Shown: piece after piece, positions 1 to 64,000 of the stretch
How the letters are laid out: every line of letters begins with the position of its first letter
Position numbering within the stretch: position 1 is the stretch's first letter
NCBI GenBank assembly: GCA_964418705.1
Contig: CAYQMV010000002.1
Coordinates: 9,743-73,742, forward strand
DNA from: an uncultured Sangeribacter sp.
GTDB taxonomy: Bacteria; Bacteroidota; Bacteroidia; Bacteroidales; Muribaculaceae
Direction: 5' to 3'
Length of the DNA: 64,000 bases
Notes under the pieces: generated by a model
The model's database searches: none
Told to the model about the DNA's origin: nothing
Seen by the model: only the letters and a program-made list of their open reading frames with translations
Translations under genes and position numbers: made by a program

Positions 1-207
1 CGTCACGAAATTCTCATCGCGCATGCTCTCCCCGCCGCGGAGATGGAAATTGCAGTGCGCGGCGATGAATGGTTTTTTCAACCGGTGGAGCGCATGGAGA
101 AGCGCCATGCTGTCAGCTCCCCCGCTGATTGTGGCGAGAACGCCACCCTCTATGTGCGAGAGTGTTGACTCAATACATTCCTCTATTTTTTCAATGTTTT
201 TTTTCAC
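1..207 (-). CDS. tilS: tRNA(Ile)-lysidine synthase, N-terminal part; the gene runs off the left edge
   Basis: Manual minus-strand translation from GTG at 207 gives [69 protein letters not shown]. It contains the SGGxDS PP-loop motif typical of TilS. It is absent from the ORF track because the window edge truncates it. Confidence 0.7.
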
Positions 208-236
208 TTCTCCAAGGCTAATCCTTACTATAAGCA

Positions 237-244
237 CAAAATTA
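237..244 (-). promoter_or_regulatory. Candidate Bacteroidetes -7 box (TAATTTTG on the minus strand) for tilS
   Basis: Reverse complement of caaaatta matches TAnnTTTG, about 30 nt upstream of the GTG start. Confidence 0.4.
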
Positions 245-288
245 AAAAAAAAATTCCACAAACTATTGTGTATGAAAAATAAAAGTTG

Positions 289-296
289 TAATTTTG
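289..296 (+). promoter_or_regulatory. Candidate -7 box TAATTTTG for the Fur-family/rubrerythrin genes
   Basis: Exact TAnnTTTG match about 90 nt upstream of the ATG at 389. Confidence 0.45.
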
Positions 297-388
297 TACC
301 GGATTTAATTTTGTATCTAATACAATGTAGTTAAAACCACCAATAAAATACTAATAACCCGCAGCGGTTGAGATATCGGCCCTGCCTA

Positions 389-814
389 ATGAAAGTAGAA
401 AGCATGTCATCGGCAATTGACTTATTACGCCAGTATGGGATACGCCCGTCGCATCAGCGCATCACGGTGTTGAATTATCTGCTGGACCATCGTGAGCACA
501 ACTCTGCTGACGAGATTTTTGAGGGCTTATACAAGCAGGTCCCGACATTGTCGCGTACCACAGTGTTCAACACACTCCGCCTATTCCGCGATTTGGGTGT
601 GGTGCAGGCTGTGAGTATCGGCACAAACCCCGTATGCTTCGACGTTGATATGACACCCCACGCTCATTTCTATTGCTCGGAGTGCCACAGCATCACCGAC
701 ATACCCATCACCGATGAGGATTGGTTCGCGGTTAAAAAATATGGCGGCGACGGAGTGGATATGCAGGTCACTTTCCATGGATTGTGCGACAGGTGTCTAA
801 GCCACCGCCGTTAA
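389..814 (+). CDS. Fur-family metalloregulator (PerR-like)
   Basis: The ORF contains ...LRQYGIRPSHQRITVLNYLL...HNSADEIF... (winged-helix DNA-binding part). It has two Cys pairs, CSECH and CDRC (structural Zn site). It lies directly upstream of rubrerythrin. I prefer the ATG at 389 (or 404) over the TTG at 368. Confidence 0.85.
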   Translation: MKVESMSSAIDLLRQYGIRPSHQRITVLNYLLDHREHNSADEIFEGLYKQVPTLSRTTVFNTLRLFRDLGVVQAVSIGTNPVCFDVDMTPHAHFYCSECHSITDIPITDEDWFAVKKYGGDGVDMQVTFHGLCDRCLSHRR

Positions 815-834
815 GAAAGGGATATTAGGTAGAT

Positions 835-886
835 TAATCTAAGCAAAATAATCTAAGCAAAATAATCTAAGTAAAAATAATCTAAG
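835..886. repeat. Tandem array, 4 x 14-15 bp (TAATCTAAGCAAAA)
   Basis: TAATCTAAG starts at 835, 849, 863 and 878. It lies between the Fur-family stop (814) and the rubrerythrin ATG (920). Confidence 0.9.
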
Positions 887-919
887 TTACTAAACAACTA
901 AAAAACAAAATTTATTATT

Positions 920-1477
920 ATGGCAACAAAATGGATTTGCTCCGTATGCGGCTATGTGGCAGAAGGAGAAACAGCCCCTGAGAAATGTCCCCAATGTGGT
1001 GTTCCCGCTTCCAAATTCAATAAAATGGATGAAGAGGCTCTTCTTAACTTCGTCACCGAGCATGAGATCGGCGTGGCTAAGGATGTGGATGACGCAATGA
1101 AAGCAGACCTCAACGCACACTTCAATGGTGAGTGTACCGAGGTAGGTATGTATCTTGCAATGTCTCGTCAAGCTGACCGCGAGGGTTATCCCGAGATCGC
1201 CGAGGCTTTCAAGCGTTACGCATGGGAAGAGGCTGAGCATGCCGCTAAATTCGCTGAGCTTCTCGGCGATGTGGTATGGGATACCAAAACTAACCTTGAG
1301 AAACGTATGCACGCTGAGGCAGGTGCCAACCAAGATAAAATGCGCATCGCTAAAAACGCCAAGGCTGCAAACCTCGACGCTATCCACGACACAGTGCATG
1401 AGATGGCTAAAGACGAGGCTCGCCACGGCCGTGGTTTCTACGGCTTGTTCCAACGTTATTTCGCTGACAAGAAATAA
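920..1477 (+). CDS. rbr: Rubrerythrin, reverse domain order (N-terminal rubredoxin-like CxxC...CxxC, C-terminal ferritin-like four-helix bundle)
   Basis: N-terminal CSVCGY...CPQCG motif. Di-iron ligand motifs EExEH ([10 protein letters not shown]) and DEARH are present. Confidence 0.9.
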
Positions 1478-1501
1478 TAAATCCCTCTATTCATCATAAT
1501 T

Positions 1502-1539
1502 ACAGGCGCCCCGAATCATCGGAGCGCCTGTCTTATTTT
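1502..1539. terminator. Rho-independent terminator between convergent genes
   Basis: acaggcgc (1502-1509) pairs with gcgcctgt (1524-1531) plus two inner GC pairs. It is followed by tcttatttt. Confidence 0.7.
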
Positions 1540-1600
1540 GGATTTTATTTGACCTATACGCCTTTTATTTTGTGCTTGTGTCCTTAGTGGTTTCGGCGGT

Positions 1601-3016
1601 CTAATAATCGTATTCTTTTTTGAGGTATTCGAACTGTTCGTAGACATCGGCGAAGATTATCTGAGTTTTCTCCTCTTTTGTTTCCGCCTCGACCTCCTCT
1701 TTCAGTTCCTCGAAGTCGCCGTTGCAGTCCATCTCCACGCAGTCGGTGTCGTAGAGGGCTTTGAGTTCCGGAAGAAGCTCGGTGGCGCTGAATTTGGCGG
1801 CGTCGGATGCCACGAACGCGGCGAACAGACCGTCGCACATTTTCGGTTGACCGACGATGTCTTTTGTGATTTCATTGATAATGCGGCGGTACGCCTCCAC
1901 CACTTTGTCGCGCAGACGGGGATGGTTCACCGCGATCATCGCCATAGCCGCCGACGCGTAGACCTTGTTGAATTGATTTATTCCCTCACGGCGCATGAAC
2001 TGCTCAATCTCATCGATGTTTTTCACTCCGATGCGGTAGATGCTCTGGTTGTAGGTGAACTCGTCAGCCTCACTGATGAAATAGTCGCTCCAGTAAGCAT
2101 CCTGGCTCAGACATTCGAAGATCACGCGCAGGCTTGTTTTGGTGCCCACCCATCCGAGCAGAGCCACGGAGTTGCCCACAAGAAAATAGTTTATCGTTTC
2201 GTTGTCCACGTCATCGGCGGTGACTGCCAAGGCGTAGTTGAGGATATTCTCGAGGTCGGTGCGCAGATCGCGCTTGGGAATCTCCATGATTCGTTCCAGC
2301 AGTCCGCGGTCGGGGAAACGGTTGTCAGGGTTGTTGAGTATGTCGAAAAGCCATTTGGTTTTAAGCTTCAGTTCGGTGTGGTAGTTGGGGTGCTTATAGG
2401 TGTATTCACTCTCCGCGTAGTCGTTGTCGTAGTGCGTGGAATCCTCGTTGAAGCACTCCACCTGATATGCTATCTTCTCTTCCGGCAGGTGGGCGCGGAG
2501 GATGGGGAGGTAAGTGTTGAGTTCCTTGGCGGTGGCGACATATAAGCTGTGTTTGCCGTTTTCGCCGTAGTTGTATGAAATCAAGGGTATCTCGTCGGAA
2601 TCGTCGCTGAGAAAGTATTCGGTGAGCTTGAAGTCCTCGCAGGGTTCGATGCCCCCCTCTTCGGCGAACTCCACGGCGCCGTAAATGATATTGTGTACCT
2701 TCTCATATTCAATCTCCACCATCTCTATGCCGGAGGTGTAGAGGTCTATGCTCTCTTGGATTAACTCCGGGGTTTCGTTGAAGTGGTAGAAACTTTTTTT
2801 CACTCCGAGGCAGAAAGTGTCTACGAGGTAGAATGCCGCGGATTGGTTCCCTTGTTTATGTTGGCGCACCACAATAATCATCGCCATTCCGTTTTTCATC
2901 CACCCTTTGTTGATAAGGCAACGCGCTATCGGGAGTGTGCGCATACGGGTGCGTATATGTTGTTCCGGTTTTAAGGGGGCTGATGATTTTGCAGTATTTC
3001 CTTTTTTCTTTGCCAT
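1601..3016 (-). CDS. Conserved hypothetical protein, 471 aa (basic N-terminus, acidic C-terminus; possibly DUF1186-like)
   Basis: A long ORF with coding-like composition and its own upstream TAnnTTTG box. I recognised no catalytic motif. Confidence 0.6.
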   Translation of the reverse strand: MAKKKGNTAKSSAPLKPEQHIRTRMRTLPIARCLINKGWMKNGMAMIIVVRQHKQGNQSAAFYLVDTFCLGVKKSFYHFNETPELIQESIDLYTSGIEMVEIEYEKVHNIIYGAVEFAEEGGIEPCEDFKLTEYFLSDDSDEIPLISYNYGENGKHSLYVATAKELNTYLPILRAHLPEEKIAYQVECFNEDSTHYDNDYAESEYTYKHPNYHTELKLKTKWLFDILNNPDNRFPDRGLLERIMEIPKRDLRTDLENILNYALAVTADDVDNETINYFLVGNSVALLGWVGTKTSLRVIFECLSQDAYWSDYFISEADEFTYNQSIYRIGVKNIDEIEQFMRREGINQFNKVYASAAMAMIAVNHPRLRDKVVEAYRRIINEITKDIVGQPKMCDGLFAAFVASDAAKFSATELLPELKALYDTDCVEMDCNGDFEELKEEVEAETKEEKTQIIFADVYEQFEYLKKEYDY

Positions 3017-3070
3017 AAATTTAAGTGCCTATATTTGTTTGCGTAAGTTCTATGTGTTGTGTATTTGCCA

Positions 3071-3078
3071 CAAAGGTA
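3071..3078 (-). promoter_or_regulatory. Candidate -7 box TACCTTTG (minus strand) for the 1601-3016 gene
   Basis: Reverse complement of caaaggta, 55 nt upstream of the ATG at 3016. Confidence 0.45.
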
Positions 3079-3155
3079 ATAATAATTTGACGAATATGGA
3101 AAATTTATGAAATTAGTTCGCCAAAAGCAACCGCGTATTTTGTAAAACGGATGCA

Positions 3156-3190
3156 TATAAAAAGAGTATGCGTTTTTGTGGCGCATACTC
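3156..3190 (-). terminator. Rho-independent terminator of the thioredoxin gene
   Basis: gagtatgcg (3164-3172) pairs with cgcatactc (3182-3190). On the minus strand it is followed by a T-run (taaaaa at 3158-3163 on the plus strand). Confidence 0.65.
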
Positions 3191-3205
3191 CATATTGGAC
3201 CTGAT

Positions 3206-3278
3206 GTTGAGTTCAAGGGTTGAGTTCAGGGGTTGAGTTCGGGTGTTGACTTAGGGTATTGACTTAGGTGGTTGACTA
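3206..3278. repeat. Tandem array, about 5.6 x 13 bp (GTTGAGTTCRGGG x3, then GTTGACTTAGGGT-type x3)
   Basis: Units start at 3206, 3219, 3232, 3245, 3258 and 3271. The last unit overlaps the thioredoxin stop codon. The array lies between that stop and the terminator. Confidence 0.9.
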
Positions 3279-3794
3279 TTTGCAGAAGTTTTTGGCGGCG
3301 GTTGTGAGAGATTGCAGATCCATATCGCCGTCGTACATCACGACCTCTTTGGAGCCGCAGAACATCAGCTGTGGGATTGCCTCTATGCCGTAAGCCGTCA
3401 CCACATCGCCACATTCATCCACGTTCACCTTATAGACGGTGATGCCGGAGGTCTCCGCGAGTTTGTCGATGGTTGGCGACAATTGGCGGCAGGGTCCGCA
3501 CCATTCAGCCCAAAAATCCACAATGCATGGTTCAGACCCTACGAATACGGAGGGATCGCGCGTGTAGTCAGCGACTAATTGGCGGAATTGGGCGGAAGTG
3601 AGGTTCACCACTCTTCCTTCGCCGGCGGAACCCGTTTCGGCGACAGCCTCTTTCTGCTCTCCATCATTATTCTCTTTCGCACCGCTGTTGGTTTTGCCAT
3701 CGCCGCACGACACAATCATTGCTGTAGAAATCGCAACAGACATCCATACGGACATCCCACATACTAATTTTTTTATACGTATCATATTATTCAT
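3276..3794 (-). CDS. Thioredoxin-family lipoprotein (WCGPC active site)
   Basis: Contains FWAEWCGPCRQL. The signal/lipobox is ...AMIVSCGDG. I chose the start at MNNMIRIKK (3794) because a TAACTTTG -7 box lies inside the longer 3854 ORF extension. Confidence 0.85.
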   Translation of the reverse strand: MNNMIRIKKLVCGMSVWMSVAISTAMIVSCGDGKTNSGAKENNDGEQKEAVAETGSAGEGRVVNLTSAQFRQLVADYTRDPSVFVGSEPCIVDFWAEWCGPCRQLSPTIDKLAETSGITVYKVNVDECGDVVTAYGIEAIPQLMFCGSKEVVMYDGDMDLQSLTTAAKNFCK

Positions 3795-3811
3795 CTTTAG
3801 GTTGTGAGTCG

Positions 3812-3819
3812 CAAAGTTA
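3812..3819 (-). promoter_or_regulatory. Candidate -7 box TAACTTTG (minus strand) for the thioredoxin gene
   Basis: Reverse complement of caaagtta, 18 nt upstream of the ATG at 3794. Confidence 0.45.
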
Positions 3820-3870
3820 ATTTTTTTATTTAATTCCACAAAACATATCGCCAAATTTCTTGATGGAGAA

Positions 3871-3887
3871 TTTTTTTTTTTTTTTTT
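3871..3887. repeat. T17 homopolymer tract between divergent promoters
   Basis: I counted 17 consecutive T on the plus strand. The tract ends 10 nt before the TAACTTTG box at 3898. Confidence 0.95.
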
Positions 3888-3897
3888 GAAAAATTGT

Positions 3898-3905
3898 TAA
3901 CTTTG
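3898..3905 (+). promoter_or_regulatory. Candidate -7 box TAACTTTG for the lipoprotein/TonB-receptor operon
   Basis: Exact TAnnTTTG match, about 110 nt upstream of the ATG at 4015. Confidence 0.5.
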
Positions 3906-3954
3906 CGGAATCGTTTACTCAGGTATGTAATACTACTTGATTTTTACGGAAATA

Positions 3955-4022
3955 TAGAACAGATAAAAACATCAGAACTAATAAGACTTTAGAACTAATA
4001 AAACGTTAGAACTAATGAAAAT
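3955..4022 (+). repeat. Tandem array, 4 x 17 bp (TTAGAACTAATAAAACG-type); the last unit contains the start codon
   Basis: AGAACTAAT occurs at 3974, 3991 and 4008, with a degenerate copy at 3955. In the last unit AATAAA becomes AATGAA, giving the ATG at 4015. Confidence 0.85.
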
Positions 4023-4473
4023 TTCGTACATAAAAAGGATTTTGTCCCGCTCAGGCATACTGCTGTCGGGATCATTGCTATTGCTGTGCTCTTCCTGTTC
4101 AGATACATGGGGGGATAGTCCCGGAGGCGAGGGTTATGTGAGTGGCAGTCGAAGGGACTTGAACTACACCGGCTCCAATGTGCATGTTTATGTCGACGGC
4201 GTTGAGAACACGCAAGTGTCGGAATTGAGAATGAGGTCGCAGGTACAGGATGCCATGGCGGAGAATCCTCGATTCACAACCTATCTCAATATTAAGGGAT
4301 TGGTAAAGAAGAACAAGGTGAGTATAATAGAGGTGGAGTCCACAAACGACTCTTTCGAGGGCACCACCACATATAAGGGTGCTGAATATATTGTCACCGG
4401 TGAGTTTGTGGGTGATTCGTGGTTTGACGATTTCTCCAAGTTGGGAATTATTGTGTACTTGAATAAGGAATAG
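4015..4473 (+). CDS. Small lipoprotein of unknown function
   Basis: Signal peptide with lipobox LLLCSSCSD. The stop is 1 nt before the TonB-dependent receptor start. Confidence 0.7.
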   Translation: MKISYIKRILSRSGILLSGSLLLLCSSCSDTWGDSPGGEGYVSGSRRDLNYTGSNVHVYVDGVENTQVSELRMRSQVQDAMAENPRFTTYLNIKGLVKKNKVSIIEVESTNDSFEGTTTYKGAEYIVTGEFVGDSWFDDFSKLGIIVYLNKE

Positions 4474-4474
4474 T

Positions 4475-6733
4475 ATGGGAAAAGCGCATATTTCCGCGAT
4501 TATGCTTGCCCTTCTTAGTTTCAGTCCCCGGCTATTCGCAGCTACGGATTCCATCCCGGAGCATAACTTGGATGAGATAATCGTCACCGCTACGGGAGCC
4601 ACGCGCAATCTGCGCGCCGCGGAGATGGGCAGGCATGTGATAGACCGGGAGTCGATAGTTAAGCTTCCCGTCTTGTTCGGGGAACCGGACATCGTGAAGA
4701 GTTTGCAAACATTGCCGGGAGTCTCCCAGGGTGTGGAGGGGTTCACCGGATTGTATGTGCATGGCGGCGACAATGACCAGAACTTGTTTTTGTATAACGG
4801 TCTTCCGCTGTATCATGTGAGCCACCTCGGCGGCATATTCTCTTCGTTCAATGTGTCGACGATACGCAATATCGATTTTTTCAAATCGGCGTTTCCGGCA
4901 CGCTACGGAGGACGAATTTCGAGCATCACCAACATAAATATGGCGAAGCCGGACTTCCAACGCTATACGGGAAAATTCACCGTGGGGCTCCTCGCGGTTA
5001 ACGGCTATATCTCCGGCCCGATAATCAAGGATAAGTTGGCGTTCAGCGCGGCGGTGCGCCGTTCGTGGATTGACGTGGTGGGCGTTCCGGCGCTCCTTGT
5101 GGCCAACGCCATACAGAAAAAGAACGGAAAGAAAACTATCGCCGACTATTATTTCATGGATTTCAACGCCCGTGTGGATTGGAAATTCACCGGCGGCAGC
5201 CTCTACGCCATAGGCTACTATGGAAAGGATTATCTTAAGATAGGGAATCGTGAGTTTGAATCCTCCGCCAACAGTTATGTTGTGGGTGCCAACGGGGTGA
5301 TAAATAGTGCCGGCAGCGGGGAGTCCAGCTTCTTCGATGAGGATAGGAACTCTTTGTCGTGGGGCAACTGGGGAGTCTCTTTGAACGCCGACTATAACGT
5401 GTGGGACGGCACTCTCAACGCCATCGCCTACGTGTCGCGCTATTTCTCGCACTATAGCCAGTCGAATGAGCATCAGACGAATCTCAGCGACCCCTCCACG
5501 TATGGCTACAATCTTAACGGCACACGCAACTCAATCTCCGATGTGGGGCTTAATTTGCAGTATATGCGGCAGTTCGCCGACATTTATCTTATGAAGGTGG
5601 GTGGCGGATATGTGCATCATAACTATCATCCGGAGGGGTTGACCAATGAGTATGTGGATGCCGACAACAGCTGGATCGACAACAACGACAACCCGTTGGT
5701 GCGTGGGAACGAGGTGTTCGCATACCTTGACAATCTCTTTAATTTCGGTGAGAATGTCTCGCTGGATGCCGGTGGACGTTTCGTGAGCCACTTTATCCAA
5801 GGGGAGTCGTTCCCGAGGTTTGAACCGCGCGCCTCCCTGCGTGTGAATGTGTCGGAGAATTACAGTGTGAAGGCATCCTACGCACGCATCAATCAGTTCG
5901 TGCAGCAGGTGTCGAGTAATTATATAAGTCTACCCACGGATCTGTGGCAGCCTATAGGCAAGGGGATGAAACCCTTGGAGAGCGATCAGTATTCGCTCGG
6001 TGTGTATGGCAACGTCACCAAGCAGATTTACTTCTCTTTGGAGGGGTGGTATAAAGATATGCGCAATCTGGTGGAATATCGTGAGGGTGTCTCCACGTTC
6101 AATCCCAATCTGGCATGGTCGGAGAAGACCACGTCGGGCAAGGGTTGGGCTTATGGTGTGGATCTCAACGTGAAGCGTGAGGTGGGCAAACTCAGAGGTA
6201 GTGTGGGATATGGTCTGATGTGGAACTGGCGCAAGTTCGACGAGCTTAACGGCGGCGTTAAGTTCCCGGCGAAGTTCGACAACCGCCATAAGATAAATAT
6301 CAATCTCACTTATTCCCTCAATGATAAGATTGAGTTCAACGCCGGATGGCTCTATATGACCGGCAACAGAATCACTCTGTCGCTCTACAACTACGATGAG
6401 ATAGGTAATCTCTTCCCCGACGCGCCTACCACCGGCATCGGTGACTCCGGTTTCGATTGGCAACAGGCATCGGGAATAGGCTACTATTCCGGCAGAAACA
6501 ATATACGTATGCCGGCGTACCATCGTCTCGACATAGGCATGAGCCTGTTTAAGAAGTTGAAAAACGGAAAGCGTTCGATATGGAACTTCAGTCTTTACAA
6601 CGCATATTGCCGGATGAACACCATGACGCTACATAAGGATGATTATGTGGACTCCACGCAGAAGAACAGGACATTCCAAAAATTCAGCCTTATCCCTGTG
6701 GTGCCTTCGGTGTCATACACTTATGAATTTTGA
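4475..6733 (+). CDS. TonB-dependent receptor (plug plus beta-barrel, non-SusC type)
   Basis: Signal peptide, TonB-box-like DEIIVTATG and the plug motif region LPGVSQG...GLYVHGG. The C-terminus ends in aromatic ...SYTYEF. Confidence 0.9.
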   Translation: MGKAHISAIMLALLSFSPRLFAATDSIPEHNLDEIIVTATGATRNLRAAEMGRHVIDRESIVKLPVLFGEPDIVKSLQTLPGVSQGVEGFTGLYVHGGDNDQNLFLYNGLPLYHVSHLGGIFSSFNVSTIRNIDFFKSAFPARYGGRISSITNINMAKPDFQRYTGKFTVGLLAVNGYISGPIIKDKLAFSAAVRRSWIDVVGVPALLVANAIQKKNGKKTIADYYFMDFNARVDWKFTGGSLYAIGYYGKDYLKIGNREFESSANSYVVGANGVINSAGSGESSFFDEDRNSLSWGNWGVSLNADYNVWDGTLNAIAYVSRYFSHYSQSNEHQTNLSDPSTYGYNLNGTRNSISDVGLNLQYMRQFADIYLMKVGGGYVHHNYHPEGLTNEYVDADNSWIDNNDNPLVRGNEVFAYLDNLFNFGENVSLDAGGRFVSHFIQGESFPRFEPRASLRVNVSENYSVKASYARINQFVQQVSSNYISLPTDLWQPIGKGMKPLESDQYSLGVYGNVTKQIYFSLEGWYKDMRNLVEYREGVSTFNPNLAWSEKTTSGKGWAYGVDLNVKREVGKLRGSVGYGLMWNWRKFDELNGGVKFPAKFDNRHKININLTYSLNDKIEFNAGWLYMTGNRITLSLYNYDEIGNLFPDAPTTGIGDSGFDWQQASGIGYYSGRNNIRMPAYHRLDIGMSLFKKLKNGKRSIWNFSLYNAYCRMNTMTLHKDDYVDSTQKNRTFQKFSLIPVVPSVSYTYEF

Positions 6734-6765
6734 TGTATATTTATTTTGATGTGTACATGAGAATG

Positions 6766-6825
6766 TTAGAAAGTGACAACATGAATATAGAGACAACATG
6801 TGATATTAGAAAGTGACAACATGAA
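6766..6825 (+). repeat. 20-bp direct repeat TTAGAAAGTGACAACATGAA, two copies exactly 40 bp apart; the second carries the real start codon
   Basis: Copies lie at 6766-6785 and 6806-6825. A third partial copy, GACAACATG, is at 6792-6800. Confidence 0.9.
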
Positions 6826-7804
6826 GAAAAGATTTTTTTATCATATATCATTGCTCGCCGCGCCCTTGCTTCTTTCCGGATGCTATCAGGAACTTGATTT
6901 GGATAAGTATAGGGATCAGGAGGGACGTGACCTTTTGACCATAAATTCTATCATTAATCCGGACTCCACTGTTTCCGTGGTCGCCACCAAGACTTATTTC
7001 TTCTCCGACGAACACAATGAACGCTCCTACGTGAAGGATTTGGCGATTCATCTGTCGGTCAACGGCGAGGATAGGAGCGTGATGGACTATAATGCCGCTA
7101 CGCGGATGTATGGCAGCAATGTGAAGCCTATGGAGGGTGATGAGGTGGCTCTCACGGTGCAGTATGGTGATTCGTTGGTGAATTGCAAGGATATTGTCCC
7201 CTCGAAGGTGAAAATCGAGAATGTGTCGGTGTCGCGGCAGGGTCCGTTGTCGGTGTATACTGACAATGATTATATATTCACCTACAATATCACTTTCACC
7301 GATCCTTGTGGGGATAATTATTATTTCCTGCAATATGATGCGGAGAACCCTTTCCGCGGATTGCAGATGGGTGAGAGGGTGTTCTCTTACGAATATGTGT
7401 TCCAGCAGTTGGCGCGTCAGGTGAATTCCAATATCCCCGGATGGGAGCCGTATTCACCCGATGGCTTGCCGTTTAGCGATTACGGCATTGACGGTGAGAA
7501 GCATACTCTCGTGGTAAAGGAGATTATGCAAGGAGGAAATGGCAGGGATCTCACCCGATATAAGACCATGTCGCGTAAGTTCCGCCTTTATGCTGTCTCG
7601 AAAGACTACTACGACTATATGTTGAGCATGATATATAATGACACCGATGCCGATGGCTTGCACGCCGGCATGATAGATTTGGGTGTGACCGAGCCTCTCA
7701 GTTACTTCTCCAACATTCATGGTGGTATCGGCATCTTCGCGGCGTACTCCCTCGATGAGTTAGTCCTTGATGTGATGGATATCGTCGGCGTTTTCCCTCA
7801 GTAG
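6821..7804 (+). CDS. DUF4249-like lipoprotein (usual partner of this TonB-receptor class)
   Basis: Start at MKKRFFYHISLLAAPLLLSGC (lipobox). Position directly downstream of the TonB-dependent receptor. The family call rests on synteny and recollection and was not verified. Confidence 0.65.
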   Translation: MKKRFFYHISLLAAPLLLSGCYQELDLDKYRDQEGRDLLTINSIINPDSTVSVVATKTYFFSDEHNERSYVKDLAIHLSVNGEDRSVMDYNAATRMYGSNVKPMEGDEVALTVQYGDSLVNCKDIVPSKVKIENVSVSRQGPLSVYTDNDYIFTYNITFTDPCGDNYYFLQYDAENPFRGLQMGERVFSYEYVFQQLARQVNSNIPGWEPYSPDGLPFSDYGIDGEKHTLVVKEIMQGGNGRDLTRYKTMSRKFRLYAVSKDYYDYMLSMIYNDTDADGLHAGMIDLGVTEPLSYFSNIHGGIGIFAAYSLDELVLDVMDIVGVFPQ

Positions 7805-7844
7805 TGGAAAGACACCGTGCCGCAGCTAATATTTATGAACTGCA

Positions 7845-7893
7845 CTTCAAGAGTTTTATGTTAACTTTTGGAGTGCAGTTCATTTTGACATAG
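7845..7893. terminator. Bidirectional hairpin between convergent genes
   Basis: atgaactgcact (7845-7856) pairs with agtgcagttcat (7882-7893). It is followed by tttg. Confidence 0.6.
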
Positions 7894-7924
7894 TCTCCCT
7901 ATTCGCTGTTACCCGATTACTTGT

Positions 7925-8830
7925 TTAATAGGAGTTTTGCTTAATGTACTCTATAATTGAAGATGCGACGTATTTCCCCAAATTTACAGGTACGGCATTT
8001 CCTATCATTTGTTCTATTTCGCTTTTGGTTCCTATAAAATTAAATGATTCCGGGAATGTTTGAATCATGCTCCTCTCTTTTGTTGATAGGGGACTTATTC
8101 CATCAAGATTATTCACCGGGTCATTATGATGTATAGGATAACCTTTAGGAATAGGTCTGTTGACTCCTCTGATAGTAGGACTTGGTTCTTCAACGCTGAA
8201 AATTCCTCTTCTGGCATAGCTTCTCGGATGCCTATAGTAATATTTGAAATCAATTTTGTCTCCAAAATATTCCTTTACGGTCATCTCTTTTTTTGAGAGA
8301 TTGCTTTTTATTTGGCTTTCAAGAAAATTGTCGTCAGCCCCTAATTTGCCAATAAGAAAGAATCGTTTTCTTTTTTGTGGAACACCGCAAAGCGCTGCGT
8401 TTAATATTACTTGAGTCAGTCCATAACCTGCGGATTTGAAAATCTCTTTGGCTATGGCGAGTTTGTTGGTGCGTGTGATAGTAGATACGTTTTCCATAAC
8501 AAACCATAGCGGTCGAATCTTTTCTATTATTTGGGCGTATGAAACAGTGAGATTCCCTCTGCCGTTATCTTCGTTTCGTAGTCCCGCACTGCTGAAGTCT
8601 TGACATGGAGGCCCTCCTATAATCATATCCGGCTTATATTGTCGGATAGCGGACGATGCAAGTTCCACATCTGACAAATCAACAGTGTTGATAGGATGAT
8701 TGAAATTAGCCGAATACACTTTTATGGCGGCATCCCAATTGTCGTATGCGGCAACAATATTCATTCCTGCCATTTCAAAACCTAAGCTCAGACCGCCGCA
8801 ACCACTAAATAAGTCTACTACGTTCATCAT
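7925..8830 (-). CDS. DNA (cytosine-5)-methyltransferase
   Basis: Canonical m5C methyltransferase motifs are present: I DLFSGCGGLSLG, IV GGPPCQDFS, VI ENV, VIII QKRKRFF and X GNAVP. The gene is markedly AT-rich compared with its flanks. Confidence 0.95.
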   Translation of the reverse strand: MMNVVDLFSGCGGLSLGFEMAGMNIVAAYDNWDAAIKVYSANFNHPINTVDLSDVELASSAIRQYKPDMIIGGPPCQDFSSAGLRNEDNGRGNLTVSYAQIIEKIRPLWFVMENVSTITRTNKLAIAKEIFKSAGYGLTQVILNAALCGVPQKRKRFFLIGKLGADDNFLESQIKSNLSKKEMTVKEYFGDKIDFKYYYRHPRSYARRGIFSVEEPSPTIRGVNRPIPKGYPIHHNDPVNNLDGISPLSTKERSMIQTFPESFNFIGTKSEIEQMIGNAVPVNLGKYVASSIIEYIKQNSY

Positions 8831-9177
8831 TCAAATATATCAGGGCTGTTTACGATTACGGAGTCAAAACGTCTTTCCGGGCTGAGTAGATTTTGACCGC
8901 CGCCTAAAATGATATTTTTAATTTCATACTTTGAGATTCTTGGATGTGTGAGTTCGTCACATCTAAGAAATTCGTATGTTTGTTTCCCACTTAGGGCGTA
9001 TGCTTTATCATTTGCTATGTTGTAGGAATGGAGTCTGACGATTCTTCTGTAATCAAATTGTGCATATACCGATGTATAATCAAGAAGCATAAGATAAATC
9101 CATATTATGGTTCTCATTGGTCGTGTAATCCTTGTCTTGCTGATGCTGTCGGCTCGGTTGCACATTTTTTTATCCAT
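8827..9177 (-). CDS. Hypothetical 116-aa protein, translationally coupled to the methyltransferase
   Basis: Its stop overlaps the methyltransferase start (ATGA). It shares the same AT-rich composition and has its own TAnnTTTG box upstream. It contains the string CD-ELTHPRISKY-EIK (D-X10-E-X-K). I recognised no family. Confidence 0.5.
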   Translation of the reverse strand: MDKKMCNRADSISKTRITRPMRTIIWIYLMLLDYTSVYAQFDYRRIVRLHSYNIANDKAYALSGKQTYEFLRCDELTHPRISKYEIKNIILGGGQNLLSPERRFDSVIVNSPDIFE

Positions 9178-9202
9178 AGCGTAGTGATAGTTTTGTTGAG
9201 TG

Positions 9203-9210
9203 CAAAAATA
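9203..9210 (-). promoter_or_regulatory. Candidate -7 box TATTTTTG (minus strand) for the 116-aa ORF / methyltransferase pair
   Basis: Reverse complement of caaaaata, 26 nt upstream of the ATG at 9177. Confidence 0.45.
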
Positions 9211-9226
9211 GTAATTTTTTTCAAAT

Positions 9227-10819
9227 TTATTCGCTTTTCCACTCCGTGACGTTGCGTTCCTGGGTGTCGAAGTTTACTCCCACTTTGACTAGTTCGCGTT
9301 TGTCGGCGAGGAACGGCTCGGCATATCCTTTCTCTTGGATTTGACGAAGCGCGGCGTCGGCGGAGCCGTTGATTTTAATCTCAACGATGTAGATGTATTT
9401 GGGCGAGAGGATTGTGATGTCGGCGGCACCCTTTGAGCTGCGCACCTCGGCGTTGACCTCGTTGTGAAGCATACGGAAGAAGAAAAAGAAGATGCGGTGG
9501 TAGTACGCTTCGGTCTTTTCGGCGTCGGCGAGGATATCTTTGTCGCCGCGCATATATGGCAGAGACGCGAGCATGGATTTTAGCAGCATCATCGCTTTCT
9601 CCAAGTCACCCTTTTTCAGAGCCACCGACGCGAGTGAGACGGTGTTCTCCACATCATAATCGCTGTTGCCGGAGTACATTGGGAGTAGGTTTTGCAACAA
9701 TCCCACGCGCACCTCGCTGTTGGGGATTCCCAAGAAGAACACCCTCGCTTCGGGATCGTAATCTTTGATGGTGAGATATCCGGCTTGATACAATAGCGAC
9801 AAAGGTCCGGACTGCGATTCGAGCGGTGACTCGAATTTTGCCGGGGATACGGAATTGATGGAATCCAGCATATCAATGTCGAATTTTCCCTCTTGCCGGT
9901 ATTTTTTGAGCATTTCAATGAGGAAGCGTGGCGTTCCGCTGCGGAACCAGTAGCTGTCGATTTTGGCGGATTTGAGTGCGTTGAGCAGACTGAACGGGTT
10001 AAACAACCCTTCGGATTCTTCGCTGAAATGGTACCCATCGTAGGCACTTTGCAGCCGTGCTATGGTCTCCTCGTGTGAGAGTCCCAATTTCTCCGCCATT
10101 TTGTTGATGCCGTATTGGAAGTTCTCCACAAGCTCATGTTCCGTTATTCCGCAGATGGATGCGTATTCATCGCTTCTCGAAATGATTTCCAGATTGTTGA
10201 GTTCGCTGAAGATGCTCAGTTGTGAGAACATGGAGATTCCCGTGAGGAATACGAAGCGCAGATATTTGTCGCAAGTTTTCAGCGGAGAGTAGAACTCGCT
10301 AAGAATCATGCGGATATCCACACGTTTCCCATCATCGTGCAGCACATCAAGGATGGGTGCGTCGTATTCGTCAATTAGTAGTACCGCTTTTTGATTTGTG
10401 GCTTCATAGGTTTTGCGGATTAACGTATTGAGCCTGTCCCCTAATGCGGATGCTGTTTTATTAACGTTGTATCTCTCCTCGTATTCACTTAGCTGCAAGG
10501 CGATGCTCTCGATCATCTCGTTTTTAGGTTTCCCCTTGACGGTGCTGAGGTCGAAATGCAGCACGGGATACTTGATCCACTCCTTTTCAAGTTCTTCCAT
10601 CGCCAATCCGGAGAACAGGTCACTGCGCCCCTCGAAATAGTAGTGGAGCGTGCTTGTCAGCAGCGATTTGCCGAATCGTCGCGGACGGCTGAGGAAAACA
10701 TATTTACAACTATGTGTAAGACGGTGGATAAGAGCCGTCTTGTCCACATATAGCGCGTTGAGAGAACGAATCTCCTCAAAATCTTGGATACCTATCGGGT
10801 AGCGAGGTTCTTCCATCAT
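9227..10819 (-). CDS. AAA-ATPase-like protein with C-terminal PD-(D/E)xK-type domain (the AAA-ATPase_like plus PDDEXK_9 architecture common in Bacteroidales)
   Basis: The N-terminus YPIGIQDFEEIR...YVDKT...FLSRPRRFGKSLL is characteristic of this family. The C-terminal block is ...DITILSPKYIYIVEIKINGSA.... Confidence 0.8.
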   Translation of the reverse strand: MMEEPRYPIGIQDFEEIRSLNALYVDKTALIHRLTHSCKYVFLSRPRRFGKSLLTSTLHYYFEGRSDLFSGLAMEELEKEWIKYPVLHFDLSTVKGKPKNEMIESIALQLSEYEERYNVNKTASALGDRLNTLIRKTYEATNQKAVLLIDEYDAPILDVLHDDGKRVDIRMILSEFYSPLKTCDKYLRFVFLTGISMFSQLSIFSELNNLEIISRSDEYASICGITEHELVENFQYGINKMAEKLGLSHEETIARLQSAYDGYHFSEESEGLFNPFSLLNALKSAKIDSYWFRSGTPRFLIEMLKKYRQEGKFDIDMLDSINSVSPAKFESPLESQSGPLSLLYQAGYLTIKDYDPEARVFFLGIPNSEVRVGLLQNLLPMYSGNSDYDVENTVSLASVALKKGDLEKAMMLLKSMLASLPYMRGDKDILADAEKTEAYYHRIFFFFFRMLHNEVNAEVRSSKGAADITILSPKYIYIVEIKINGSADAALRQIQEKGYAEPFLADKRELVKVGVNFDTQERNVTEWKSE

Positions 10820-10842
10820 AGCGGTTGACTTTTTAGTGAGAG

Positions 10843-10850
10843 CAAAGATA
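10843..10850 (-). promoter_or_regulatory. Candidate -7 box TATCTTTG (minus strand) for the AAA-ATPase-like gene
   Basis: Reverse complement of caaagata, 24 nt upstream of the ATG at 10819. Confidence 0.4.
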
Positions 10851-10958
10851 ATGAAATTTTTTTATACTCCTCCCATTAATTCACGCTATATCACATCTAT
10901 ACAATGCTTCTACCAACTGCTTTATAAGGAGCTCCACCCCGGCTAGCTACTCACTACA

Positions 10959-11273
10959 TTACTTTCCGTTTCTTTCGAGATACTCTGACATGGCCTCGTT
11001 TACGATGTCGCGGAGCGACATGTTTTTCTCTATTGCGAGGTATTTCATGCGGGTGTGGATGCTTTTATTTATGACAAAGTTGCAGTGTACGGCAGACTCC
11101 TTTTTCGGGGCCTCAGCAGCCGCTTCCTGTGCGTTGTGGCGCGGTGCGGCGGCGGATGCCGTGTCGTGGTGAGCCGCCGGCTTGCGGGGCTCTTCATGAG
11201 GTATGGAAGTGGGGGAGAGGAGTCCGTTTAACCCCCCCTTCATGCTGTCTTTAAGAGAATTTGCTTTTCCCAT
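10959..11273 (-). CDS. Small partner protein of ParA with a predicted ribbon-helix-helix C-terminus
   Basis: It lies 20 nt downstream of parA. The N-terminus is low-complexity and Ala/Pro-rich. The C-terminus CNFVINKSIHTRMKYLAIEKNMSLRDIVNEAMSEYLERN fits a strand-helix-helix pattern. Confidence 0.55.
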   Translation of the reverse strand: MGKANSLKDSMKGGLNGLLSPTSIPHEEPRKPAAHHDTASAAAPRHNAQEAAAEAPKKESAVHCNFVINKSIHTRMKYLAIEKNMSLRDIVNEAMSEYLERNGK

Positions 11274-11293
11274 AGTTGTTTCGTTTTTGTACC

Positions 11294-12052
11294 TTATTTC
11301 AGATCAATCACTTCTTTGGCGAGCTCAAGATAATCTTGGGCGCCATAGGAGCGTTTATTGTATTCGAAAATATTTTGACCATGTATGGGCGCTTCGGCGA
11401 GAGCCACATTGTCGCGTATCATAGTCTTAAACACCTTGTCGCAGAAAGACTCTTTGATGAGGTCGCTGACACTCTTGTTGAGCGTTTTTCGTTTGTCGAA
11501 TTGAGTGATGACGATACCGCCTATTTTCAGGTTGCTGTTCAGGCGTTCCTGCACGATTTGAATGATGTTCATGAGCTTCGCCATACCCCTCATTGCGAGG
11601 AATTGCGCTTGCACCGGGATAATGAGGTAGCTCGACGCTGTGAGCGCGTTGAGGGTGAGCAGTCCTAACGACGGGGGACAGTCGATTAGGATATAGTCGA
11701 AGTCGCGTTCTTGGGTGGCGCGGGAGATTAGTCCGCGGAGAATCATTTCGCGCCCCGGTTCGTTGATTAGTTCCGATTCGGCGGCGGAGAGGTCGAGACA
11801 TGAGGGCACGAGAGTGATGCCATTTTCGCACTCATGCATGGGGAGGGGGTATTCACCCTTCATTGCGCCGTAGATTGTTTGAGGTTCTTCAATCGACACC
11901 CCCATGGATTCAGTAAGGTTTGCTTGGCCGTCGAGGTCGATCACCATCACTCTCTTTCCTTGCATTTGAAGGGCTGCCGCGAGGTTAATGGTGGTGGTGC
12001 TTTTGCCCACGCCCCCTTTGTGGTTTAGGATAGCTATTATTTCGGTATTCAT
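11294..12052 (-). CDS. parA: ParA/Soj-family partition ATPase
   Basis: Deviant Walker A motif NHKGGVGKSTT and DLDGQANLT are present. I chose the start at MNTEIIAIL (12052) because a TAACTTTG box lies at 12080-12087. Confidence 0.9.
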   Translation of the reverse strand: MNTEIIAILNHKGGVGKSTTTINLAAALQMQGKRVMVIDLDGQANLTESMGVSIEEPQTIYGAMKGEYPLPMHECENGITLVPSCLDLSAAESELINEPGREMILRGLISRATQERDFDYILIDCPPSLGLLTLNALTASSYLIIPVQAQFLAMRGMAKLMNIIQIVQERLNSNLKIGGIVITQFDKRKTLNKSVSDLIKESFCDKVFKTMIRDNVALAEAPIHGQNIFEYNKRSYGAQDYLELAKEVIDLK

Positions 12053-12079
12053 GATGTTGATATTAATAAAATGATAGTG

Positions 12080-12087
12080 CAAAGTTA
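12080..12087 (-). promoter_or_regulatory. Candidate -7 box TAACTTTG (minus strand) for the parA operon
   Basis: Reverse complement of caaagtta, 28 nt upstream of the ATG at 12052. Confidence 0.5.
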
Positions 12088-12088
12088 A

Positions 12089-12162
12089 TACTAATCGGAG
12101 TATTTACTATCATTAGTAGCGAAAAATTTTTGACTAAATGTCTAAAATTAGTAGATACTAAT
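12089..12162. promoter_or_regulatory. Cluster of TACTAAT/ATTAGTA heptamers (candidate operator or centromere-like site)
   Basis: TACTAAT at 12089-12095. ATTAGTA at 12112-12118. Perfect palindrome ATTAGTA-GA-TACTAAT at 12147-12162. All lie immediately upstream of the parA promoter box. Confidence 0.45.
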
Positions 12163-12260
12163 AGTAGTAATTAAGCTTTTCGAGGTAGTTAACAGCCGGT
12201 TGAGTTTTTTTAAAATTATCCTAATTTATTTTTTTTACCACCTCGTTTATTTTTTTTTAT

Positions 12261-12268
12261 TACCTTTG
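12261..12268 (+). promoter_or_regulatory. Candidate -7 box TACCTTTG for the ROK-kinase operon
   Basis: Exact TAnnTTTG match, 44 nt upstream of the ATG at 12312. Confidence 0.45.
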
Positions 12269-12311
12269 TGGAATCTATTGTTTATAATGAATACTCTCTA
12301 TTGTAATTGAA

Positions 12312-13271
12312 ATGGCAAGAGAAAAGCAACCAATAGTGGTGGGCATAGACATAGGAGGCACCACCACGACTTTTGGCTTTGTGGACCGACGTGGCAATAT
12401 ACTCGCCAACGGAGGCATCGCGACTAACTTACATCCGAATCTTGATGAATATATCTCCTCGTTGCATTTGGAGGTGGAGCAGGTCATAGCCAACAATCAT
12501 ATCACTGACCCGATCATCGGCATCGGCGTTGGCGCTCCCGCCGCGAACTCCAAGACCGGAGAGATAGAGAACGCCGTAAACCTACCATGGCCGTCGCCCA
12601 CACCGTTGGCGGCGATGATGAGCAAGGAGTTTGATCTTCCGGTGAAAATCGCCAACGACGCCAACGCCGCCACCATCGGCGAGATGATGTATGGCGCCGC
12701 GCGCGGTATCAAAGATTTTATAATGCTTACCCTCGGCACCGGTATCGGCGGCGGCGTTGTCGTCGATGACCGTTTGGTGTTGGGCGTGGGTTCCATGGCT
12801 GGCGAGCTTGGCCATGTGGTGGTGCGTCAGGAGAACGGACGCAAGTGCGGCTGTGGCAGATACGGCTGCTTGGAGACTTATTGCTCCGCCACCGGATTGG
12901 TGCGCACCGCGTGCCGTATGCTCGCCGAGGGCACCGAGCCGTCGTTGCTGCGTGAAGTGGATGTGGAGAATATCACCGCGCTGGACGTTTATAAAGCGGC
13001 GGTGCGCGGCGACAAAGTGGCGAAAGAGGTGTTTGACTATACAGGGGAGGTTCTCGGCGAGGCGTGCGCCAACTATGCGCTCTTCACCGCTCCGGAGGCA
13101 ATCGTGCTTTTCGGCGGTCTCGCCAAGGCCGGAGAACTGCTCTTCAAACCTGTGCGCGACTCCTTCAAACGCCATTCGTTGAGTATCTTCAAAGATAAAG
13201 TGAAAATCATACCGTCGGGATTACGTGAGGCGGACGCCGCGATTCTCGGAGCCGCCGCCGTGGCATGGTAA
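12312..13271 (+). CDS. ROK-family sugar kinase (glucokinase-like)
   Basis: N-terminal GIDIGGTTT ATP-binding motif. ROK zinc motif CGCGRYGCLETYCS. Confidence 0.9.
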   Translation: MAREKQPIVVGIDIGGTTTTFGFVDRRGNILANGGIATNLHPNLDEYISSLHLEVEQVIANNHITDPIIGIGVGAPAANSKTGEIENAVNLPWPSPTPLAAMMSKEFDLPVKIANDANAATIGEMMYGAARGIKDFIMLTLGTGIGGGVVVDDRLVLGVGSMAGELGHVVVRQENGRKCGCGRYGCLETYCSATGLVRTACRMLAEGTEPSLLREVDVENITALDVYKAAVRGDKVAKEVFDYTGEVLGEACANYALFTAPEAIVLFGGLAKAGELLFKPVRDSFKRHSLSIFKDKVKIIPSGLREADAAILGAAAVAW

Positions 13272-13303
13272 GGTCTCACATTGAATAATGAAAAAATCTG
13301 ATA

Positions 13304-14617
13304 TTGATGAACCGTAGTTTCTTAAAAAATATGTGTGCGGCGCTCCTCGTGGCAATCTCCGGAGGGAATGTCGCCATGGGGGCGTACACTCCGTCGCAGG
13401 AGGTGAGGGCTTCACAGAAAGAGTTTTCGGAGGATCGCTTCGGCATCTTCATCCATTGGGGCATCTATAGTATGTTCGCCCAAGGGGAGTGGTATCTTAA
13501 TTACGGGCCCACCGCCGAGGAGTACGCCAAGGCGGCGTCGGGCTTTTATCCCGCCAATTTCGATGCCGACGCATGGGTGAAAGCCATAAAAGAGGGTGGT
13601 GCCAAGTATATATGCATCACCACGCGCCACCACGACGGCTTCTCCATGTTCCATACCAAGCAATCGCCCTACAACATAGTCGATGCCACACCATTCCACC
13701 GCGACATACTCAAGGAACTCTCCGACGCGTGTCAGCGCTACGGCATCAAATTGCACCTATACTATTCGCATCTTGATTGGACGCGTGAGGATTATCCGCA
13801 GGGACGCACCGGACACGACACCGGGCGCGACGCTTCCAAAGCAGATTGGAACCACTACTACAACTTCATGAACGCGCAGTTGCGCGAGCTGCTGACCGAG
13901 TACGGCCCCATACGCGCCGTATGGTTCGACGGATGGTGGGACCATGATGAGGATACCACTCCCTTTGATTGGCGTTTGGAGGAGCAGTATGCCATGATCC
14001 ATAGCTTGCAGCCGGGGTGCTTGGTCGGCAACAACCATCATCAGAACCCATTCGATGGTGAGGATATCCAAATTTTTGAACGCGACGTGCCGGGGGAGAA
14101 CACCGCCGGATATTCGGAGCAGGATATCAGCCATCTTCCTTTGGAGACCTGCAACACCATGAACGGCATGTGGGGGTATAAGATCAAGGATCAGGACTAC
14201 AAGACCGTGGATGAGATAATCTCTTATCTCGTGCGCACGGCGGGAATGGGCGCCAACCTTCTTCTCAATATCGGTCCGCAACCCGACGGATCCCTCCCCG
14301 CCACCGCCCTCGAACGACTAAAAGGTGTGGGCGCATGGTTGGATAAATATGGGGAGACCATCTACGGCACCGAGGGTTGCAATATGCCGAGTCATGACTG
14401 GGGCACGGTGACGCGCAAGGGTGACCGCGTGTTTGTGCATATCCTTTCTCTCGGCGACAAAGAGGTTTACGTGCCGTTGAAAGGAAGCGTGAAGCAGGCG
14501 TTCAGTTTCGACGACGGCAGGAAAGTATCATTCAAGCAGACCGCCGAGGGAGTGGTGCTGAACGTGGGGGCTATCCCCAAGGTTCCGGACTATGTGGTGG
14601 AACTGCGCCTTAAATAA
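13304..14617 (+). CDS. Alpha-L-fucosidase (GH29)
   Basis: Signal peptide. FGIFIHWGIYSM...GEWY and ...ICITTRHHDGFSMF blocks are typical of GH29. Confidence 0.85.
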   Translation: MMNRSFLKNMCAALLVAISGGNVAMGAYTPSQEVRASQKEFSEDRFGIFIHWGIYSMFAQGEWYLNYGPTAEEYAKAASGFYPANFDADAWVKAIKEGGAKYICITTRHHDGFSMFHTKQSPYNIVDATPFHRDILKELSDACQRYGIKLHLYYSHLDWTREDYPQGRTGHDTGRDASKADWNHYYNFMNAQLRELLTEYGPIRAVWFDGWWDHDEDTTPFDWRLEEQYAMIHSLQPGCLVGNNHHQNPFDGEDIQIFERDVPGENTAGYSEQDISHLPLETCNTMNGMWGYKIKDQDYKTVDEIISYLVRTAGMGANLLLNIGPQPDGSLPATALERLKGVGAWLDKYGETIYGTEGCNMPSHDWGTVTRKGDRVFVHILSLGDKEVYVPLKGSVKQAFSFDDGRKVSFKQTAEGVVLNVGAIPKVPDYVVELRLK

Positions 14618-14633
14618 TAAATTTTGAATTACC

Positions 14634-15401
14634 ATGAATAAAACCAAAGAGGGCACGCCTGTCTTAGAGGTATGTGCCGGAGATATAGAGAGCGTCGTCG
14701 CCGCCAAAAAGGGTGGTGCGGTGCGTGTGGAGTTATGCAGTGCCCTCGGAGAGGGGGGCATCACTCCATCATTAGGAATGATAAAAGCTGCCGTGGCGGT
14801 GGGAGGTATCGATATAAACGTATTGATACGCCCCCGCGGCGGCGATTTCCTTTATACGGAGGATGAAGTGGCGTTGATGTGTGAGGATATCCGCCAATGT
14901 GCGGCGGCGGGAGTTCACGGCGTGGTGATCGGGGCTTTGCGTTCCGACGGAAGCGTGGATTTCGAAGCGTGCCGCCGGATGGTGGATGCCGCCGGGAACC
15001 TGGAGGTCACATTCCATAGGGCTTTCGACATGTGCCGTAAGCCGGCGTGTGCCTTTGAGGAGATAATCCGTCTCGGGTGCCACCGGCTGCTCACTTCCGG
15101 ACAGGCTGCCTCGGCATGGGAGGGACGCTCCCTCATCGCCGACCTCCGCCAGCGTAGCGAGGGACGTATCAGCGTGATGCCCGGAGGGGGAGTGAGTCCG
15201 GAGAACGCCGCGGAGATCATCCGCGCCACCGGGGTGTGGGAGATTCACGCGTCGGCGCGTAAATCCGTGGCGAGCGATATGCGTTTCCGCATCGACGGCG
15301 TGGCTATGGGTAATCCCGGCGACGACGAATACATGCGCAAGACCACATCCTCGAAGATCGTGCGCATGATAGTAAATTCAATAAGTAAAATAGATATTTG
15401 A
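14634..15401 (+). CDS. cutC: CutC-family copper homeostasis protein
   Basis: LEVCAGDIESVVAAKKGGAVRVELCSAL..GGITPS is the characteristic CutC N-terminus. Length is about 250 aa. Confidence 0.85.
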   Translation: MNKTKEGTPVLEVCAGDIESVVAAKKGGAVRVELCSALGEGGITPSLGMIKAAVAVGGIDINVLIRPRGGDFLYTEDEVALMCEDIRQCAAAGVHGVVIGALRSDGSVDFEACRRMVDAAGNLEVTFHRAFDMCRKPACAFEEIIRLGCHRLLTSGQAASAWEGRSLIADLRQRSEGRISVMPGGGVSPENAAEIIRATGVWEIHASARKSVASDMRFRIDGVAMGNPGDDEYMRKTTSSKIVRMIVNSISKIDI

Positions 15402-15462
15402 CCTAATATAACCATCCGACAGATATTGGATCAAATATCCCTACAATAACTACAACAGAGAA

Positions 15463-18093
15463 ATGACACTGAATGAGATTTCATACGCCGGAGCGGCACT
15501 GGGTGTGCTTCTATCCTCCGGATTCTGCATGGCGCGTAGCATAGCCCCGAAAGATGTGGTGGCTGATTTCAATGCCCGCAAGGGTGTGGAATGTATGGAC
15601 GCCCGCATAAATCAGGTGGAAAACATGACTATGAGCGATGATGAAAGGGCTTGTATGCGCTTTCTTTACGCCTATATGCAGTTGCCCGACATTGTGGACT
15701 ATAGTCCGGACTTTTATCTCGGCAATGTGAGAAGCACATTGCGCGCTTTGGAGGAGATGCCGTGGGGAAAGATAATCCCCGACCGGGAGCTTCGCCATTT
15801 CGTGTTGCCGATAAGGGTCAACAATGAGTTCCTCGATGCGAGCCGCGAGGCTTTCTACGGAGAGTTGAGGGAGAGGGTCAGAAATCTCACTATGGAGGAG
15901 GCCATTCTGGAAGTGAACCATTGGTGCCACGAAAAGGTGACCTACCAGCCCTCCGACGCACGCACTTCATCGCCGTTGGCGACGGTGAAGAGTGCCATAG
16001 GACGTTGCGGAGAGGAATCCACGTTCACTGTGGCGGCGTTGCGTGCCGTGGGTATTCCGGCGCGCCAGGTCTACACTCCGCGATGGGCGCACACCGACGA
16101 TAATCATGCGTGGGTGGAGGCTTGGGCCAACGGCAAATGGTATTTCCTCGGCGCGTGTGAGCCGGAGGCTGTCCTTAATCTCGGATGGTTCAACGCTCCG
16201 GCGTCGCGCGGCATGATGATGAACACAAAAGTGTTCGGCAACTACGATGGTCCGGAAGAGGTCATCACCCGTAATGCGGCGTACACCACAATCAATGTCA
16301 CCAAAAACTATGCGCCGGTGTCGACGGTGAAAGTGAAAGTGGTGGATAGCAAAGGGAAAAAGGTTAAGGATGCCAACGTGGAGTTTACCCTTTATAATTA
16401 TGCTGAATTTTACACCATAGCGCAAAAGCGCAGCGATTCCAAAGGTGTCGCCACCCTCACCACCGGACTCGGAGATATGCTCGTGTGGGCAAGCAAGGAT
16501 GGAAAGTATGGATGGGCTAAAGCCACCGCCGGGAAATCCGGCGTTGTGGAGGTGCGTCTTGACAAGAGCGCGTCTTACCGCGGAGTGGAGGATATAGACA
16601 TCATCCCACCCAAGGGTGGCGGCTTGATACCGAAGGTGACACCCGACATGGCGGAGAGGAACAACCTCCGCAAAGAGCGTGAGGATTCCATACGCAAAGC
16701 ATACGAGGCCACATTCATCACCGCGGATGCCGCCAAGGCGTTGGCGGCGCGATGGAACCTTGATGACAAGGAGATGGTGCGTGTGCTCACCGGATCCCGC
16801 GGCAACCATGCCACGTTGGTGAACTTCCTCACCGCCGCCGATGACAAGGTGAAGGGGCTGGCGTTGCTCTCCTCGCTCACCGACAAGGATTTGCGCGACA
16901 TACGAGGCGAAGTGCTCGCGGATGCCATGACTGTGGGCACTGCGGCGTCGAAGGATGAGGTGGATTATGTGATGAATCCACGTGTGGAGTATGAGAATCT
17001 CACCACGTTCAAGGATTATTTCACAAAGAATATCCCCGCGGATAAGCGGAGTGAGTGGCATTCCGATCCCTCGAAGATGGTGGCATGGGTGGCTGGAAAC
17101 ATCAAATGCGACGACACCTATAATTTGCAGGGGATACGCATGAATCCCGAATCGGTATATGAATTGAGGATCGCCGACGCCAAGTCGCGCGACATATTCT
17201 TTGTCAAGCTCGCACGCGCGTTGGATATTAAAGCGCAGTTGGATCCCGTGGATGGAGCGGTGCTTTATTATGAAGAGGCTTCCGCGGCGTGGGTGAAGGT
17301 GGATTTTGATAAATCAGACATGATATCCACGGAGCATAAGGGGGCTGTGATGCTTAATTTCACACCCCATAAGTATATGACGGCCCCCGTCTATTATGCC
17401 CATTTCGCTATCACAAGGATTGAGAATGGCGAGAAGCAGCTGATGGAGTATCCCGAGGATGCCACCTACAGCAACACTTTCGCCACCCGCGTGCCGCTCG
17501 ACACCGGCGACTATATGCTTGTCAGCGGTCAGCGTCTCGCGTCGGGGGAGGTGCTCGGCAGAATATATAATTTCAACGTATTCTCCGGAGAGACCACGCG
17601 GGTTCCGTTGGAGATACGCGCCGATGATTCGGAAATCAGCGTGATTGGCAATTTCAATGCCGAGAACATATACTACGACCTCACCACCGACACGGATAAA
17701 TCTGTGCTCTCCACCACCGGGCGCGGATATTATATCCTTGGGGTCATCAATTCCAACCATGAGCCGTCGGAGCATCTGCTCAATGAGATTTCAGCGATGA
17801 AGGATGAATTTGAGGCGTATGGTAAGCCGGTGATTCTTCTTTTCGCCGACCATAGCGTGGCGGCGAGGTTTGATGCCTCACGTTTCCCGAATCTTCCGTC
17901 GAATATACGTTTCGGTGTTGACACCACCGGGGAAATTGCGTCGGAGATACTTGAATCCATGGGCGCGGAAGGGAGCGAGTTTCCTCTGCTTATCGTGGCG
18001 GACACATTCAATAGAATAGTGTCGTTCAGCCAGGGATATTCCATCGGATCCGCCAACCGTGTCCTCGATGTGATTAAAAGAGTTGAGGAATAG
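15463..18093 (+). CDS. Transglutaminase-like (papain-fold Cys-His-Asp) domain protein, 876 aa
   Basis: The transglutaminase core is GRCGEESTFTVAALRAVGIPARQVYTPRW.HTDDNHAWVEAW. The long C-terminal extension ends in a thioredoxin-fold-like segment lacking CxxC. Confidence 0.8.
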   Translation: MTLNEISYAGAALGVLLSSGFCMARSIAPKDVVADFNARKGVECMDARINQVENMTMSDDERACMRFLYAYMQLPDIVDYSPDFYLGNVRSTLRALEEMPWGKIIPDRELRHFVLPIRVNNEFLDASREAFYGELRERVRNLTMEEAILEVNHWCHEKVTYQPSDARTSSPLATVKSAIGRCGEESTFTVAALRAVGIPARQVYTPRWAHTDDNHAWVEAWANGKWYFLGACEPEAVLNLGWFNAPASRGMMMNTKVFGNYDGPEEVITRNAAYTTINVTKNYAPVSTVKVKVVDSKGKKVKDANVEFTLYNYAEFYTIAQKRSDSKGVATLTTGLGDMLVWASKDGKYGWAKATAGKSGVVEVRLDKSASYRGVEDIDIIPPKGGGLIPKVTPDMAERNNLRKEREDSIRKAYEATFITADAAKALAARWNLDDKEMVRVLTGSRGNHATLVNFLTAADDKVKGLALLSSLTDKDLRDIRGEVLADAMTVGTAASKDEVDYVMNPRVEYENLTTFKDYFTKNIPADKRSEWHSDPSKMVAWVAGNIKCDDTYNLQGIRMNPESVYELRIADAKSRDIFFVKLARALDIKAQLDPVDGAVLYYEEASAAWVKVDFDKSDMISTEHKGAVMLNFTPHKYMTAPVYYAHFAITRIENGEKQLMEYPEDATYSNTFATRVPLDTGDYMLVSGQRLASGEVLGRIYNFNVFSGETTRVPLEIRADDSEISVIGNFNAENIYYDLTTDTDKSVLSTTGRGYYILGVINSNHEPSEHLLNEISAMKDEFEAYGKPVILLFADHSVAARFDASRFPNLPSNIRFGVDTTGEIASEILESMGAEGSEFPLLIVADTFNRIVSFSQGYSIGSANRVLDVIKRVEE

Positions 18094-18151
18094 TAAGACG
18101 TGGAAGAATAGAAAAGAGTTGAGGAATAGAGCGCTGTTGCTAAAAAAGTAT

Positions 18152-18159
18152 TAACTTTG
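18152..18159 (+). promoter_or_regulatory. Candidate -7 box TAACTTTG for the GH36/manA genes
   Basis: Exact TAnnTTTG match, 34 nt upstream of the ATG at 18193. Confidence 0.5.
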
Positions 18160-18192
18160 CGCATCAATTAACTTTTTCTTAAAACGGAAATC

Positions 18193-20406
18193 ATGATCAG
18201 AAATGTAGTAAAAGGTGTTGTTGTTTTTTCAATGCTCTCCGGCATAGCTCCGGTGAGGGCTGAATTGATAAATGTTTCGACAGCAAATTCATCGCTTGTT
18301 TTGGATGCGAATGTTGGGTCTCCGCTGAAATTCGTGTATTATGGGGCAAATCTGAAGGATTCAGACATTCAGAATCTTAAGAGCTCCGGAATCGCGGATG
18401 TGGATGCCTATCCCGTGTATGGCATGGTAGCGGCGAGGGAGACCGCCATGAGTGTGGTTCACGCCGATGGGAATATGACCCTCGACTTGCAGGTGCAGGA
18501 TATAAAAAAGGAATATGATGCCGAAAAAGGTACTAATTTGACCTCCGTGGTCATGAAGGATAAGTATTATCCTTTCGTGGTTGTGGTGAAATATCAGACA
18601 TATTCCGATTCGGATATTATAGAGACATGGGTTGAGGTGACCAACAATGAGAAGAAGAGTGTGAGCCTCACCTCCTTTGATTCGGCGTATATGCCGTTGC
18701 GCTACGGGGATGTCTATCTCTCCTCGTTCTATGGTTCGTGGGCTAATGAGGAGCGTCTTGAGGAGGCGCCGCTCGCCCACGGCATGAAGGTGATAAAGAA
18801 CAAAGATGGCGTGCGCAACTCCCACACCGCCCATTCCGAGGTGATGTTCTCCCTCGACGGGGTTCCGCAGGAGCGTACCGGCAGAGTGATCGGCGCGGCG
18901 TTGTGCTATAGCGGAAATTACCGTTTGCGTATCGACACCGATGATTCCAACTATCATCATTTCTATGCCGGCATCAATCCCGACAATTCGACTTATACGT
19001 TGCAGCGCGGTGAGACATTCGTCACTCCCGCCGTGGCGTTCGCATACTCCGATGAGGGTAAGGGTGGCGTGAGCCGCGCTTTCCACCGCTGGGGCCGCAA
19101 CCATAAAATCGCCCATGGCAACGTGGAGCGCAAAATCCTCCTCAACAGCTGGGAGGGGGTTTACTTCGACATCAATGAGGAGGGTATGGCGCAGATGATG
19201 AGCGATATCTCCTCCATGGGCGGCGAACTCTTCGTGATGGACGACGGATGGTTCGGCGATAAGTATCCGCGCAACAAAGACACATCCTCGTTGGGTGATT
19301 GGGTGGTCGACAGACGCAAACTCCCTTCGGGAATCCAAGGACTTATCGACACCGCCAAGAAGAACAATATAAAATTCGGAATATGGATTGAGCCGGAGAT
19401 GACCAACTCCGTCAGTGAGCTTTACGACAAGCATCCGGAGTATATTATCAAGCCAAGCAACCGTGAGGCTGTTCAAGGACGCGGCGGCACGCAGTTGGTG
19501 CTTGACCTCTCCAATCCGAAAGTGCAGGATTTGGTGTTCAATATCGTTGACACATTGATGACCAAGTATCCTGAACTTGACTATATAAAATGGGACGCCA
19601 ACGCACCTATCATGAACCATGGGTCGCAGTATCTCACCGCCGATAAGCAATCACACCTTATGATAGAGTATCACCGCGGTTTCGCCGCCGTGTGCGACAG
19701 AATACGCGCCAAATATCCCGACCTCACCATCCAGGCGTGCGCCAGCGGTGGCGGCAGGGCTAACTATGGCGTCCTTCCTTGGTTTGATGAGTTTTGGGTG
19801 AGCGACAACACCGACGCTCTCCAGCGCGTGTATATGCAATGGGGCACCAGCCACTTCTTCCCCGCGATCACCATGGCGTCGCATATCAGCGCAGCCCCCA
19901 ACCATCAGACCTTCCGCACCATCCCTTTGAAATATCGTATTGATGTGGCTATGAGCGGAAGATTGGGAATGGAGATCCAGCCTAAGAATATGACGGAGGC
20001 GGAGAAAAATCTTTGCCGCCGCGCCATCGCGCAATATAAGGAGATACGTCCGGTGGTCCAATTCGGCGACATCTACCGTCTTCTCTCCCCCTACGACAAT
20101 CTCGGAGCCGCGTCGTTGATGTATGTGGCGGAGGATAAGTCGCAGGCGGTGTTCTACTGGTGGAAAACCGAGTCGTTTGTCAACCAGCAGTTGCCGCGCG
20201 TGACTATGGATGGTCTCGACCCCGACAAAGAGTACCGAGTGGAGGAACTTAACCGCATCGACAACAGTCCCCTCCCATGCGAGGGTAAAGTATTCTCCGG
20301 CAAATTCCTTATGACCGTAGGTTTGGAGATGCCCTTGGACCACGATGTGGACTACAACACACGCAACGACTACGCAAGCCGTGTGCTTCGTTTGACAGTG
20401 ATTTGA
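18193..20406 (+). CDS. Alpha-galactosidase (GH36)
   Basis: Contains LLNSWEGVYFDINE...FVMDDGWFG.KYPRN.D.SSLGDW and the KWD...CASGGGR blocks typical of GH36. Signal peptide present. Confidence 0.9.
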   Translation: MIRNVVKGVVVFSMLSGIAPVRAELINVSTANSSLVLDANVGSPLKFVYYGANLKDSDIQNLKSSGIADVDAYPVYGMVAARETAMSVVHADGNMTLDLQVQDIKKEYDAEKGTNLTSVVMKDKYYPFVVVVKYQTYSDSDIIETWVEVTNNEKKSVSLTSFDSAYMPLRYGDVYLSSFYGSWANEERLEEAPLAHGMKVIKNKDGVRNSHTAHSEVMFSLDGVPQERTGRVIGAALCYSGNYRLRIDTDDSNYHHFYAGINPDNSTYTLQRGETFVTPAVAFAYSDEGKGGVSRAFHRWGRNHKIAHGNVERKILLNSWEGVYFDINEEGMAQMMSDISSMGGELFVMDDGWFGDKYPRNKDTSSLGDWVVDRRKLPSGIQGLIDTAKKNNIKFGIWIEPEMTNSVSELYDKHPEYIIKPSNREAVQGRGGTQLVLDLSNPKVQDLVFNIVDTLMTKYPELDYIKWDANAPIMNHGSQYLTADKQSHLMIEYHRGFAAVCDRIRAKYPDLTIQACASGGGRANYGVLPWFDEFWVSDNTDALQRVYMQWGTSHFFPAITMASHISAAPNHQTFRTIPLKYRIDVAMSGRLGMEIQPKNMTEAEKNLCRRAIAQYKEIRPVVQFGDIYRLLSPYDNLGAASLMYVAEDKSQAVFYWWKTESFVNQQLPRVTMDGLDPDKEYRVEELNRIDNSPLPCEGKVFSGKFLMTVGLEMPLDHDVDYNTRNDYASRVLRLTVI

Positions 20407-20430
20407 TTAATTTTGATTTAGTATTATATT

Positions 20431-21417
20431 ATGAAGATTGACACATCTTTAGCGGTGAATAAACCGTTGAAATTCCAACCCTATTTCAAGCCTGTGATTT
20501 GGGGTGGTGAGAAAATTGGTAAGTACAAAGGCGTGGCGATAGATTCCGATTGCATCGGGGAGAGCTGGGAGCTTTCCGCGGTCCCCGGACATGAGTCGGT
20601 GGTTTCCGAGGGAGTGTTTGCCGGAAAGAGCATCACCGACCTTGCGGAGGCTTACGGGGCTGAATTGCTCGGCACCAAGACCGTGGAGAAATATGGCAAG
20701 GTGTTTCCGTTGCTTATCAAGCTTATCGATGCGCGCAGCGACCTTTCTGTGCAGGTGCATCCCGATGACAAACTCGCCAAGGAACGCCACAACTGCGCCG
20801 GGAAAACGGAGATGTGGTATGTGGTTGACTGCGAAAAGGATGCCAACATCTATTGCGGACTCTCGGCGGCGTTGACCCCCGAGGGGTATGTGGAGAGAAT
20901 CGCCGACAACAGCATCATGGATGTGGTGGGCGCGTATAAGTCCGCGCCGGGGCAGTTCTATTTCATCCCCGCCGGCACAATCCACGCCATCGGCGCCGGC
21001 AACCTTATCGCTGAGATACAGCAGTCCAGCGATATCACCTACCGCGTGTATGACTACGACCGCCGCGATGCCGAGGGTAATCCCCGTCAGTTGCATACTG
21101 AGGAGGCGAAGGATGCCATCAACTATGCTTTCCCCCACACAGTGGAGCCTACCGCCAAGAGTTTCGCCGCCACCACTCCCGGTGCGGTGAAATCCGACTA
21201 TTTCACGGTGGATTTCCTTGAGGGTGATGGCAGCGCGTTGGAATACGCTTCCGCCGGAGAATCTTTTGTGGTGCTTATGGCGATAAAAGGTGAGGTGGAG
21301 ATCGGAATTGACGGTGAGGTCACTCTGTTGCGTCAGGGTGAGACCGCTCTGATTCCGGCATGTGTTAAAAACTATTCATTAAAAGTGTCTGCCCGGGCAT
21401 TGAGGGTGACTCTTTAA
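20431..21417 (+). CDS. manA: Mannose-6-phosphate isomerase, class I
   Basis: Contains PVIWGGEKI...GESWELS..PG, QVHPDD and the EMWYV cupin motifs. Confidence 0.85.
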   Translation: MKIDTSLAVNKPLKFQPYFKPVIWGGEKIGKYKGVAIDSDCIGESWELSAVPGHESVVSEGVFAGKSITDLAEAYGAELLGTKTVEKYGKVFPLLIKLIDARSDLSVQVHPDDKLAKERHNCAGKTEMWYVVDCEKDANIYCGLSAALTPEGYVERIADNSIMDVVGAYKSAPGQFYFIPAGTIHAIGAGNLIAEIQQSSDITYRVYDYDRRDAEGNPRQLHTEEAKDAINYAFPHTVEPTAKSFAATTPGAVKSDYFTVDFLEGDGSALEYASAGESFVVLMAIKGEVEIGIDGEVTLLRQGETALIPACVKNYSLKVSARALRVTL

Positions 21418-21474
21418 ATTCATATTATGTGTGGGCGCGGAGGTCAGCCGCCGCGCCCGCACACTTTCTCTTTT

Positions 21475-22347
21475 ATGCCTCAAATAATAACCGAAATCAC
21501 GCCGTTGTCGCCGGCGGACTGCTTTTACCTTATATCACGCGACAAAATGTCGTTCGACTACCCTTTGCACCGTCATGAAGATTTTGAATTGAATTTTGTG
21601 GCTCATTGCGCCGGGGCGCGCCGCATCGTGGGTGACTCCATGGTGGAGTTGGGCGAGTATGACCTTGTGCTCATAGGTGGAAACCTTCCCCATTGTTGGG
21701 ATCAATACCGATGCAAAAGCAGCAATATCCATGAAGTGACGATCCAATTCTCAGACAGCCTCATCTCTCCGGAGATGATGATGAAGAACCAGCTGGAGAG
21801 CATCCGCAATATGTTTGAACATGCGCGCACGGGACTCTCGTTCGACCTCCCGGTGATTATGTCGATCTACAACAAACTTGACGAACTCACCAAATCGCAG
21901 CCGGGATTCCTACGCTTGCTGAAACTTCTTGAGATACTCTACATCCTTTCCATGTCGAATTACCACACTCTCTCCACCTCTTCGTTCGCCGATGTGAAGA
22001 GTCCCACGGATTCGCGCCGGGTGAAGAAAGTGGAGGAGGAGATAGCGCGCAACTACAATAAGCAAATCTATCTCAAGGATCTCGCCGATATGGTGGGAAT
22101 GACCCCCACGGCGTTCAGCCGTTTCTTCAAATTGCGCACCGGACGCACCCTCTCCGACTATATAATCGACATACGCATGGGCCATGCGGCGCGGATGCTT
22201 GTCAACACCACCATGACCATGGCGGAGATATGCTATGAATGTGGTTTCAACAATATCTCTAACTTCAACCGTATTTTCAAGAAACGCAAAGGATGCTGCC
22301 CGAAAGAGTTCCGCGAGAATTACCTTAAAACGAAGCTTATCATTTAA
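21475..22347 (+). CDS. AraC-family transcriptional regulator (N-terminal cupin sensor, C-terminal double HTH)
   Basis: Cupin region HRHEDFELNFV. HTH region LADMVGMTPTAFSRFF...ICYECGFNNISNFNRIFKK. I prefer the start at MPQIITE (21475) over 21427. Confidence 0.85.
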   Translation: MPQIITEITPLSPADCFYLISRDKMSFDYPLHRHEDFELNFVAHCAGARRIVGDSMVELGEYDLVLIGGNLPHCWDQYRCKSSNIHEVTIQFSDSLISPEMMMKNQLESIRNMFEHARTGLSFDLPVIMSIYNKLDELTKSQPGFLRLLKLLEILYILSMSNYHTLSTSSFADVKSPTDSRRVKKVEEEIARNYNKQIYLKDLADMVGMTPTAFSRFFKLRTGRTLSDYIIDIRMGHAARMLVNTTMTMAEICYECGFNNISNFNRIFKKRKGCCPKEFRENYLKTKLII

Positions 22348-22520
22348 TAGCGTCAAGACATTGTCTCCGTTGTCGCATCGCCGGCGGTATCATTCTGATG
22401 GATTGCAGATTATGGGATCCTCATTTGAACGATGCGTCAACTGCTTATGCTAATATAATACAAATTTACCTGATTGTGATACTATTGTTGCAATCCCTTT
22501 GCTTGTAATATAATACTTTA

Positions 22521-22528
22521 TAGCTTTG
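22521..22528 (+). promoter_or_regulatory. Candidate -7 box TAGCTTTG for the GH5 gene
   Basis: Exact TAnnTTTG match, 34 nt upstream of the ATG at 22562. Confidence 0.45.
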
Positions 22529-22561
22529 CATTATACTTTTCTCAATTAACAGAATAAAGTC

Positions 22562-23533
22562 ATGAAAATCAGGTTTAAGCAACTCTTAGTTGCGGTTCTT
22601 TTATCCCTCAGTCCCCTCTCCTACGACGCTGTCGCGGGGGTGGTGTCGGAAAATGGAGAATTAAGAGTCGATGGGGCGAATCTTGTCAATGCCGAAGGGG
22701 TGGCGCTGCAATTGCGCGGTGTGAGTCTGGGATGGCATTGCTTGTGGCCCAAGTTCTATAATCAATCCGTGGTGGACCGCCTGTCGAAGGATTGGAACAC
22801 CGATATCGTGAGATGCGCCATAGGACTTGACCTCGGAGATCTCTCTTTCGAACAGCGTCCGGAATTGGGCTATGCCCTTTTGGACAATGTGGTGAAGGGT
22901 GCCGTGGAGAACGATATATATCTGCTTGTGGATTTTCATAGCCATGCCAACAATCTAGCATTGGCGAAAGAGTTTTTCGCCCACACCGCGGAGAAATATG
23001 GCAAACTCCCCAATATCCTTTTTGAAATATGGAACGAGCCCCGTGAGGTGGAATGGAAGGAGATTAAGGATTATGCGACGGAGATTATTCCCGTGATTCG
23101 CAAATATGCCCCTAATTCCATCATCATAGTACCCACCCCCCGTTGGGATCAGGATATTGACCTCGCCGCCGATGATCCGTTGGTGGGCTACAACAATATA
23201 ATGTATTCGGTGCATTATTACGCCGCCACCCACACCGACTATTTCCGACAGAAAGCCCTCTATGCTATCTCCAAAGGATTGCCGGTGTTTATGAGCGAGT
23301 GCGCCGCGATGACCCACACCGGCGACGGAGTGCTTGATATGGATTCTTGGGAGGAGTGGCAACGTATCGCCGACGAGAATAACATCAGCTGGATCGCTTG
23401 GTCGCTCTCCGACAAGAAAGAAACATGCTCGATGCTCCGTCCCGACACATTCTCCAACGCCGAATCGTGGACCGAGGATAATCTCAAGCCATGGGCGCTT
23501 CTCGTGAAATACTATTTAAATAAGGGAAGATAG
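22562..23533 (+). CDS. GH5 glycoside hydrolase (cellulase-family endo-beta-1,4-glycanase)
   Basis: Signal peptide. Contains LRGVSLGW, DFHSH, the acid/base block FEIWNEP and the nucleophile region FMSECA. Confidence 0.8.
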   Translation: MKIRFKQLLVAVLLSLSPLSYDAVAGVVSENGELRVDGANLVNAEGVALQLRGVSLGWHCLWPKFYNQSVVDRLSKDWNTDIVRCAIGLDLGDLSFEQRPELGYALLDNVVKGAVENDIYLLVDFHSHANNLALAKEFFAHTAEKYGKLPNILFEIWNEPREVEWKEIKDYATEIIPVIRKYAPNSIIIVPTPRWDQDIDLAADDPLVGYNNIMYSVHYYAATHTDYFRQKALYAISKGLPVFMSECAAMTHTGDGVLDMDSWEEWQRIADENNISWIAWSLSDKKETCSMLRPDTFSNAESWTEDNLKPWALLVKYYLNKGR

Positions 23534-23547
23534 ACAGCTTGGATTTA

Positions 23548-23572
23548 TTAGCACCCCCCCCCTTGGTGCTAA
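23548..23572 (+). terminator. Hairpin with a C9 loop after the GH5 gene (weak terminator candidate)
   Basis: ttagcacc pairs with ggtgctaa around a poly-C loop (C9 at 23554-23562). There is no strong T-run. Confidence 0.35.
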
Positions 23573-23589
23573 AATAAGGGAGGTGGAAT

Positions 23590-23670
23590 ACGATAAGAAT
23601 CGTGGAATAAAATAAGGATTATAACGATAAGAATCGTGGAATAAAGAAACGATAAGAATCGTAGAATAAA
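23590..23670 (+). repeat. Three copies of a 22-bp unit ACGATAAGAATCGTGGAATAAA, each with an internal ACGAT/ATCGT inverted repeat
   Basis: Copies lie at 23590-23611, 23624-23645 and 23649-23670 (the third has one mismatch). The array ends 16 nt before the esterase ATG. Confidence 0.9.
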
Positions 23671-23686
23671 ATAAGGATAGAAAATA

Positions 23687-25111
23687 ATGAAAAAGATATT
23701 TATATCGTCGGCGATGGCGTTGCTGCCGTTTATCGCATCGGCGGAATTGACATTGCCGGAGATTATCGGCGACAATATGGTTCTCCAACAGCGAAGCGAC
23801 GCTAAGTTGTGGGGATGGGCGGCTCCGGGCAAGGAGGTAGCTGTGACCACTTCGTGGACCGGTAAGACTGTGATTAAAACCAAAGTCGACAAGGATGGAC
23901 GATGGGAAATCTGTGTCCCCACCACTGAAGCGTCGTTCCAGCCGCAGAGCATCACGGTGAACGGCGACGGCTCCACAGTCACCATCAACAATGTGTTGAT
24001 AGGGGAGGTGTGGTTCTGTTCCGGACAATCGAATATGGAGATGCCGTTGCGCGGCTTCTGGACACAGCCGGTGGAGGATGCGGCGCAAGCCATAGCTTAT
24101 TCCGGCAAATATCCCGGCATCCGCGTGGCTACGGTGCCCAAGCGCGCCTCCTACACTCCGCAGGATCGTGTGGAGGGTTCATGGAAGGTCAGCTCTCCCG
24201 CCAACGCCGGTGAGTTCACCGCCGTGGGTTATTTCTTCGCCCGTTCGCTGACGGATATCTTGAATGTGCCGGTGGGCATCATCAGTTGCGCCTACGGCGG
24301 CAGCAAGGTGGAGGGATGGGAGTCCAAGGAGTTGCTCGACACTTATCCCGAGTGGAGTGTGGAGAAGGAACAGGCGGATGATTCCATCCAGGAATGGGAG
24401 AGAATCAACGTGATGTACAACGCCATGCTTCATCCCCTTATCGGCTACACCGTGAAGGGTTTCCTTTGGAACCAGGGAGAGTCGAATGTTGGCCGCCACG
24501 ACACTTATCCGCAGCACTTCGCCGATATGGTGGAACTCTGGCGCAAGGAGTGGGGTATGGGCGAGCTTCCCATCTATCAAGTGGAGATTCCCGGATGGAA
24601 CTACGGCAACCCCGAGGCAATAGACGCGGCGTTGTTGCGCGAGGCGCAGCATGAAGCGGCAGCCATCACCCCCAATTGCGGCATCGTCTCCACTTCCGAC
24701 CTCCTTTATCCTTACGAATTGGAGGATATCCACGCTTCACGCAAGCAGGAGATAGGTGAGCGTTTGGCGTTCATGGCGGCGGCGAAGACTTATGATATCG
24801 CCGGAATACCGTGCGAATATCCCGCTTATAAATCCATGGAGGTGGATGGAAACAAAGCCACGCTGCATTTCATTAACGCCGACAACGGCTTCACCCCCAA
24901 TGATGTGCTTGAGGGCTTTGAAGTGGCTGGAGAGGATATGGTTTTCCATCCCGCCGACGCCACCGAGATTTACGATACCCGCGACATAGAGGTCTCCTCC
25001 TCCGAGGTGGAGAAAATCGTCGCGGTGAGATACGACTTTAAGAATTTCGCTATTGGAAAGGTTCACAATCTCATGGGGCTCCCTTTGATTCCTTTCCGCA
25101 CGGATAAATAA
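23687..25111 (+). CDS. SASA/DUF303-family carbohydrate O-acetylesterase (annotated elsewhere as sialate O-acetylesterase-like)
   Basis: Signal peptide. Contains LPEIIGDNMVLQQ...W and the GEVWFCSGQSNME catalytic Ser block. Confidence 0.8.
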   Translation: MKKIFISSAMALLPFIASAELTLPEIIGDNMVLQQRSDAKLWGWAAPGKEVAVTTSWTGKTVIKTKVDKDGRWEICVPTTEASFQPQSITVNGDGSTVTINNVLIGEVWFCSGQSNMEMPLRGFWTQPVEDAAQAIAYSGKYPGIRVATVPKRASYTPQDRVEGSWKVSSPANAGEFTAVGYFFARSLTDILNVPVGIISCAYGGSKVEGWESKELLDTYPEWSVEKEQADDSIQEWERINVMYNAMLHPLIGYTVKGFLWNQGESNVGRHDTYPQHFADMVELWRKEWGMGELPIYQVEIPGWNYGNPEAIDAALLREAQHEAAAITPNCGIVSTSDLLYPYELEDIHASRKQEIGERLAFMAAAKTYDIAGIPCEYPAYKSMEVDGNKATLHFINADNGFTPNDVLEGFEVAGEDMVFHPADATEIYDTRDIEVSSSEVEKIVAVRYDFKNFAIGKVHNLMGLPLIPFRTDK

Positions 25112-25159
25112 GGAAAACGGAAAATTAAGAAACGTTACGTGAATTAAGAATAAGGTTCC

Positions 25160-26467
25160 ATGAAAAAGATATATCCCTTAATACTTACAGCGTTAGTGAC
25201 ACTCGCAAGCATCACAAGCTGTGGCGTGAAGAACTCCAATGACTCCGCCGCGAAAGAGAACTTCGTCACCGTCAAGGATGGTAAATTCTATATCGGCGAC
25301 TCAGTATATAAATATGTGGGCACCAACTTCTGGTATGGCGCCATCCTCGCCAGCGAGGGGCGCGGTGGCGACCGCGCGCGTCTCGCCAAAGAGCTTGACC
25401 TGCTTCAGGAATTGGGCATCGACAACCTTCGTGTGCTTGTCGGCGGCGACGGCGGCGAGAATGTGCCTTCGCATATCATGCCCGTGCTTCAGACATCCCC
25501 GGGCGTGTACAACGACACCATCCTCGATGGATTGGATTATCTCATGGCTGAATTGGAGAAGCGCGACATGAAAGCGGTACTTTATCTCAACAATGCGTGG
25601 GAATGGAGCGGAGGCTACGGGGCTTATCTTGATTGGGCTGGTGCCGGCACCACACCTAATCCCTCCACCGACGGATATGACAAGTACACAACCCATGTGT
25701 CGCAGTTCGTCACCAACGATTCCGCAAAGAATCTCGCCGCAAACCATGTGAAGTACATCGTCAGCCGTGTGAACAGATACACCAAGAAACCTTATTCGGA
25801 GTCGCCGGCGCTTATGGCGTGGGAGATCGCCAACGAGCCCCGCGCTTTCGCGTCCGACAGCGTCACTAAAGACGCGTTCGCCAAATGGATTGAAGCCACC
25901 GCCAAGCTTATCAAGGGTATTGACGGCAACCATCTCGTAGCCACCGGCAGCGAAGGCATGCATGGATGCGAGGAGGATTATGACCTATGGGCTAAAATCC
26001 ACTCCATTCCGGAGATCGACTACGCCATAATCCACCTCTGGCCCTACAATTGGTCGTGGATCGACGAGGGTACCGTGGTCAGCGGTGTGGAGACCGCTTG
26101 CAAGAACACCCTTGATTATATCCGTCCGCACTATGAACTGATGAAGGATAAGAAGAAACCGTTGGTGCTTGAGGAGTTCGGTTATCCGCGAGACGGCTTC
26201 CTCTTCGCGAAGGGTACACCCACCGAGGGGAGGGATAAATTCTATGAATACGTGTTCTCCCTCATCGCCGGCAGCGGCATGATCGAGGGTTGCAACTTCT
26301 GGGGATGGGGCGGCTACGCCGATCCCGCTCATGAACGTTGGCATTGTTGGGATGATTACACCGGGGATCCGGCGCAGGAGCAGCAGGGCTTGAACTCCGT
26401 CTTCGCGTCCGATAAATCCACGCTCGAAATCATTTCCAAAATGACCAAGAAAATCAAGGGAAAATAG
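25160..26467 (+). CDS. GH5 endo-beta-1,4-mannanase-like lipoprotein
   Basis: Lipobox ITSCG. Contains DGKFYIGDSVYKYVGTNFWYG, the WEIANEPR acid/base block and the LEEFG nucleophile block. Confidence 0.8.
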   Translation: MKKIYPLILTALVTLASITSCGVKNSNDSAAKENFVTVKDGKFYIGDSVYKYVGTNFWYGAILASEGRGGDRARLAKELDLLQELGIDNLRVLVGGDGGENVPSHIMPVLQTSPGVYNDTILDGLDYLMAELEKRDMKAVLYLNNAWEWSGGYGAYLDWAGAGTTPNPSTDGYDKYTTHVSQFVTNDSAKNLAANHVKYIVSRVNRYTKKPYSESPALMAWEIANEPRAFASDSVTKDAFAKWIEATAKLIKGIDGNHLVATGSEGMHGCEEDYDLWAKIHSIPEIDYAIIHLWPYNWSWIDEGTVVSGVETACKNTLDYIRPHYELMKDKKKPLVLEEFGYPRDGFLFAKGTPTEGRDKFYEYVFSLIAGSGMIEGCNFWGWGGYADPAHERWHCWDDYTGDPAQEQQGLNSVFASDKSTLEIISKMTKKIKGK

Positions 26468-26677
26468 ATAGACTCGTTGGGAAAAATAGAAATATCGTTG
26501 AAAAAAGGGAATATCCACATAAAGATATAGTGATTTGACGAGGATTGTCCGGAGATGCTAAAGTCCTGAGACACCATAATCCGGAGACAAAAGGAATATT
26601 ATTGTAAAAAAGAATACTGTGGTAAAAATTTTAAGGTAGAAAAAGATTGCTTAAGGAATATAAAAAGGATTGATAGA

Positions 26678-27937
26678 ATGAAGAAACGAATGTTAATGAT
26701 GGGTTGCCTGTCCGCCTTGGTCGGAACAATGGGTGCCCGAGATTTGAAGGTGGATGTTCCGCCATGCCATGATTTGTGGTGGAATGCGCCTTCCGTACCG
26801 TGCGTGAATCTAATCGTGAACGATACGTTAGGGAATGTCAATACATCGGAGGTCACATTCCGCGTCACTACCGACAGGGATAAGTCCACCGATTTATTGA
26901 GCATTTCCCAGCGTATTAAATTGGAGGCGGGAGCCACCGATACGATCAAGGTTAAACTCCCCATCTCCATCCCCGGATTCTACACATGCTTTGTGGAGGA
27001 TGAGGGGAGAGTGGTGAAGCAGTTCAACATCGGCTATGAGCCCACCAACGTCGTGTCGCTTCCCGACAGCCACGCCGATTTCGACGCGTTCTGGGAAGAG
27101 GCCCTCGCGGAGCTTGCGGCGGTGCCGGGCGACTACACCATGAAAGAGATTCCCGAGAAGAGCGGCAAACGCCGTAAAGCATATATGGTGGAGATGCGCT
27201 CATGGGGCGGAGAGGTCATCAAAGGATACTTGATGATGCCCACCGCCAAAGGAAAATATCCTGTGCAGATATTCTACAACGGCTACGGCGCGCAGCCATG
27301 GTGCGTCGGTGCCGACGACCGTCCCGATTGGATAGAGTTCGTGGTATCCAGCCGCGGTCAGTTCCTCTGCCAGCCGGAGAATAAATATGGAGATTGGATC
27401 CGCTATAATCTTGACAAACCGAAGGAGTACTACTATAAAGGTGCGTTCTTGGATTGCGTGAGGGCGTTGGACTTTGTATCCCAATTGGATAAAGCTGACA
27501 CCCGCAACATCTTCGCTGAGGGTGGCAGCCAGGGTGGAGCCTACACTTTGGTGGCTGCGGCGTTGGACCACAGATTGCGCGCCATCGCCCCCTACATACC
27601 GTTCCTCAGCGACTACCGCGACTATTTCCGCATCGTTGATTGGCCAGCCTATCCCGTGAAAGAGGAGGCCCGTCAATTGGGAATGAGCGAGGAGCAGATG
27701 TATAGCAACTTGACTTATTTCGACATCAAGAACTTCGCGCGCCGCATCACGTGCCCCGTTTTGATGGGTATCGGTCTGCAGGACCCCACCTGCCCTCCCC
27801 ACACCAACATGTCGGATTATAATCTGATCACATCTCCGAAAGAATTGAAGATTTATCCTTTATGCGGACACACTGTGGTGTACGACGATTGGAATCCACG
27901 TCGCAGCGATTTCTTCAATAAATGGATGGTGAAGTAG
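26678..27937 (+). CDS. CE7-type acetyl esterase (acetylxylan esterase / cephalosporin-C deacetylase family) with N-terminal extension
   Basis: Contains the RGQ motif (VVSSRGQ) and the nucleophile elbow GGSQGG. A conserved downstream His lies in LCGHT. Confidence 0.8.
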   Translation: MKKRMLMMGCLSALVGTMGARDLKVDVPPCHDLWWNAPSVPCVNLIVNDTLGNVNTSEVTFRVTTDRDKSTDLLSISQRIKLEAGATDTIKVKLPISIPGFYTCFVEDEGRVVKQFNIGYEPTNVVSLPDSHADFDAFWEEALAELAAVPGDYTMKEIPEKSGKRRKAYMVEMRSWGGEVIKGYLMMPTAKGKYPVQIFYNGYGAQPWCVGADDRPDWIEFVVSSRGQFLCQPENKYGDWIRYNLDKPKEYYYKGAFLDCVRALDFVSQLDKADTRNIFAEGGSQGGAYTLVAAALDHRLRAIAPYIPFLSDYRDYFRIVDWPAYPVKEEARQLGMSEEQMYSNLTYFDIKNFARRITCPVLMGIGLQDPTCPPHTNMSDYNLITSPKELKIYPLCGHTVVYDDWNPRRSDFFNKWMVK

Positions 27938-28093
27938 GTTTTGGTGTGAAAAAGTAAAATTATGCGTATTATCGGATAAAATAGTATTATCGCGGTGCCG
28001 TAAAAAATATGTTAATTTGCAAAGTTGGTACCTAAGATAACGCCATGAATCAGAATAAATCAAAATTATAATCATTAATTATTAAAACTGTAC

Positions 28094-31000
28094 ATGAAAA
28101 CAAGTAATTGTTTAGGAATCAGAATGCTGTTTCTTTCGCTCTTTGCGATAGTTGCCATGAGCATTTCTGCGCAAGTTACCGCTGTTAAGGGTACGGTCAA
28201 GGATCAGAGCGGAGACCCGTTGATCGGAGTCACTGTGATGGTCAAAGGTACTTCCAATGGTACGATGACCGACCTCGACGGTAATTTTAGTATCAGTGTC
28301 GCCAAGGCTAATTCCACATTGGTTTTCACCTATGTTGGAATGGAGACACAGGAGATTGCATTGAACGGCCGTAAGACTGTGGATGTGACAATGAGAGAAG
28401 ACGCTTCAACCCTCGAAGAGGTGGTGGTTGTAGGTTACGGTACACAACGCCGTAGCGACATCACCGGTTCGGTGGCATCCCTTAGCGAGGATCAGATGCG
28501 CCAGTCAATCGTCACCAACGCCGACCAATATCTTCAAGGTAAGGTCGCCGGTGTTCAAGTGACACAAAACTCAGGAGCCCCCGGTGGTGCCACTTCTATC
28601 CGTATCCGTGGTGCCAGCTCTCTCAACAGCTCCAATGAGCCTCTATACGTGATCGATGGTGTGCCCATGAGCACCGCCAACAACACTATCGGAGGTTTCG
28701 ACTGGGCGGGTGGTACAAACGGACAGAACACCGTCAACCCCCTCGCCGCCATCGCGCCGAGTGATATCGTCAGCATCGACGTGCTCAAAGATGCCTCCGC
28801 CTGCGCCATCTATGGTGCCGCCGGTGCAAATGGTGTCGTAATGGTCACCACACGCCGTGGTAAAGCCGGACACACCAACGTCACTTACGATGGTTATGTG
28901 GCTTGGCAAGAGACTGCCAAACGTCTTAAAATGATGAACCTTCAAGAGTACGCCACTTATCAAAACCAACTCTACGAGGAGGGCGCTCTTGATTCTTCCA
29001 ACCTCGACAACGCTTACCGCGATCCCTCCATCTTGGGTGAAGGTACCGACTGGCAAGATGAAATCTTCCGCACCGCGTTCATGCAGAGCCACCAGGTGGC
29101 GCTCACCGGCGGTAACGACAACATCACTTACTCAATGTCCACCGGATGGATGGACCAACAGGGTACTGTGATCGGTTCTGACTTCAACCGTTTCAACTCA
29201 CGTTTCAACTTCGACAACAATTTCAACAAATACATCAAACTCGGTGGTTCATTGGCATACACCCGCACCGATGAGAAGATCACCCGTCAGGATGGTAGCG
29301 ACGGTGTCATCATGCAAGCCATGACAATGATGCCCTCCATCCCGGTACGCGACTTCGACGGCAACTGGGCAGGCCCCTCCACTGTCAACGGCTCCTCCAC
29401 ATGGAACCCGGTGGCTTTGGCGTTGCAGACAAACAACACACTACTTCGTCAACGCGCCATGGGTAACTTCTATGGCAGCGTGGATTTCTTGAAATATTTC
29501 AACTTCCGTGCTGAATACGCGTTCGACGCCAGCCAGAACAAGAATAAATCCTACATTCCCCGTTACGAGTTCGGTGTCGTTTCCAACGATATCAACCAAA
29601 TGTATCAGGGTGAGAGCCACTCCTTCTATTGGATGCAAAAAGACTACATCACTTACCACCAACTCTTCGCCGACAAGCATGATTTGACAGTGATGGCAGG
29701 TTTCGAGGCAAGCAAATCCTCATGGGACGGCACCACTCTTATCAAGAAGAACTTCACCACCGACAACATCCACGTGATGGGTTCCGACGGTGACTACTAT
29801 TCAAACTCCGGCTATGAGGACGCTGTCTCCACAGCATCATTCTTCGGTCGTGCCAACTATGCGTTCGACAACCGCTACCTCGCCACCGTCACTCTCCGTG
29901 CCGATGGTTCCTCCAAGTTCGGTCCATCCAACAAATGGGGCTACTTCCCTTCAGTGGCTTTGGCATGGCGCATCAACCAAGAGAAATGGTTGCAAGATGT
30001 GGATTGGATCAACAACCTCAAACTCCGTTTAGGTTATGGTCAGGTGGGTAACTCCAACATCGACACATATAAATATGCGTCGGCGATGTTCTCCATCCTC
30101 ACTCCGCAAGGCACCGCATACTTCCCCCGCAACCTAGCCAACTCCAAACTTAAATGGGAGGCTTCCGAGCAATACAACATCGGTGTTGACTTCTCAGTGC
30201 TCAACAGCAGATTGGAGTTCACCGTGGATGCTTATAAGAAACAGACCAAAGATTTGTTGATGCAAATGTTCGTGCCGTCGCAAATCTCCACCAACGACTA
30301 CAACAGCGCCATCCAGACTCCGTATGCCAACATCGGTAAGACAGAGAACAAGGGTGTTGACCTCCAGATCAACGCGCGCCCCGTGGTCACCAACGATTTC
30401 CAATGGAGCTCCGCTCTGACATTCTCTTTGAACCGCAATAAAGTGGTTGCCCTCAACGACAACTCACAAGTGCTCTACGGCTACGTTGACTGGTACGCTC
30501 CCTTCCAGACTTGTACTATGTTCAAGGTAGGCGAGGCAATGGGTGTGTTCTATGGATACGAGACTGAGGGTCTCTTCAAGAACGAGGAGGATATCCTTAC
30601 CCACGCCACTCAAACCGGCGGCACAACTCCCTATTCCAACCGTATCGACAAAACTTCCGGCGTTTGGGTGGGCGATATCAAATTCAAAGATCAAAACGGC
30701 GATGGTGTGATCAACGAGGATGACCAAGTTGTGATCGGCGACCCGAACCCTGATTTCACTTTCGGATGGACCAACACTTTCACTTACAAAGATTGGGAGC
30801 TCGGCATCGGACTCACCGGTCAGGTGGGCGGCGATATCCTCAACTGGTCACGCTACAAAACAGAGTCTTTGACCTCTCTTTGGGATAACCAATTGCAGAC
30901 AGTGCTCGGACGTTGCACCGTGGGTCTCTATGACGAGAACGGCAGCGCCGACGACATCTCCAACGTTTATCTCACCAGCGAGGGCAACGGAATACCCCGT

Positions 31001-31303
31001 TTCTCTTCACTTGACGGCAACGGAAACAACCGTATGAGCGACCGTTGGATTGAGGATGCCACTTATCTCCGCATCTCCAACATCTCGTTGGCTTACAACT
31101 TCCCCGCTAAGTGGATCCGCAAGTTCCACATCCAGAGCGCTAAACTCTATGTGAACATCCAGAATGTTTACACATTTACCAACTATAGTGGCTATGACCC
31201 TGAAATCGGTGCTTACAACCAGAGCGCATTGTTGCAAAACATTGACCGTGGTCGTTATCCGACTCCGCGTACTTACACTATTGGTATGAATCTATGTTTC
31301 TAA
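28094..31303 (+). CDS. SusC/RagA-family TonB-linked outer-membrane transporter
   Basis: Carboxypeptidase-regulatory-like N-terminal domain (VKGTVKDQSGDPLIGVTVMVKGT..GT.TDLDGNFSI). TonB box VVVVGYGTQ. About 1070 aa. Directly followed by SusD. Confidence 0.95.
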   Translation: MKTSNCLGIRMLFLSLFAIVAMSISAQVTAVKGTVKDQSGDPLIGVTVMVKGTSNGTMTDLDGNFSISVAKANSTLVFTYVGMETQEIALNGRKTVDVTMREDASTLEEVVVVGYGTQRRSDITGSVASLSEDQMRQSIVTNADQYLQGKVAGVQVTQNSGAPGGATSIRIRGASSLNSSNEPLYVIDGVPMSTANNTIGGFDWAGGTNGQNTVNPLAAIAPSDIVSIDVLKDASACAIYGAAGANGVVMVTTRRGKAGHTNVTYDGYVAWQETAKRLKMMNLQEYATYQNQLYEEGALDSSNLDNAYRDPSILGEGTDWQDEIFRTAFMQSHQVALTGGNDNITYSMSTGWMDQQGTVIGSDFNRFNSRFNFDNNFNKYIKLGGSLAYTRTDEKITRQDGSDGVIMQAMTMMPSIPVRDFDGNWAGPSTVNGSSTWNPVALALQTNNTLLRQRAMGNFYGSVDFLKYFNFRAEYAFDASQNKNKSYIPRYEFGVVSNDINQMYQGESHSFYWMQKDYITYHQLFADKHDLTVMAGFEASKSSWDGTTLIKKNFTTDNIHVMGSDGDYYSNSGYEDAVSTASFFGRANYAFDNRYLATVTLRADGSSKFGPSNKWGYFPSVALAWRINQEKWLQDVDWINNLKLRLGYGQVGNSNIDTYKYASAMFSILTPQGTAYFPRNLANSKLKWEASEQYNIGVDFSVLNSRLEFTVDAYKKQTKDLLMQMFVPSQISTNDYNSAIQTPYANIGKTENKGVDLQINARPVVTNDFQWSSALTFSLNRNKVVALNDNSQVLYGYVDWYAPFQTCTMFKVGEAMGVFYGYETEGLFKNEEDILTHATQTGGTTPYSNRIDKTSGVWVGDIKFKDQNGDGVINEDDQVVIGDPNPDFTFGWTNTFTYKDWELGIGLTGQVGGDILNWSRYKTESLTSLWDNQLQTVLGRCTVGLYDENGSADDISNVYLTSEGNGIPRFSSLDGNGNNRMSDRWIEDATYLRISNISLAYNFPAKWIRKFHIQSAKLYVNIQNVYTFTNYSGYDPEIGAYNQSALLQNIDRGRYPTPRTYTIGMNLCF

Positions 31304-31324
31304 AATTTTAATAGAAAAATCACG

Positions 31325-33010
31325 ATGAAATCAATAATAAAGAAAATAGCTTTGTCGGCGATTTTGGTCGGATCTCTCACTTCGTGCGACGACTTCCTCA
31401 CCATCACCCCCACCGATAAACTTACGCAAGACAACTATTACACCGATGCGTCGATGGTGCGTGCGCAAACATTGGGTTTGTATTCCGCCGTTATCTGGAG
31501 CAACTACTTCATGAACTTCCAATGGAAGCTTGATATGCTCAACGGTGATATGTACTATACTTACGACGCCGAGGGTCAGTGGTATTTCGGTACCTACACC
31601 ACCGTGAACCAATACCTCAACGAGGGATGGAAGGGTGTCTACACTGTCATCGCACAATGCAACAACGTGATCAACGATATGCCTAACTACTGCTCCGGCA
31701 TCGCCGAGGAGGACGTGAACAAGGCTGTGGCTGAGGCACGCTGTATCCGCGGTTACTGCTACTACTTGCTCGCCGAGTTGTGGCACGACGCGCCTATCGT
31801 CTACGATAACTCCAAGAATATCGCCGACGGCAACATCGACCTTCCGCGCAACACTCAAAAGAGCATCTACCAATTCGCGATGGAGGATTTGGACTACGCG
31901 GTAGCCACACTTCCCGACAGCGACACCGACAGCTTCCGTTGCACCAGCTACACCGCCAAAGCGTTCCGCGCTAAATTGGGTGTGACTATGGCGGCGCACA
32001 GCGACTACGGCTACGACCGCGACGCTCTTTACGCTCAAGCTGCCCAGGATGCTTTGGCCGTGATCGAATCTCGCACCGACATCAAGAACATTCCGTTCTC
32101 CACACTCTTCGACGTGGAGACCAACAATGGTCCTGAGTCAATCTTCGCTATCCAATGCTTCGTCGGTGGTTACGCCTATGGTAATCCTAAAAACTGTGCT
32201 TGGTCACGCAGCTCTGTCATCGCCGACCAAACATGGGGCGCCGGCAAAGGCCCCACAATCTCCATGCAGAAAATGTACGACAAAATCGACCAACGTCGTA
32301 AATGGACTTACATGACTCTCGGAGATTACTATCCCAACTTGGATAAAGCTGAGGGTGGCTACACCTACAACTACTACACTTATGATGAGGATGGCACCGC
32401 ATACGAGTCTCCCAACGAGATGCACGCCCACATCAAGAAATATATCATTGGTAAAGCAGCGGACTGCGACGGCAATGTCGGTCTCGGTCAGGATGCCGCC
32501 AACAATATCTATGTGATGCGTCTTGCGGATGTATATTTGACATACGCCGAGGCAGTGATGGGCACCTCTTCAAGCACTGCCAACGCCGGCGCATTGGAGA
32601 AATTCAATGCTGTCCGCGCTCGTGCCGGACTTGCCGGATTGACCTCGCTCTCATTCAAAGACCTCTTGAAAGAGCGTCGTCGTGAGTTCTGCTTCGAGTC
32701 TATCAACTGGTTTGATATCCTCCGTCTCCGTTACCGTGAGGGTGACAGCGTGGCTCTTGACTTCTTGAACTCCGGCTATGAGACCGGCTACAACCGCTGC
32801 GCAATGTATGTGGCTAAGGATTATGGCATGTCGCAGGCTGAGTCCAACTTGGATGATTCCTACATCCTCGTGTCGAGCAAAGCCGAGGGTGGCATGTACG
32901 ACGCCATCAACATCAGTGCCGACGCGTTCATCCTTCCCATCCCCGCCGCTGTCTCCACCAGCTGTCCCGCACTCGCTGCCGACCCGGTTGACTTCTACGG
33001 CAATAATTAA
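31325..33010 (+). CDS. SusD/RagB-family lipoprotein
   Basis: Lipobox LTSCDDF. Position immediately downstream of SusC. Typical length and TPR-like aromatic-rich composition. Confidence 0.9.
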   Translation: MKSIIKKIALSAILVGSLTSCDDFLTITPTDKLTQDNYYTDASMVRAQTLGLYSAVIWSNYFMNFQWKLDMLNGDMYYTYDAEGQWYFGTYTTVNQYLNEGWKGVYTVIAQCNNVINDMPNYCSGIAEEDVNKAVAEARCIRGYCYYLLAELWHDAPIVYDNSKNIADGNIDLPRNTQKSIYQFAMEDLDYAVATLPDSDTDSFRCTSYTAKAFRAKLGVTMAAHSDYGYDRDALYAQAAQDALAVIESRTDIKNIPFSTLFDVETNNGPESIFAIQCFVGGYAYGNPKNCAWSRSSVIADQTWGAGKGPTISMQKMYDKIDQRRKWTYMTLGDYYPNLDKAEGGYTYNYYTYDEDGTAYESPNEMHAHIKKYIIGKAADCDGNVGLGQDAANNIYVMRLADVYLTYAEAVMGTSSSTANAGALEKFNAVRARAGLAGLTSLSFKDLLKERRREFCFESINWFDILRLRYREGDSVALDFLNSGYETGYNRCAMYVAKDYGMSQAESNLDDSYILVSSKAEGGMYDAINISADAFILPIPAAVSTSCPALAADPVDFYGNN

Positions 33011-33040
33011 GGTTTAACCTAAATTCATAGAATACAGATT

Positions 33041-34234
33041 ATGAAAAAATATATCAAATATATATATGCTTCTGTAGCGCTCCTTTCCACCGCCGCCATG
33101 GTGTCGTGCGAAGATACCGACGCGGAGAAGGATAAAGGGGAAACTCCGGTGATCGAGTATGCGCGTGTGTGCAATCCCGAGTCCGCCGATTCCCTTTTGG
33201 TGGAGTCAGCCATGGGCAGCCGCATCGCCTTCATAGGTAAAGACCTCGGCGATGTGCAACAGGTTTGGTTCAACGACCAAAAATCGAAACTCAACCCCAC
33301 ACTCGTCACATCCTACAGCATCATCGTGGATGTGCCCAACACATTGCCCGGAGAGGTGACCAACAAAGTCACATTCATCACTTCCACCGGTCTGAAAACG
33401 GAATATCCGTTCAAGGTGGTGGTTCCCTCACCTGTGGTGACCTCAATGTCGTGCCAGTATGGCCGTCCCGGTGATTTGATCACTTTCAACGGTGATTATT
33501 TCTTCGGCACCGAGGATCAAGTGTATGTCACTTTCCCCGGCAACCTCAAGGCAGAGACAGTCTCTGTCAGCAACAACGCTCTCACAGTGAAAGTGCCCGA
33601 GGGCGCCACTCAAGAGGGCTATTTGACAGTGAACTCTTATTTCGGAAGCTCCAAAACATCTATGAAGTTCTTGGAGTCTGACGGTATGATTTGCCGCTTT
33701 GAGCCGGATGGTTACCAAAACTCATGGGGTCTTGGTTCCACCGCCAGCGAGGATGGCATCGACGGCAGCTACTTGCGCCTATACCAAGCCAACAACGGTG
33801 AATGGAACTGGCAGAACGCTCTCTGCTGGGGCTATTGGAACACCGGCAGCGAGCCTATCGCCAAAGGCTCCATCTCCAACTTGGCTCTCCGTTTCGAGGC
33901 TAACATCCCCACTTGGGCAAACGTTCCTTTGATTATGTACTTCACCAACGACGAGGGTATCAACGTGGACGGTTCCGAAGCACAGCTCCACTGGACACCA
34001 TGGTTGAGCCTCGGCGGCGACACTCCTTTGAACACCAACGGATGGGTGACATACACTATTCCTTTGACAGAGTTCAAATACAACAAGGATGGCAGCGACG
34101 ACTCCCGCACTATCGGCGACATCTCGCAATACACCAACCTTTCAATGATCCTCTTCGGTTCATTCTCCCCCGGTACTCAGGCGTTCGACGTGGATATCCG
34201 CATCGACAACCTCCGCATCGTCAACATCAATTAA
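33041..34234 (+). CDS. Surface glycan-binding lipoprotein candidate (IPT/TIG-like repeats plus C-terminal beta-sandwich)
   Basis: Lipobox MVSCED. Two segments of the P.I....P......G..I.I.G..F type. SusE/F-equivalent position. Confidence 0.65.
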   Translation: MKKYIKYIYASVALLSTAAMVSCEDTDAEKDKGETPVIEYARVCNPESADSLLVESAMGSRIAFIGKDLGDVQQVWFNDQKSKLNPTLVTSYSIIVDVPNTLPGEVTNKVTFITSTGLKTEYPFKVVVPSPVVTSMSCQYGRPGDLITFNGDYFFGTEDQVYVTFPGNLKAETVSVSNNALTVKVPEGATQEGYLTVNSYFGSSKTSMKFLESDGMICRFEPDGYQNSWGLGSTASEDGIDGSYLRLYQANNGEWNWQNALCWGYWNTGSEPIAKGSISNLALRFEANIPTWANVPLIMYFTNDEGINVDGSEAQLHWTPWLSLGGDTPLNTNGWVTYTIPLTEFKYNKDGSDDSRTIGDISQYTNLSMILFGSFSPGTQAFDVDIRIDNLRIVNIN

Positions 34235-34257
34235 TCATTATAACTCGTATTTAATCA

Positions 34258-35766
34258 ATGAAGACAATAGATAAAATAAAGAGTTGGATGCTTATCGCTG
34301 TGATGGTTTTGGGTCTCTCTTACACCGCCGCGTCATGCAGCGATGACGATGAGGCTCCGTTCCACACCAGCCAACTCCATTCTTTCGGACCATGCCCGGT
34401 GCTGCGCGGTGAGACTATCCGCATCATCGGTGAGGGCCTCAGCGGAGTCACTAAAGTAATCTTCCCTGTTGACGTAGAGGTTACTGACTTCGTTTCAAAA
34501 ACCGACACTGAAATCGTTGTGGTTGTGCCGCAAGAAGCTGTGCCGGGACATATCAAAATCGTGATTAACGGCAAAGAGGTGGAGTCCAAATCTCTCATCA
34601 CTTTCCAAGAGCCTATCACTGTGGATGAGGTTTCTCCGCTCACCGACGTGCTCGCCGGCGACGAGGTGACTGTGAAAGGTGATTACGTCTACAACATCGC
34701 GTCTGTGAAATTCAGCAACGATTATGAAATCACCACTGAGGACTTCACAGTTCAAACACGCAAGGAATTGCGCTTTAAATTGCCCGCCCAGGCTGTGGAT
34801 GGTACCATCACATTCTCCGATGGCGCTGATTGGGAACTCGAATGGGAACAACCTATCACTGTCAAGAACGCCACTTTCTCCGGCGCTTCCAAGACTGACG
34901 TGAAAGAGGGTGAGGTGATTGATTTCAACGGAACCAATCTCCAACTCATCGAGACTGTGGTCTTCCCCGGCAACATCGAGGTCACTAACTTCACTGTGGC
35001 TGCCGACGGCAGAAAACTCAGCGTGGCTGTCCCCGTGGGCACTTGCAACGGTAACGTCACTTTGCGTCAGTACAACGCCACCACTTTGGCTGCCGGATCC
35101 ATCACCGTGCCCACCATCTCCGTGAGCGGCGTCTCTCCGATGCGCGACATCGAGGTGGGTAAGACTGTGACCATCTCCGGTTCTCTCTTGAACCTTGTTT
35201 CTGAGGTTCAACTCCCCGGCGGCGACGTGCTTTACGCCGGACAATTCTCCGTGAACGGCGCCGGCACTGAATTGACATTCAGCGCACCATCCACTATGGT
35301 CGACGGTCAGATCGTCATTGTGCAAAACAGCAACATCGTTGTCTACACCGACACCGTGACTATGAAACGTCTCGGCAATGTCATCTGGACAGGCAACTTC
35401 GACCTCGGCGGTTGGTCCAACAACCTCGAGATCGCGGCTGAGAAGAACGATGCTATCTGGGAGACATTCTCCTCCGCAATCAAGACTCCCGGTAAGTTGA
35501 CCATCAACTTCGAGGAGGATATGAACTTCGGATGGTGGCAGATCAAACCATGCTACCGCAGCGACTGGAACACCCTTTGGGAGAATGTTCCCGACATCGT
35601 GGGCATGAATGCCGGAGATACCTCTTGGACAGTGATGTTCACTCAAAGAGATGTTGACGCGATGTATGGCGCCGGTCTCGCTATCGGTGGTTGCTACCTG
35701 ACCATCAAGTCTATCGAATGGGAGCCGGTATCTTCCAAACCGAAGAAAACTAATCATAGAAAATAA
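34258..35766 (+). CDS. Second surface glycan-binding lipoprotein candidate (multiple IPT/TIG-like repeats)
   Basis: Lipobox AASCSDD. At least four repeats of the pattern GE.I.I.G..L..V..V.FPG.... Confidence 0.65.
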   Translation: MKTIDKIKSWMLIAVMVLGLSYTAASCSDDDEAPFHTSQLHSFGPCPVLRGETIRIIGEGLSGVTKVIFPVDVEVTDFVSKTDTEIVVVVPQEAVPGHIKIVINGKEVESKSLITFQEPITVDEVSPLTDVLAGDEVTVKGDYVYNIASVKFSNDYEITTEDFTVQTRKELRFKLPAQAVDGTITFSDGADWELEWEQPITVKNATFSGASKTDVKEGEVIDFNGTNLQLIETVVFPGNIEVTNFTVAADGRKLSVAVPVGTCNGNVTLRQYNATTLAAGSITVPTISVSGVSPMRDIEVGKTVTISGSLLNLVSEVQLPGGDVLYAGQFSVNGAGTELTFSAPSTMVDGQIVIVQNSNIVVYTDTVTMKRLGNVIWTGNFDLGGWSNNLEIAAEKNDAIWETFSSAIKTPGKLTINFEEDMNFGWWQIKPCYRSDWNTLWENVPDIVGMNAGDTSWTVMFTQRDVDAMYGAGLAIGGCYLTIKSIEWEPVSSKPKKTNHRK

Positions 35767-35812
35767 TCAATGATATAGTTTCGTTAAATATTAAATTATT
35801 ATAGATTACGTA

Positions 35813-35857
35813 GGTGCCGGGCAGGCGCGAGAACCGCTTACCCGGCACCCTTTTTTT
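35813..35857 (+). terminator. Strong rho-independent terminator inside the mannan locus
   Basis: ggtgccggg (35813-35821) pairs with cccggcacc (35841-35849), followed by T7 (35851-35857). It ends 9 nt before the GH26 ATG. Confidence 0.8.
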
Positions 35858-35865
35858 AAACTATT

Positions 35866-37311
35866 ATGAAGCACAATATTTTTTCGGCACGCGGCTTGAA
35901 GAGCCTGGCGATGCTCTCTTTATCGGTTTTCACTTTTATCCTTCCCTCATGTAAAGATGACAACGGCGGTGCGGAGCCCGACCCTACGCCCGTGGAGTGT
36001 AAAGTGGCATCATCCTCTGTGATGGAGAATGAGGTGATCGACTACACCACCACAAGTATCACCCTTGAATATACCTCCGAAATCATAGTTAATTCCTCCG
36101 CTTCGCTTTCCGTCACTCTCAACGGCGAGAAGGTGCAATCCTCCGCTTCCGGAAAGGTACTTACCATAAGCGTCAACCTATCAGCAAACAAAAATTATAC
36201 GCTGGTTGTCCCGCAGCGTTATATCCTGGGCAAATCCTCCTCCTCGTTCGCCGCGGCGTACACTCTGAATTTCGCCACCGCCGCGATCCCCGACGTGGCT
36301 ACGGACTACGCCGAGCTTTCCAATGCTTCCGCCACCGCTGAGGCTAAGAATGTCTATAAATATCTTATCTCACAGAATGGCAAAAAGGTGCTTTCCGGAG
36401 CCATGGCGAATGTGAACAACAACAATGATTTTGCCGGATGGATTTATAAAAACACCGGCAAATACCCCGCGCTCACTTGCTACGACTTCATCCATCTCAC
36501 CTATTCCGGACAGAATTGGATAGACTATAGCGACATCACCCCCGCCAAGACCCAATGGGACAACAACGGCGTGGTGGCTTATATGTGGCATTGGCGCGTG
36601 CCCCAGTCGCAAGCCGACTATCAAAACAAGAACTACGATGCCTATAGCTACAACGGCTCTTTCGACATCGAGGCAGCCCTTACCGCCGGAACGTGGCAGA
36701 ACGAGTGCATCAACGCCGACATAGCCAAAGTGGCGGGTTATCTCAAATTGCTCAAAGACCAAAACATCCCCGTGATTTGGCGTCCGCTCCATGAGGCCGC
36801 CGGCGATTACTCGTGGGGTTCCTGGTTCTGGTGGGGAAGCAAAGGCACCGAGCTTACAAAACGCCTTTGGGTGTATCTCTACAACAAACTTACCAACGAA
36901 TATGGCTTGAACAACCTTATTTGGGTGTGGACGGTGCAAACCACCGACGCCGGAGCCGTGGCTAACATCTCCAAGATACAATCCGCATATCCCGGCAACG
37001 ACTACGTGGACATCGTGGGCACAGACGTGTATGAGGAGAACAACGACTCCCATAAGGATCTCTACAATCTTCTTCTCTCCATGACTTCCGGCAAAAAGAT
37101 GGTCACTCTCGCCGAGGTGGGACGCATCCCCAATCCCGACACTTGCATTGGCGACGGCGCTAATTGGTCGTGGTTCATGCTTTGGTACACCAACGACATC
37201 CACAAGTCCACCGCCACCGAGGATTATTTCGGCAATTCCGTAAGTTTCCTCAAACAAGTGATGACAAGCTCACACGTGATCACCCGCGACCAAATGCCTT
37301 CGTTGAAATAA
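35866..37311 (+). CDS. GH26 beta-mannanase lipoprotein with N-terminal Ig-like domain
   Basis: Lipobox LPSCKDD. GH26 signature WRPLHEAAGDYSWGSWFWWG. Confidence 0.85.
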   Translation: MKHNIFSARGLKSLAMLSLSVFTFILPSCKDDNGGAEPDPTPVECKVASSSVMENEVIDYTTTSITLEYTSEIIVNSSASLSVTLNGEKVQSSASGKVLTISVNLSANKNYTLVVPQRYILGKSSSSFAAAYTLNFATAAIPDVATDYAELSNASATAEAKNVYKYLISQNGKKVLSGAMANVNNNNDFAGWIYKNTGKYPALTCYDFIHLTYSGQNWIDYSDITPAKTQWDNNGVVAYMWHWRVPQSQADYQNKNYDAYSYNGSFDIEAALTAGTWQNECINADIAKVAGYLKLLKDQNIPVIWRPLHEAAGDYSWGSWFWWGSKGTELTKRLWVYLYNKLTNEYGLNNLIWVWTVQTTDAGAVANISKIQSAYPGNDYVDIVGTDVYEENNDSHKDLYNLLLSMTSGKKMVTLAEVGRIPNPDTCIGDGANWSWFMLWYTNDIHKSTATEDYFGNSVSFLKQVMTSSHVITRDQMPSLK

Positions 37312-37334
37312 CCATAAAACGCTATTAGGAAAAG

Positions 37335-39785
37335 ATGAAGCAATACGGACATTTCGACGATGCCAACCGCGAGTATGTGATCAGCGAACCTCGCACTCCG
37401 TGGCCATGGATTAATTATCTCGGCACGGAGGATTTCTTCTCCCTCATCTCCAACACCGCCGGCGGCTACGCGTTCTATAAGGATGCCAAGTACCGCCGCA
37501 TCACGCGCTACCGCTACAACGGGGTGCCCATGGATGCCGGCGGCAGATATTTCTACATTAAAGACAAGGAGACAGTGTGGAATCCGGGATGGAAGCCATG
37601 CAAGACCCCACTCGACAAATATGAGTGCCGCCACGGTATGAACTACACACGCATCCACGGCGAGAAGAACGGCGTGGCGGCGGATATGCTCCTCTTTGTC
37701 CCGTTGAAGACGCACGCGGAGGTGACTAAATTCACTCTCACCAACAAATCCGGAGAGCGCAAATCATTGAAACTTTTCTCTTTTGTGGAGTGGTGTCTGT
37801 GGAACGCATCCACGGATATGGAGAATTTCCAGCGCAATTTCTCCACCGGGGAGGTTGAGGTGGATGGATCCACCATCTATCATAAGACGGAGTATAAGGA
37901 ACGCCGCAACCACTATGCGTTCTATCATGTCAATACTCCAGTGTCGGGCTACGACACTGACAGGGAGTCTTTCCTCGGGCTATACAATGGTTTCGATGAG
38001 CCTCAAGTGGTGGAGGAGGGCGCTTCGCGCAACTCCGTGGCACATGGATGGTCGCCGATAGCGTCGCACTATATTGAGGTGGAGCTTCTTCCCGGAGAGA
38101 GCCGCGATTTCATTTTCATCCTCGGATACGTGGAGAACCCACAGGAGGAGAAATGGGAATCCAAAGGTGTGGTCAACAAACGCCGCGCGCATGAGATTAT
38201 ATCGCAATTAGACAGTGTGGAGAAGGTGGACGCCGCGTTCTCCGCACTCCGTTCCTATTGGGACGAATTATTGTCGGTGTTCACCGTCAAGAGCGGAGAC
38301 TCCCGCTTGGACCGCATGGTCAATATTTGGAATCAATATCAGTGCATGATCACCTTCTGCTTCTCGCGTTCCGCGTCGTTTTTCGAGAGCGGGATAGGAC
38401 GCGGAATGGGTTTCCGCGATTCCAACCAGGATTTGGTGGGATTCGTGCATCAGATACCGCAGAGGGCGCGTCAGCGTATCCTCGACATCGCCGCCACCCA
38501 ATTCCCCGATGGAGGGTGCTACCATCAGTACCAGCCCCTCACCAAACGCGGCAACAACGACATCGGCGGCGGTTTCAACGACGACCCGATGTGGCTTGTG
38601 TTCGGAACCATGGCGTACATACGGGAGACCGGCGATTTCTCAATCCTTGAGGAGCCGGTGCCTTTCGATAATGTGACGGGGAGCGAACGTTCGTTGATGC
38701 ACCACCTTAAAGTGTCGGTGAACCATGTGGTGGAGAATCTCGGACCTCATGGATTACCCCTTATCGGACGTGCCGATTGGAACGATTGCCTCAATCTCAA
38801 TTGCTTCTCCATGGATCCCGATGAGTCGTTCCAGACCACGGAGAATAAGACCGAGGGGAGCCGTGCGGAATCGCTGATGATCGCCGGCCAGTTCGTGATC
38901 TACGGCAACGACTATGTGGAGCTATGCCGCCATTTGGGAGATGATGCCGAAGCGGAGCGCGTGGGGCGGTGCGTGGCAGAAATGACCGAGGCGGTGAAAC
39001 GCTACGGATGGGACGGCGAATGGTTCCTACGCGCCTACGATTACTTCGGCAATAAGGTCGGAAGCAGTGAGAATAAAGAGGGTAAGATTTTCATAGAGAG
39101 CCAGGGATGGTGCTCCATGGCGGGAATAGGACTTTCCGACGGAATGGTGGAGAAATCCCTTGATTCTGTGAAGAAGTACCTTGACTGCGAGCATGGCATC
39201 GTGCTCAACAACCCCGCGTTCACTGAGTATGTCCCGGAGTATGGCGAGATTTCAACATACCCCGCCGGATATAAGGAGAACGCCGGCATCTTTGCGCACA
39301 ACAATCCATGGGTGATTATCGGCGAGACGGTGCTCGGCAGAGGCGATAGGGCATGGGAGTATTATTGCAAAATCTCTCCGGCGTACCTACAGGATAAGCA
39401 GGAGCTTCACCGCGTGGAGCCATACGTCTACAGCCAGATGACCGCGGGCAAGGATGCCGCGCTCCCCGGCGAGGCGAAGAACTCATGGCTCACCGGCACC
39501 GCCGCATGGAACTGGTACGCCGTCACCGAGTTTATCCTCGGCGTGCGTCCCTCCCTCGACGGATTGACGATGGATCCATGCATTCCGGCGGAGTGGAAAG
39601 AATATGAGGTGGCGCGCCGTTTCCGCGGTGCCGACTACCACATCAAGGTGCTAAACCCCGATGGTGTAAACAAAGGGGTGAAGAGTGTTACCCTTAATGG
39701 GACACTTTTGCCGGGGAACGTCATCCCCGCGCTTAAGGAGAATGAGGGTAAAGTTAATCTCGTGGAGGTCATCTTAGGCAAGTAG
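37335..39785 (+). CDS. GH94 disaccharide phosphorylase (cellobiose-phosphorylase-like), cytoplasmic
   Basis: The N-terminus [27 protein letters not shown]...[20 protein letters not shown] closely resembles cellobiose phosphorylases. Catalytic-region [11 protein letters not shown] is present. 816 aa with no signal peptide. Confidence 0.85.
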
Positions 39786-39858
39786 CGTTGCCGGAGTGTG
39801 ACTCCGCGGAGAAGTAGAACTACAGGAGATAAAAAGAATAGGAAAACTACGGAAACGT

Positions 39859-40980
39859 ATGAAAAGATATAAATTTTGGGCTATGGCATTGATGCTTTCA
39901 AGCGTGGTGTCCTCCGGATGCGCCACCGAACATCATAAGGGAGGCGTAGTGGCGGAGAGCGCCGGGGCTACGGAGCATCTGTATTCACGTCTGCGCTGCG
40001 TGGTTGATTCCGGCAAATTCATTTTCGGACACCACGACGACACCGCCTACGGACACACATGGAGCTACCAAGAGGGACGTTCCGATGTGAGGGAGGTGGC
40101 CGGTGATTACCCCGGTTTGATGAATTGGGATTTGGGCCTTGTGGAGTATGGGGCGGATAAGGAACTTGACGGAGTTCCGTTCGACTTCATCCGAGATGAG
40201 GTGAGGAAGCAGGATGCCCGCGGCGGCATCAATTCCTTCAGTTGGCATGTGCGTAATCCCGCCACCGGCGGCGATTCATGGGACACCTCTTTGTGCAAAG
40301 TGCATGAGATAGTGACCCCCGGCACCGCGCTCAACGACACCGTCACTCTCTGGCTTAACCGTTGCGCCGATTTCCTCCTCTCTCTCAAGGATGGGAAAGG
40401 GGAACGTATTCCGGTGCTTTTCCGTCCCTGGCATGAGCATACAGGCTCGTGGTTCTGGTGGGGTAAGGATTTGTGTTCCGCCGACGATTACAAGGCGTTG
40501 TGGAAGTTGACTCGTGAAGTGTTCGACAAAAAGGGCGTTGACAACATCCTTTGGGTCTATTCCCCCGACAATATCCGCTCCGCGGAGGAGTACACCGAAC
40601 GCTATCCCGGCGATGAGTATGTGGATGTGCTTGGTGCCGACGTGTATCATTACAACGCCGCGGAGGGACTTGAGGATTATCTCACCCGCGCCCGCCGTCA
40701 GCTCGACGCCGCCACGGCGTTGTCGCATAAAAACCATAAGCTCGTCACTCTAAGCGAGACCGGCGCGGAGTCCATTCCGATGGAGAATTGGTGGACGGAG
40801 GTGCTGCTCCCACTGTGCTCGGAGTATAACATCGCCTACGTGTGCGTGTGGAGAAACGCCTGCGACAAACCACAGCACTTCTATGCCCCTTTCCCGGAGC
40901 AGAAATCGGCGGCATCTTTTATTCAGTTTTACAATAATCCAAAAACTTTGTTCGCCAAAGATTTGAAGGCGTTTAAGTAG
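39859..40980 (+). CDS. GH26 beta-mannanase lipoprotein
   Basis: Lipobox VSSGCA. GH26 signature FRPWHEHTGSWFWWG. Confidence 0.85.
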   Translation: MKRYKFWAMALMLSSVVSSGCATEHHKGGVVAESAGATEHLYSRLRCVVDSGKFIFGHHDDTAYGHTWSYQEGRSDVREVAGDYPGLMNWDLGLVEYGADKELDGVPFDFIRDEVRKQDARGGINSFSWHVRNPATGGDSWDTSLCKVHEIVTPGTALNDTVTLWLNRCADFLLSLKDGKGERIPVLFRPWHEHTGSWFWWGKDLCSADDYKALWKLTREVFDKKGVDNILWVYSPDNIRSAEEYTERYPGDEYVDVLGADVYHYNAAEGLEDYLTRARRQLDAATALSHKNHKLVTLSETGAESIPMENWWTEVLLPLCSEYNIAYVCVWRNACDKPQHFYAPFPEQKSAASFIQFYNNPKTLFAKDLKAFK

Positions 40981-41027
40981 AGCCTTTATGTAAAGTTCTT
41001 GATTTAAAAAACAGGTAAATCTCTTGA

Positions 41028-41078
41028 TTAGAGCCTACAGATAATCAGAGCATACAAATAGTCAGAGAATATAAATAG
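41028..41078 (+). repeat. Tandem array, 3 x 17 bp (TCAGAGCATACAAATAG-type)
   Basis: Units lie at 41028-41044, 41045-41061 and 41062-41078. The array ends 18 nt before the GH130 ATG. Confidence 0.8.
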
Positions 41079-41096
41079 AAAATTATTTTTAAAGAT

Positions 41097-42272
41097 ATGA
41101 ATGATATATTCAATTCACGCAAAGAGATGGTGATGGCACGCTATGAGGAGCTTGTCACCCGAAAAAATCATCCTATGGAGGGTAACGGAGTGATTACCCG
41201 CTACGAGAATCCGGTGGTCACCGCGGAGATGGTGCCCCCATTTTGGAAATATGATTTCAATCCCGCCACAAATCCATATTTCATGGAGCGCAACGGTGTC
41301 AATGCGACTCTTAACGCCGGAGCGATAAAATGGCAAGGAAAATATATATTGGTGGTACGTGTTGAGGGTAACGACCGCAAATCCTTCTTCGCGGTGGCTG
41401 AAAGCCCCAACGGAGTAGACAATTTCCGTTTCTGGGACCATCCCATCACTATGCCCGACACTGAGGATGTCGGCACCAATGTGTATGATATGCGACTCAC
41501 CAACCACGAGGATGGCTGGATCTACGGACTTTTCTGTGTGGAGCGTCATGATGATTCACAACCCAACGACCTCTCCGCGGCTACCGCCACTTGCGGTATA
41601 GCACGTACCAAAGACCTCAAGACATGGGAGCGTCTTCCCGACCTCAAATGCAAGTGCCAACAGCGCAATGTGGTGCTTCATCCGGAGTTTGTGGATGGCA
41701 AATATGCGCTCTACACACGTCCTCAGGATGGCTTCATCGACGCTGGAAGCGGCGGCGGCATCGGATGGACTCTCATCGATGATATCGCCCACGCCGAGAT
41801 CACACGTGAGGAGAAAATCATCGACCAACGCATCTACCACACTATCAAGGAGTGCAAAAACGGTGAGGGCCCGCACCCCATCAAGACCTCCAAAGGATGG
41901 CTGCACTTGGCACACGGCGTGCGCGGCTGCGCTTCCGGCTTGAGATACGTGCTTTATATGTATATGACGGCGCTCGACGAACCATGGCGCAAAATCGCGT
42001 CTCCCGGCGGATATTTCATGGCTCCGGTGGGGGAGGAGTACCTCGGCGACGTGATGAACGTGCTTTTCACCAACGGATGGATCGCCGATGAGGATGGCAA
42101 GGTCTTTATCTACTATGCCTCGTCCGACACACGTATGCACGTGGCTACCTCCACTATCGACCAATTGGTGGACTATTGCATGAACACTCCGGAGGATGGA
42201 CTCACCACCGCCGAGTCAGTGAAGACACGCAATCTTTTGATCGATAGCAATCTTCGATTCATGAATAAATAA
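41097..42272 (+). CDS. GH130 beta-1,4-mannosylglucose phosphorylase-like enzyme
   Basis: About 390 aa and cytoplasmic, with the GH130-type blocks [19 protein letters not shown] and YYASSD. It sits between GH26 and a symporter/epimerase, as in the described Bacteroides fragilis mannan operon. Confidence 0.85.
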
Positions 42273-42285
42273 TAAGATAAATTAT

Positions 42286-43689
42286 ATGGCCTCTTTAAAA
42301 GAGAAAATAGGTTATGGCTTCGGCGATATGTCGTCGTCGATGTTCTGGAAGATATTCAGTTGCTATCTTCCGTTCTTCTATTCCAACGTGTTTGGATTGA
42401 GCCTTGTGGATGCCGGTGTGCTGATGTTGGTATGCCGTATATGGGACGCGGTGTCGGATCCTATGATGGGGATCGTCGCCGACCGCACCAAAACTCGCTG
42501 GGGTAAATACCGCCCGTATCTGTTGTGGGTGGCTGCCCCGTTCTCTATTTGCGGCATATTGCTCTTCACGACTCCGGATGTCGCCTATGCCGGGAAGTTG
42601 ATATGGGCGTATGTGACTTATATCTTGATGATGACCGTCTATACCGGCATCAACGTGCCTTACGGCGCGATGCTCGGCGTGATGTGCGACAATCCTGAAG
42701 AGAAGACCGTTTTCTCCGCCTATCGAATGACCTTCGCCTATGCCGGGTCGTTTGTGGCGTTGTTTGCATGGGAACCTCTGTGCAACATGTTTAAAGAGTC
42801 GTTGGGATTCTCCACCGCCACCAGTTGGCAATGGTCAATGATTGTAATCGCCGCCGGATGCTTCGTCCTCTTCCTGTGCTGCTTCGCGCTGACACGCGAG
42901 CATCTGAAGACGGTGTCCACCTCCTCCGTGGGGAATGACTTCAAGGATTTGTTGAAAAACAAACCTTGGTGGCTGCTCGTGGGTGCGGCGCTATGCTTCA
43001 ACCTCGCCAACACATTCCGCTACGCGGGTATCCCTTATTTCTTCTCCGACATCATAGGCGACGCCGCATTCTTGGATTTCGGCCCCTTTGGTAATCTGCT
43101 TTTCTATTCGGGACTCTTCCTTGGCGTGGGTGAGATCGCCAACATGGTAGGCGTGGTTCTCGCCGTGCCCATCACCAAGAAGATAGGAAAGAAATCCACT
43201 TTCATCATGGTGGCGTTGGCGTTCGCCGCGCTCAACCTCCTCTTCTGGACATTGCCGGTGAACGGCGCCGGATTCTGGATGATGATGGTGCTTCAGGTGG
43301 TGATCTCCATATTCACCGGCATCATGTCGCCGTTGGTATGGTCGATGTACGCCGATGTCAGCGACTATGCGGAGCATAAATTCAAGACCGCGTCCACGGG
43401 ATTGGTGTTCTCCTCTGCGTCCATGGCGCAGAAGTTCGGTGGCGCTTTCGGTGGTGCCGCGGTGATGTGGTTCCTCGACGCCGCCGGGTATATCACTCCG
43501 CAGGATGGGGTGGTGGTGGCGCAACCCTCATCCGCCATTGAGTGTATATGGATGATGATGTCGCTCTTCCCCGCCGTGGTGGCTGTGATCACCGCCGGAT
43601 TCGTCTGGATGTATCCTCTCACCACCAAACGCGTGAATGAAATCGTGGCGGCGCTGAAAGTGGAGCGTGCCAACAAAATTGAAAACTAA
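42286..43689 (+). CDS. Glycoside-pentoside-hexuronide (GPH/MFS) cation symporter
   Basis: About 12 hydrophobic segments. The N-terminal EKIGYGFGDMSS..FW motif is typical of GPH transporters. Confidence 0.85.
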   Translation: MASLKEKIGYGFGDMSSSMFWKIFSCYLPFFYSNVFGLSLVDAGVLMLVCRIWDAVSDPMMGIVADRTKTRWGKYRPYLLWVAAPFSICGILLFTTPDVAYAGKLIWAYVTYILMMTVYTGINVPYGAMLGVMCDNPEEKTVFSAYRMTFAYAGSFVALFAWEPLCNMFKESLGFSTATSWQWSMIVIAAGCFVLFLCCFALTREHLKTVSTSSVGNDFKDLLKNKPWWLLVGAALCFNLANTFRYAGIPYFFSDIIGDAAFLDFGPFGNLLFYSGLFLGVGEIANMVGVVLAVPITKKIGKKSTFIMVALAFAALNLLFWTLPVNGAGFWMMMVLQVVISIFTGIMSPLVWSMYADVSDYAEHKFKTASTGLVFSSASMAQKFGGAFGGAAVMWFLDAAGYITPQDGVVVAQPSSAIECIWMMMSLFPAVVAVITAGFVWMYPLTTKRVNEIVAALKVERANKIEN

Positions 43690-43694
43690 CGAAT

Positions 43695-44873
43695 ATGAGA
43701 GTACAATTTCGGGAGGAGCTTAAATCGGAGCTCCGCGATAATATTCTTAATTATTGGATGACAAAAATGGTGGATCCCCGCGGCGGTTTTTACGGTCGTC
43801 GCGACGGATCCGACAATCTCCATGCTTCTGATCCCAAGGGCGCGGTGCTCAACGCCCGAATCCTTTGGTCATTCTCCGCCGCCTACCGGGTGATGGGGGA
43901 TGCGGAGTATCTGGAGACCGCCACGCGCGCCAAACGTGAAATCATCGACAGATTCTACGATAAGGAGTTCGGCGGCATATATTGGTCGTTGGACAGCGAG
44001 GGGAATCCCCTCGACACCAAGAAGCAGTTCTATGCTTTGGGCTTCGCGATCTATGGTTTGTCGGAGTATTCCCGCGCCACCGGAGACAAGGAGGCTTTGG
44101 AGTATGCCATAAAGCTCTTCCACGACATCGAGACCCACAGCCGCGATATGGAACGCGGAGGATACTACGAGGCCCGGACGCGCGACTGGCAACCTATCGG
44201 GGATATGCGTCTCAGCGATAAGGACGACAATGCGTCGAAGACAATGAACACACACTTGCATATCATCGAGCCTTACACGAATCTTTTGCGTGTGTGGCGT
44301 GATGAGGAGCTTCTCAGCGCCACCAAATCGCTGCTCCGCATCTTCATCGACAAGATTATGGCGTCGGGGAAACGCGGACACCTGGGACTCTTCTTCGATG
44401 ACGAGTGGAACCGCCGTGATGATGAGATTTCCTACGGACACGACATAGAAGCGTCGTGGTTGCTGCTGGAGTCGGCTCAGGTGATCGGCGACGAGGCACT
44501 TTTGCAGGAGACCCTCGCCGCCACACGCCGCATCGCGGATGCCGCCCTTGAGGGCAGATGCGTGGATGGCTCCATGGTCTACGAACGCCATGCCGACGGC
44601 ACTTACGACAATGACAAGCATTGGTGGGTGCAGGCGGAGTGCGTCATAGGTCAGGTATATCAATATCTGTTCCACGGACGCGGGGAGATGCTCTCCTCCG
44701 CGGTGCAATCATGGGAGTATATCAAAGCGAATATCGTGGATAAGGAGTGCGGCGAATGGCTCTGGAGCCGTAAAGGGTCGGAGGCTAACCGCGGCGACGA
44801 CAAAGCGGGATTCTGGAAGTGTCCCTACCATAATTCACGTATGTGCCTTGAGATTATCGAACGTTTGTCGTAG
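43695..44873 (+). CDS. AGE-superfamily epimerase, cellobiose/mannobiose 2-epimerase-like
   Basis: About 390 aa with alpha/alpha-barrel-type repeats (GGFY..., GGIYWS..., GGYYEA...). Synteny with GH130 and the symporter. Confidence 0.8.
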   Translation: MRVQFREELKSELRDNILNYWMTKMVDPRGGFYGRRDGSDNLHASDPKGAVLNARILWSFSAAYRVMGDAEYLETATRAKREIIDRFYDKEFGGIYWSLDSEGNPLDTKKQFYALGFAIYGLSEYSRATGDKEALEYAIKLFHDIETHSRDMERGGYYEARTRDWQPIGDMRLSDKDDNASKTMNTHLHIIEPYTNLLRVWRDEELLSATKSLLRIFIDKIMASGKRGHLGLFFDDEWNRRDDEISYGHDIEASWLLLESAQVIGDEALLQETLAATRRIADAALEGRCVDGSMVYERHADGTYDNDKHWWVQAECVIGQVYQYLFHGRGEMLSSAVQSWEYIKANIVDKECGEWLWSRKGSEANRGDDKAGFWKCPYHNSRMCLEIIERLS

Positions 44874-44882
44874 CGGCGGTAT

Positions 44883-45509
44883 ATGATGGAGATTAAAGGG
44901 CTTATCGAAGGGGCATGGGCGCGTGTGGAGCATTTGTTCCTCAAATACTACACTCCCGGCGATCCACTGCTTGAGGTGGTGAAGCTTCATAGCATGGGTG
45001 TCGCTCGCAAAGCGTTGGAGTGCGGCGCGCGTCTTGTGGCGGAGGGTGTCTCTGTGGATATGGAGTTTGTGGCGGAGGCGGCGTTGCTGCACGATATCGG
45101 TGTGGTGATGTGCGACGCTCCCTCCATCCATTGCCATGGGACACATCCCTATATCTGCCATGGAGTGCTGGGACGGAGGATCCTGGAGAACGAGGGTATG
45201 CCGCGCCACGCCATGGTGTGTGAACACCACACCGGCTCCGGACTGACGGTGGAGGATATCAAGGCGCAGAACCTCCCGTTGCCCTTGCGCGACATGACCC
45301 CTACGACCACGGAGGAGCGTCTGATATGCTATGCGGATAAGTTCTTCTCCAAATCGGGTGACGTGGAGCGTGAGAAACCCTTTGAAGAGGTCTGTGCTTC
45401 CATGGCGCGCCATGGCGAGGATTCGTTGCGCCGTTTCCTTGAATTAGACGGCATCGTGGGGATGGGAAGAGAGAATCCACCCCGTAGCCCCCAAAATGGC
45501 AAGAATTGA
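44883..45509 (+). CDS. HD-domain phosphohydrolase
   Basis: Contains the LLHDIG motif and downstream H...HH residues (CEHHTGSG). Confidence 0.75.
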   Translation: MMEIKGLIEGAWARVEHLFLKYYTPGDPLLEVVKLHSMGVARKALECGARLVAEGVSVDMEFVAEAALLHDIGVVMCDAPSIHCHGTHPYICHGVLGRRILENEGMPRHAMVCEHHTGSGLTVEDIKAQNLPLPLRDMTPTTTEERLICYADKFFSKSGDVEREKPFEEVCASMARHGEDSLRRFLELDGIVGMGRENPPRSPQNGKN

Positions 45510-45547
45510 AATTTTATGTGATAATAAGATAACAAATTGGTTTGAAA

Positions 45548-45590
45548 AAGCAGGGAAATAGATTCATATTTCTCTGCTTTTATCTTTTGT
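45548..45590 (+). terminator. Rho-independent terminator ending the mannan/HD transcription unit
   Basis: aagcagggaaata pairs with tatttctctgctt (one mismatch). It is followed by ttatctttt. Confidence 0.7.
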
Positions 45591-45636
45591 GCGAGTCCGT
45601 TGTCAATTGAAATTGACTGAAAAAGTGCTTTTTAAA

Positions 45637-45668
45637 TTTGGAAAATTTGAAAATAGCTGTTAAATTTG
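45637..45668 (+). promoter_or_regulatory. Promoter of paralog 1 (-33 TTTG, 20-nt spacer, -7 TAAATTTG)
   Basis: TTTG at 45637-45640 and TAAATTTG at 45661-45668. The architecture matches 49587-49618 upstream of paralog 2. Confidence 0.6.
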
Positions 45669-45815
45669 CAGCGTGTTGGGGATTTTTGATATTCAACACA
45701 ACGATTGTGCATCGCATTAAATTTATAATATTAGAACCATAATATTAAGCTTATTAATACGGTGTGGATTGAAGATATTTTAATAGAATACTAACTAATA
45801 ATAAATCAAATACGT

Positions 45816-47090
45816 ATGAATAGACTTTTTACGTTATCGATGGTTGCCGCAATGGCAATGACCGCGGTGAGCGCCAACGCTTCATTGCGTGATGATTTGG
45901 TGGGTTCATATACCGGAGCCGACCATGGTTATTCTTATTTCGCTTCTTACGAAACCTATGTCTCCTACACATGGAATGCCGGAGAGGGTGAGAACGCTCC
46001 CATGACCATTGAGGCTGGAGATGCCGCCGATGCCGTGGTACTTAAAAATTTCTTCCCCGGATTTTCCAACATTGGTTCTCCGGAGTTGAAAGGTACAGTG
46101 GTTGAGGATACCCAATATGATGGATATTTGGGATATATCAAAATCACACCGCAGGATTGCGGCACTTTCCATTATGACAAAGATGGAAATGACTATCCGA
46201 TGAAGTTCTCCGGCGCATATGATAGCGATGGATGGGCTGGATACACTGAGGACACGCTGCTTGAGGCTGATTTGTGGATTAGCTCCGACGGCTTCATCAG
46301 CACATACGGCAACGGATGGGCTTTGTGCTATCTCTATTCCAATGGATATTATTACTATGGTATCTATGGCGGTTCTGATTCCAATGACGGATTCACCAAA
46401 ATCGAAACCACTCCCTCCAACTCCGTGCGCGACAGTTATATCGGCAAATACAATGGCTTCATTGTAGCGGACTTGGATATCGTGGTTAATGAGAAGGCGC
46501 AAGTGAGATATGATTACGATGGTGTCAACAACGAGTATGTTGAGTTCGTGGCAGGCGAGGGCGCCGATGATATCGTGATCAAGAATCTTATTCCTACCGG
46601 ATTCAACTATATCTCCGCACCTGAGATTCCGGCTAAGATATTTGCTAGCGACAAGTATAAAGGCTACCGTGCCTACGTGGAAATCCAACCTCAGAAACTT
46701 GGCACTATGACAATTGAAGGAAAAGAGTACGACACATGGATCGGCGCTGATTGGGTTTTCCAATCTCATTTCTGCACCGCTCCTACGGAGCCGGCATATT
46801 TCTATATCGCCAACAACGGTGAAATTGAGGTGGACTATACCGGATGGTCTTTGTTTATCGATCTCAATGGTGATCAATCGGAGTATGGCATGGTGTTCGC
46901 CGCCGGACAGAATTTGGATACCCTCTATCCTATGAATGACAGTGTGAAGGGCATTGAGTCTGTTGACGAGAGCGACGCTCCGGTGGTGTACTATAACTTC
47001 AATGGTGTGCGCATGGATGGCAACAACCTCCTCCCGGGCATGTATATCAAACGCCAGGGAAGCAAAGCAACAAAAGTTGTGGTTAGATAG
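45816..47090 (+). CDS. Secreted protein with two copies of an uncharacterised ~170-aa module and a T9SS-type C-terminal sorting domain (paralog 1)
   Basis: Signal peptide ...AVSANA/SL. Modules start at SLRDDLVGSYTG and SVRDSYIGKYNG. The C-terminus VYYNFNGVRMDGNNLLPGMYIKRQGSKATKVVVR resembles Por/T9SS sorting domains. Confidence 0.8.
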   Translation: MNRLFTLSMVAAMAMTAVSANASLRDDLVGSYTGADHGYSYFASYETYVSYTWNAGEGENAPMTIEAGDAADAVVLKNFFPGFSNIGSPELKGTVVEDTQYDGYLGYIKITPQDCGTFHYDKDGNDYPMKFSGAYDSDGWAGYTEDTLLEADLWISSDGFISTYGNGWALCYLYSNGYYYYGIYGGSDSNDGFTKIETTPSNSVRDSYIGKYNGFIVADLDIVVNEKAQVRYDYDGVNNEYVEFVAGEGADDIVIKNLIPTGFNYISAPEIPAKIFASDKYKGYRAYVEIQPQKLGTMTIEGKEYDTWIGADWVFQSHFCTAPTEPAYFYIANNGEIEVDYTGWSLFIDLNGDQSEYGMVFAAGQNLDTLYPMNDSVKGIESVDESDAPVVYYNFNGVRMDGNNLLPGMYIKRQGSKATKVVVR

Positions 47091-47136
47091 CAGTGAGTAG
47101 ATAATAGATATTAGATAAATATTTATATAGAGGTCG

Positions 47137-47189
47137 GGACCTTTAAGGACTTTAACGCAGATGTGAGGTGTTAAGGAACTTAAAGGTCC
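47137..47189. terminator. Long imperfect hairpin between convergent genes
   Basis: ggacctttaag (47137-47147) pairs with cttaaaggtcc (47179-47189). It is followed by tttcat. Confidence 0.5.
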
Positions 47190-47249
47190 TTTCATCATTC
47201 ATAATTTATCATTCATAATTTATAATTACTTCATTCATCATTCATTCAC

Positions 47250-47972
47250 TTATTCGTGCGGTAGCTTCTCGCAACGCGGGGCTCCCTCTCCTTCAGGAGA
47301 GGGTGAGGGGTGAGGCTTCCCATTAAAAGCGGAGTAGGGGAGAAAGATGTCGCCGACTGCGGTTTTACGGGTGTTGGTATGTTTTTCATCGGTGGTGTGT
47401 TTTTCATCGGTGGTGTGTTTTTCATTGGTGTCGTTTTTCCCATTAGTTGAGGCGAGTTCAATGAAGATGCCGGAGGTGTCGCTGCGATAACCGAGGACTT
47501 GAGACCAAGGATAGAAAAATTCACGCTGCGGAAGCAACGGGGATTCAGTGGATGTTTTTGATGAATTCGACTCTATAGAGGCGACGGTCTTGTCGGGGTT
47601 CTCATCGGTGCTGTTTTGTTCCTCCTCCGGAGATTCTTTGGGAGCGTATGTTGTGATTAGGAGTCCGTCCGGGGAGAATGTGAGGGTGTGCGGTAGGAGA
47701 TTGAGGGCGTTCTCAAGGAGCATTCCGTGGTTGAAATAGAAAAGGAGGGCTATCATGGGGAGAACGAGGAGAATGAGCATGAAGCCTACGATGATGAAAC
47801 GGAGGTCGAAAAGGAACCCCGCCGCGAATAACAGCAGAGCCGCCAGACTCGCCGTGGTGATCCACCAAAAGCCATGGCGCGAAATCAAATGTCGGAGCAT
47901 TGCTCCGCGCTTCATCTTATATATGGGAGTGGTGGTTAGATGCGGGAGTGGTGAGTGTGAGGATGTGGGCAT
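47250..47972 (-). CDS. Hypothetical membrane protein with internal hexapeptide repeats
   Basis: Two hydrophobic helices (WWITTASLAALLLFAAGFLF, FIIVGFMLILLVLPMIALLFYF). The start could instead be MKRGAML (47915). Confidence 0.55.
   Translation of the reverse strand: MPTSSHSPLPHLTTTPIYKMKRGAMLRHLISRHGFWWITTASLAALLLFAAGFLFDLRFIIVGFMLILLVLPMIALLFYFNHGMLLENALNLLPHTLTFSPDGLLITTYAPKESPEEEQNSTDENPDKTVASIESNSSKTSTESPLLPQREFFYPWSQVLGYRSDTSGIFIELASTNGKNDTNEKHTTDEKHTTDEKHTNTRKTAVGDIFLPYSAFNGKPHPSPSPEGEGAPRCEKLPHE
47376..47447 (-). repeat. In-frame 18-bp tandem repeat, about 4 units, encoding (T/N)(N/D)EKHT
   Basis: Units lie at 47376, 47394 and 47412, with a degenerate one at 47430. The protein reads NDTNEKHTTDEKHTTDEKHTNT. 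Confidence 0.9.
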
Positions 47973-47991
47973 AGTGACTGTATAAAAGGTG

Positions 47992-48023
47992 CCACGGAGT
48001 TAACGCGTGGGCTAACTCCGTGG
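47992..48023 (-). terminator. Hairpin after the nucleoside phosphorylase gene
   Basis: ccacggagtta (47992-48002) pairs with taactccgtgg (48013-48023). Confidence 0.55.
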
Positions 48024-48037
48024 TATTGTGTCGGGGA

Positions 48038-48916
48038 TTAGAATCTGTCGAGCACTGTCTCCACCAATCGGCGTACAAATGGTTTGTAGTCGGTGTTGGC
48101 GGTGGTGAGACGGCGTTCCGCGATGATGCAGCAGACGGTCATCGCCTTATGGTGGAGGAGTTTCGCCATACCTTGTAGGCAAGCCGATTCCATCTCGAAG
48201 TTGGTGATGCATCTGCCGTTGAAGCGGAAGCTTTCAATTTTCTCATTGAGGGCCGGGTCGGCGAGGGGGAGACGTACCATACGTCCTTGAGGTGCGTAGA
48301 ATCCCACGGCGGCGATGGTGTATCCGCGGTGCATATCATCCTTGCCGATGCGGTTGAGGAGTTCCTCGTCAGCGTCCACGGTGTAGGGCGCGGGCCATAG
48401 CGGGTTCCACTGCACGTGGTCGCAGAAGGCTTTCTCGAACTCCAAGTCGCACACCTTATTGCGGTCGGCGTAGAAATTGAGGATTCCGTCGAATCCCATA
48501 CCTTTCTCCGCCATGACGAAATCGCCGATGTGAAGGTCCTCTTGTAGGGAGCCGGAGGTCCCGATGCGCACCATGTTGAGTGTGCGGTGTGTCGGTTTGA
48601 CGGTGCGTGTGGCGAAGTCTATGTTGGCGAGAGCGTCAAGCTCTGTCACTACGATTTCGATATTGTCGGGGCCGATACCGTGGGAGATGCACATGAGCGG
48701 TTTACCCTTGTAAGTGCCGCCTACGGCATGGAACTCGCGTGATTGCACATCGTAGTCGATGGTGTCGAAGTAGGATGCCACCATGTCCACACGTCCGGGG
48801 TCGCCCACCATTATTATATTGTCGCGGAGTTGCTCCGGACGCAGGTGGATGTGGAATACAGAGCCATCCTCGTTGATGATAAGCTCCGATGCCGGTATTA
48901 CTCTGTTTTCTGACAT
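48038..48916 (-). CDS. Nucleoside phosphorylase (PNP/UDP family, uridine-phosphorylase-like)
   Basis: Contains FHIHL.PE......II.VGDPGRV, the GIGPDNIEIV.TEL-type block and the RIGTSG motif. Confidence 0.75.
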   Translation of the reverse strand: MSENRVIPASELIINEDGSVFHIHLRPEQLRDNIIMVGDPGRVDMVASYFDTIDYDVQSREFHAVGGTYKGKPLMCISHGIGPDNIEIVVTELDALANIDFATRTVKPTHRTLNMVRIGTSGSLQEDLHIGDFVMAEKGMGFDGILNFYADRNKVCDLEFEKAFCDHVQWNPLWPAPYTVDADEELLNRIGKDDMHRGYTIAAVGFYAPQGRMVRLPLADPALNEKIESFRFNGRCITNFEMESACLQGMAKLLHHKAMTVCCIIAERRLTTANTDYKPFVRRLVETVLDRF

Positions 48917-48953
48917 AGTATTTTGGATTTATGTTATTATTTCCTGTTGCCTT

Positions 48954-49036
48954 CTATTAATAGCTTTCTGTTGTCTTCTATTAATAGCTTCTTGTTGCCT
49001 TCTATTAATAGCTTTTTGTCGGTTTTCTATTAATAG
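48954..49036. promoter_or_regulatory. Four phased copies of the perfect 10-bp palindrome CTATTAATAG within a 24-bp tandem unit
   Basis: Palindromes lie at 48954-48963, 48978-48987, 49002-49011 and 49027-49036 (spacing 24, 24, 25). The first is 38 nt upstream of the nucleoside phosphorylase ATG (48916, minus strand). Confidence 0.6.
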
Positions 49037-49088
49037 AGCTTTCTGTTAAAGTTTTCTATATATTCCCTCGAATATGATAAACGTTTAA

Positions 49089-49277
49089 CTAACGGAATTG
49101 GTTGATAGCCTCCACATATTCGAAGCCGGCGGCTCGCAGACGTCGCGTAAGCTCCTCTTGCTCCACATCAAGGTCGCGGCATAGCGAGTCAAGGGTGTCG
49201 TAGCCGTCGCGCAGCTTCATGTTGACCATACTGAGCAGCATGAAGGGGTCTTTGGGTAAATTCGAGTTTGTTGTCAT
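49089..49277 (-). CDS. DUF4250-like small protein (62 aa)
   Basis: MTTNSNLPKDPFMLLSMVNMKLRDGYDTLDSLCRDLDVEQEELTRRLRAAGFEYVEAINQFR matches my recollection of DUF4250. A TACATTTG box inside the longer ORF supports the short start. Confidence 0.7.
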   Translation of the reverse strand: MTTNSNLPKDPFMLLSMVNMKLRDGYDTLDSLCRDLDVEQEELTRRLRAAGFEYVEAINQFR

Positions 49278-49302
49278 TATCTTGTTTGATACTATTTCTC
49301 CA

Positions 49303-49310
49303 CAAATGTA
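49303..49310 (-). promoter_or_regulatory. Candidate -7 box TACATTTG (minus strand) for the DUF4250-like gene
   Basis: Reverse complement of caaatgta, 26 nt upstream of the ATG at 49277. Confidence 0.45.
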
Positions 49311-49586
49311 GCTAAAAATCTTGATATTCTCACATTGACGGGGTAAATCTTGACGGAATCTTGATGAAAAAAAGATGTGGACTTGGCGTGAAAAAGAGGG
49401 ATTATGGCGGATTGTCAAAATTTTAGCATCTTCCTTGAAGTGCAAAGTGACAGAATTTGAGGTTGTATAGAAAATGAAAATAGCAAAATGATAGAATTTA
49501 GTCTGAGATAGGGTAGTTTCTTTGAATGGAAATATGCTTTTATTGGTAAAAATTTTTTTATTTCATGAAAAAATGTCTTTTGAAAA

Positions 49587-49618
49587 TTTGGATTGTAAAC
49601 GAAAATCTCTTAAATTTG
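49587..49618 (+). promoter_or_regulatory. Promoter of paralog 2 / SusC-SusD operon (-33 TTTG, 20-nt spacer, -7 TAAATTTG)
   Basis: TTTG at 49587-49590 and TAAATTTG at 49611-49618. The flanks AAAATTTGGA and TAAATTTGC are identical to those of the paralog 1 promoter. Confidence 0.6.
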
Positions 49619-49734
49619 CGGCATCTTCATGGATCGCGTTAAACCGAAAATTCATCATGGATCGATCGTGTTGAATGCAGCCTCTTCATGAGACCGTGAA
49701 ACGAGAACTCTATAAATAACTAAATCAAATACGT

Positions 49735-51009
49735 ATGTTTAAACTTATTACATCATCAATGCTCGTAGCGATGTTGGCTACAGCAGCGACAGCGTCCGCG
49801 TCATTGCGCGACCAACTAGTAGGTGAGTATCAAGGCAACGCCGGTGGATGGGAATACTCCACAGGGGAATTTGTCTATTACGATGTCAATTACGACGGAG
49901 TGAACAATGCCTATGTCTCCATTCAGGCAGGTACCGCCGATGACGAAGTGCTTATCTCTAACCTTGTCCCCTCCGGCTTCTCTTATCTTAAGCCTATCGG
50001 TCCGTTGAAAGGCAAATTGGTGGAACCGGCGAACTTCCAAGATTATATCGCTTGCATCGAAGTGGAGTCTCAAGAGGCATATCTTGTTTCCGACAGCGAC
50101 CAAGGTTACTTCGCAAGAGGATGGTATGTGGAGGAAGAGGATGGCGAGGAAACCGCTGACTGGTACAGCGCTCCTTACGAGTCCGCCCTTATTTATATCA
50201 ACGCCGACTATAGCATTTCACTTGCGAACTATGGATGGGGCGTTTATGTGTATGATGAGGATTATGGCTACTACTCCGTAGCTTACGGCGGTTCATCAGG
50301 CGACAAGCTCGTGAAAGTAGGCACCGCGCCCTCCACAGACACCGCTTTCCGCGACAAATTCCTCGGAAAATACACCGGCTTGATTGGCGGTACCGAGTAT
50401 TTGGTTAACTATGGAAGTTCATTCGAATTCACTTACGACGGCACTGAGAACCAATATGTTCAGATCGTAGCCGGCGAGGGTGACGACGATGTGGTGATTA
50501 AAAACCTTATCCCCACAAGCTATACCGCAATTTCCGCCGGTGATATCCCCGCCAAGCTTTACGCTTATGATGGATACGATGGATACCAAGGATATATCGA
50601 GGTCCAACCTCAGAAAATCGGATCGATGGTTTACTACGGATACACCCTTGACGCATGGTTCGGCGCCGCATGGAACAGCACGGATTATTGCTCAGGTCCC
50701 ACAGAAGCCGCATACTTCTATATCGCCAACGACGGCTCAATCGTGATGAACTTCACCGGATGGACTGTGTATATGGATTACAACAGTGACCAGACGACTT
50801 ACTATCCCGGTTTCTGCACAGGTTATAAGAATGACACCCTCACTCCCGTATCACTCGACGGTGTGAAGGCAATCGAATCTGTTGACGAAAGCGACGCTCC
50901 CGCAGTTTACTACAACTTCAACGGTGTGCGCGTTGACGGCGACAACCTCCTCCCCGGCATGTATATCAAACGCCAGGGCAACAAGTCTGTAAAAGTCCTT
51001 GTTAAATAA
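49735..51009 (+). CDS. Secreted twin-module protein with T9SS-type C-terminal sorting domain (paralog 2)
   Basis: Also 424 aa. Signal peptide ...ATASA/SL. Modules start at SLRDQLVGEYQG and AFRDKFLGKYTG. The C-terminus VYYNFNGVRVDGDNLLPGMYIKRQGNKSVKVLVK resembles a T9SS sorting domain. Confidence 0.8.
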   Translation: MFKLITSSMLVAMLATAATASASLRDQLVGEYQGNAGGWEYSTGEFVYYDVNYDGVNNAYVSIQAGTADDEVLISNLVPSGFSYLKPIGPLKGKLVEPANFQDYIACIEVESQEAYLVSDSDQGYFARGWYVEEEDGEETADWYSAPYESALIYINADYSISLANYGWGVYVYDEDYGYYSVAYGGSSGDKLVKVGTAPSTDTAFRDKFLGKYTGLIGGTEYLVNYGSSFEFTYDGTENQYVQIVAGEGDDDVVIKNLIPTSYTAISAGDIPAKLYAYDGYDGYQGYIEVQPQKIGSMVYYGYTLDAWFGAAWNSTDYCSGPTEAAYFYIANDGSIVMNFTGWTVYMDYNSDQTTYYPGFCTGYKNDTLTPVSLDGVKAIESVDESDAPAVYYNFNGVRVDGDNLLPGMYIKRQGNKSVKVLVK

Positions 51010-51028
51010 TTTTTGAAGATGGTGGTCC

Positions 51029-51045
51029 GGGGTCGTGGCGACCCC
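51029..51045 (+). other. GC-rich intercistronic hairpin without a T-run
   Basis: ggggtcg-tgg-cgacccc. An alternative outer pairing is gtccggg/cccggac. It lies between paralog 2 and SusC, and I saw no TAnnTTTG box before SusC. Confidence 0.5.
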
Positions 51046-51100
51046 ATGATCCCGGACTTCATATTCGAAACCTTATTTACCGTGAAAAAATATTTCGTAG

Positions 51101-54100
51101 ATGAAAGCAAAATTTTTCTTGATTCTTGCCTGCATACTATTGGGCGTAAGTGTAGTACAGGCACAGACGAAGCGCACTGTCAAGGGTGTCGTCACTTCCC
51201 AAGCGGATGGCGAGCCGGTGATAGGCGCGTCAGTGTTAGTTAAGGGTACCACTCTCGGCGACGCCACCGATGTGGATGGTCAGTTCACTATTCCTAATGT
51301 TTCGGAGTCTTACACCACTTTGGTAGTCTCTTATGTGGGGATGAAATCCAAGGAGGTGAAAATAGAGGCTGGGGAGATGCACATCATATTGGAGAGCGAG
51401 TCTCAATTGCTTGACGAAGTGATGGTGGTGGCATACGGAACAGCCACAAAATCCTCATTCACCGGCTCCGCCGCCGTGATGAAAGCTGATCAAATTGAAC
51501 AAACCCAAGTGTCGAATCCCCTCAACGCCATCGATGGAAAGGTGGCGGGCGTGCAGATGACCAACGCTACCGGACAACCCGGTGAAAGTTCACCTACAAT
51601 CCGTATCCGCGGTATCTCCTCAATCAATGCGGGCAACGACCCCTTGATTATAGTGGATGGTGCTCCTTACAGCGGCAGCGTAAGCAATATCAGCACCACC
51701 GATATCGAATCCATGACTATTCTTAAAGATGCTGCCTCCAACGCCCTCTACGGCGCGCGCGGTGCCAACGGCGTTATCTTGATCACAACCAAGAAGGGTA
51801 ACCACTCCGGCGACGCCACCGTCACTCTCGACGCCAAATGGGGCGGTAACTCCAAGGCAACTCAGAACTACAAATATATCACCAATCCCGCACAATACTA
51901 CGAGACTTATTACAAAGCCCTCTACAACAGCCGTATCGCCAAAGGCTCCACAGCCGCCGATGCCAATGTCTGGGCAAACAATAATCTTATCAGCGGAGCC
52001 AACGGCTTAGGCTATAATGTCTACAACGTGCCCGACGGTCAATACCTTATCGGAACCAACGGCAAACTCAACCCCAACGCCACTCTCGGCAATTTGGTGA
52101 ACTACAACGGACAGGAGTATCTCCTTACTTCCGACAACTGGCTCGACAACGCCTATAAGACAAGTCTCCGTCAGGAGTACAACCTCAGCGTGTCGGCCGG
52201 CAACGACAGAACCAACTTCTACGCTTCGGCAAGCTATCTCGACAACGACGGTATCACCGAGAACTCCGGCTATCGCCGTTTGACCACACGCCTCACCGCC
52301 GACACCCAAGCCAAATCGTGGCTGAAAGTAGGTGGTAACTTCGCTTACACCCACTATGAGACCAAGTCCACCTCCTCCGATGGTGACTCAAGCTCTTCGG
52401 GTAATATCTTCGCGGTGGCTAACAAGATGGCCCCCATCTATCCCCTTTATATCCGCGACGCTTTCGGCAACATCCTCACCGACGTGAACGGAAACCGCCG
52501 TTTCGACTATGGCGACGGTGCCAACGCCGGGATGGAGCGTCCCTATTTCTCGCTCACCAACGCGCTCTCCGACGCTATCTTGAACACCAACAAGAGCGGC
52601 GGCAACAGCGTCAACGCCACCGGCTTCGCTGAAATCCGTTTCCTCAACGACTTCAAATTCACCTCCAACAACAACGTCTCTGTGGATGAGGTGAGATACA
52701 ATATGGTTTCCAACCCCTATTACGGTTATGCCGCAAATAGTGGTGGTTACAACTACGTTTACCACTACCGCACCATGAACTACTCATTCCAACAATTGTT
52801 GAACTGGGACCGTTCATTCGGTAAGAACACTCTCGGTGTCCTCTTGGGACATGAGAACTACTGCTACCGCTACACCACTCTCGGCGGCGGTAAAGCCAAC
52901 ATCCTCAGCGAGTCAAATAAGGAGCTTGACGGCGCTATCATCAACGCCGAGATTACCTCCAACACCACCGACTACAACAACGAGGGTTATTTGATGAGGG
53001 CGCAATACGACTTCGATCAAAAATACTTCGGTTCATTCTCCATCCGCCGCGACGGTTCCTCACGCTTCCATCCCGATCACCGTTGGGGTACCTTCTGGTC
53101 GTTGGGCGGTGCGTATAATATGCACAAAGAGTCATGGTTCGACGTCGCATGGATAGATATGTTCAAAATCAAGGCATCCTATGGTGAGCAGGGTAACGAC
53201 AACATCGGTGAGTTCCGCTACGTTGATACTTACACCCTTGAAAACGGTGGAGGTCAGGTGGCTGTGGTTCCTTACCAAAAGGGTAACTCCACAATCACAT
53301 GGGAGAAGAACGGCAACTTCAACGCCGGTTTCGAGTTCTCCGTGCTCAATTCACGTCTCTCCGGCAGCGCCGAGTTCTTCTACCGCCGCACATCCGATAT
53401 GTTGTCGTGGGTATCACTCCCCGGCTCCTATGGATGGACAGGCTACTACGACAATATCGGTAATATGCAGAACCTCGGTGTCGAGATCGACCTCACAGCG
53501 AATATCATCAGCACCCGTGACTTCAATTGGAGCGTGAACGCCAATATGACATGGTACAAGAACAAGATCACCTCCATCTACGATAAGAACAAGACAATGA
53601 ACGTGGAGGGCCACGGAGGATACAACTCAAGCTATTACTACTATGGCGAGGGATGTTCACTCTATACCTTCTATCTCCCCGCTTACGCCGGAGTGGATGA
53701 GGATGGTCAGGCACTCTACTATTGCGATAAGACCGACGCCAACGGCAACACCGTCCGCGGCACCACCACCAAGTATGGCGATGAAGCCACTTACTATCTC
53801 TGTGACTCCGCACTTCCATCCGTATATGGCGGTTTCGGCACCACATTGGAATATAAAGGATTCGACCTCACCGTGAACTTCGCTTACTCCATCGGCGGCA
53901 AGGTCTACGACAGCGACTATCAAGCAGCCATGTCGTCGCCCACCACCACCAACCGTGGTTATGCGTTCCACGCTGATATCCTCGATTCCTGGTCCACCGA
54001 CAACAAATCTTCGAATATTCCGCGTTTGGCTTACGGCGACCAATACACCGCCGCGATGTCCGACAGATTCCTCACCGACGCGTCTTACCTCTCATTGCAG

Positions 54101-54307
54101 AACATCAACTTCGGCTATTCATTGCCGCAGAACGTGACCCGCAAGATGAAATTGCAGCGAGTGAGATTCTATCTATCCGCCGACAATATTTGGTTGTGGA
54201 GCAAACGTCAGGGACTTGACCCGCGTCAATCCTTCAACGGTACCGCCACCGCCTCATATTACGCGCCTATCCGCACAATCTCCGGTGGTTTTAACGTAAC
54301 CTTCTAA
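51101..54307 (+). CDS. SusC/RagA-family TonB-linked transporter (second copy)
   Basis: Contains VKGVVTSQADGEPVIGASVLVKGTTLGDATDVDGQFTI and TonB box VMVVAYGT. 1068 aa. There is no N-terminal STN signalling extension. Confidence 0.95.
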   Translation: MKAKFFLILACILLGVSVVQAQTKRTVKGVVTSQADGEPVIGASVLVKGTTLGDATDVDGQFTIPNVSESYTTLVVSYVGMKSKEVKIEAGEMHIILESESQLLDEVMVVAYGTATKSSFTGSAAVMKADQIEQTQVSNPLNAIDGKVAGVQMTNATGQPGESSPTIRIRGISSINAGNDPLIIVDGAPYSGSVSNISTTDIESMTILKDAASNALYGARGANGVILITTKKGNHSGDATVTLDAKWGGNSKATQNYKYITNPAQYYETYYKALYNSRIAKGSTAADANVWANNNLISGANGLGYNVYNVPDGQYLIGTNGKLNPNATLGNLVNYNGQEYLLTSDNWLDNAYKTSLRQEYNLSVSAGNDRTNFYASASYLDNDGITENSGYRRLTTRLTADTQAKSWLKVGGNFAYTHYETKSTSSDGDSSSSGNIFAVANKMAPIYPLYIRDAFGNILTDVNGNRRFDYGDGANAGMERPYFSLTNALSDAILNTNKSGGNSVNATGFAEIRFLNDFKFTSNNNVSVDEVRYNMVSNPYYGYAANSGGYNYVYHYRTMNYSFQQLLNWDRSFGKNTLGVLLGHENYCYRYTTLGGGKANILSESNKELDGAIINAEITSNTTDYNNEGYLMRAQYDFDQKYFGSFSIRRDGSSRFHPDHRWGTFWSLGGAYNMHKESWFDVAWIDMFKIKASYGEQGNDNIGEFRYVDTYTLENGGGQVAVVPYQKGNSTITWEKNGNFNAGFEFSVLNSRLSGSAEFFYRRTSDMLSWVSLPGSYGWTGYYDNIGNMQNLGVEIDLTANIISTRDFNWSVNANMTWYKNKITSIYDKNKTMNVEGHGGYNSSYYYYGEGCSLYTFYLPAYAGVDEDGQALYYCDKTDANGNTVRGTTTKYGDEATYYLCDSALPSVYGGFGTTLEYKGFDLTVNFAYSIGGKVYDSDYQAAMSSPTTTNRGYAFHADILDSWSTDNKSSNIPRLAYGDQYTAAMSDRFLTDASYLSLQNINFGYSLPQNVTRKMKLQRVRFYLSADNIWLWSKRQGLDPRQSFNGTATASYYAPIRTISGGFNVTF

Positions 54308-54313
54308 AATGCT

Positions 54314-55921
54314 ATGATGAAAATGAATAAGTTGTTTAAATATTCAATGATATTGGCAGTGGCGGCGCTCAGCACCAGCTGTCTTGACGAGGCGGTCTCC
54401 ACATCGCAGGTCACTCAAAGCGAGCTTGACAGCTCCTCCCGCGGCGCCGACGCGATCTTCTGGGGTATGCCCTCCATGCTCAACTATGTGGGTTCCCTCC
54501 CCACCTCCGACAATTCCTACGACTACGGCTATGGTTCGATGATGCACATACGCGACGTCATGACCGGGGATATGCCGGTGGCTTCCAGCAACTACGAATG
54601 GTACACCGCATGGATGACCAACTCCGGCAACGGCAACTACACCGTCGCCGCCCAGCTCGTGTGGTGGTACATGAACAAGATGGTGCTCGCCACCAACAAC
54701 AGCGTGGCTTACTTCTCCAAGGATGGAGAGGATAAGGGAAGACTCGGGGCTTCGCTCGCTTTCCGCGCCGCCATGTATCTTGACCTCGCCCGTATGTATG
54801 AGTTCCTCCCCAACGATAAGGTCAGCGGAGTGAACAGCTACGGCAACGATGTCACCAACCTCACCGTGCCTATCGTCACCGAGGAGACCACCCAGGAGGA
54901 GGCTTGCAACAACCCCCGTGTCTCCCACAAGGATATGTTTGAGTTCATCCTCTCCGACTTGAACCGCGCCGAGGAGAACATCACCGGCTTCGCACGCGAC
55001 GCTAAGACAGTGCCCGACCTCGGAGTGGTCTACGGCTTGAAGGCTCGTTTGTACATGTGGGATGAGGATTACGCCAACGCCGCCGAGTACGCCCGCAAGG
55101 CTATTTCCGCCTCCGGAGCCACTCCGTTGACGCAGAGCGAATGGCTCGACACCTCCGCAGGTTTCAACACCCTCGCCACCTCCTCATGGATGTGGGGCGC
55201 CCAGCAGACCGCCGAGAGCGCTTCCGTGAAGAGCGTCTACTACAACTGGACCTCATGGAACTGCAACGAGACTCTCTTCGGATATAACTACTACGGCACA
55301 TACACGATGATCGACAAATCAATGTACGACCGTATCTCCGACACCGACTTCCGCAAACTCTCCTACATCGCCCCCGAGGGTTCCATCCTCTCCGGCGCCG
55401 AGCCTTTGGTGGATGAATCTTTCCGTGAGACTTTCGACGAGTATTTCGCTTTGAAATTCCGTCCCGGATCCGGCAACTATAAGGATTACACCATCGGTGC
55501 AGTGACCGACTATCCTTTGATGCGTGTGGAGGAGATGTATTTCATCGAAGCCGAGGCTAAGGCGCACGCCAGCGCCGCCGAGGGAAAAGCCCTTCTTGAG
55601 AGCTTCATGAAGACTTACCGCGACCCCAACTACGTATGCAACGTTTCCTCCATCGAGGATGTGGTTGAGGAGATTGTCTTCCAAAAACGTGTTGAGCTAT
55701 GGGGCGAGGGTCAAACTTTCTTCGACATCAAACGTCTGAATATGTCGGTGACCCGCGGTTACGAGGGATCCAATTTCTCCGGTAACTCCGTGATGAACAC
55801 CAACGGTCGTCCCGCATGGATGAATTTCGTGATGCTTAAGTTCGAGGGTGACAACAACTCCGCGGTGACTAAATGGAACAACCCCGACACCGACGGTTGC
55901 TACGATGTAATTGAACTATAA
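54314..55921 (+). CDS. SusD/RagB-family lipoprotein (second copy)
   Basis: Lipobox LSTSCLDE. It starts 6 nt downstream of SusC. Confidence 0.9.
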   Translation: MMKMNKLFKYSMILAVAALSTSCLDEAVSTSQVTQSELDSSSRGADAIFWGMPSMLNYVGSLPTSDNSYDYGYGSMMHIRDVMTGDMPVASSNYEWYTAWMTNSGNGNYTVAAQLVWWYMNKMVLATNNSVAYFSKDGEDKGRLGASLAFRAAMYLDLARMYEFLPNDKVSGVNSYGNDVTNLTVPIVTEETTQEEACNNPRVSHKDMFEFILSDLNRAEENITGFARDAKTVPDLGVVYGLKARLYMWDEDYANAAEYARKAISASGATPLTQSEWLDTSAGFNTLATSSWMWGAQQTAESASVKSVYYNWTSWNCNETLFGYNYYGTYTMIDKSMYDRISDTDFRKLSYIAPEGSILSGAEPLVDESFRETFDEYFALKFRPGSGNYKDYTIGAVTDYPLMRVEEMYFIEAEAKAHASAAEGKALLESFMKTYRDPNYVCNVSSIEDVVEEIVFQKRVELWGEGQTFFDIKRLNMSVTRGYEGSNFSGNSVMNTNGRPAWMNFVMLKFEGDNNSAVTKWNNPDTDGCYDVIEL

Positions 55922-55939
55922 CCCAATAATTTTGAAACT

Positions 55940-56917
55940 ATGTTTATCAAGAAACTATATATATTGGCATTGGCGGTAGCCGCTATGGGTGCGGTGTCGT
56001 GTGAGGATGAGGCTGACTACGCTCCTGCGTCGGTGCCTACCAACGACCAAGTCTATTTTCCGAATAATGTCCGTAGGGCAGTGCAGCTGGAGAAGGGTCA
56101 GACCTCTTTCTCCGTGGATGTTTACCGCATCGGGACCTCCGATGCCATCACGGTGCCCGTCACCGCCACCGGCTCGGATGCCGAAGTGTTTGTGCTCCCT
56201 TCGTCGGTGACATTCGCCGCCGGTGAAAGCAGAGCCACCATGAACGTTGGTGTGAATTTCGATAAGGTGCAATCCGGCGTGGCTTACACCCTCGACTTCA
56301 CTCTCGATTCAGGCTATACCAGCGAGTATGGCGACGCTCTGTGCAGCTATTCCGTAGAGTACTTCCGTAAGGGTGATCCTTTGCGCGACCTTGTCGCCGG
56401 ATATTATGAGGGTACCTCCGCCGGCTATGACTATTGGACAAGAGCATGGTATGCCACCGCCTTCAGCTATAACTATAATGACGGTGCCAACGAGGCCCTT
56501 CGCATACTCCCCGGTGATGGTGACGCGGATGTGTCGGTACGCAATCTCTTCCCCACTACTGAATACCTTAATGTCACCGATGTCGTGGGTGAGGTAATCA
56601 CCTCCTCCGATTATGAGGGATATTTGGGATATATCCTCCTTAAGCCCCAGGTGGTCGGCAGTTATACCACCCAAGGTGGTTTCGGCGACTTTGATGTGAC
56701 ATTCGCCGCCGCATGGGCCACAGGCAGCTACGCCACCGCCCCCACCGATGACATGGAGGTATGGATCGCCGGAACCGGTTCCGTCGCCGACGGCACTGCG
56801 GAAATCACAAGCGTGGATTTCAACGGCGCCGGTTGGGCGTTGATGTTCGGTTACGATGCATGGGGAATGTGGTACTACGCCGCTTGCGGTGGTGCCGTGG
56901 TCACCCCCGTGAAATAA
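55940..56917 (+). CDS. Lipoprotein: N-terminal Ig-like domain plus one copy of the module found in the two T9SS-tagged paralogs
   Basis: Lipobox GAVSCEDE. The module PLRDLVAGYYEG...DADVSVRNLFP...YEGYLGYILLKPQ...GW aligns with the paralog modules. Confidence 0.8.
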   Translation: MFIKKLYILALAVAAMGAVSCEDEADYAPASVPTNDQVYFPNNVRRAVQLEKGQTSFSVDVYRIGTSDAITVPVTATGSDAEVFVLPSSVTFAAGESRATMNVGVNFDKVQSGVAYTLDFTLDSGYTSEYGDALCSYSVEYFRKGDPLRDLVAGYYEGTSAGYDYWTRAWYATAFSYNYNDGANEALRILPGDGDADVSVRNLFPTTEYLNVTDVVGEVITSSDYEGYLGYILLKPQVVGSYTTQGGFGDFDVTFAAAWATGSYATAPTDDMEVWIAGTGSVADGTAEITSVDFNGAGWALMFGYDAWGMWYYAACGGAVVTPVK

Positions 56918-57013
56918 ATCGCAGTATATGAAATCTACTGTAAATTCGTGAAATAAACCGTACTGTATAATTTCACTCCGGCGGAGGGGTGTCTCTGCCC
57001 TCCGCCCAAACAT

Positions 57014-57054
57014 AAAGAAGGACGCATCAACGAGGATGCGTCCTTCTTTTATTA
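57014..57054. terminator. Bidirectional rho-independent terminator
   Basis: aaagaaggacgcatc (57014-57028) pairs with gatgcgtccttcttt (57035-57049). The hairpin is flanked by an A-run and a T-run. Confidence 0.8.
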
Positions 57055-57124
57055 TAACGTTGGTTTTGTCACAACGTTGTTTTAAAGTATGTTTTGTTGC
57101 CGTATGTTTGTCGGATGAATATGC

Positions 57125-58816
57125 CTACATCATGCAAAGCACAAGCACTTGCGCGGTGATCACACGCATGAACATCGACAGCGGATAAACGGTGGAGTAT
57201 GCCACCGCCGGAGCGTCGTTGTTCGCCACCTTGTTGCCATAGGCGAGTGCCGGTGGGTCGGTGTAAGCTCCCGACATAAGTCCGAGGATATATAGATAAT
57301 TCACTTTGAATTTCCATCGCGCCACGATGCCGATCACCATCAAAGGTATGGTGGTGATGATGAAACCGTAGAGCACCCACATGGCTCCGTTCACGTTGAA
57401 CACCGTCTCCACGAAGTTGGTTCCGGCGCTCAATCCCACCGACGCGAGGAAGAGGCAGATGCCTATTTCGCGGAGCAATAGGTTGGCGGAGGTGTTGGTG
57501 TAGGTGATGAGGTGGAATTTATGTCCGTAAGCACTGATTAGGATAGCCACCACGAGTGGACCGCCAGCCAAACCGAGCTTCATGGGCACCGACATTCCGG
57601 GGAACTGCAAGGGTATGCTACCCACGAGGATTCCGAGGAAGATTCCGATGAACATTGTGATGAGATTAGGCTCGTTGAGACGTTTCAAAGAGTTGCCGAG
57701 TTTGTCGGCGAGGCGGTCTATATCCTCCAATTTGCCCACCACGGTGATGCGGTCGCCGAGTTGGAGACGGAGGTTGGGCGACGCGAGGAGATCCACGCCG
57801 GCGCGGTTCACGCGTGTGGCGTTGAGGGTATATCCGCGGCGTAGACGTAGGGAACCCAATTGCACGCCGTTGTATTCTGTTTTCGTAACCACGATGCGGC
57901 GCGACACCACGGGACCGCGGTCCTCCGCCCATTCCTTTTCAATCTTGGGCCCGATGAAGCGCGTGAAGACCTCCTCGTCCTGCACGGAGCATACCAAGAG
58001 GAGCACATCGTCGATCTCGATGGTTGTCTCGGAGGTGGGGATCACCACGTGTCCGTTAGGTTTCTCCAGGCGCGAGACCACGAAGTTGCAGCTGATCACA
58101 GTGTGGAGCTTCGCAAGGGAGAGCCCGGAGATCAGTTCGTTGGTGACGCGCATGGTCACGATGTGGGGCACGAGCTGCGAGCTGTGTTGGTCCTCCTCCA
58201 CAGCTTTGATTTCATCGTCGATGTTGATTCTGAAAATCTTCTTGATCAGAATCATTGTGGCGATGATGCCGATCACACCGAGAGGATAAGCGGCGGCGTA
58301 TCCCATAGACATCTCTTGAGACGCCTCGTAAGCTTCGGGATGCACTTGCAGAATGCTTTGTTGGGCCGCTCCAAGACCCGGAGTGTTGGTGACGGCGCCA
58401 CTGAGCACGCCCACCATCTGGGTGAAGGTGGTGGAACCCTCTGCCCCTCCTTGGATAAAATAGATACTCACAGTCACCGCCACATTGAGCAGGATGCCGA
58501 TCACTGCCAACAGGTTCAACTGCATGCCACCCTCCTTAAATGATGAAAAGAATCCGGGACCCACCTGCATACCGATGGAGAAAATGAAAAGAATCAGACC
58601 GAACTCACGGAGAAAATGGAGCGTGTTGTCCTCGACGATGTAGCCTAAGTGGCCCATGAGGATGCCCACGAAGAGCACGAATGTCACGCCTAATGAAACC
58701 CCGAAGATTTTGATTTTACCTAAATATATTCCCGCAAAAATCACAAAGGAATACAACAGAATGGAACTTGCCAATGATGTGTTTTCGGGGCTCAATAGGC
58801 TAATTAACCAGTCCAT
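57125..58816 (-). CDS. YidE/YbjL-type putative transporter (duplicated Asp-Al_Ex membrane domains flanking two TrkA_C/RCK_C domains)
   Basis: 563 aa. The hydrophobic N- and C-terminal halves are separated by a soluble segment of about 170 aa with VGKLEDI-type RCK_C motifs. Confidence 0.8.
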   Translation of the reverse strand: MDWLISLLSPENTSLASSILLYSFVIFAGIYLGKIKIFGVSLGVTFVLFVGILMGHLGYIVEDNTLHFLREFGLILFIFSIGMQVGPGFFSSFKEGGMQLNLLAVIGILLNVAVTVSIYFIQGGAEGSTTFTQMVGVLSGAVTNTPGLGAAQQSILQVHPEAYEASQEMSMGYAAAYPLGVIGIIATMILIKKIFRINIDDEIKAVEEDQHSSQLVPHIVTMRVTNELISGLSLAKLHTVISCNFVVSRLEKPNGHVVIPTSETTIEIDDVLLLVCSVQDEEVFTRFIGPKIEKEWAEDRGPVVSRRIVVTKTEYNGVQLGSLRLRRGYTLNATRVNRAGVDLLASPNLRLQLGDRITVVGKLEDIDRLADKLGNSLKRLNEPNLITMFIGIFLGILVGSIPLQFPGMSVPMKLGLAGGPLVVAILISAYGHKFHLITYTNTSANLLLREIGICLFLASVGLSAGTNFVETVFNVNGAMWVLYGFIITTIPLMVIGIVARWKFKVNYLYILGLMSGAYTDPPALAYGNKVANNDAPAVAYSTVYPLSMFMRVITAQVLVLCMM

Positions 58817-58844
58817 ATTAATAGTTTGATATAAAATTTGGGCG

Positions 58845-58852
58845 CAAAGTTA
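58845..58852 (-). promoter_or_regulatory. Candidate -7 box TAACTTTG (minus strand) for the transporter gene
   Basis: Reverse complement of caaagtta, 29 nt upstream of the ATG at 58816. Confidence 0.5.
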
Positions 58853-58950
58853 CTAATAATTTGCGAGATACTCTATATGCCCCAAAAACGCCATATAAAA
58901 TTTTCTTGATTTTTTTGTGGATAAATGAGCTATTTATTAACAAAAATAAT

Positions 58951-58958
58951 TAATTTTG
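58951..58958 (+). promoter_or_regulatory. Candidate -7 box TAATTTTG for the phosphohexomutase gene
   Basis: Exact TAnnTTTG match, leaving a leader of about 105 nt before the ATG at 59069. Confidence 0.45.
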
Positions 58959-59068
58959 TGGCTAAATATCCATGTGCCGCTCCCATGGTGGGGAAAGTCT
59001 CTTCAGGGAGCGGACTACGAGTGGAAAAGATAAGTGTTACACCCTAAGGTAAAAAAGAATATCTAATT

Positions 59069-60817
59069 ATGAATAACGACGAATTAGTGAGAATGGTGGA
59101 GGCGAAAGCCCGGCAATGGTTGTCGCCCTCATACGATGAAGCCACGCGCGCGGAGGTTAAAGCGATGCTTGAGGACTCCGACAAGACAAACCTTATCGAA
59201 TCATTTTATAAGGATTTGGAGTTCGGCACCGGCGGCTTGCGCGGCATTATGGGCGCCGGATCGAACCGTATGAACATCTACACAGTGGGAGCCGCCACAC
59301 AAGGACTCGCCAACTATCTCAATGAGACGTTTAAAGGACAGAAAGTAAGCGTGGTGGTGGGTCACGACGTGCGCAACAACTCCCGCAAGTTCGCAGAGCT
59401 CGCCGCCGACATCTTCTCCGCCAACGGCATCAAAGTATATCTTTTCGACAGCTGCCGTCCCACTCCCGAAATCAGCTATGCCATCCGCAAACTCGGATGC
59501 CAAAGCGGCGTGGTGGTGACCGCGAGCCATAACCCCAAGGAATACAACGGCTACAAAGCTTATTGGAGCGACGGCGCCCAGATGATCGCCCCCCACGATG
59601 TGAAGACCATCGAGTATGTGAACGCCATTACTTCCGTCGACCAAATCAAATTCGCACCCAACCGCGACCTTATCCAAATCATCGGTAAGGACGTGGATGA
59701 TATATATCTTGAGCAAATCAAGACCCTCTCCTTGAGTCCCGACGCCATAGCGCGCCATAAGGACATGAAGATTGTCTATACCCCCATCCATGGCACCGGT
59801 TCGATGCTTATCTACGATTCCTTGGCTCGCTGGGGATTCGAGAACGTGATCCACGTGCCCGAGCAGGATGTGCAGAGCGGCGATTTCCCCACAGTGGCGT
59901 CTCCCAACCCGGAGAACCCCGAGGCTATGGCAATGGCTATCGCCAAAGCTAAGGAGACCGGGGCTTCAGTGGTGCTCGCATCCGACCCCGACGCCGACCG
60001 CATCGGTCTGGTGGTGCGCGACAAGTCCGGCAACTACCAGCTCGTGAACGGCAACCAAATAGTGATGATTTTCCTTTACTATCTCATCACACGCAATGTG
60101 GAACTCGGTATCCTCAAAGGGGATGAGTACTGTGTGAAGACAATCGTCACCACGGAGACCATCAAGCGTATCGCCGACGCTAACAATATCAAATGCTACG
60201 ACTGCTTCACCGGCTTCAAATGGATCGCCAACGTGATGCGCGAGAACGAGGGTAAAGCCCGCTATCTCGGCGGCGGCGAGGAGAGCTATGGATTCTTGGC
60301 TGAGGATTTCTGCCGCGACAAAGATTCCGTCTCCGCCATCTCCTTGATGTGCGAAATCGCCGCATGGGCGGCCGACAAGGGTATGAACCTCTACGAACTC
60401 CTTCTCGACATCTACGCCGAATACGGATTCTCCCGTGAGCGCGGAGTGAGCGTGGTGCGTCCCGGAAAGAGCGGCGCCGAGGAGATCGTGGCTATGATGA
60501 AGAACTTCCGTGAGAACGCTCCCAAGACTCTGGGCGGCAGCGAAGTGGTGGCGGTGAAAGACTACAGCGACCTCACTTGCCGTTGCTTCAAGACCGGGGC
60601 TGTGGAGAAACTCGACTTCCCCACCACATCCAATGTGCTCCAGTTCTTCACCGCCGGTGGCGATAAAGTGTCAATCCGTCCTTCCGGCACCGAACCTAAG
60701 ATTAAATTCTACGTTGAGGTGCGTGAGGATATGAAGAATAAAGATGACTATGAGAAGATTGTGGCTCAAGCGGAGACACACATCGACCATATTCTCAAAG
60801 ATTTAAATGTGATGTAA
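59069..60817 (+). CDS. Phosphoglucomutase/phosphomannomutase-family phospho-sugar mutase
   Basis: Catalytic phosphoserine loop VTASHNPKEYNGYK. Mg loop LASDPDADR. Sugar loop GGGEESYG. Confidence 0.9.
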   Translation: MNNDELVRMVEAKARQWLSPSYDEATRAEVKAMLEDSDKTNLIESFYKDLEFGTGGLRGIMGAGSNRMNIYTVGAATQGLANYLNETFKGQKVSVVVGHDVRNNSRKFAELAADIFSANGIKVYLFDSCRPTPEISYAIRKLGCQSGVVVTASHNPKEYNGYKAYWSDGAQMIAPHDVKTIEYVNAITSVDQIKFAPNRDLIQIIGKDVDDIYLEQIKTLSLSPDAIARHKDMKIVYTPIHGTGSMLIYDSLARWGFENVIHVPEQDVQSGDFPTVASPNPENPEAMAMAIAKAKETGASVVLASDPDADRIGLVVRDKSGNYQLVNGNQIVMIFLYYLITRNVELGILKGDEYCVKTIVTTETIKRIADANNIKCYDCFTGFKWIANVMRENEGKARYLGGGEESYGFLAEDFCRDKDSVSAISLMCEIAAWAADKGMNLYELLLDIYAEYGFSRERGVSVVRPGKSGAEEIVAMMKNFRENAPKTLGGSEVVAVKDYSDLTCRCFKTGAVEKLDFPTTSNVLQFFTAGGDKVSIRPSGTEPKIKFYVEVREDMKNKDDYEKIVAQAETHIDHILKDLNVM

Positions 60818-60846
60818 ATGTCGCATTATTTTCATGGTATTAATCG

Positions 60847-60880
60847 CAAGGTGGAGGTAGGGATACCTCCACCTTGTTTA
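60847..60880 (+). terminator. Rho-independent terminator
   Basis: caaggtggaggta pairs with tacctccaccttg (60847-60876). It is followed by ttta. Confidence 0.65.
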
Positions 60881-60976
60881 AAACCATTATTTTTAACCAG
60901 TTAATATTAACTTGCTAATATTAAAACCATTAATATCCAAAACTATTAGTGATTAAAACGAAGGATACTGCTTGAA

Positions 60977-61735
60977 ATGTTTGGCTTTTTAAGGAGAAAT
61001 AATAGAAGAGAAGAGGGCGCGTCCCGAAAATTGTTTTATCACACGGATATCCACTCCCATGTGTGTCCTGGCATCGACGACGGGTCCGGCAGCGTGGAGG
61101 AGTCGGTGGCGTTGGTGAAGGGTATGAAGGATTTGGGAATCACCCGCATGATCATCACCCCCCATATCGCCGACGAAGTTTTCCCCAACGACCCCGCGAG
61201 CATCGCCGGAGCGTTGGCGGAACTTAAGGAGGCGTTGGCGCGTGAGAATGTGGATATGGAGGTGTCGGCGGCGGCGGAACACCGCATGGACGAGAACTTC
61301 AACACCATCGTCACTAAGGGGGAGGTCTGCCTCATGCCCCACAGTTACATATTGGTGGAGAACCCATGGATTCAGGAACCCTTCGGACTCCCATCGGTAT
61401 TGCGCCGTCTTGAATATAAATATGGCTATAAGCCCATCCTCGCCCATCCGGAGCGCTATCCCTATTATTTGGCGGATCCGGAGGTCTACCAAAGTCTATT
61501 TGAGGAGGGGGTGAGGTTTCAGGTGAACCTTTTGTCGTTGGCGGGATACTACGGCAAAAAGGTGAAGCATACGGCGGAGACGCTTCTGCGCGAACATAAA
61601 GTCTCGTTCCTCGGAAGCGACGTACATAATATAGGTCATGTGCAGTGCATCGCCGATTATGTGAACTCAAAAGACTACGATCTACTTCAGGAACACTCTT
61701 CCGACATACTCAACGATGAGGTGTTTGGAGGCTAA
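60977..61735 (+). CDS. PHP-family (CpsB/YwqE-like) Mn-dependent protein-tyrosine phosphatase
   Basis: Contains DIHSHVCPGIDDGSGSVEES, TPHI and AHPERY motifs. Confidence 0.8.
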   Translation: MFGFLRRNNRREEGASRKLFYHTDIHSHVCPGIDDGSGSVEESVALVKGMKDLGITRMIITPHIADEVFPNDPASIAGALAELKEALARENVDMEVSAAAEHRMDENFNTIVTKGEVCLMPHSYILVENPWIQEPFGLPSVLRRLEYKYGYKPILAHPERYPYYLADPEVYQSLFEEGVRFQVNLLSLAGYYGKKVKHTAETLLREHKVSFLGSDVHNIGHVQCIADYVNSKDYDLLQEHSSDILNDEVFGG

Positions 61736-61745
61736 AAGGATAAAA

Positions 61746-62261
61746 ATGGAGATGACCCCGGAATTGAAATACGCCTCTCTGATAGGCACGGCACGCAACT
61801 ACTGCGTGAGCTTGGAGAACGCCGCCGAAGCGGAAAAGGATGAGTTTGTGGCGGAACTTGTGTCGGCGCTACCGCGTTTGTACCTCGGATTCCTTGAATT
61901 TGAGGGGAACACCGTCGCCGAAGAATCTTACGACTACGCGCCCCGCTATGTGGATGAGGATTACTATGAGAGTATCCGCCGCAATGTGGAGACTCTCTTA
62001 GGTCCCGACGACACATACTTGGAGACTTTCGAGGAGGATATGAAATATTCCGACACTCCGGTGGCGGCATCCGTCGCCGAGGGCCTCGCCGACATATTCC
62101 AGGATGTCTACAATTGCGTGTGGGATATCAAGGAATCGGAGGGATTGCGCACCATGCAGGCCCTTCAGGCGTGCAAGGAGGCGTTTGACGAATATTGGTC
62201 GCAGAGATTGTGCAACGTCATGCGCGCTCTCAACCATCTCCGTCTGCAACATGAAAGATAA
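61746..62261 (+). CDS. Conserved hypothetical acidic protein (possibly DUF5063-like)
   Basis: The ORF starts 10 nt after the phosphatase stop, with ATG at 61746 (MEMTPEL). The family call is from recollection only. Confidence 0.5.
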   Translation: MEMTPELKYASLIGTARNYCVSLENAAEAEKDEFVAELVSALPRLYLGFLEFEGNTVAEESYDYAPRYVDEDYYESIRRNVETLLGPDDTYLETFEEDMKYSDTPVAASVAEGLADIFQDVYNCVWDIKESEGLRTMQALQACKEAFDEYWSQRLCNVMRALNHLRLQHER

Positions 62262-62286
62262 TCCTTCCGCGACGGCGGAATGGAAT

Positions 62287-62335
62287 TACTTGTAAAATAA
62301 ATACTTGTGAAATAAAATATACTTGTAAAATTAAA
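62287..62335 (+). repeat. Three direct repeats TACTTGT(A/G)AAAT(A/T)AAA
   Basis: Copies start at 62287, 62302 and 62320. The array ends 5 nt before the aminopeptidase ATG. Confidence 0.8.
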
Positions 62336-62340
62336 ATACA

Positions 62341-63633
62341 ATGATGACTCGATTATTCGAATGGCTTGATGCTTCCACCAGCAATTTCATGGCGGCATCC
62401 ACAATAAAGAAAGAACTTGCGAAAGCCGGGTTCCAAGCCCTTGACATGGCGGAGGAATGGCGGCTGATCCCCGGAGGGAAATATTATGTTGAGAAGAACG
62501 GCACCGCGGTGTTCGCGTTCGTGTGCGGCACGAAGAGTCCCGCCGACGCCGGCTTCCATATCATAGCGTCGCACAGCGACAGCCCTTGTTTCAAAATCAA
62601 ACCCAAAGCTGAGATGCTATGCGAGGGTGGTTTGCTGAAACTCAACGTGGAGAAATATGGCGGCGGCATCCTATACACATGGTTCGACCGTCCGTTGTCG
62701 TTCTCGGGCAGGGTGATGCTCCGCGGCGAAAATCCGCTGCGTCCCGTGCAGCGTGTGGTGGATTATAAGAAGTCCATCGCCACCATCCCCCATCTCGCCA
62801 TTCATTTCAACCGCGCCGTCAACGAGGGTAATCCCTTATCCATGCAGAAGGATATGCTTCCTGTGGTTGGACGCTTCACCGCGGAGGAGATTGCGGAGAT
62901 GAGGGAGAAGGGTGGTTTTGTGAAGATGATTCTCGCCGAGCACCTCGGAGTGGCTCCGGAGGATATTCTTGACTATGAGCTTTCGCTCTATCCTGTGGAG
63001 AAAGCGGGCTACGTGGGCTACCACAATGAGTTGTTCCAATCCGGACGTATCGACGACCTCTCCATGGCGTTCGCGTCGTTGGAGGCGTTGCTCGACAAAT
63101 GCGACGTGGCGAGCGAAGCCACGCGTGTGGTGGCGGTGTTCGACAATGAGGAGACCGGCTCCGGCACCAAGCAGGGGGCACATTCACCGATTCTCGCCAA
63201 CATTTTCCGCCGTCTGAGCGGCGACGGGGAGGCGTATATCCGCGCTGTGGCTAAATCGTTCATGATCTCCGCCGACGACGCCCACGGATGGCACCCCAAT
63301 TATAATGAGAAATATGACCCCACCAACCATGCCTTGATAGGGGAGGGCCCCGCCATAAAAATCAACGCCAACTGCAAGTATATGAGCGACGCCCAAGGCT
63401 CCGCCGTGTTCCGCACACTCTGTGAGAACGCCGGAGTGAAATATCAATACTTTGTCAACCACAGTGACGTGGCGGGAGGAAGCACCCTCGGCAATATCCT
63501 CACGGCGCAGATGGAACTCTCCGGAGTGGATATAGGAAATCCTATATGGGCGATGCATTCGGCGCGCGAGACAGCCTCGGTGGACGACCATATCGCTATC
63601 GTCAAAGTGTTTGAATATTTTTTTGGTTTGTAG
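62341..63633 (+). CDS. M18-family aminopeptidase
   Basis: Contains the IIASHSDSPCFKIKP block, DNEE.GS and further metal-ligand regions typical of M18/M42 enzymes. Confidence 0.85.
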   Translation: MMTRLFEWLDASTSNFMAASTIKKELAKAGFQALDMAEEWRLIPGGKYYVEKNGTAVFAFVCGTKSPADAGFHIIASHSDSPCFKIKPKAEMLCEGGLLKLNVEKYGGGILYTWFDRPLSFSGRVMLRGENPLRPVQRVVDYKKSIATIPHLAIHFNRAVNEGNPLSMQKDMLPVVGRFTAEEIAEMREKGGFVKMILAEHLGVAPEDILDYELSLYPVEKAGYVGYHNELFQSGRIDDLSMAFASLEALLDKCDVASEATRVVAVFDNEETGSGTKQGAHSPILANIFRRLSGDGEAYIRAVAKSFMISADDAHGWHPNYNEKYDPTNHALIGEGPAIKINANCKYMSDAQGSAVFRTLCENAGVKYQYFVNHSDVAGGSTLGNILTAQMELSGVDIGNPIWAMHSARETASVDDHIAIVKVFEYFFGL

Positions 63634-63649
63634 AGTCGGAAAAAATCGT

Positions 63650-63657
63650 TAACTTTG
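63650..63657 (+). promoter_or_regulatory. Candidate -7 box TAACTTTG for tig
   Basis: Exact TAnnTTTG match, 60 nt upstream of the ATG at 63717. Confidence 0.5.
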
Positions 63658-63716
63658 CAGCCGTAATTAAAATGGCCTTAATCAGGCTCCACTAAGACAC
63701 TTAATAAAACCATATA

Positions 63717-64000
63717 ATGAACGTAGAATTTAATAAGCTCGACAATGTGAATGGTGTGATCACCATTGTGGCGCAAGAGCAAGATTTTAAAGCCAATATT
63801 GAGAAGCAAATCAAACAGCTTTGCAAGACTCGCGAGTTCCCCGGATTCCGTGCCGGCCACGCTCCCAAATCTATGGTAATAAAGAAGTATGGTCAAGCTG
63901 TGCGCTACGACGTGATTGATAAGACAATCAGCGAAGAGCTTTTCAACTTCATCAAGAAAGAGGAACTCAAAGTGTTGGGTCAACCCGTGGCTGACTCCGA
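63717..64000 (+). CDS. tig: Trigger factor, N-terminal part; the gene runs off the right edge
   Basis: Manual translation gives MNVEFNKLDNVNGVITIVAQEQDFKANIEKQIKQLCKTREFPGFRAGHAPKSMVIKKYGQAVRYDVIDKTISEELFNFIKKEELKVLGQP. The GFR.G..P ribosome-binding signature is present. Confidence 0.8.
   Translation, partial: MNVEFNKLDNVNGVITIVAQEQDFKANIEKQIKQLCKTREFPGFRAGHAPKSMVIKKYGQAVRYDVIDKTISEELFNFIKKEELKVLGQPVADS

Follow-up and report, generated by a model that had tools for sequence, protein, structure and literature searches.

A rare all-β module carried by T9SS-type and lipid-anchored proteins beside a SusC/SusD pair of Muribaculaceae, a candidate ligand-capture domain

What does a protein module do when it is repeated both on proteins ending in a secretion-type tag and on a lipoprotein encoded next to a SusC/SusD transporter? 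This question is raised by the stretch of DNA analysed here (64,000 nucleotides, hereafter the window), in which a first-pass annotation made from the sequence alone had reported five copies of such a module in three genes. Pairwise BLASTP (database size set to 1e9) and profile searches confirmed both the number and the positions of the copies (Table 1): the module, all-β and about 175 aa long, occurs twice in each of two 424-aa proteins, P1 and P2, which are 44% identical over their full length, and once in the lipoprotein P3. Nine of ten module pairs aligned significantly (E 5e-5 to 1.5e-53, 27-47% identity), and the sole weak pair, P2a and P3m (E 0.15), was linked through P2b. A profile built from 26 modules of the family, run against the six reading frames of the window, gave exactly five matches (domain E 2.7e-44 to 7.4e-62) and zero further copies, while a profile of the C-terminal tag gave exactly two, one terminating P1 and the other P2. 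The four landmark motifs described earlier were all present, with the one deviation that P3 reads PLRDLVAGYYEG, having Ala where Val, Ile or Leu had been given.

Table 1. Positions of the features discussed, numbered from the first letter of the window
Feature	Position	Strand	Description
Promoter-like element upstream of P1	45630..45669	+	Bacteroidetes-type, TTTT.AAATTTGG ... TTAAATTTGC; read from sequence
P1	45816..47090	+	ORF, 424 aa; signal peptide, two modules, C-terminal tag; stand-alone
Module P1a	45882..46415	+	aa 23-200; domain E 1.2e-53
Module P1b	46416..46943	+	aa 201-376; domain E 2.1e-54; 47% identity with P2b
C-terminal tag of P1	46944..47087	+	48 aa; tag profile E 9e-24; motifs YYNFNGVRM, GMYIKRQG, KVVVR
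Promoter-like element upstream of P2	49578..49619	+	Conserved with the P1 and L002 elements (alignment)
P2	49735..51009	+	ORF, 424 aa; signal peptide, two modules, C-terminal tag; first gene of the cassette
Module P2a	49801..50340	+	aa 23-202; most divergent copy; domain E 2.7e-44
Module P2b	50341..50862	+	aa 203-376; domain E 7.4e-62; copy chosen for the structure model
C-terminal tag of P2	50863..51006	+	48 aa; tag profile E 6.5e-23
SusC/RagA-family TonB-dependent transporter	51101..54307	+	1068 aa; TIGR04056 778 bits; CarboxypepD_reg and Plug domains
SusD-family lipoprotein	54314..55921	+	535 aa; PF07980 E 8e-8
P3	55940..56917	+	ORF, 325 aa; lipoprotein, Ig-like N-domain (aa 22-145) and one module
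Module P3m	56375..56914	+	aa 146-325; fifth copy; domain E 1e-56

The earlier view that the module belongs to no known family holds, since it has no relative in Pfam, NCBIfam or the PDB sequences and no significant fold match in the PDB; the module is previously undescribed. An exhaustive profile search among 1.84 billion representative proteins found ~26 true clusters, hosted by Muribaculaceae (Sangeribacter MAGs and relatives), and all of these clusters show one of two architectures, either tag-bearing or lipoprotein. P1 has a relative, P0001, with 97% identity. The AlphaFold2 model of P2b (pLDDT 90.2, pTM 0.87) consists of a short N-terminal helix followed by 13 β-strands, and the PDB fold search with it returned nothing informative (best match E 0.16, TM 0.36). 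The modules are acidic (pI ~4.05) and contain 15-19% aromatic residues, and comparison across the family revealed no invariant residues of catalytic type. Most likely, therefore, the module is a non-catalytic, acidic, aromatic-rich all-β domain, whose role would be the capture of a ligand.

The SusC and SusD genes sit between P2 and P3, and P2 precedes SusC in the same orientation, with 91 bp between the two. The gene order of a protein with 1 to 3 or more modules and the tag, SusC, SusD, and a lipoprotein with an Ig-like domain and one module was found in at least 7 independent loci (synteny was seen in the window, L002, L003/L005, L004, L006, L010, L011, L012 and L014), so that the proposed tie of the two formats to SusC/SusD is a conserved arrangement; a gene with module and tag lies directly upstream of SusC in L002, L005, L006, L010, L011, L012 and L014. 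The orthologous SusC proteins share 71-89% identity with that of the window. The lipoprotein signal of P3 ends in ...GAVSC(21) and is followed by the acidic stretch EDEAD, and a lipobox Cys with acidic residues after it is common to all five lipoprotein orthologues. The relatives of P3, namely P0009 (67%), P0010 (53%), P0022 and P0023, are all encoded directly after a SusD. Its N-terminal domain, named Ig-like in the first-pass annotation, matched PF08522 (BT_3987-like_N) only below threshold (best E 0.003). In gene position and domain layout, P3 resembles surface binding proteins of the SusE/F type. Alignment of the upstream regions of P1, P2 and the orthologous L002 gene showed a common promoter-like element, which may be read, following the Bacteroides consensus, as a -33 TTTG / -7 TAnnTTTG promoter. 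The best reading of these data is that P2, SusC, SusD and P3 form an outer-membrane uptake cassette of Muribaculaceae that is complete in itself, P1 being a paralogue of P2 without linkage to it.

The C-terminal tags of P1 and P2 had been described as T9SS-like. As in type A T9SS CTDs (TIGR04183 / PF18962; structures of RgpB, HBP35, PorZ, PorU and mirolase), the tag forms the very C-terminal end of proteins exported by Sec, and the tag family keeps an invariant Gly in ..YYN(L/F)xGVRV.. and an invariant Lys in the terminal strand, ..KV(L/V)VK-COOH. Experimentally, T9SS export needs the L-β3-β4 motif (F695-D-M-N-G-R-R701 of RgpB, with the conserved Gly699) and motif C-t., a conserved Lys in strand β7 (PMC11285876), to which the two motifs of the tag correspond. 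The tag differs from characterised CTDs in length, being 45-50 aa with 3-4 predicted strands, about half of any seven-stranded sandwich in the known range of 67-108 aa (PMC11285876), and both curated models, TIGR04183 and PF18962, missed the tags of P1 and P2; it is a half-length variant that keeps the validated motifs, not a canonical CTD. The AlphaFold2 model of the P2 tag (pLDDT 81, with the last 35 residues >90) had as its top fold match in the PDB the P. gingivalis T9SS cargo HBP35 (probability 0.94, rmsd 2.1 Å, 41 columns, 32% identity), with a non-significant E of 0.85. Absence of T9SS core genes from the organism had been held to speak against this export route; none was seen within the window, and in a relative (L014) the orthologous cassette is directly preceded by porP-porK-porL-porM-porN (porK, FGE-sulfatase family; porM, GldM; porN, GldN; porL, without a Pfam match, assigned from position only), which favours the first-pass view.

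In this mouse-gut Muribaculaceae bacterium, the module most likely captures the nutrient of the adjoining SusC/SusD importer. More specifically, we tentatively propose, at a little under an even chance, a non-catalytic capture module displayed by T9SS and on a lipoprotein, which feeds a RagAB-like SusCD with a probably peptide-like ligand. [quoted passage not shown] Cargo of the T9SS in Bacteroidales is usually anchored at the cell surface and not released, and for this reason the "secreted scavenger" suggested earlier may be better described as a surface-displayed capture protein. Such multivalent proteins could catch ligand at a distance, and the Ig-like domain of P3 may hold its single module beside the SusCD pore, where this copy would concentrate ligand at the transporter. 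SusD would then close over the ligand, followed by TonB-powered import through SusC.

As in RagAB, an oligopeptide or another protein-derived substrate is the most likely ligand, in preference to a polysaccharide: the SusC is RagA-like, and three loci encode an S9 peptidase. Immediately downstream of the lipoprotein and on the same strand, L010, L013 and L014 encode this peptidase (Peptidase_S9 E 4.7e-44; 177 bits with a Dpp5-like model, under its curated cut-off of 900). S9-fold proteins can be esterases too. In the clade with this fifth gene, an S9 exopeptidase located in the periplasm or at the surface might then trim the ligand. The peptide link comes from a sister clade, in which the lipoprotein is only 37-39% identical, since the S9 peptidase is absent from the window cassette and from the two Sangeribacter loci with a visible downstream region. 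Among solved structures, the cassette SusC scored highest with RagA (6sli, 369 bits), a modest lead over the dextran (342) and levan (317) SusCs, whereas the SusC of the mannan locus in the window, taken as a control, gave 645 and 380 bits with the dextran and levan SusCs and only 278 with RagA.

These data also bear on an orphan polysaccharide system, in which the module would be a new CBM, P3 an SGBP of the SusE/F type, and P1 and P2 multivalent glycan binders displayed by T9SS, with the enzymes encoded elsewhere, e.g. in the mannan locus ~1 kb upstream of P1. The majority of SusCD pairs serve glycans, P3 follows SusD and starts with an Ig-like domain as an SGBP does, tandem repeats with an aromatic-rich, acidic make-up are typical of CBMs, P1 adjoins a large mannan PUL, and P0004 and P0015 combine the module with further Trp-rich β domains. 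We nevertheless consider this reading unlikely. Neither a glycoside hydrolase nor any other CAZyme was found in or adjoining the cassette at any locus examined, P2 to P3 of the window being flanked by non-CAZyme genes, and a position next to the mannan PUL is not a conserved feature, as L002, L006, L010 and L014 have different neighbours. Besides the S9 linkage and a SusC more RagA-like than the glycan SusC of the same genome, the confident module model matches no β-sandwich or jelly-roll CBM in the PDB, and none of the additional domains in P0004 and P0015 corresponds to a known CBM.

The first-pass annotation had offered, as speculative, an analogy with hemophores. On such a reading the barrel-like module would bind a small hydrophobic cofactor such as haem, a quinone or a vitamin, and the T9SS form would scavenge it and deliver it to the lipoprotein form at the transporter. 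The annotation had also called the opening of the module vaguely calycin-like, which is fair wording, as the sole weak fold neighbours of the module are ligand-binding up-and-down barrels, i.e. lipocalins, avidin/streptavidin and a CpcT-like CRL barrel, along with a phage 'lipocalin-like' protein. One module in a distal and a transporter-proximal form would also suit such a scavenger, and HBP35, the top fold match of the tag though not of the module, is haemin-binding. However, all of these fold matches of the module are non-significant in the PDB (E ≥ 0.16, TM ≤ 0.37), neither His nor Met nor Cys is conserved in the modules, tandem multivalency is unusual among small-ligand carriers, and no riboswitch or other Rfam element was found within the window. 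Known small-ligand systems use classical TonB-dependent transporters that have no SusD lid. The partner here is not a receptor of the HasR or HmuR type but a SusC with a SusD lid, and the ligands known to date for this class are oligomeric. With a context that points to peptides, the hemophore analogy finds no support in its specifics, and small-ligand scavenging appears improbable.

Just as little probability attaches, in our view, to a variable surface coat or adhesins, e.g. a phage or antibody shield, co-transcribed with SusCD without feeding it. The module proteins do diverge at about twice the rate of the transporter (lipoprotein 67/54/39% against SusC 89/76/71% identity at the same loci), the number of modules per protein ranges from 1 to at least 3, with recently duplicated tandem copies that are up to 84% identical, and stand-alone genes (P1, L007 and L008) lie away from SusCD. 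Both formats are, however, strictly linked, with orientation kept, to one orthologous SusCD across diverged genomes, which argues for a function shared with the transporter, and P3 occupies the canonical SGBP position. Homotypic docking, in which the module would tether T9SS cargo to the lipoprotein at SusCD instead of binding a ligand, is very improbable: the same fold is on both partners, always encoded together and in distinct sequence subtypes for the two formats, but evidence for an interface is nil and the divergent modules within stand-alone tag-bearing paralogues (29-34% identity) misfit a simple docking pair.

Among known systems, the Isd/NEAT haem relay of Gram-positive bacteria and the hemophores HasA and HmuY are functional analogues only of the proposed capture cassette: a single kind of binding module recurs, in 1-3 tandem copies, on a number of surface-anchored proteins that bear a C-terminal sorting signal, and the chain ends at a membrane transporter, but there is no homology, the module lacks conserved haem-ligating residues, and envelope and transporter class differ. 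The four-component SusCD complex BT2261-BT2264 of B. thetaiotaomicron (5fq6-8) and the minimal pair BT1439-BT1440 resemble the cassette in being SusCD loci that lack enzymes, that have either additional lipoproteins or none, and for which non-glycan ligands are suspected. The accessory proteins of BT2261-BT2264 are unrelated to those of the cassette, and BT2264 is a distant match to its SusC at only 121 bits. The cassette SusD matched 3lew (E 4e-26) and 3snx (E 5e-24), the latter of which we take to be BT_1439. The pair BT1439-BT1440 admits vancomycin (PMC8121099).

SusE/SusF and other SGBPs of Bacteroides PULs or 'utilisomes' (levan, dextran; 5t3r, 8aa4) are likewise lipoproteins encoded right after SusD; they begin with an Ig-like spacer, end in a binding domain, and evolve faster than SusC and SusD. 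Unlike them, the cassette carries a module unrelated in sequence or fold to any CBM or SGBP domain, places it on T9SS-type cargo as well, and lies in a locus without glycoside hydrolases, hybrid two-component or ECF regulators. RagAB of Porphyromonas gingivalis (6sli), an oligopeptide importer that works with T9SS-secreted gingipains and periplasmic dipeptidyl peptidases, differs in that it has neither an accessory lipoprotein nor cargo with the same module; the T9SS-type proteins of the cassette have no protease domain, and its SusD is not detectably RagB-like (no match at E < 0.01 in the PDB comparison). What the two share is a SusC/SusD-type pair without glycan enzymes, in which RagA is the best solved relative of the cassette SusC, together with T9SS-type cargo encoded alongside and, in three loci, a linked S9 Dpp5-like peptidase.

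The first-pass annotation had described a module repeated five times across three genes, and this repeat is real: when the six frames of the window were searched with a profile of 26 modules from the family, exactly five copies were recovered, two in each of P1 and P2 (proteins with a signal peptide, two modules and a C-terminal tag) and one in the lipoprotein P3. Nine of the ten module pairs were significant, with E-values of 5e-5 to 1.5e-53 computed for a database size fixed at 1e9, leaving the P2a-P3m pair weak. P1 and P2 are 44% identical over their full length, each of them matches P3 twice, and all of the landmark motifs first noticed by eye were found in the modules. A tag profile recovered exactly two tags in the same six frames. 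The module finding is real, and its conservation exceeds what a reader of this stretch by itself could know.

Coordinates of the module genes (from the ORF listing), their modules and tags, and the neighboring mannan locus
Feature	Window position (nt)	Strand	Extent
(Galacto/gluco)mannan utilisation locus	18193-44873		ends ~1 kb before P1
P1	45816-47090	+	424 aa
P1a module			aa 23-200
P1b module			aa 201-376
P1 tag	46944-47087		last 48 residues
P2	49735-51009	+	424 aa
P2a module			aa 23-202
P2b module			aa 203-376
P2 tag	50863-51006		last 48 residues
SusC	51101-54307	+	
SusD	54314-55921	+	
P3 lipoprotein	55940-56917	+	
P3m module			aa 146-325

Searched as P1, P2 and P3, as 26 single modules and as five N-domains, the family matched no Pfam-A or NCBIfam entry above threshold, and profile searches of the PDB sequences with the module, the tag and the N-domain gave no match. 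The family is also very rare. Among 5.8 billion proteins, a word-indexed search gave four relatives for P1 and two for P3; of the 31 matches that the module profile obtained in an exhaustive HMMER search of 1.84 billion representatives, about 26 are genuine; and two metagenome scans returned no relatives. When 185,579 species genomes were scanned with a P3-type lipoprotein profile, the only genomes with relatives were two MAGs of 'uncultured Sangeribacter sp.' (Muribaculaceae). The weak profile matches P0027-P0036 were rejected, the only ones to pass a local re-search for module domains being the true fragments P0029 and P0035; P0027, the one scanned, is an RTX/Ca-binding repeat protein that matches the GxGxDD stretch. 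Two architectures account for all family members: a signal peptide, sometimes other unassigned beta domains, one to three modules and the ~48-aa C-terminal tag, or a lipoprotein cysteine with acidic residues after it, an N-domain of ~125 aa and a single module. Extra Trp-rich beta domains, SusE/F- or CBM-like by eye, were seen in the related proteins P0004 (aa 200-325), P0015 (aa 20-225, two tandem copies) and P0016 (aa 20-295); since those of P0004 and P0015 matched nothing in Pfam or among the PDB sequences, their SusE/F-like look was not used as evidence. The module is a domain family new to Pfam, NCBIfam and PDB, small and confined to one lineage, with a function that we infer.

An AlphaFold2 model of P2b (11-sequence alignment, pLDDT 90.2, pTM 0.87) begins with a short helix and continues with 13 strands connected by short loops. 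Foldseek placed nothing from the PDB below E 0.1 against this model; the weak list consisted mostly of ligand-binding up-and-down barrels, namely CRL/CpcT-like proteins, lipocalins, avidin and streptavidin, all at TM <= 0.37, with E-values of 0.16-1 for the lipocalin, avidin and CRL matches. The sole match below E 0.001 in BFVD was the uncharacterised Mx8 p58 (E 7.9e-4, TM 0.49 and 0.58), followed by a 'lipocalin-like' phage protein at E 0.13. The modules are strongly acidic (pI about 4.05) with 15-19% aromatic residues; Gly, Tyr, Trp and Asn occupy their invariant positions, none of which is catalytic-looking.

The gene order of the cassette, that is, module(s) plus tag, SusC, SusD, and N-domain plus module lipoprotein, recurs in related loci of other genomes (L002, L003/L005, L004, L006, L010, L011 and L012, and L014). 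The first gene encodes three modules in L002 and one in L006, and DUF4250 and PNP genes lie upstream in L002, as in the window. The Asp/Ala exchanger neighbor of the window was not kept, a different gene being found downstream in L005. Tag-bearing genes standing alone were seen in L007 and L008 as well as in the window, where P1 is one. In L010 (MAG GCA_964490275.1), genes for a PhoR-like kinase and for PhoB of the Bacteroidetes type (297 bits, cut-off 270) lie ~300 bp upstream of the cassette (1198-3427). Such a pair might place the cassette in a phosphate-starvation regulon, a link that we regard as unsupported; this gene pair was found upstream in L010 only.

The mannan locus that precedes P1 encodes GH36, mannose-6-P isomerase, an AraC regulator, GH5, a SASA esterase, GH5 and an AXE1 esterase, then SusC, SusD, a TIG+SGBP-B-like lipoprotein and an unassigned 502-aa protein, and finally GH26, GH94, GH26, GH130, a GPH symporter and a cellobiose-2-epimerase-like gene. 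Its adjacency to P1 is not kept in other genomes, and none of its proteins contains the tag or the module. No obvious operator was seen upstream of P1 and P2; the two regions agree only in a promoter-like element and in the ~20 nt that directly precede the ATG, which are nearly identical in P1 (45780-45818, AATAAATCAAATACGTATG) and P2 (49700-49737, ACTAAATCAAATACGTATG), while the rest of the two leaders, each ~120-150 nt long, differs. The common stretch could be a translation-initiation or regulatory element. Between the two genes, on the minus strand (47250-47972), lies a gene for a predicted 240-aa membrane protein with no Pfam match and a C-terminal tandem 'TDEKHT' repeat; a DNA scan flagged overlapping terminator-like repeats at 47386-47430. 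Elsewhere in the window, a Dcm-type cytosine methyltransferase and a ParA-family ATPase stand beside unannotated ORFs (7925-12082, minus strand), and this region may be a mobile-element remnant.

Hydrophobic signal peptides ending ANA-S and ASA-S were found in P1 and P2, respectively, together with the tag at the extreme C-terminus, and the same combination of Sec signal peptide and extreme C-terminal tag was found in the other tag-bearing family members. The tag has the consensus G(V/I)xxIxxDxxNAPVEYYNLQGVRVxNPxNGLYIRRQGNKATKVLVK, in which the Gly of YYN(L/F)xGVRV and the Lys of KV(L/V)VK are invariant among 69 aligned tags. Experiments have shown that export by the T9SS needs two motifs: L-beta3-beta4 (RgpB F695-DMNGRR-701), whose conserved Gly699 is essential, and C-t., whose conserved Lys lies in beta7, the last strand (PMC11285876). 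Both motifs are present in the tag, matched by eye to the published residues rather than by statistical alignment. Characterised CTDs are seven-stranded Ig-like 3+4 beta-sandwiches of 67-108 aa (PMC11285876), and the conserved tag extends over ~45-50 aa with 3-4 modelled strands. Its AlphaFold2 model (pLDDT 81, > 90 across the last 35 residues) has strands only at 21-24, 30-31, 39-45 and 48-54, which we read as a putative beta3-beta4-beta6-beta7 sheet bearing both motifs. The top PDB fold match was HBP35, a T9SS cargo of P. gingivalis (prob 0.94, rmsd 2.1 A, 41 columns, 32% identity, query-normalised TM 0.55), with an E-value of 0.85 that is non-significant for so short a query. TIGR04183 and PF18962 matched neither P1, P2 and the isolated tag nor nine further proteins with the tag, at thresholds as loose as E <= 1-10. 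The tag misses two defining features of a type A CTD, namely its length and fold and its recognition by curated models, and it is probably a truncated CTD derivative, a candidate T9SS CTD-like signal.

Muribaculaceae dominate the mouse gut, and to our knowledge their envelope biology is almost unstudied. The tag profile matched at least 314 protein clusters, and wherever a source name was given it was Muribaculaceae, Duncaniella or Bacteroidales; precomputed annotation gave PF18962 for none of the 120 tag matches listed from these clusters. The N-terminal parts of the clusters (including P0005-P0007 and P0037-P0156) are unrelated to each other, with BspA-like LRR, DNRLRE and chitobiase-C domains as examples. 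The tag may be the main T9SS signal of Muribaculaceae. With at least 314 clusters bearing a tag that both T9SS models overlook, current secretome predictions for Muribaculaceae would be seriously incomplete. Literature searches on the T9SS in this family turned up one preprint, in which a T9SS cargo is predicted without an analysis of core genes. No T9SS genes were found within the 64-kb window. In L014 (MAG GCA_964556875.1), whose SusC is 72% identical to that of the window, a porP-porK-porL-porM-porN operon and an OmpA-family gene (1530-9502) lie directly upstream of the orthologous cassette; porK was assigned as FGE-sulfatase family, porM as GldM and porN as GldN, and porL was assigned by position, without a Pfam match. 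The T9SS core genes of L014 are physically linked to the SusCD cassette.

Cassette SusC scored 778 bits with TIGR04056 (cut-off 368), has the SusC signature TIGR04057 and contains CarboxypepD_reg and Plug domains and no STN domain, and the next gene, 6 bp downstream, encodes a SusD-family lipoprotein (PF07980), as in SusC/RagA-SusD pairs, whose SusC forms a 22-strand barrel. Its closest solved structure is the peptide importer RagA (369 bits, compared to 342 for the dextran SusC and 317 for the levan SusC), whereas the mannan SusC of the window, taken as a control, scored 645 bits against the dextran SusC, 380 against the levan SusC and only 278 against RagA. Cassette SusD had no match to RagB at E < 0.01; it matched the structural-genomics SusD-like proteins 3lew and 3snx, the latter of which we take to be BT_1439, and a parallel between the cassette SusCD and BT1439-BT1440 that hangs on this identity is only a lead. 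The SusCD pair of the BT1439-BT1440 operon is minimal and lacks a carbohydrate phenotype, and its loss protects against vancomycin (PMC8121099).

In L010 and L014, the lipoprotein gene is followed on the same strand, after 0-4 bp, by a gene for an S9 peptidase of 829-833 aa, and the N-terminus of the same peptidase follows the lipoprotein in the short locus L013. This protein has an N-terminal signal sequence, matches Peptidase_S9 at E 4.7e-44, weakly matches a TolB-type beta-propeller over its N-terminal region (E 3.7e-4), and scored 177 bits with a Dpp5-like model, far under the cut-off of 900. The S9 gene is missing from the clade of the window itself, represented by the window cassette and two Sangeribacter loci with a visible downstream region. 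An Rfam search of the whole window found no riboswitch or other RNA hinting at a ligand. Taken together, the S9 linkage and the SusC/RagA scores favor a peptide-like ligand over a polysaccharide.

The best-supported model has P3 and P2/P1 as capture proteins feeding a RagAB-like SusCD, where we infer binding, surface location and ligand class. P3 would be the transporter-proximal binding lipoprotein, and P2 and its unlinked paralogue P1 would be T9SS-delivered multivalent forms of the same binding module; jointly, the three proteins would capture a nutrient and then pass it to SusD and SusC.

The cassette may instead be an orphan glycan system in which the module is a new CBM. P3 resembles a SusE/F-type SGBP in its position after SusD, its lipobox and the weak, sub-threshold PF08522 matches of its N-domain; its C-terminal module had no homology to any SGBP or CBM, and beta-sandwich CBMs were absent from the PDB and BFVD fold lists of the module model. 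A functional PUL joins SusCD with a glycan-sensing regulator and with glycoside hydrolases, lyases or esterases, a composition that the cassette does not have: no CAZyme, hybrid two-component, ECF or anti-sigma genes lie in or beside it in the window, L002, L006, L010 and L014.

It may also be that the module proteins form a fast-evolving surface coat without a role in uptake, or that the module is a homotypic docking unit. The identities to the window in L005, L006 and L010 are 89%, 76% and 71% for SusC and 67%, 54% and 39% for the lipoprotein, with SusD at 74% in L006 and 69% in L010. Tandem modules of one protein are 29% to 84% identical, and therefore duplication has been recurrent. In L010, an assembly gap (a run of N, within 3727-5090) interrupts the multi-module gene between near-identical tandem modules, which suggests that module copy number is under-assembled in MAGs. 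The remaining alternative, the hemophore analogy of the first-pass annotation, under which the module may be a calycin-type small-ligand scavenger, is weakened: no His, Cys or Met that could serve as a haem ligand is conserved across the modules, and the partner is SusC/SusD, not a HasR- or HmuR-type receptor. Neither sequence nor fold matched the hemophores HasA, HmuY and HusA. Lipocalins are eight- to ten-stranded up-and-down barrels with a GxW-type first strand; the P2b model has thirteen strands and the weak barrel matches given above, and no lipocalin Pfam model matched the modules.

If the capture model is true, the cassette would be a RagAB-like SusCD system that lacks enzymes and has accessory binding proteins of a new class, and T9SS cargo would be tied directly to a SusCD importer; the minimal structural need for T9SS targeting would be a four-stranded sheet with motifs L-beta3-beta4 and C-t. 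A bolder form of this model, which we consider unlikely, would give the Bacteroidota their own version of the Isd/NEAT relay of Gram-positive bacteria: one new binding fold, shared by multi-module proteins anchored via the T9SS and by a lipoprotein bound to the transporter, would relay a non-glycan nutrient (peptide, protein or cofactor) into the SusCD pore, with export through a half-length T9SS signal, unseen by annotation, on hundreds of Muribaculaceae proteins. Compared to known systems, the SusCD uptake system is familiar, and what is new is the module family and the unannotated short T9SS-like tag.

Follow-up and report, generated by a model that had tools for sequence, protein, structure and literature searches.

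A SusC/SusD operon without degradative enzymes, flanked by two predicted surface proteins that share a module: a possible RagAB-like peptide importer in an uncultured Sangeribacter sp.

Introduction

SusC/SusD-type pairs that lack carbohydrate-active enzymes are already known. The BT2261-BT2264 system of Bacteroides thetaiotaomicron is not known to include CAZymes, and its structure was reportedly solved with bound peptide. RagAB of Porphyromonas gingivalis, an oligopeptide importer, is also a SusC/SusD-type pair without CAZymes (10.1101/755678, PMC11817032), and other peptidase-linked and enzyme-less SusCD loci have been documented (PMC11467351, 10.1101/755678). In B. fragilis GS077, 12 of the 59 SusCD loci are without genes of discernible function and 4 carry peptidases (PMC11467351). 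B. fragilis ButCD and other peptidase-linked or function-unknown loci have no glycan enzymes (PMC11467351), and the two-gene SusCD BT1439-BT1440 confers susceptibility to vancomycin, a glycopeptide, without any carbohydrate phenotype (PMC8121099).

The unit described here, from a Muribaculaceae-like member of the gut Bacteroidales, lies at 49587-57054 of the window, the whole stretch of 64,000 nucleotides that was analysed. It opens with a promoter and the gene of a secreted protein (paralog 2); after a gap of 91 bp come SusC, SusD and a lipoprotein of 325 aa, and a strong terminator ends it. With a probability of about one half, we read it from sequence as a four-gene outer-membrane uptake operon, a RagAB-like importer of peptides or glycopeptides with two surface capture proteins. 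As in BT2261-BT2264 (5fq6-5fq8), the SusCD pair is accompanied by accessory surface proteins, two small lipoproteins in that system, and the SusC proteins are related (5fq6, 121 bits), but the accessory proteins of BT2261-BT2264 are unrelated in sequence and have no T9SS partner. Bacteroides is generally regarded as being without T9SS. P. gingivalis does have T9SS cargo at its surface, as a motif match suggests here, but RagAB possesses neither a lipoprotein in the SusE position nor an upstream module protein. Neither ButCD-type loci nor BT1439-BT1440 have an accessory pair sharing a module.

Organization of the unit

The SusC/SusD pair (51101-55921) is flanked only by paralog 2 and the lipoprotein, the ORFs lying exactly where an earlier note on this DNA had placed them. 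The genes of the pair and the lipoprotein are tightly packed, SusD starting 6 nt past the SusC stop and the lipoprotein 18 nt past the SusD stop. By motif scan, a promoter of the Bacteroidetes sigma-A type is present on the + strand at 49587-49618 and fits the -33/-7 consensus perfectly, with TTTG at -33 (49587-49590), a 20-nt spacer and TAAATTTG at -7 (49611-49618). It is the sole such site on that strand between 49450 and 54900, in agreement with the claim that the only canonical promoter lies upstream of paralog 2, and no -33/-7 site is found at 50300-51100 even with one mismatch tolerated. At the other end, the strong bidirectional terminator proposed for 57014-57054 was recovered as a stem at 57014-57049 followed by UUUUAUUAU, together with an additional hairpin at 56980-57006. 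The whole region (56980-57058) folds at -54 kcal/mol (z = -6.1) and is common to the unit and to a convergent YidE-type gene (57125-58816) that faces it.

Pfam and NCBIfam profile scans of the ORFs of the unit detected no CAZyme, peptidase or regulator domain, consistent with the earlier view that it is without such enzymes and that its accessory proteins are non-catalytic. HTCS, SusR and ECF/anti-sigma genes, also said to be missing, were not found among the large ORFs scanned (most, not all, being covered), where the only regulator-type domains belong to an AraC-type HTH protein (21427-22347) and a ROK protein (12312-13271). An Rfam search returned no riboswitch or other element. The absence of enzymes and regulators from the unit stands, but in light of the GS077 loci cited above (PMC11467351) it is less unusual than the earlier note implies. 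Nor need it mean, as that note also suggested, that the substrate requires no processing, since the enzymes could be encoded in another place. The statement that there is no glycoside hydrolase is valid for the unit alone, since a large beta-mannan PUL ends 4 kb upstream.

The SusC/RagA-family TonB-dependent transporter (1068 aa, 51101-54307, + strand) scores 777.9 bits with TIGR04056 (cut-off 368) and 65.3 bits with TIGR04057, and also matches PF13715 and PF07715. It carries N-terminal CarboxypepD_reg-like and Plug domains and, as claimed, no STN domain in the Pfam/NCBIfam scan. Its best solved relative is RagA (6sli, 369 bits), a score only a little above those of glycan SusCs (342 and 317 bits), which counts against a peptide substrate. 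The SusD/RagB-family lipoprotein (535 aa, 54314-55921, + strand; PF07980, 32.7 bits against a cut-off of 23.1) has Cys23 followed by LDE, and its PDB relatives are 3lew (95 bits) and 3snx (88 bits). The 3snx entry is probably BT1439, which would make SusD a homologue of BT1439. Sequence similarity to RagB is undetectable at E <= 0.01, which also counts against a peptide substrate.

The shared module and its proteins

Paralog 2 and the lipoprotein have no Pfam/NCBIfam match, but a local HMM identifies in them three clear copies of a module of ~170 residues. Paralog 2 (424 aa, 49735-51009, + strand) comprises a signal peptide (49735-49800), two module copies (49801-50319 and 50347-50850) and a short C-terminal tail (50851-51006). 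The lipoprotein (55940-56917, + strand) has Cys21 followed by EDEAD, an Ig-like N-domain at about 56027-56374 and one module copy at 56378-56911, which is 31% identical to the second module of paralog 2 (E = 5e-20). The family is rare: of 1.84 billion cluster representatives, about 21 belong to it. Neither Pfam nor the PDB yielded a relative, and profile searches detected no CBM family. The second module of paralog 2 is predicted as an all-beta fold of 14 strands (pLDDT 90.3, pTM 0.88). In an alignment of 33 domain hits from the local HMM, with one protein excluded, conservation is confined to Gly, Tyr, a single Asn and a single Gln and includes no catalytic residues. The module as a whole is rich in Tyr and Trp, like carbohydrate-binding modules. 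As judged from these comparisons, it is a previously undescribed, non-catalytic family.

Foldseek searches with the AF2 model of the lipoprotein (pLDDT 73.6; about 85-92 in the N-domain) give as top matches the DUF1735-type Bacteroides lipoproteins 3nqk/3sot, 3p02 and 4qni (E = 5e-6 to 2e-5); at the sequence level, Pfam DUF1735 gives no match. In the model, its architecture matches that of DUF1735-type 'auxiliary nutrient binding' proteins. Indeed, as for SusE/SusF, SGBP-B and these DUF1735-type proteins, the gene directly follows SusD and an Ig-like N-terminal spacer precedes a beta-rich C-terminal domain; unlike in the DUF1735-type proteins, this last domain is the module, which has no significant structural match to theirs (best 3n91, E = 0.019, TM 0.34). 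The lipoprotein would be flipped to the surface and occupy the SusE/SGBP position on SusCD, held by its DUF1735-like Ig domain.

Paralog 2 had been described as T9SS cargo. The curated CTD models TIGR04183 and PF18962 do not recognise its tail, which nevertheless fits by motif comparison the short-CTD class of Prevotella intermedia (PMC11969387) in its length of ~50 residues, its G-I/V cleavage-region motif and its motifs B (Y..G then a basic residue), D (GxY-I) and E (K..K..K). The same tail is also borne by BspA-type LRR adhesin-like proteins. In P. intermedia, cleavage and glycosylation of short CTDs have been demonstrated, and PMC11969387 names it as the sole species where such CTDs had been seen; motif matches here extend them to Muribaculaceae- and Barnesiella-like MAGs. 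Paralog 2 may be exported by type IX secretion through this short signal, with cleavage and attachment to the cell surface to follow. Both module proteins could capture the same ligand there and hand it over to SusD, the lid, and SusC, the barrel, import being presumably TonB-powered by a 'pedal-bin' mechanism.

Genomic context and substrate

The full order of module protein, SusC, SusD and module lipoprotein is found in four related loci (L003, L007, L009 and L010), and the module gene lies directly upstream of SusC in three more (L002, L023 and L024, where the contigs break off within SusC), that is seven in total. In a wider clade sharing SusC (40-54% identity), SusD and the lipoprotein N-domain, a peptidase is the next gene after the lipoprotein in 6 of about 9 subclusters: S9 in L010, C10+I69 in L013/14 and L033, M6 in L017/29 and L037, and M16 in L028 and L025. 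L035 also has a C10 peptidase close by, on the opposite strand. Since relatives adjoin peptidases, the unit probably imports peptides rather than polysaccharide, in line with the earlier suggestion that something other than a glycan may be taken up. That RagA, a peptide importer, is the best solved relative of SusC points the same way, whereas it counts against this reading that among the unit and its closest relatives a peptidase is seen only in L010. Most likely, from comparison of the loci, the substrate would be oligopeptides or glycopeptides as in RagAB, and any breakdown would fall to enzymes encoded outside the unit or to other organisms of the community.

An unlikely alternative is that the unit works in glycan uptake, as an accessory to the beta-mannan PUL or to some other glycan system, with the modules forming a new CBM family and the PUL supplying the enzymes. 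This mannan/glucomannan PUL (GH36, GH5, two GH26, GH130, GH94, esterases, MFS and 2-epimerase) ends at 45509 and is directly followed by paralog 1 (45816-47090, + strand), a short-CTD protein with two modules that has a separate promoter (45637-45668) and a separate terminator hairpin (47136-47190) and after which no SusC is found. The position of paralog 1, the aromatic-rich module and a GH78 rhamnosidase downstream in L034 argue for such a role and, with the mere 4 kb between unit and PUL, count against a peptide substrate. The SGBP position and DUF1735-like architecture of the lipoprotein, typical of glycan PULs, and the presence of unit and PUL in the same metatranscriptomes point the same way. 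However, relatives do not keep the two side by side: L002, whose SusC is 88% identical, has protein kinase genes upstream, and L010 has a two-component system upstream and its S9 gene downstream. Moreover, SusC is only 26.7% identical to that of the PUL and SusD has no meaningful similarity to its counterpart, no CBM family is detected in the module, and around the loci of the clade it is peptidases rather than CAZymes that prevail.

Transcription

In the gap between paralog 2 and SusC, a GC-rich hairpin without a T-run had been noted at 51029-51045. The hairpin is real but larger, a 26-bp stem-loop at 51011-51070 (+ strand; -35.3 kcal/mol, z = -4.2), and 200 shuffled versions all folded less well. 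A strain variant with GT in place of AC at 51041-51042 still pairs in the stem, by G-U wobble. A hairpin occupies the equivalent position in six orthologous loci (L002, L007, L009, L010, L023 and L024), followed by a T-run in three of them (L009, L010 and L023); the position is conserved and the sequence is not. Given this positional conservation and these T-runs, it resembles a leaky terminator between cistrons, although it could also be a stabiliser of RNA 3' ends.

Contigs from four gut metatranscriptomes cover all four genes. Bridging contigs join paralog 2 with SusC (X3, 50979-51129), SusC with SusD (54166-54517) and SusD with the lipoprotein gene (55731-55968), while another contig (X2) stops at 51071; these are assembled, strandless contigs of depth 2-6, and the gap is crossed by one of them. 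In 4 of 4 metatranscriptomes they end before 56925, with zero coverage of the flank 56925-59200. The proposed co-transcription of paralog 2 with SusCD agrees with the single promoter and the bridging contig, but a terminator-like hairpin lies between them, and instead of simple co-transcription there is probably a strong message of paralog 2 alone, to which read-through adds the genes beyond. One promoter (49587-49618) drives paralog 2; the hairpin would terminate most transcripts and so make the module protein abundant, and read-through would supply SusCD and the lipoprotein.

It is quite doubtful that paralog 2 has a function of its own, perhaps as a surface adhesin or coat protein, and shares no more than its location with SusC, the true unit being SusC, SusD and lipoprotein, fed by read-through or by an unrecognised promoter. 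A strong terminator-like hairpin does follow the module gene in every locus, L011 has SusC, SusD and lipoprotein with their own promoter and no module gene, module genes are also met without a neighbouring SusC (paralog 1, L020 and L022), and the tail is that of adhesin-like proteins. Against this, the lipoprotein bears the same rare module, which would be hard to obtain by chance, the module gene directly precedes the SusC clade in the seven loci, neither room nor motif for a promoter exists between hairpin and SusC, and one RNA contig bridges the gap.

Scavenging of a small molecule (cofactor, nucleoside, lipid or pigment) by a calycin- or avidin-like, hemophore-like module would need no processing enzymes and recalls the divergent DUF4250 and nucleoside phosphorylase neighbours kept in two Muribaculaceae lineages, but is very improbable, as Foldseek likenesses to avidin, streptavidin, lipocalin and Cap15 barrels are not significant (all E > 0.3; TM 0.2-0.37 query-normalised, <=0.54 to smaller targets), the module has 14 strands against 8 in calycins, the phosphorylase neighbourhood is absent in L010, and no riboswitch or Rfam element is present.

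Paralogs 1 and 2 are 44% identical; their promoters are alike in design, and the two genes share the same 17 nt immediately ahead of the ATG.

A SusC/SusD unit without enzymes or a dedicated regulator

The unit (49587-57054) carries four genes on the forward strand: paralog 2 (49735-51009, 424 aa), SusC (51101-54307, 1068 aa), SusD (54314-55921, 535 aa) and a lipoprotein (55940-56917, 325 aa). Judged by its domain matches, SusC is unambiguously a SusC/RagA-family TonB-dependent transporter, with a full-length hit to TIGR04056 (777.9 bits, cut-off 368.25), a hit to the SusC signature TIGR04057 (65.3 bits, cut-off 46.2) and a Plug domain (PF07715, 68 bits) at residues 117-225. Its N-terminus (residues 27-109) is CarboxypepD_reg-like and the domain search matched no STN domain in it. 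Given that the STN signalling domain is confined to the transducer subclass coupled to ECF/anti-sigma pairs, SusC belongs to the non-signalling subclass. SusD begins 6 nt downstream of SusC, has a lipoprotein cysteine (Cys23) after its signal peptide and matches PF07980 (32.7 bits, cut-off 23.1); position, cysteine and domain all identify it as a SusD/RagB family member. Among solved structures its SusD-like relatives are 3lew (95 bits) and 3snx (88 bits), the latter of which may be BT1439. Searches of Pfam and NCBIfam with paralog 2 and the lipoprotein gave no match at a threshold as loose as E <= 10.

Neither of the features that define a canonical polysaccharide utilisation locus (PUL), a CAZyme within the unit and an adjacent regulator, was found. 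Pfam and NCBIfam models, by which the absence of CAZymes was judged, detected no GH, PL or CE domain in 49587-57054, and the nearest CAZymes belong to a separate transcription unit ending at 45509. The genes scanned from 45.8 to 63.6 kb include no HTCS, SusR or ECF/anti-sigma pair; of regulator-type domains, the scanned ORFs have only an AraC-type HTH (21427-22347) and a ROK protein (12312-13271). The earlier note had described the unit as devoid of CAZymes and of these regulators, with a SusC lacking STN, and this description holds, a CarboxypepD_reg-like domain followed by Plug being found instead. However, its central surprise, a SusCD pair without enzymes, is a modest one, since SusCD systems without CAZymes are established: RagAB (10.1101/755678), ButCD and 12 'function unknown' loci of B. 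fragilis (PMC11467351), and the BT1439-40 pair, which confers vancomycin susceptibility (PMC8121099). What is new here is a rare, confidently folded and unannotated module common to a T9SS-type surface protein, as predicted, and a SusE-position lipoprotein of the same putative operon; a conserved intercistronic hairpin; and the membership of the transporter in a peptidase-linked clade.

The unit could be seen as a second transporter of the large beta-mannan/glucomannan PUL that lies upstream of it (18193-45509). This locus encodes GH36, phosphomannose isomerase, the AraC regulator, GH5, SASA and AXE1 esterases, a SusC/SusD pair, an SGBP with TIG and SGBP_B_XBD domains, a 502-aa protein without assigned function, two GH26, GH94, GH130, an MFS_2 transporter, a 2-epimerase and an HD protein, and the unit and the PUL may be co-regulated. 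Comparative synteny showed that the gene order of the unit is kept in related loci while adjacency to the PUL is not: the counterpart of the unit is preceded by protein kinase genes in locus L002 and by a two-component system in L010. Furthermore, the SusC of the unit is only 26.7% identical to that of the PUL and the two SusDs are unrelated. We therefore consider the unit an independent locus.

A rare module shared by paralog 2 and the lipoprotein

A signal peptide, two copies of a module of ~170 residues and a tail of ~50 residues make up paralog 2, and the lipoprotein has a lipobox cysteine, an N-domain of ~125 residues and a single module, which is 31% identical to module 2 of paralog 2 (E = 5e-20). 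The module family is extremely small. In a search of 5.8 billion proteins only four relatives were recovered for paralog 2 and three for the lipoprotein, and an exhaustive HMM search of 1.84 billion cluster representatives gave 30 matches, ~21 of them genuine; a profile search of the word-indexed 5.8-billion-protein database with the module alignment returned no match, whereas the single-sequence search did. Only two architectures occur. In the first, a signal peptide is followed by one to three modules and by the tail, some members having additional domains at the N- or C-terminus; the second is the lipoprotein with N-domain and one module. The additional domains of two related proteins (P0042 and P0043), suspected to be starch-binding-like Ig domains (CBM), gave no match in sequence searches against the PDB.

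The AlphaFold2 model of the module (pLDDT 90.3, pTM 0.88) shows an N-terminal helix and 14 beta-strands. Sequence-profile searches matched the module to nothing in Pfam or the PDB, and Foldseek found no significant match in the PDB, the best being 3n91, a Bacteroides ovatus protein of unknown function (E = 0.019, TM 0.34), followed by avidin and lipocalin barrels at E > 0.3. A local HMM alignment of 33 domain hits, from which one protein was omitted, shows conservation across the module copies at Gly, Tyr, one Asn and one Gln only. Since no conservation pattern of Ser, His, Asp, Cys or Glu appears among these 33 hits, we take the module to be a binding or structural domain and not an enzyme. 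As far as sequence and fold go, the accessory proteins contain no catalytic domain, the presence of which the earlier note had named as one of the findings that would refute its view.

The lipoprotein starts 18 nt after SusD, and its Cys21 is followed by the acidic stretch EDEAD, which resembles the acidic surface-export signal of Bacteroidota lipoproteins. The model of the whole protein has a pLDDT of 73.6, with ~85-92 for the N-domain. Its top Foldseek matches (E = 5e-6 to 2e-5) are 3nqk/3sot, 3p02 and 4qni, two-domain DUF1735-type Bacteroides lipoproteins of which 4qni is annotated 'auxiliary nutrient binding protein BT3507', and the N-domain resembles Calx-beta-type Ig domains with a target-normalised TM of 0.62-0.68. 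In position, architecture and signal it corresponds to a SusE/SGBP-type surface binding protein; as modelled, it shows what is expected at the SusE position, namely location after SusD, an Ig-like N-domain and a C-terminal putative binding domain.

Within the window the ~50-residue tail is found only on paralogs 1 and 2. Paralog 1 (45637-47190), which likewise has two modules and the short tail, follows the mannan PUL as a single gene with a promoter and a terminator of its own; its promoter matches that of paralog 2 in design, the 17 nt preceding the ATG being identical, and its terminator hairpin (47136-47190) has a folding energy of -34.5 kcal/mol (z = -5.2).

The earlier note had called paralog 2 a T9SS cargo. 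The curated models TIGR04183 and PF18962, which describe the long CTD of ~70-80 residues, failed to match either the tails or the whole proteins even at E <= 10. However, 'short CTDs' of 40-55 residues have been described in Prevotella intermedia, with G/I cleavage-region, B (Y..G + basic), D (GxY-I) and E (K..K) motifs, and were shown experimentally to be cleaved and glycosylated; the study states that they had been observed only in that species (PMC11969387, 2025). Compared by eye, the tail GVKAIESVDESDAPAVYYNFNGVRVDGDNLLPGMYIKRQGNKSVKVLVK fits these motifs, this being an assignment by motif inspection and not by a statistical model from that study. The tail is kept in every module-family member with a C-terminus examined and also in LRR_5 proteins, and the same ~50-residue tail ends BspA-type LRR proteins. 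From the motif match it is reasonable to predict that paralog 2 is a T9SS cargo, one with a short CTD and not of the kind captured by the curated models, and the tails would be evidence that short T9SS signals occur beyond P. intermedia. T9SS cargo has been predicted in Muribaculaceae (preprint PMC13404670). Against the PDB, the tail profile gave only a weak match, to the C-terminus of a beta-N-acetylhexosaminidase (8bbl, E = 1.1), which is not significant but positionally suggestive. Short-CTD-like tails are common to BspA-type LRR and other proteins of Muribaculaceae-, Barnesiella- and Prevotella-like MAGs (P0005-P0012; P0037-P0046; locus L033, 12091-12690 and 9806-11509).

Transcription of the unit and a conserved intercistronic hairpin

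A Bacteroidetes-type promoter (TTTG, 20-nt spacer, TAAATTTG) was located by motif scan at 49587-49618, exactly where the earlier note had placed it, and even when one mismatch is permitted, neither the 3' part of paralog 2 nor the 91-bp gap before SusC contains another such site. A scan for sigma-70 promoters of E. coli type, uninformative for Bacteroidetes, gave 22 matches against 17 expected. The 5' UTR of paralog 2 is no more structured than its shuffles (z = +0.45), and Rfam found no riboswitch or leader in the window at gathering or permissive thresholds. The gap hairpin reported before is present but larger than had been described, being a 26-bp imperfect stem-loop at 51011-51070 (-35.3 kcal/mol, z = -4.2). 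At the 3' end of the unit lie two hairpins (56980-57006 and 57014-57049) with jointly -54 kcal/mol and z = -6.1; the second, which is the strong terminator recognised in the earlier note, is followed by a U-run.

The locus is present in seven public gut metatranscriptome runs, four of which have RNA-derived contigs over each of the four genes. The flanks at 56925-59200 and 47244-47704 have zero coverage in any run, which argues against DNA carry-over. RNA contigs join SusC to SusD (54166-54517) and SusD to the lipoprotein (55731-55968). A single one (50979-51129) spans the gap and reaches into paralog 2 on one side and into SusC on the other, and another (50891-51071) stops exactly at the 3' foot of the gap hairpin. 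These are assembled, strandless contigs of depth 2-6, which we regard as only suggestive of transcription across the unit.

The order module protein-SusC-SusD-module lipoprotein also occurs in L003 (same species), L007, L009 and L010, and in L002, L023 and L024 the module gene lies directly upstream of SusC, the contigs ending inside SusC; across these loci SusC is from 62% to 99% identical to that of the window. By the labels of the genome-contig scan, L008 and L009 are uncultured Sangeribacter (Muribaculaceae) MAGs, L010 is a Barnesiella and L011 a Bacteroides. A strong hairpin, of differing sequence, stands directly 3' of the module gene in each of these loci, with a clear T-run after it in L009, L010 and L023, and in a strain variant, where the hairpin of the window has GT in place of AC, pairing is kept by G-U wobble. 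As only 20-50 nt are left between hairpin and ATG of SusC in these loci, there is no room for a promoter before SusC. We read the intercistronic hairpin, from its conservation, as a probable leaky terminator or 3'-end stabiliser; a leaky hairpin would yield much module protein and less transporter.

The co-transcription proposed in the earlier note agrees with the one RNA contig that crosses the gap, but the operon model has limits: in L011 the SusC-SusD-lipoprotein set lacks a module gene and is preceded by a promoter of its own, and module genes also exist away from any SusC (paralog 1, L020 and L022). A motif ACC(A/G)TGAA (window 51074-51085), located 3' of the hairpin and 0-17 nt before the SusC start, is kept in L002, L007, L009, L023 and L024 and could be a translation-initiation or RNA-processing signal. 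In L005 and L006 the DNA following paralog 2 does not differ from that of the window, and the 51-aa gene called there is an artefact of gene calling at the ends of the contigs.

A peptidase-linked clade and the likely substrate

Scans with the lipoprotein alignment recovered a further 21, more distantly related loci in MAGs and metagenomes of Prevotella, Bacteroidaceae and other Bacteroidales, with a SusC 40-54% and a SusD 27-54% identical and the lipoprotein N-domain in common; the C-terminal part of their lipoproteins is different (~450-500 residues), and the ~620-aa lipoprotein of L013 matched no PDB sequence. Directly downstream of the lipoprotein, a C10 peptidase with I69 propeptide is encoded in L013/14 and L033, an M6 peptidase in L017/29 and L037 and an M16 peptidase in L028 and L025, while L034 has a GH78 rhamnosidase and L015, L019, L030/31 and L032 have unrelated genes; in L035 a C10 peptidase is nearby and convergent. 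In the closer relative L010, whose lipoprotein carries the module, the gene in this place encodes an S9 peptidase, whose best PDB match (8wt1, 139 bits) extends over propeller and catalytic domain. CTD-like tails end several of the peptidases of the clade, and the tail profile matches the C-terminus of the L033 C10 peptidase. In L014 (1-8249), L015 (1-8248) and L037 (1-6262) the main SusC is preceded by a nearly identical but inverted copy of its 5' end, from which it is separated by an ORF of 310-400 aa, an arrangement resembling the invertase-driven phase-variable SusC/SusD shufflons of Bacteroides.

When loci are grouped by SusD at 60% identity, peptidases are found in six of about nine subclusters of the clade, though none in the unit itself, as against 4 of 59 SusCD loci in B. 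fragilis GS077 (PMC11467351). The best solved relative of SusC is RagA, marginally (369 vs 342 bits); RagB was not recovered in the PDB search with SusD. Because of this peptidase linkage and of RagA, peptides or glycopeptides appear, by what is indirect evidence for the unit itself, to be its most likely substrate class. The recruitment of four peptidase families by the SusC/SusD/lipoprotein clade points to protein or peptide foraging by gut Muribaculaceae, Barnesiella and Prevotella, an activity far less studied in the gut than glycan foraging. Were the module to bind a glycan, contrary to the peptide reading, it would represent a new CBM family.

The unit may encode a two-tier capture relay, to which we give a probability of roughly three in ten. 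A T9SS-anchored tandem binder and a SusCD-docked lipoprotein, both using one undescribed ligand-binding fold, would pass the same peptide or glycopeptide to a RagAB-like importer, with stoichiometry set by the leaky terminator. If true, this would be, to our knowledge, the first T9SS cargo without catalytic function to serve a SusCD transporter as its dedicated partner in substrate capture, and a clade of loci for peptide utilisation would be defined in gut Bacteroidales. Gut Bacteroidota take in nutrients mainly through SusCD pairs, a considerable share of which has no assigned substrate; the module, linking a secreted T9SS-type protein with a SusCD-associated lipoprotein, offers a concrete handle on the ligand of such an orphan transporter.

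Flanking genes and other features of the window

Upstream of the unit, on the minus strand, lie genes for a DUF4250 protein, a PNP_UDP_1 nucleoside phosphorylase and a 240-aa ORF. The mechanical DUF4250 ORF (49089-49445) has 118 aa and a TTG start, while its orthologues are called at 61-62 aa; the gene probably starts around 49277 and has a TACATTTG -7 box at 49310-49303, and a divergent promoter region of ~450 bp would therefore be common to DUF4250 and paralog 2. Between the DUF4250 and nucleoside phosphorylase genes, a 24-nt unit is repeated 4.2 times in tandem (48944-49047) with the palindrome CTATTAATAG in each copy, and this array looks like a set of candidate regulator binding sites. 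The 240-aa ORF (47250-47972) contains an 18-nt tandem unit repeated 3.1 times (47375-47430), and its L002 orthologue is 44.7% identical.

Downstream, a YidE/AspT-type transporter (57125-58816, minus strand; aspartate:alanine antiporter-like) converges on the unit and an M18 aspartyl aminopeptidase follows at 62341-63633 (plus strand), both within <=6 kb. These are cytoplasmic or inner-membrane amino-acid/peptide functions, whose proximity to the unit is perhaps coincidental. Elsewhere in the window (4475-7804 and 7925-10819), a second type of TonB-dependent receptor, with Plug as the sole domain detected, is paired with a DUF4249 protein, and this pair is adjoined by a C-5 cytosine DNA methylase and an AAA-ATPase/PDDEXK_9 gene.
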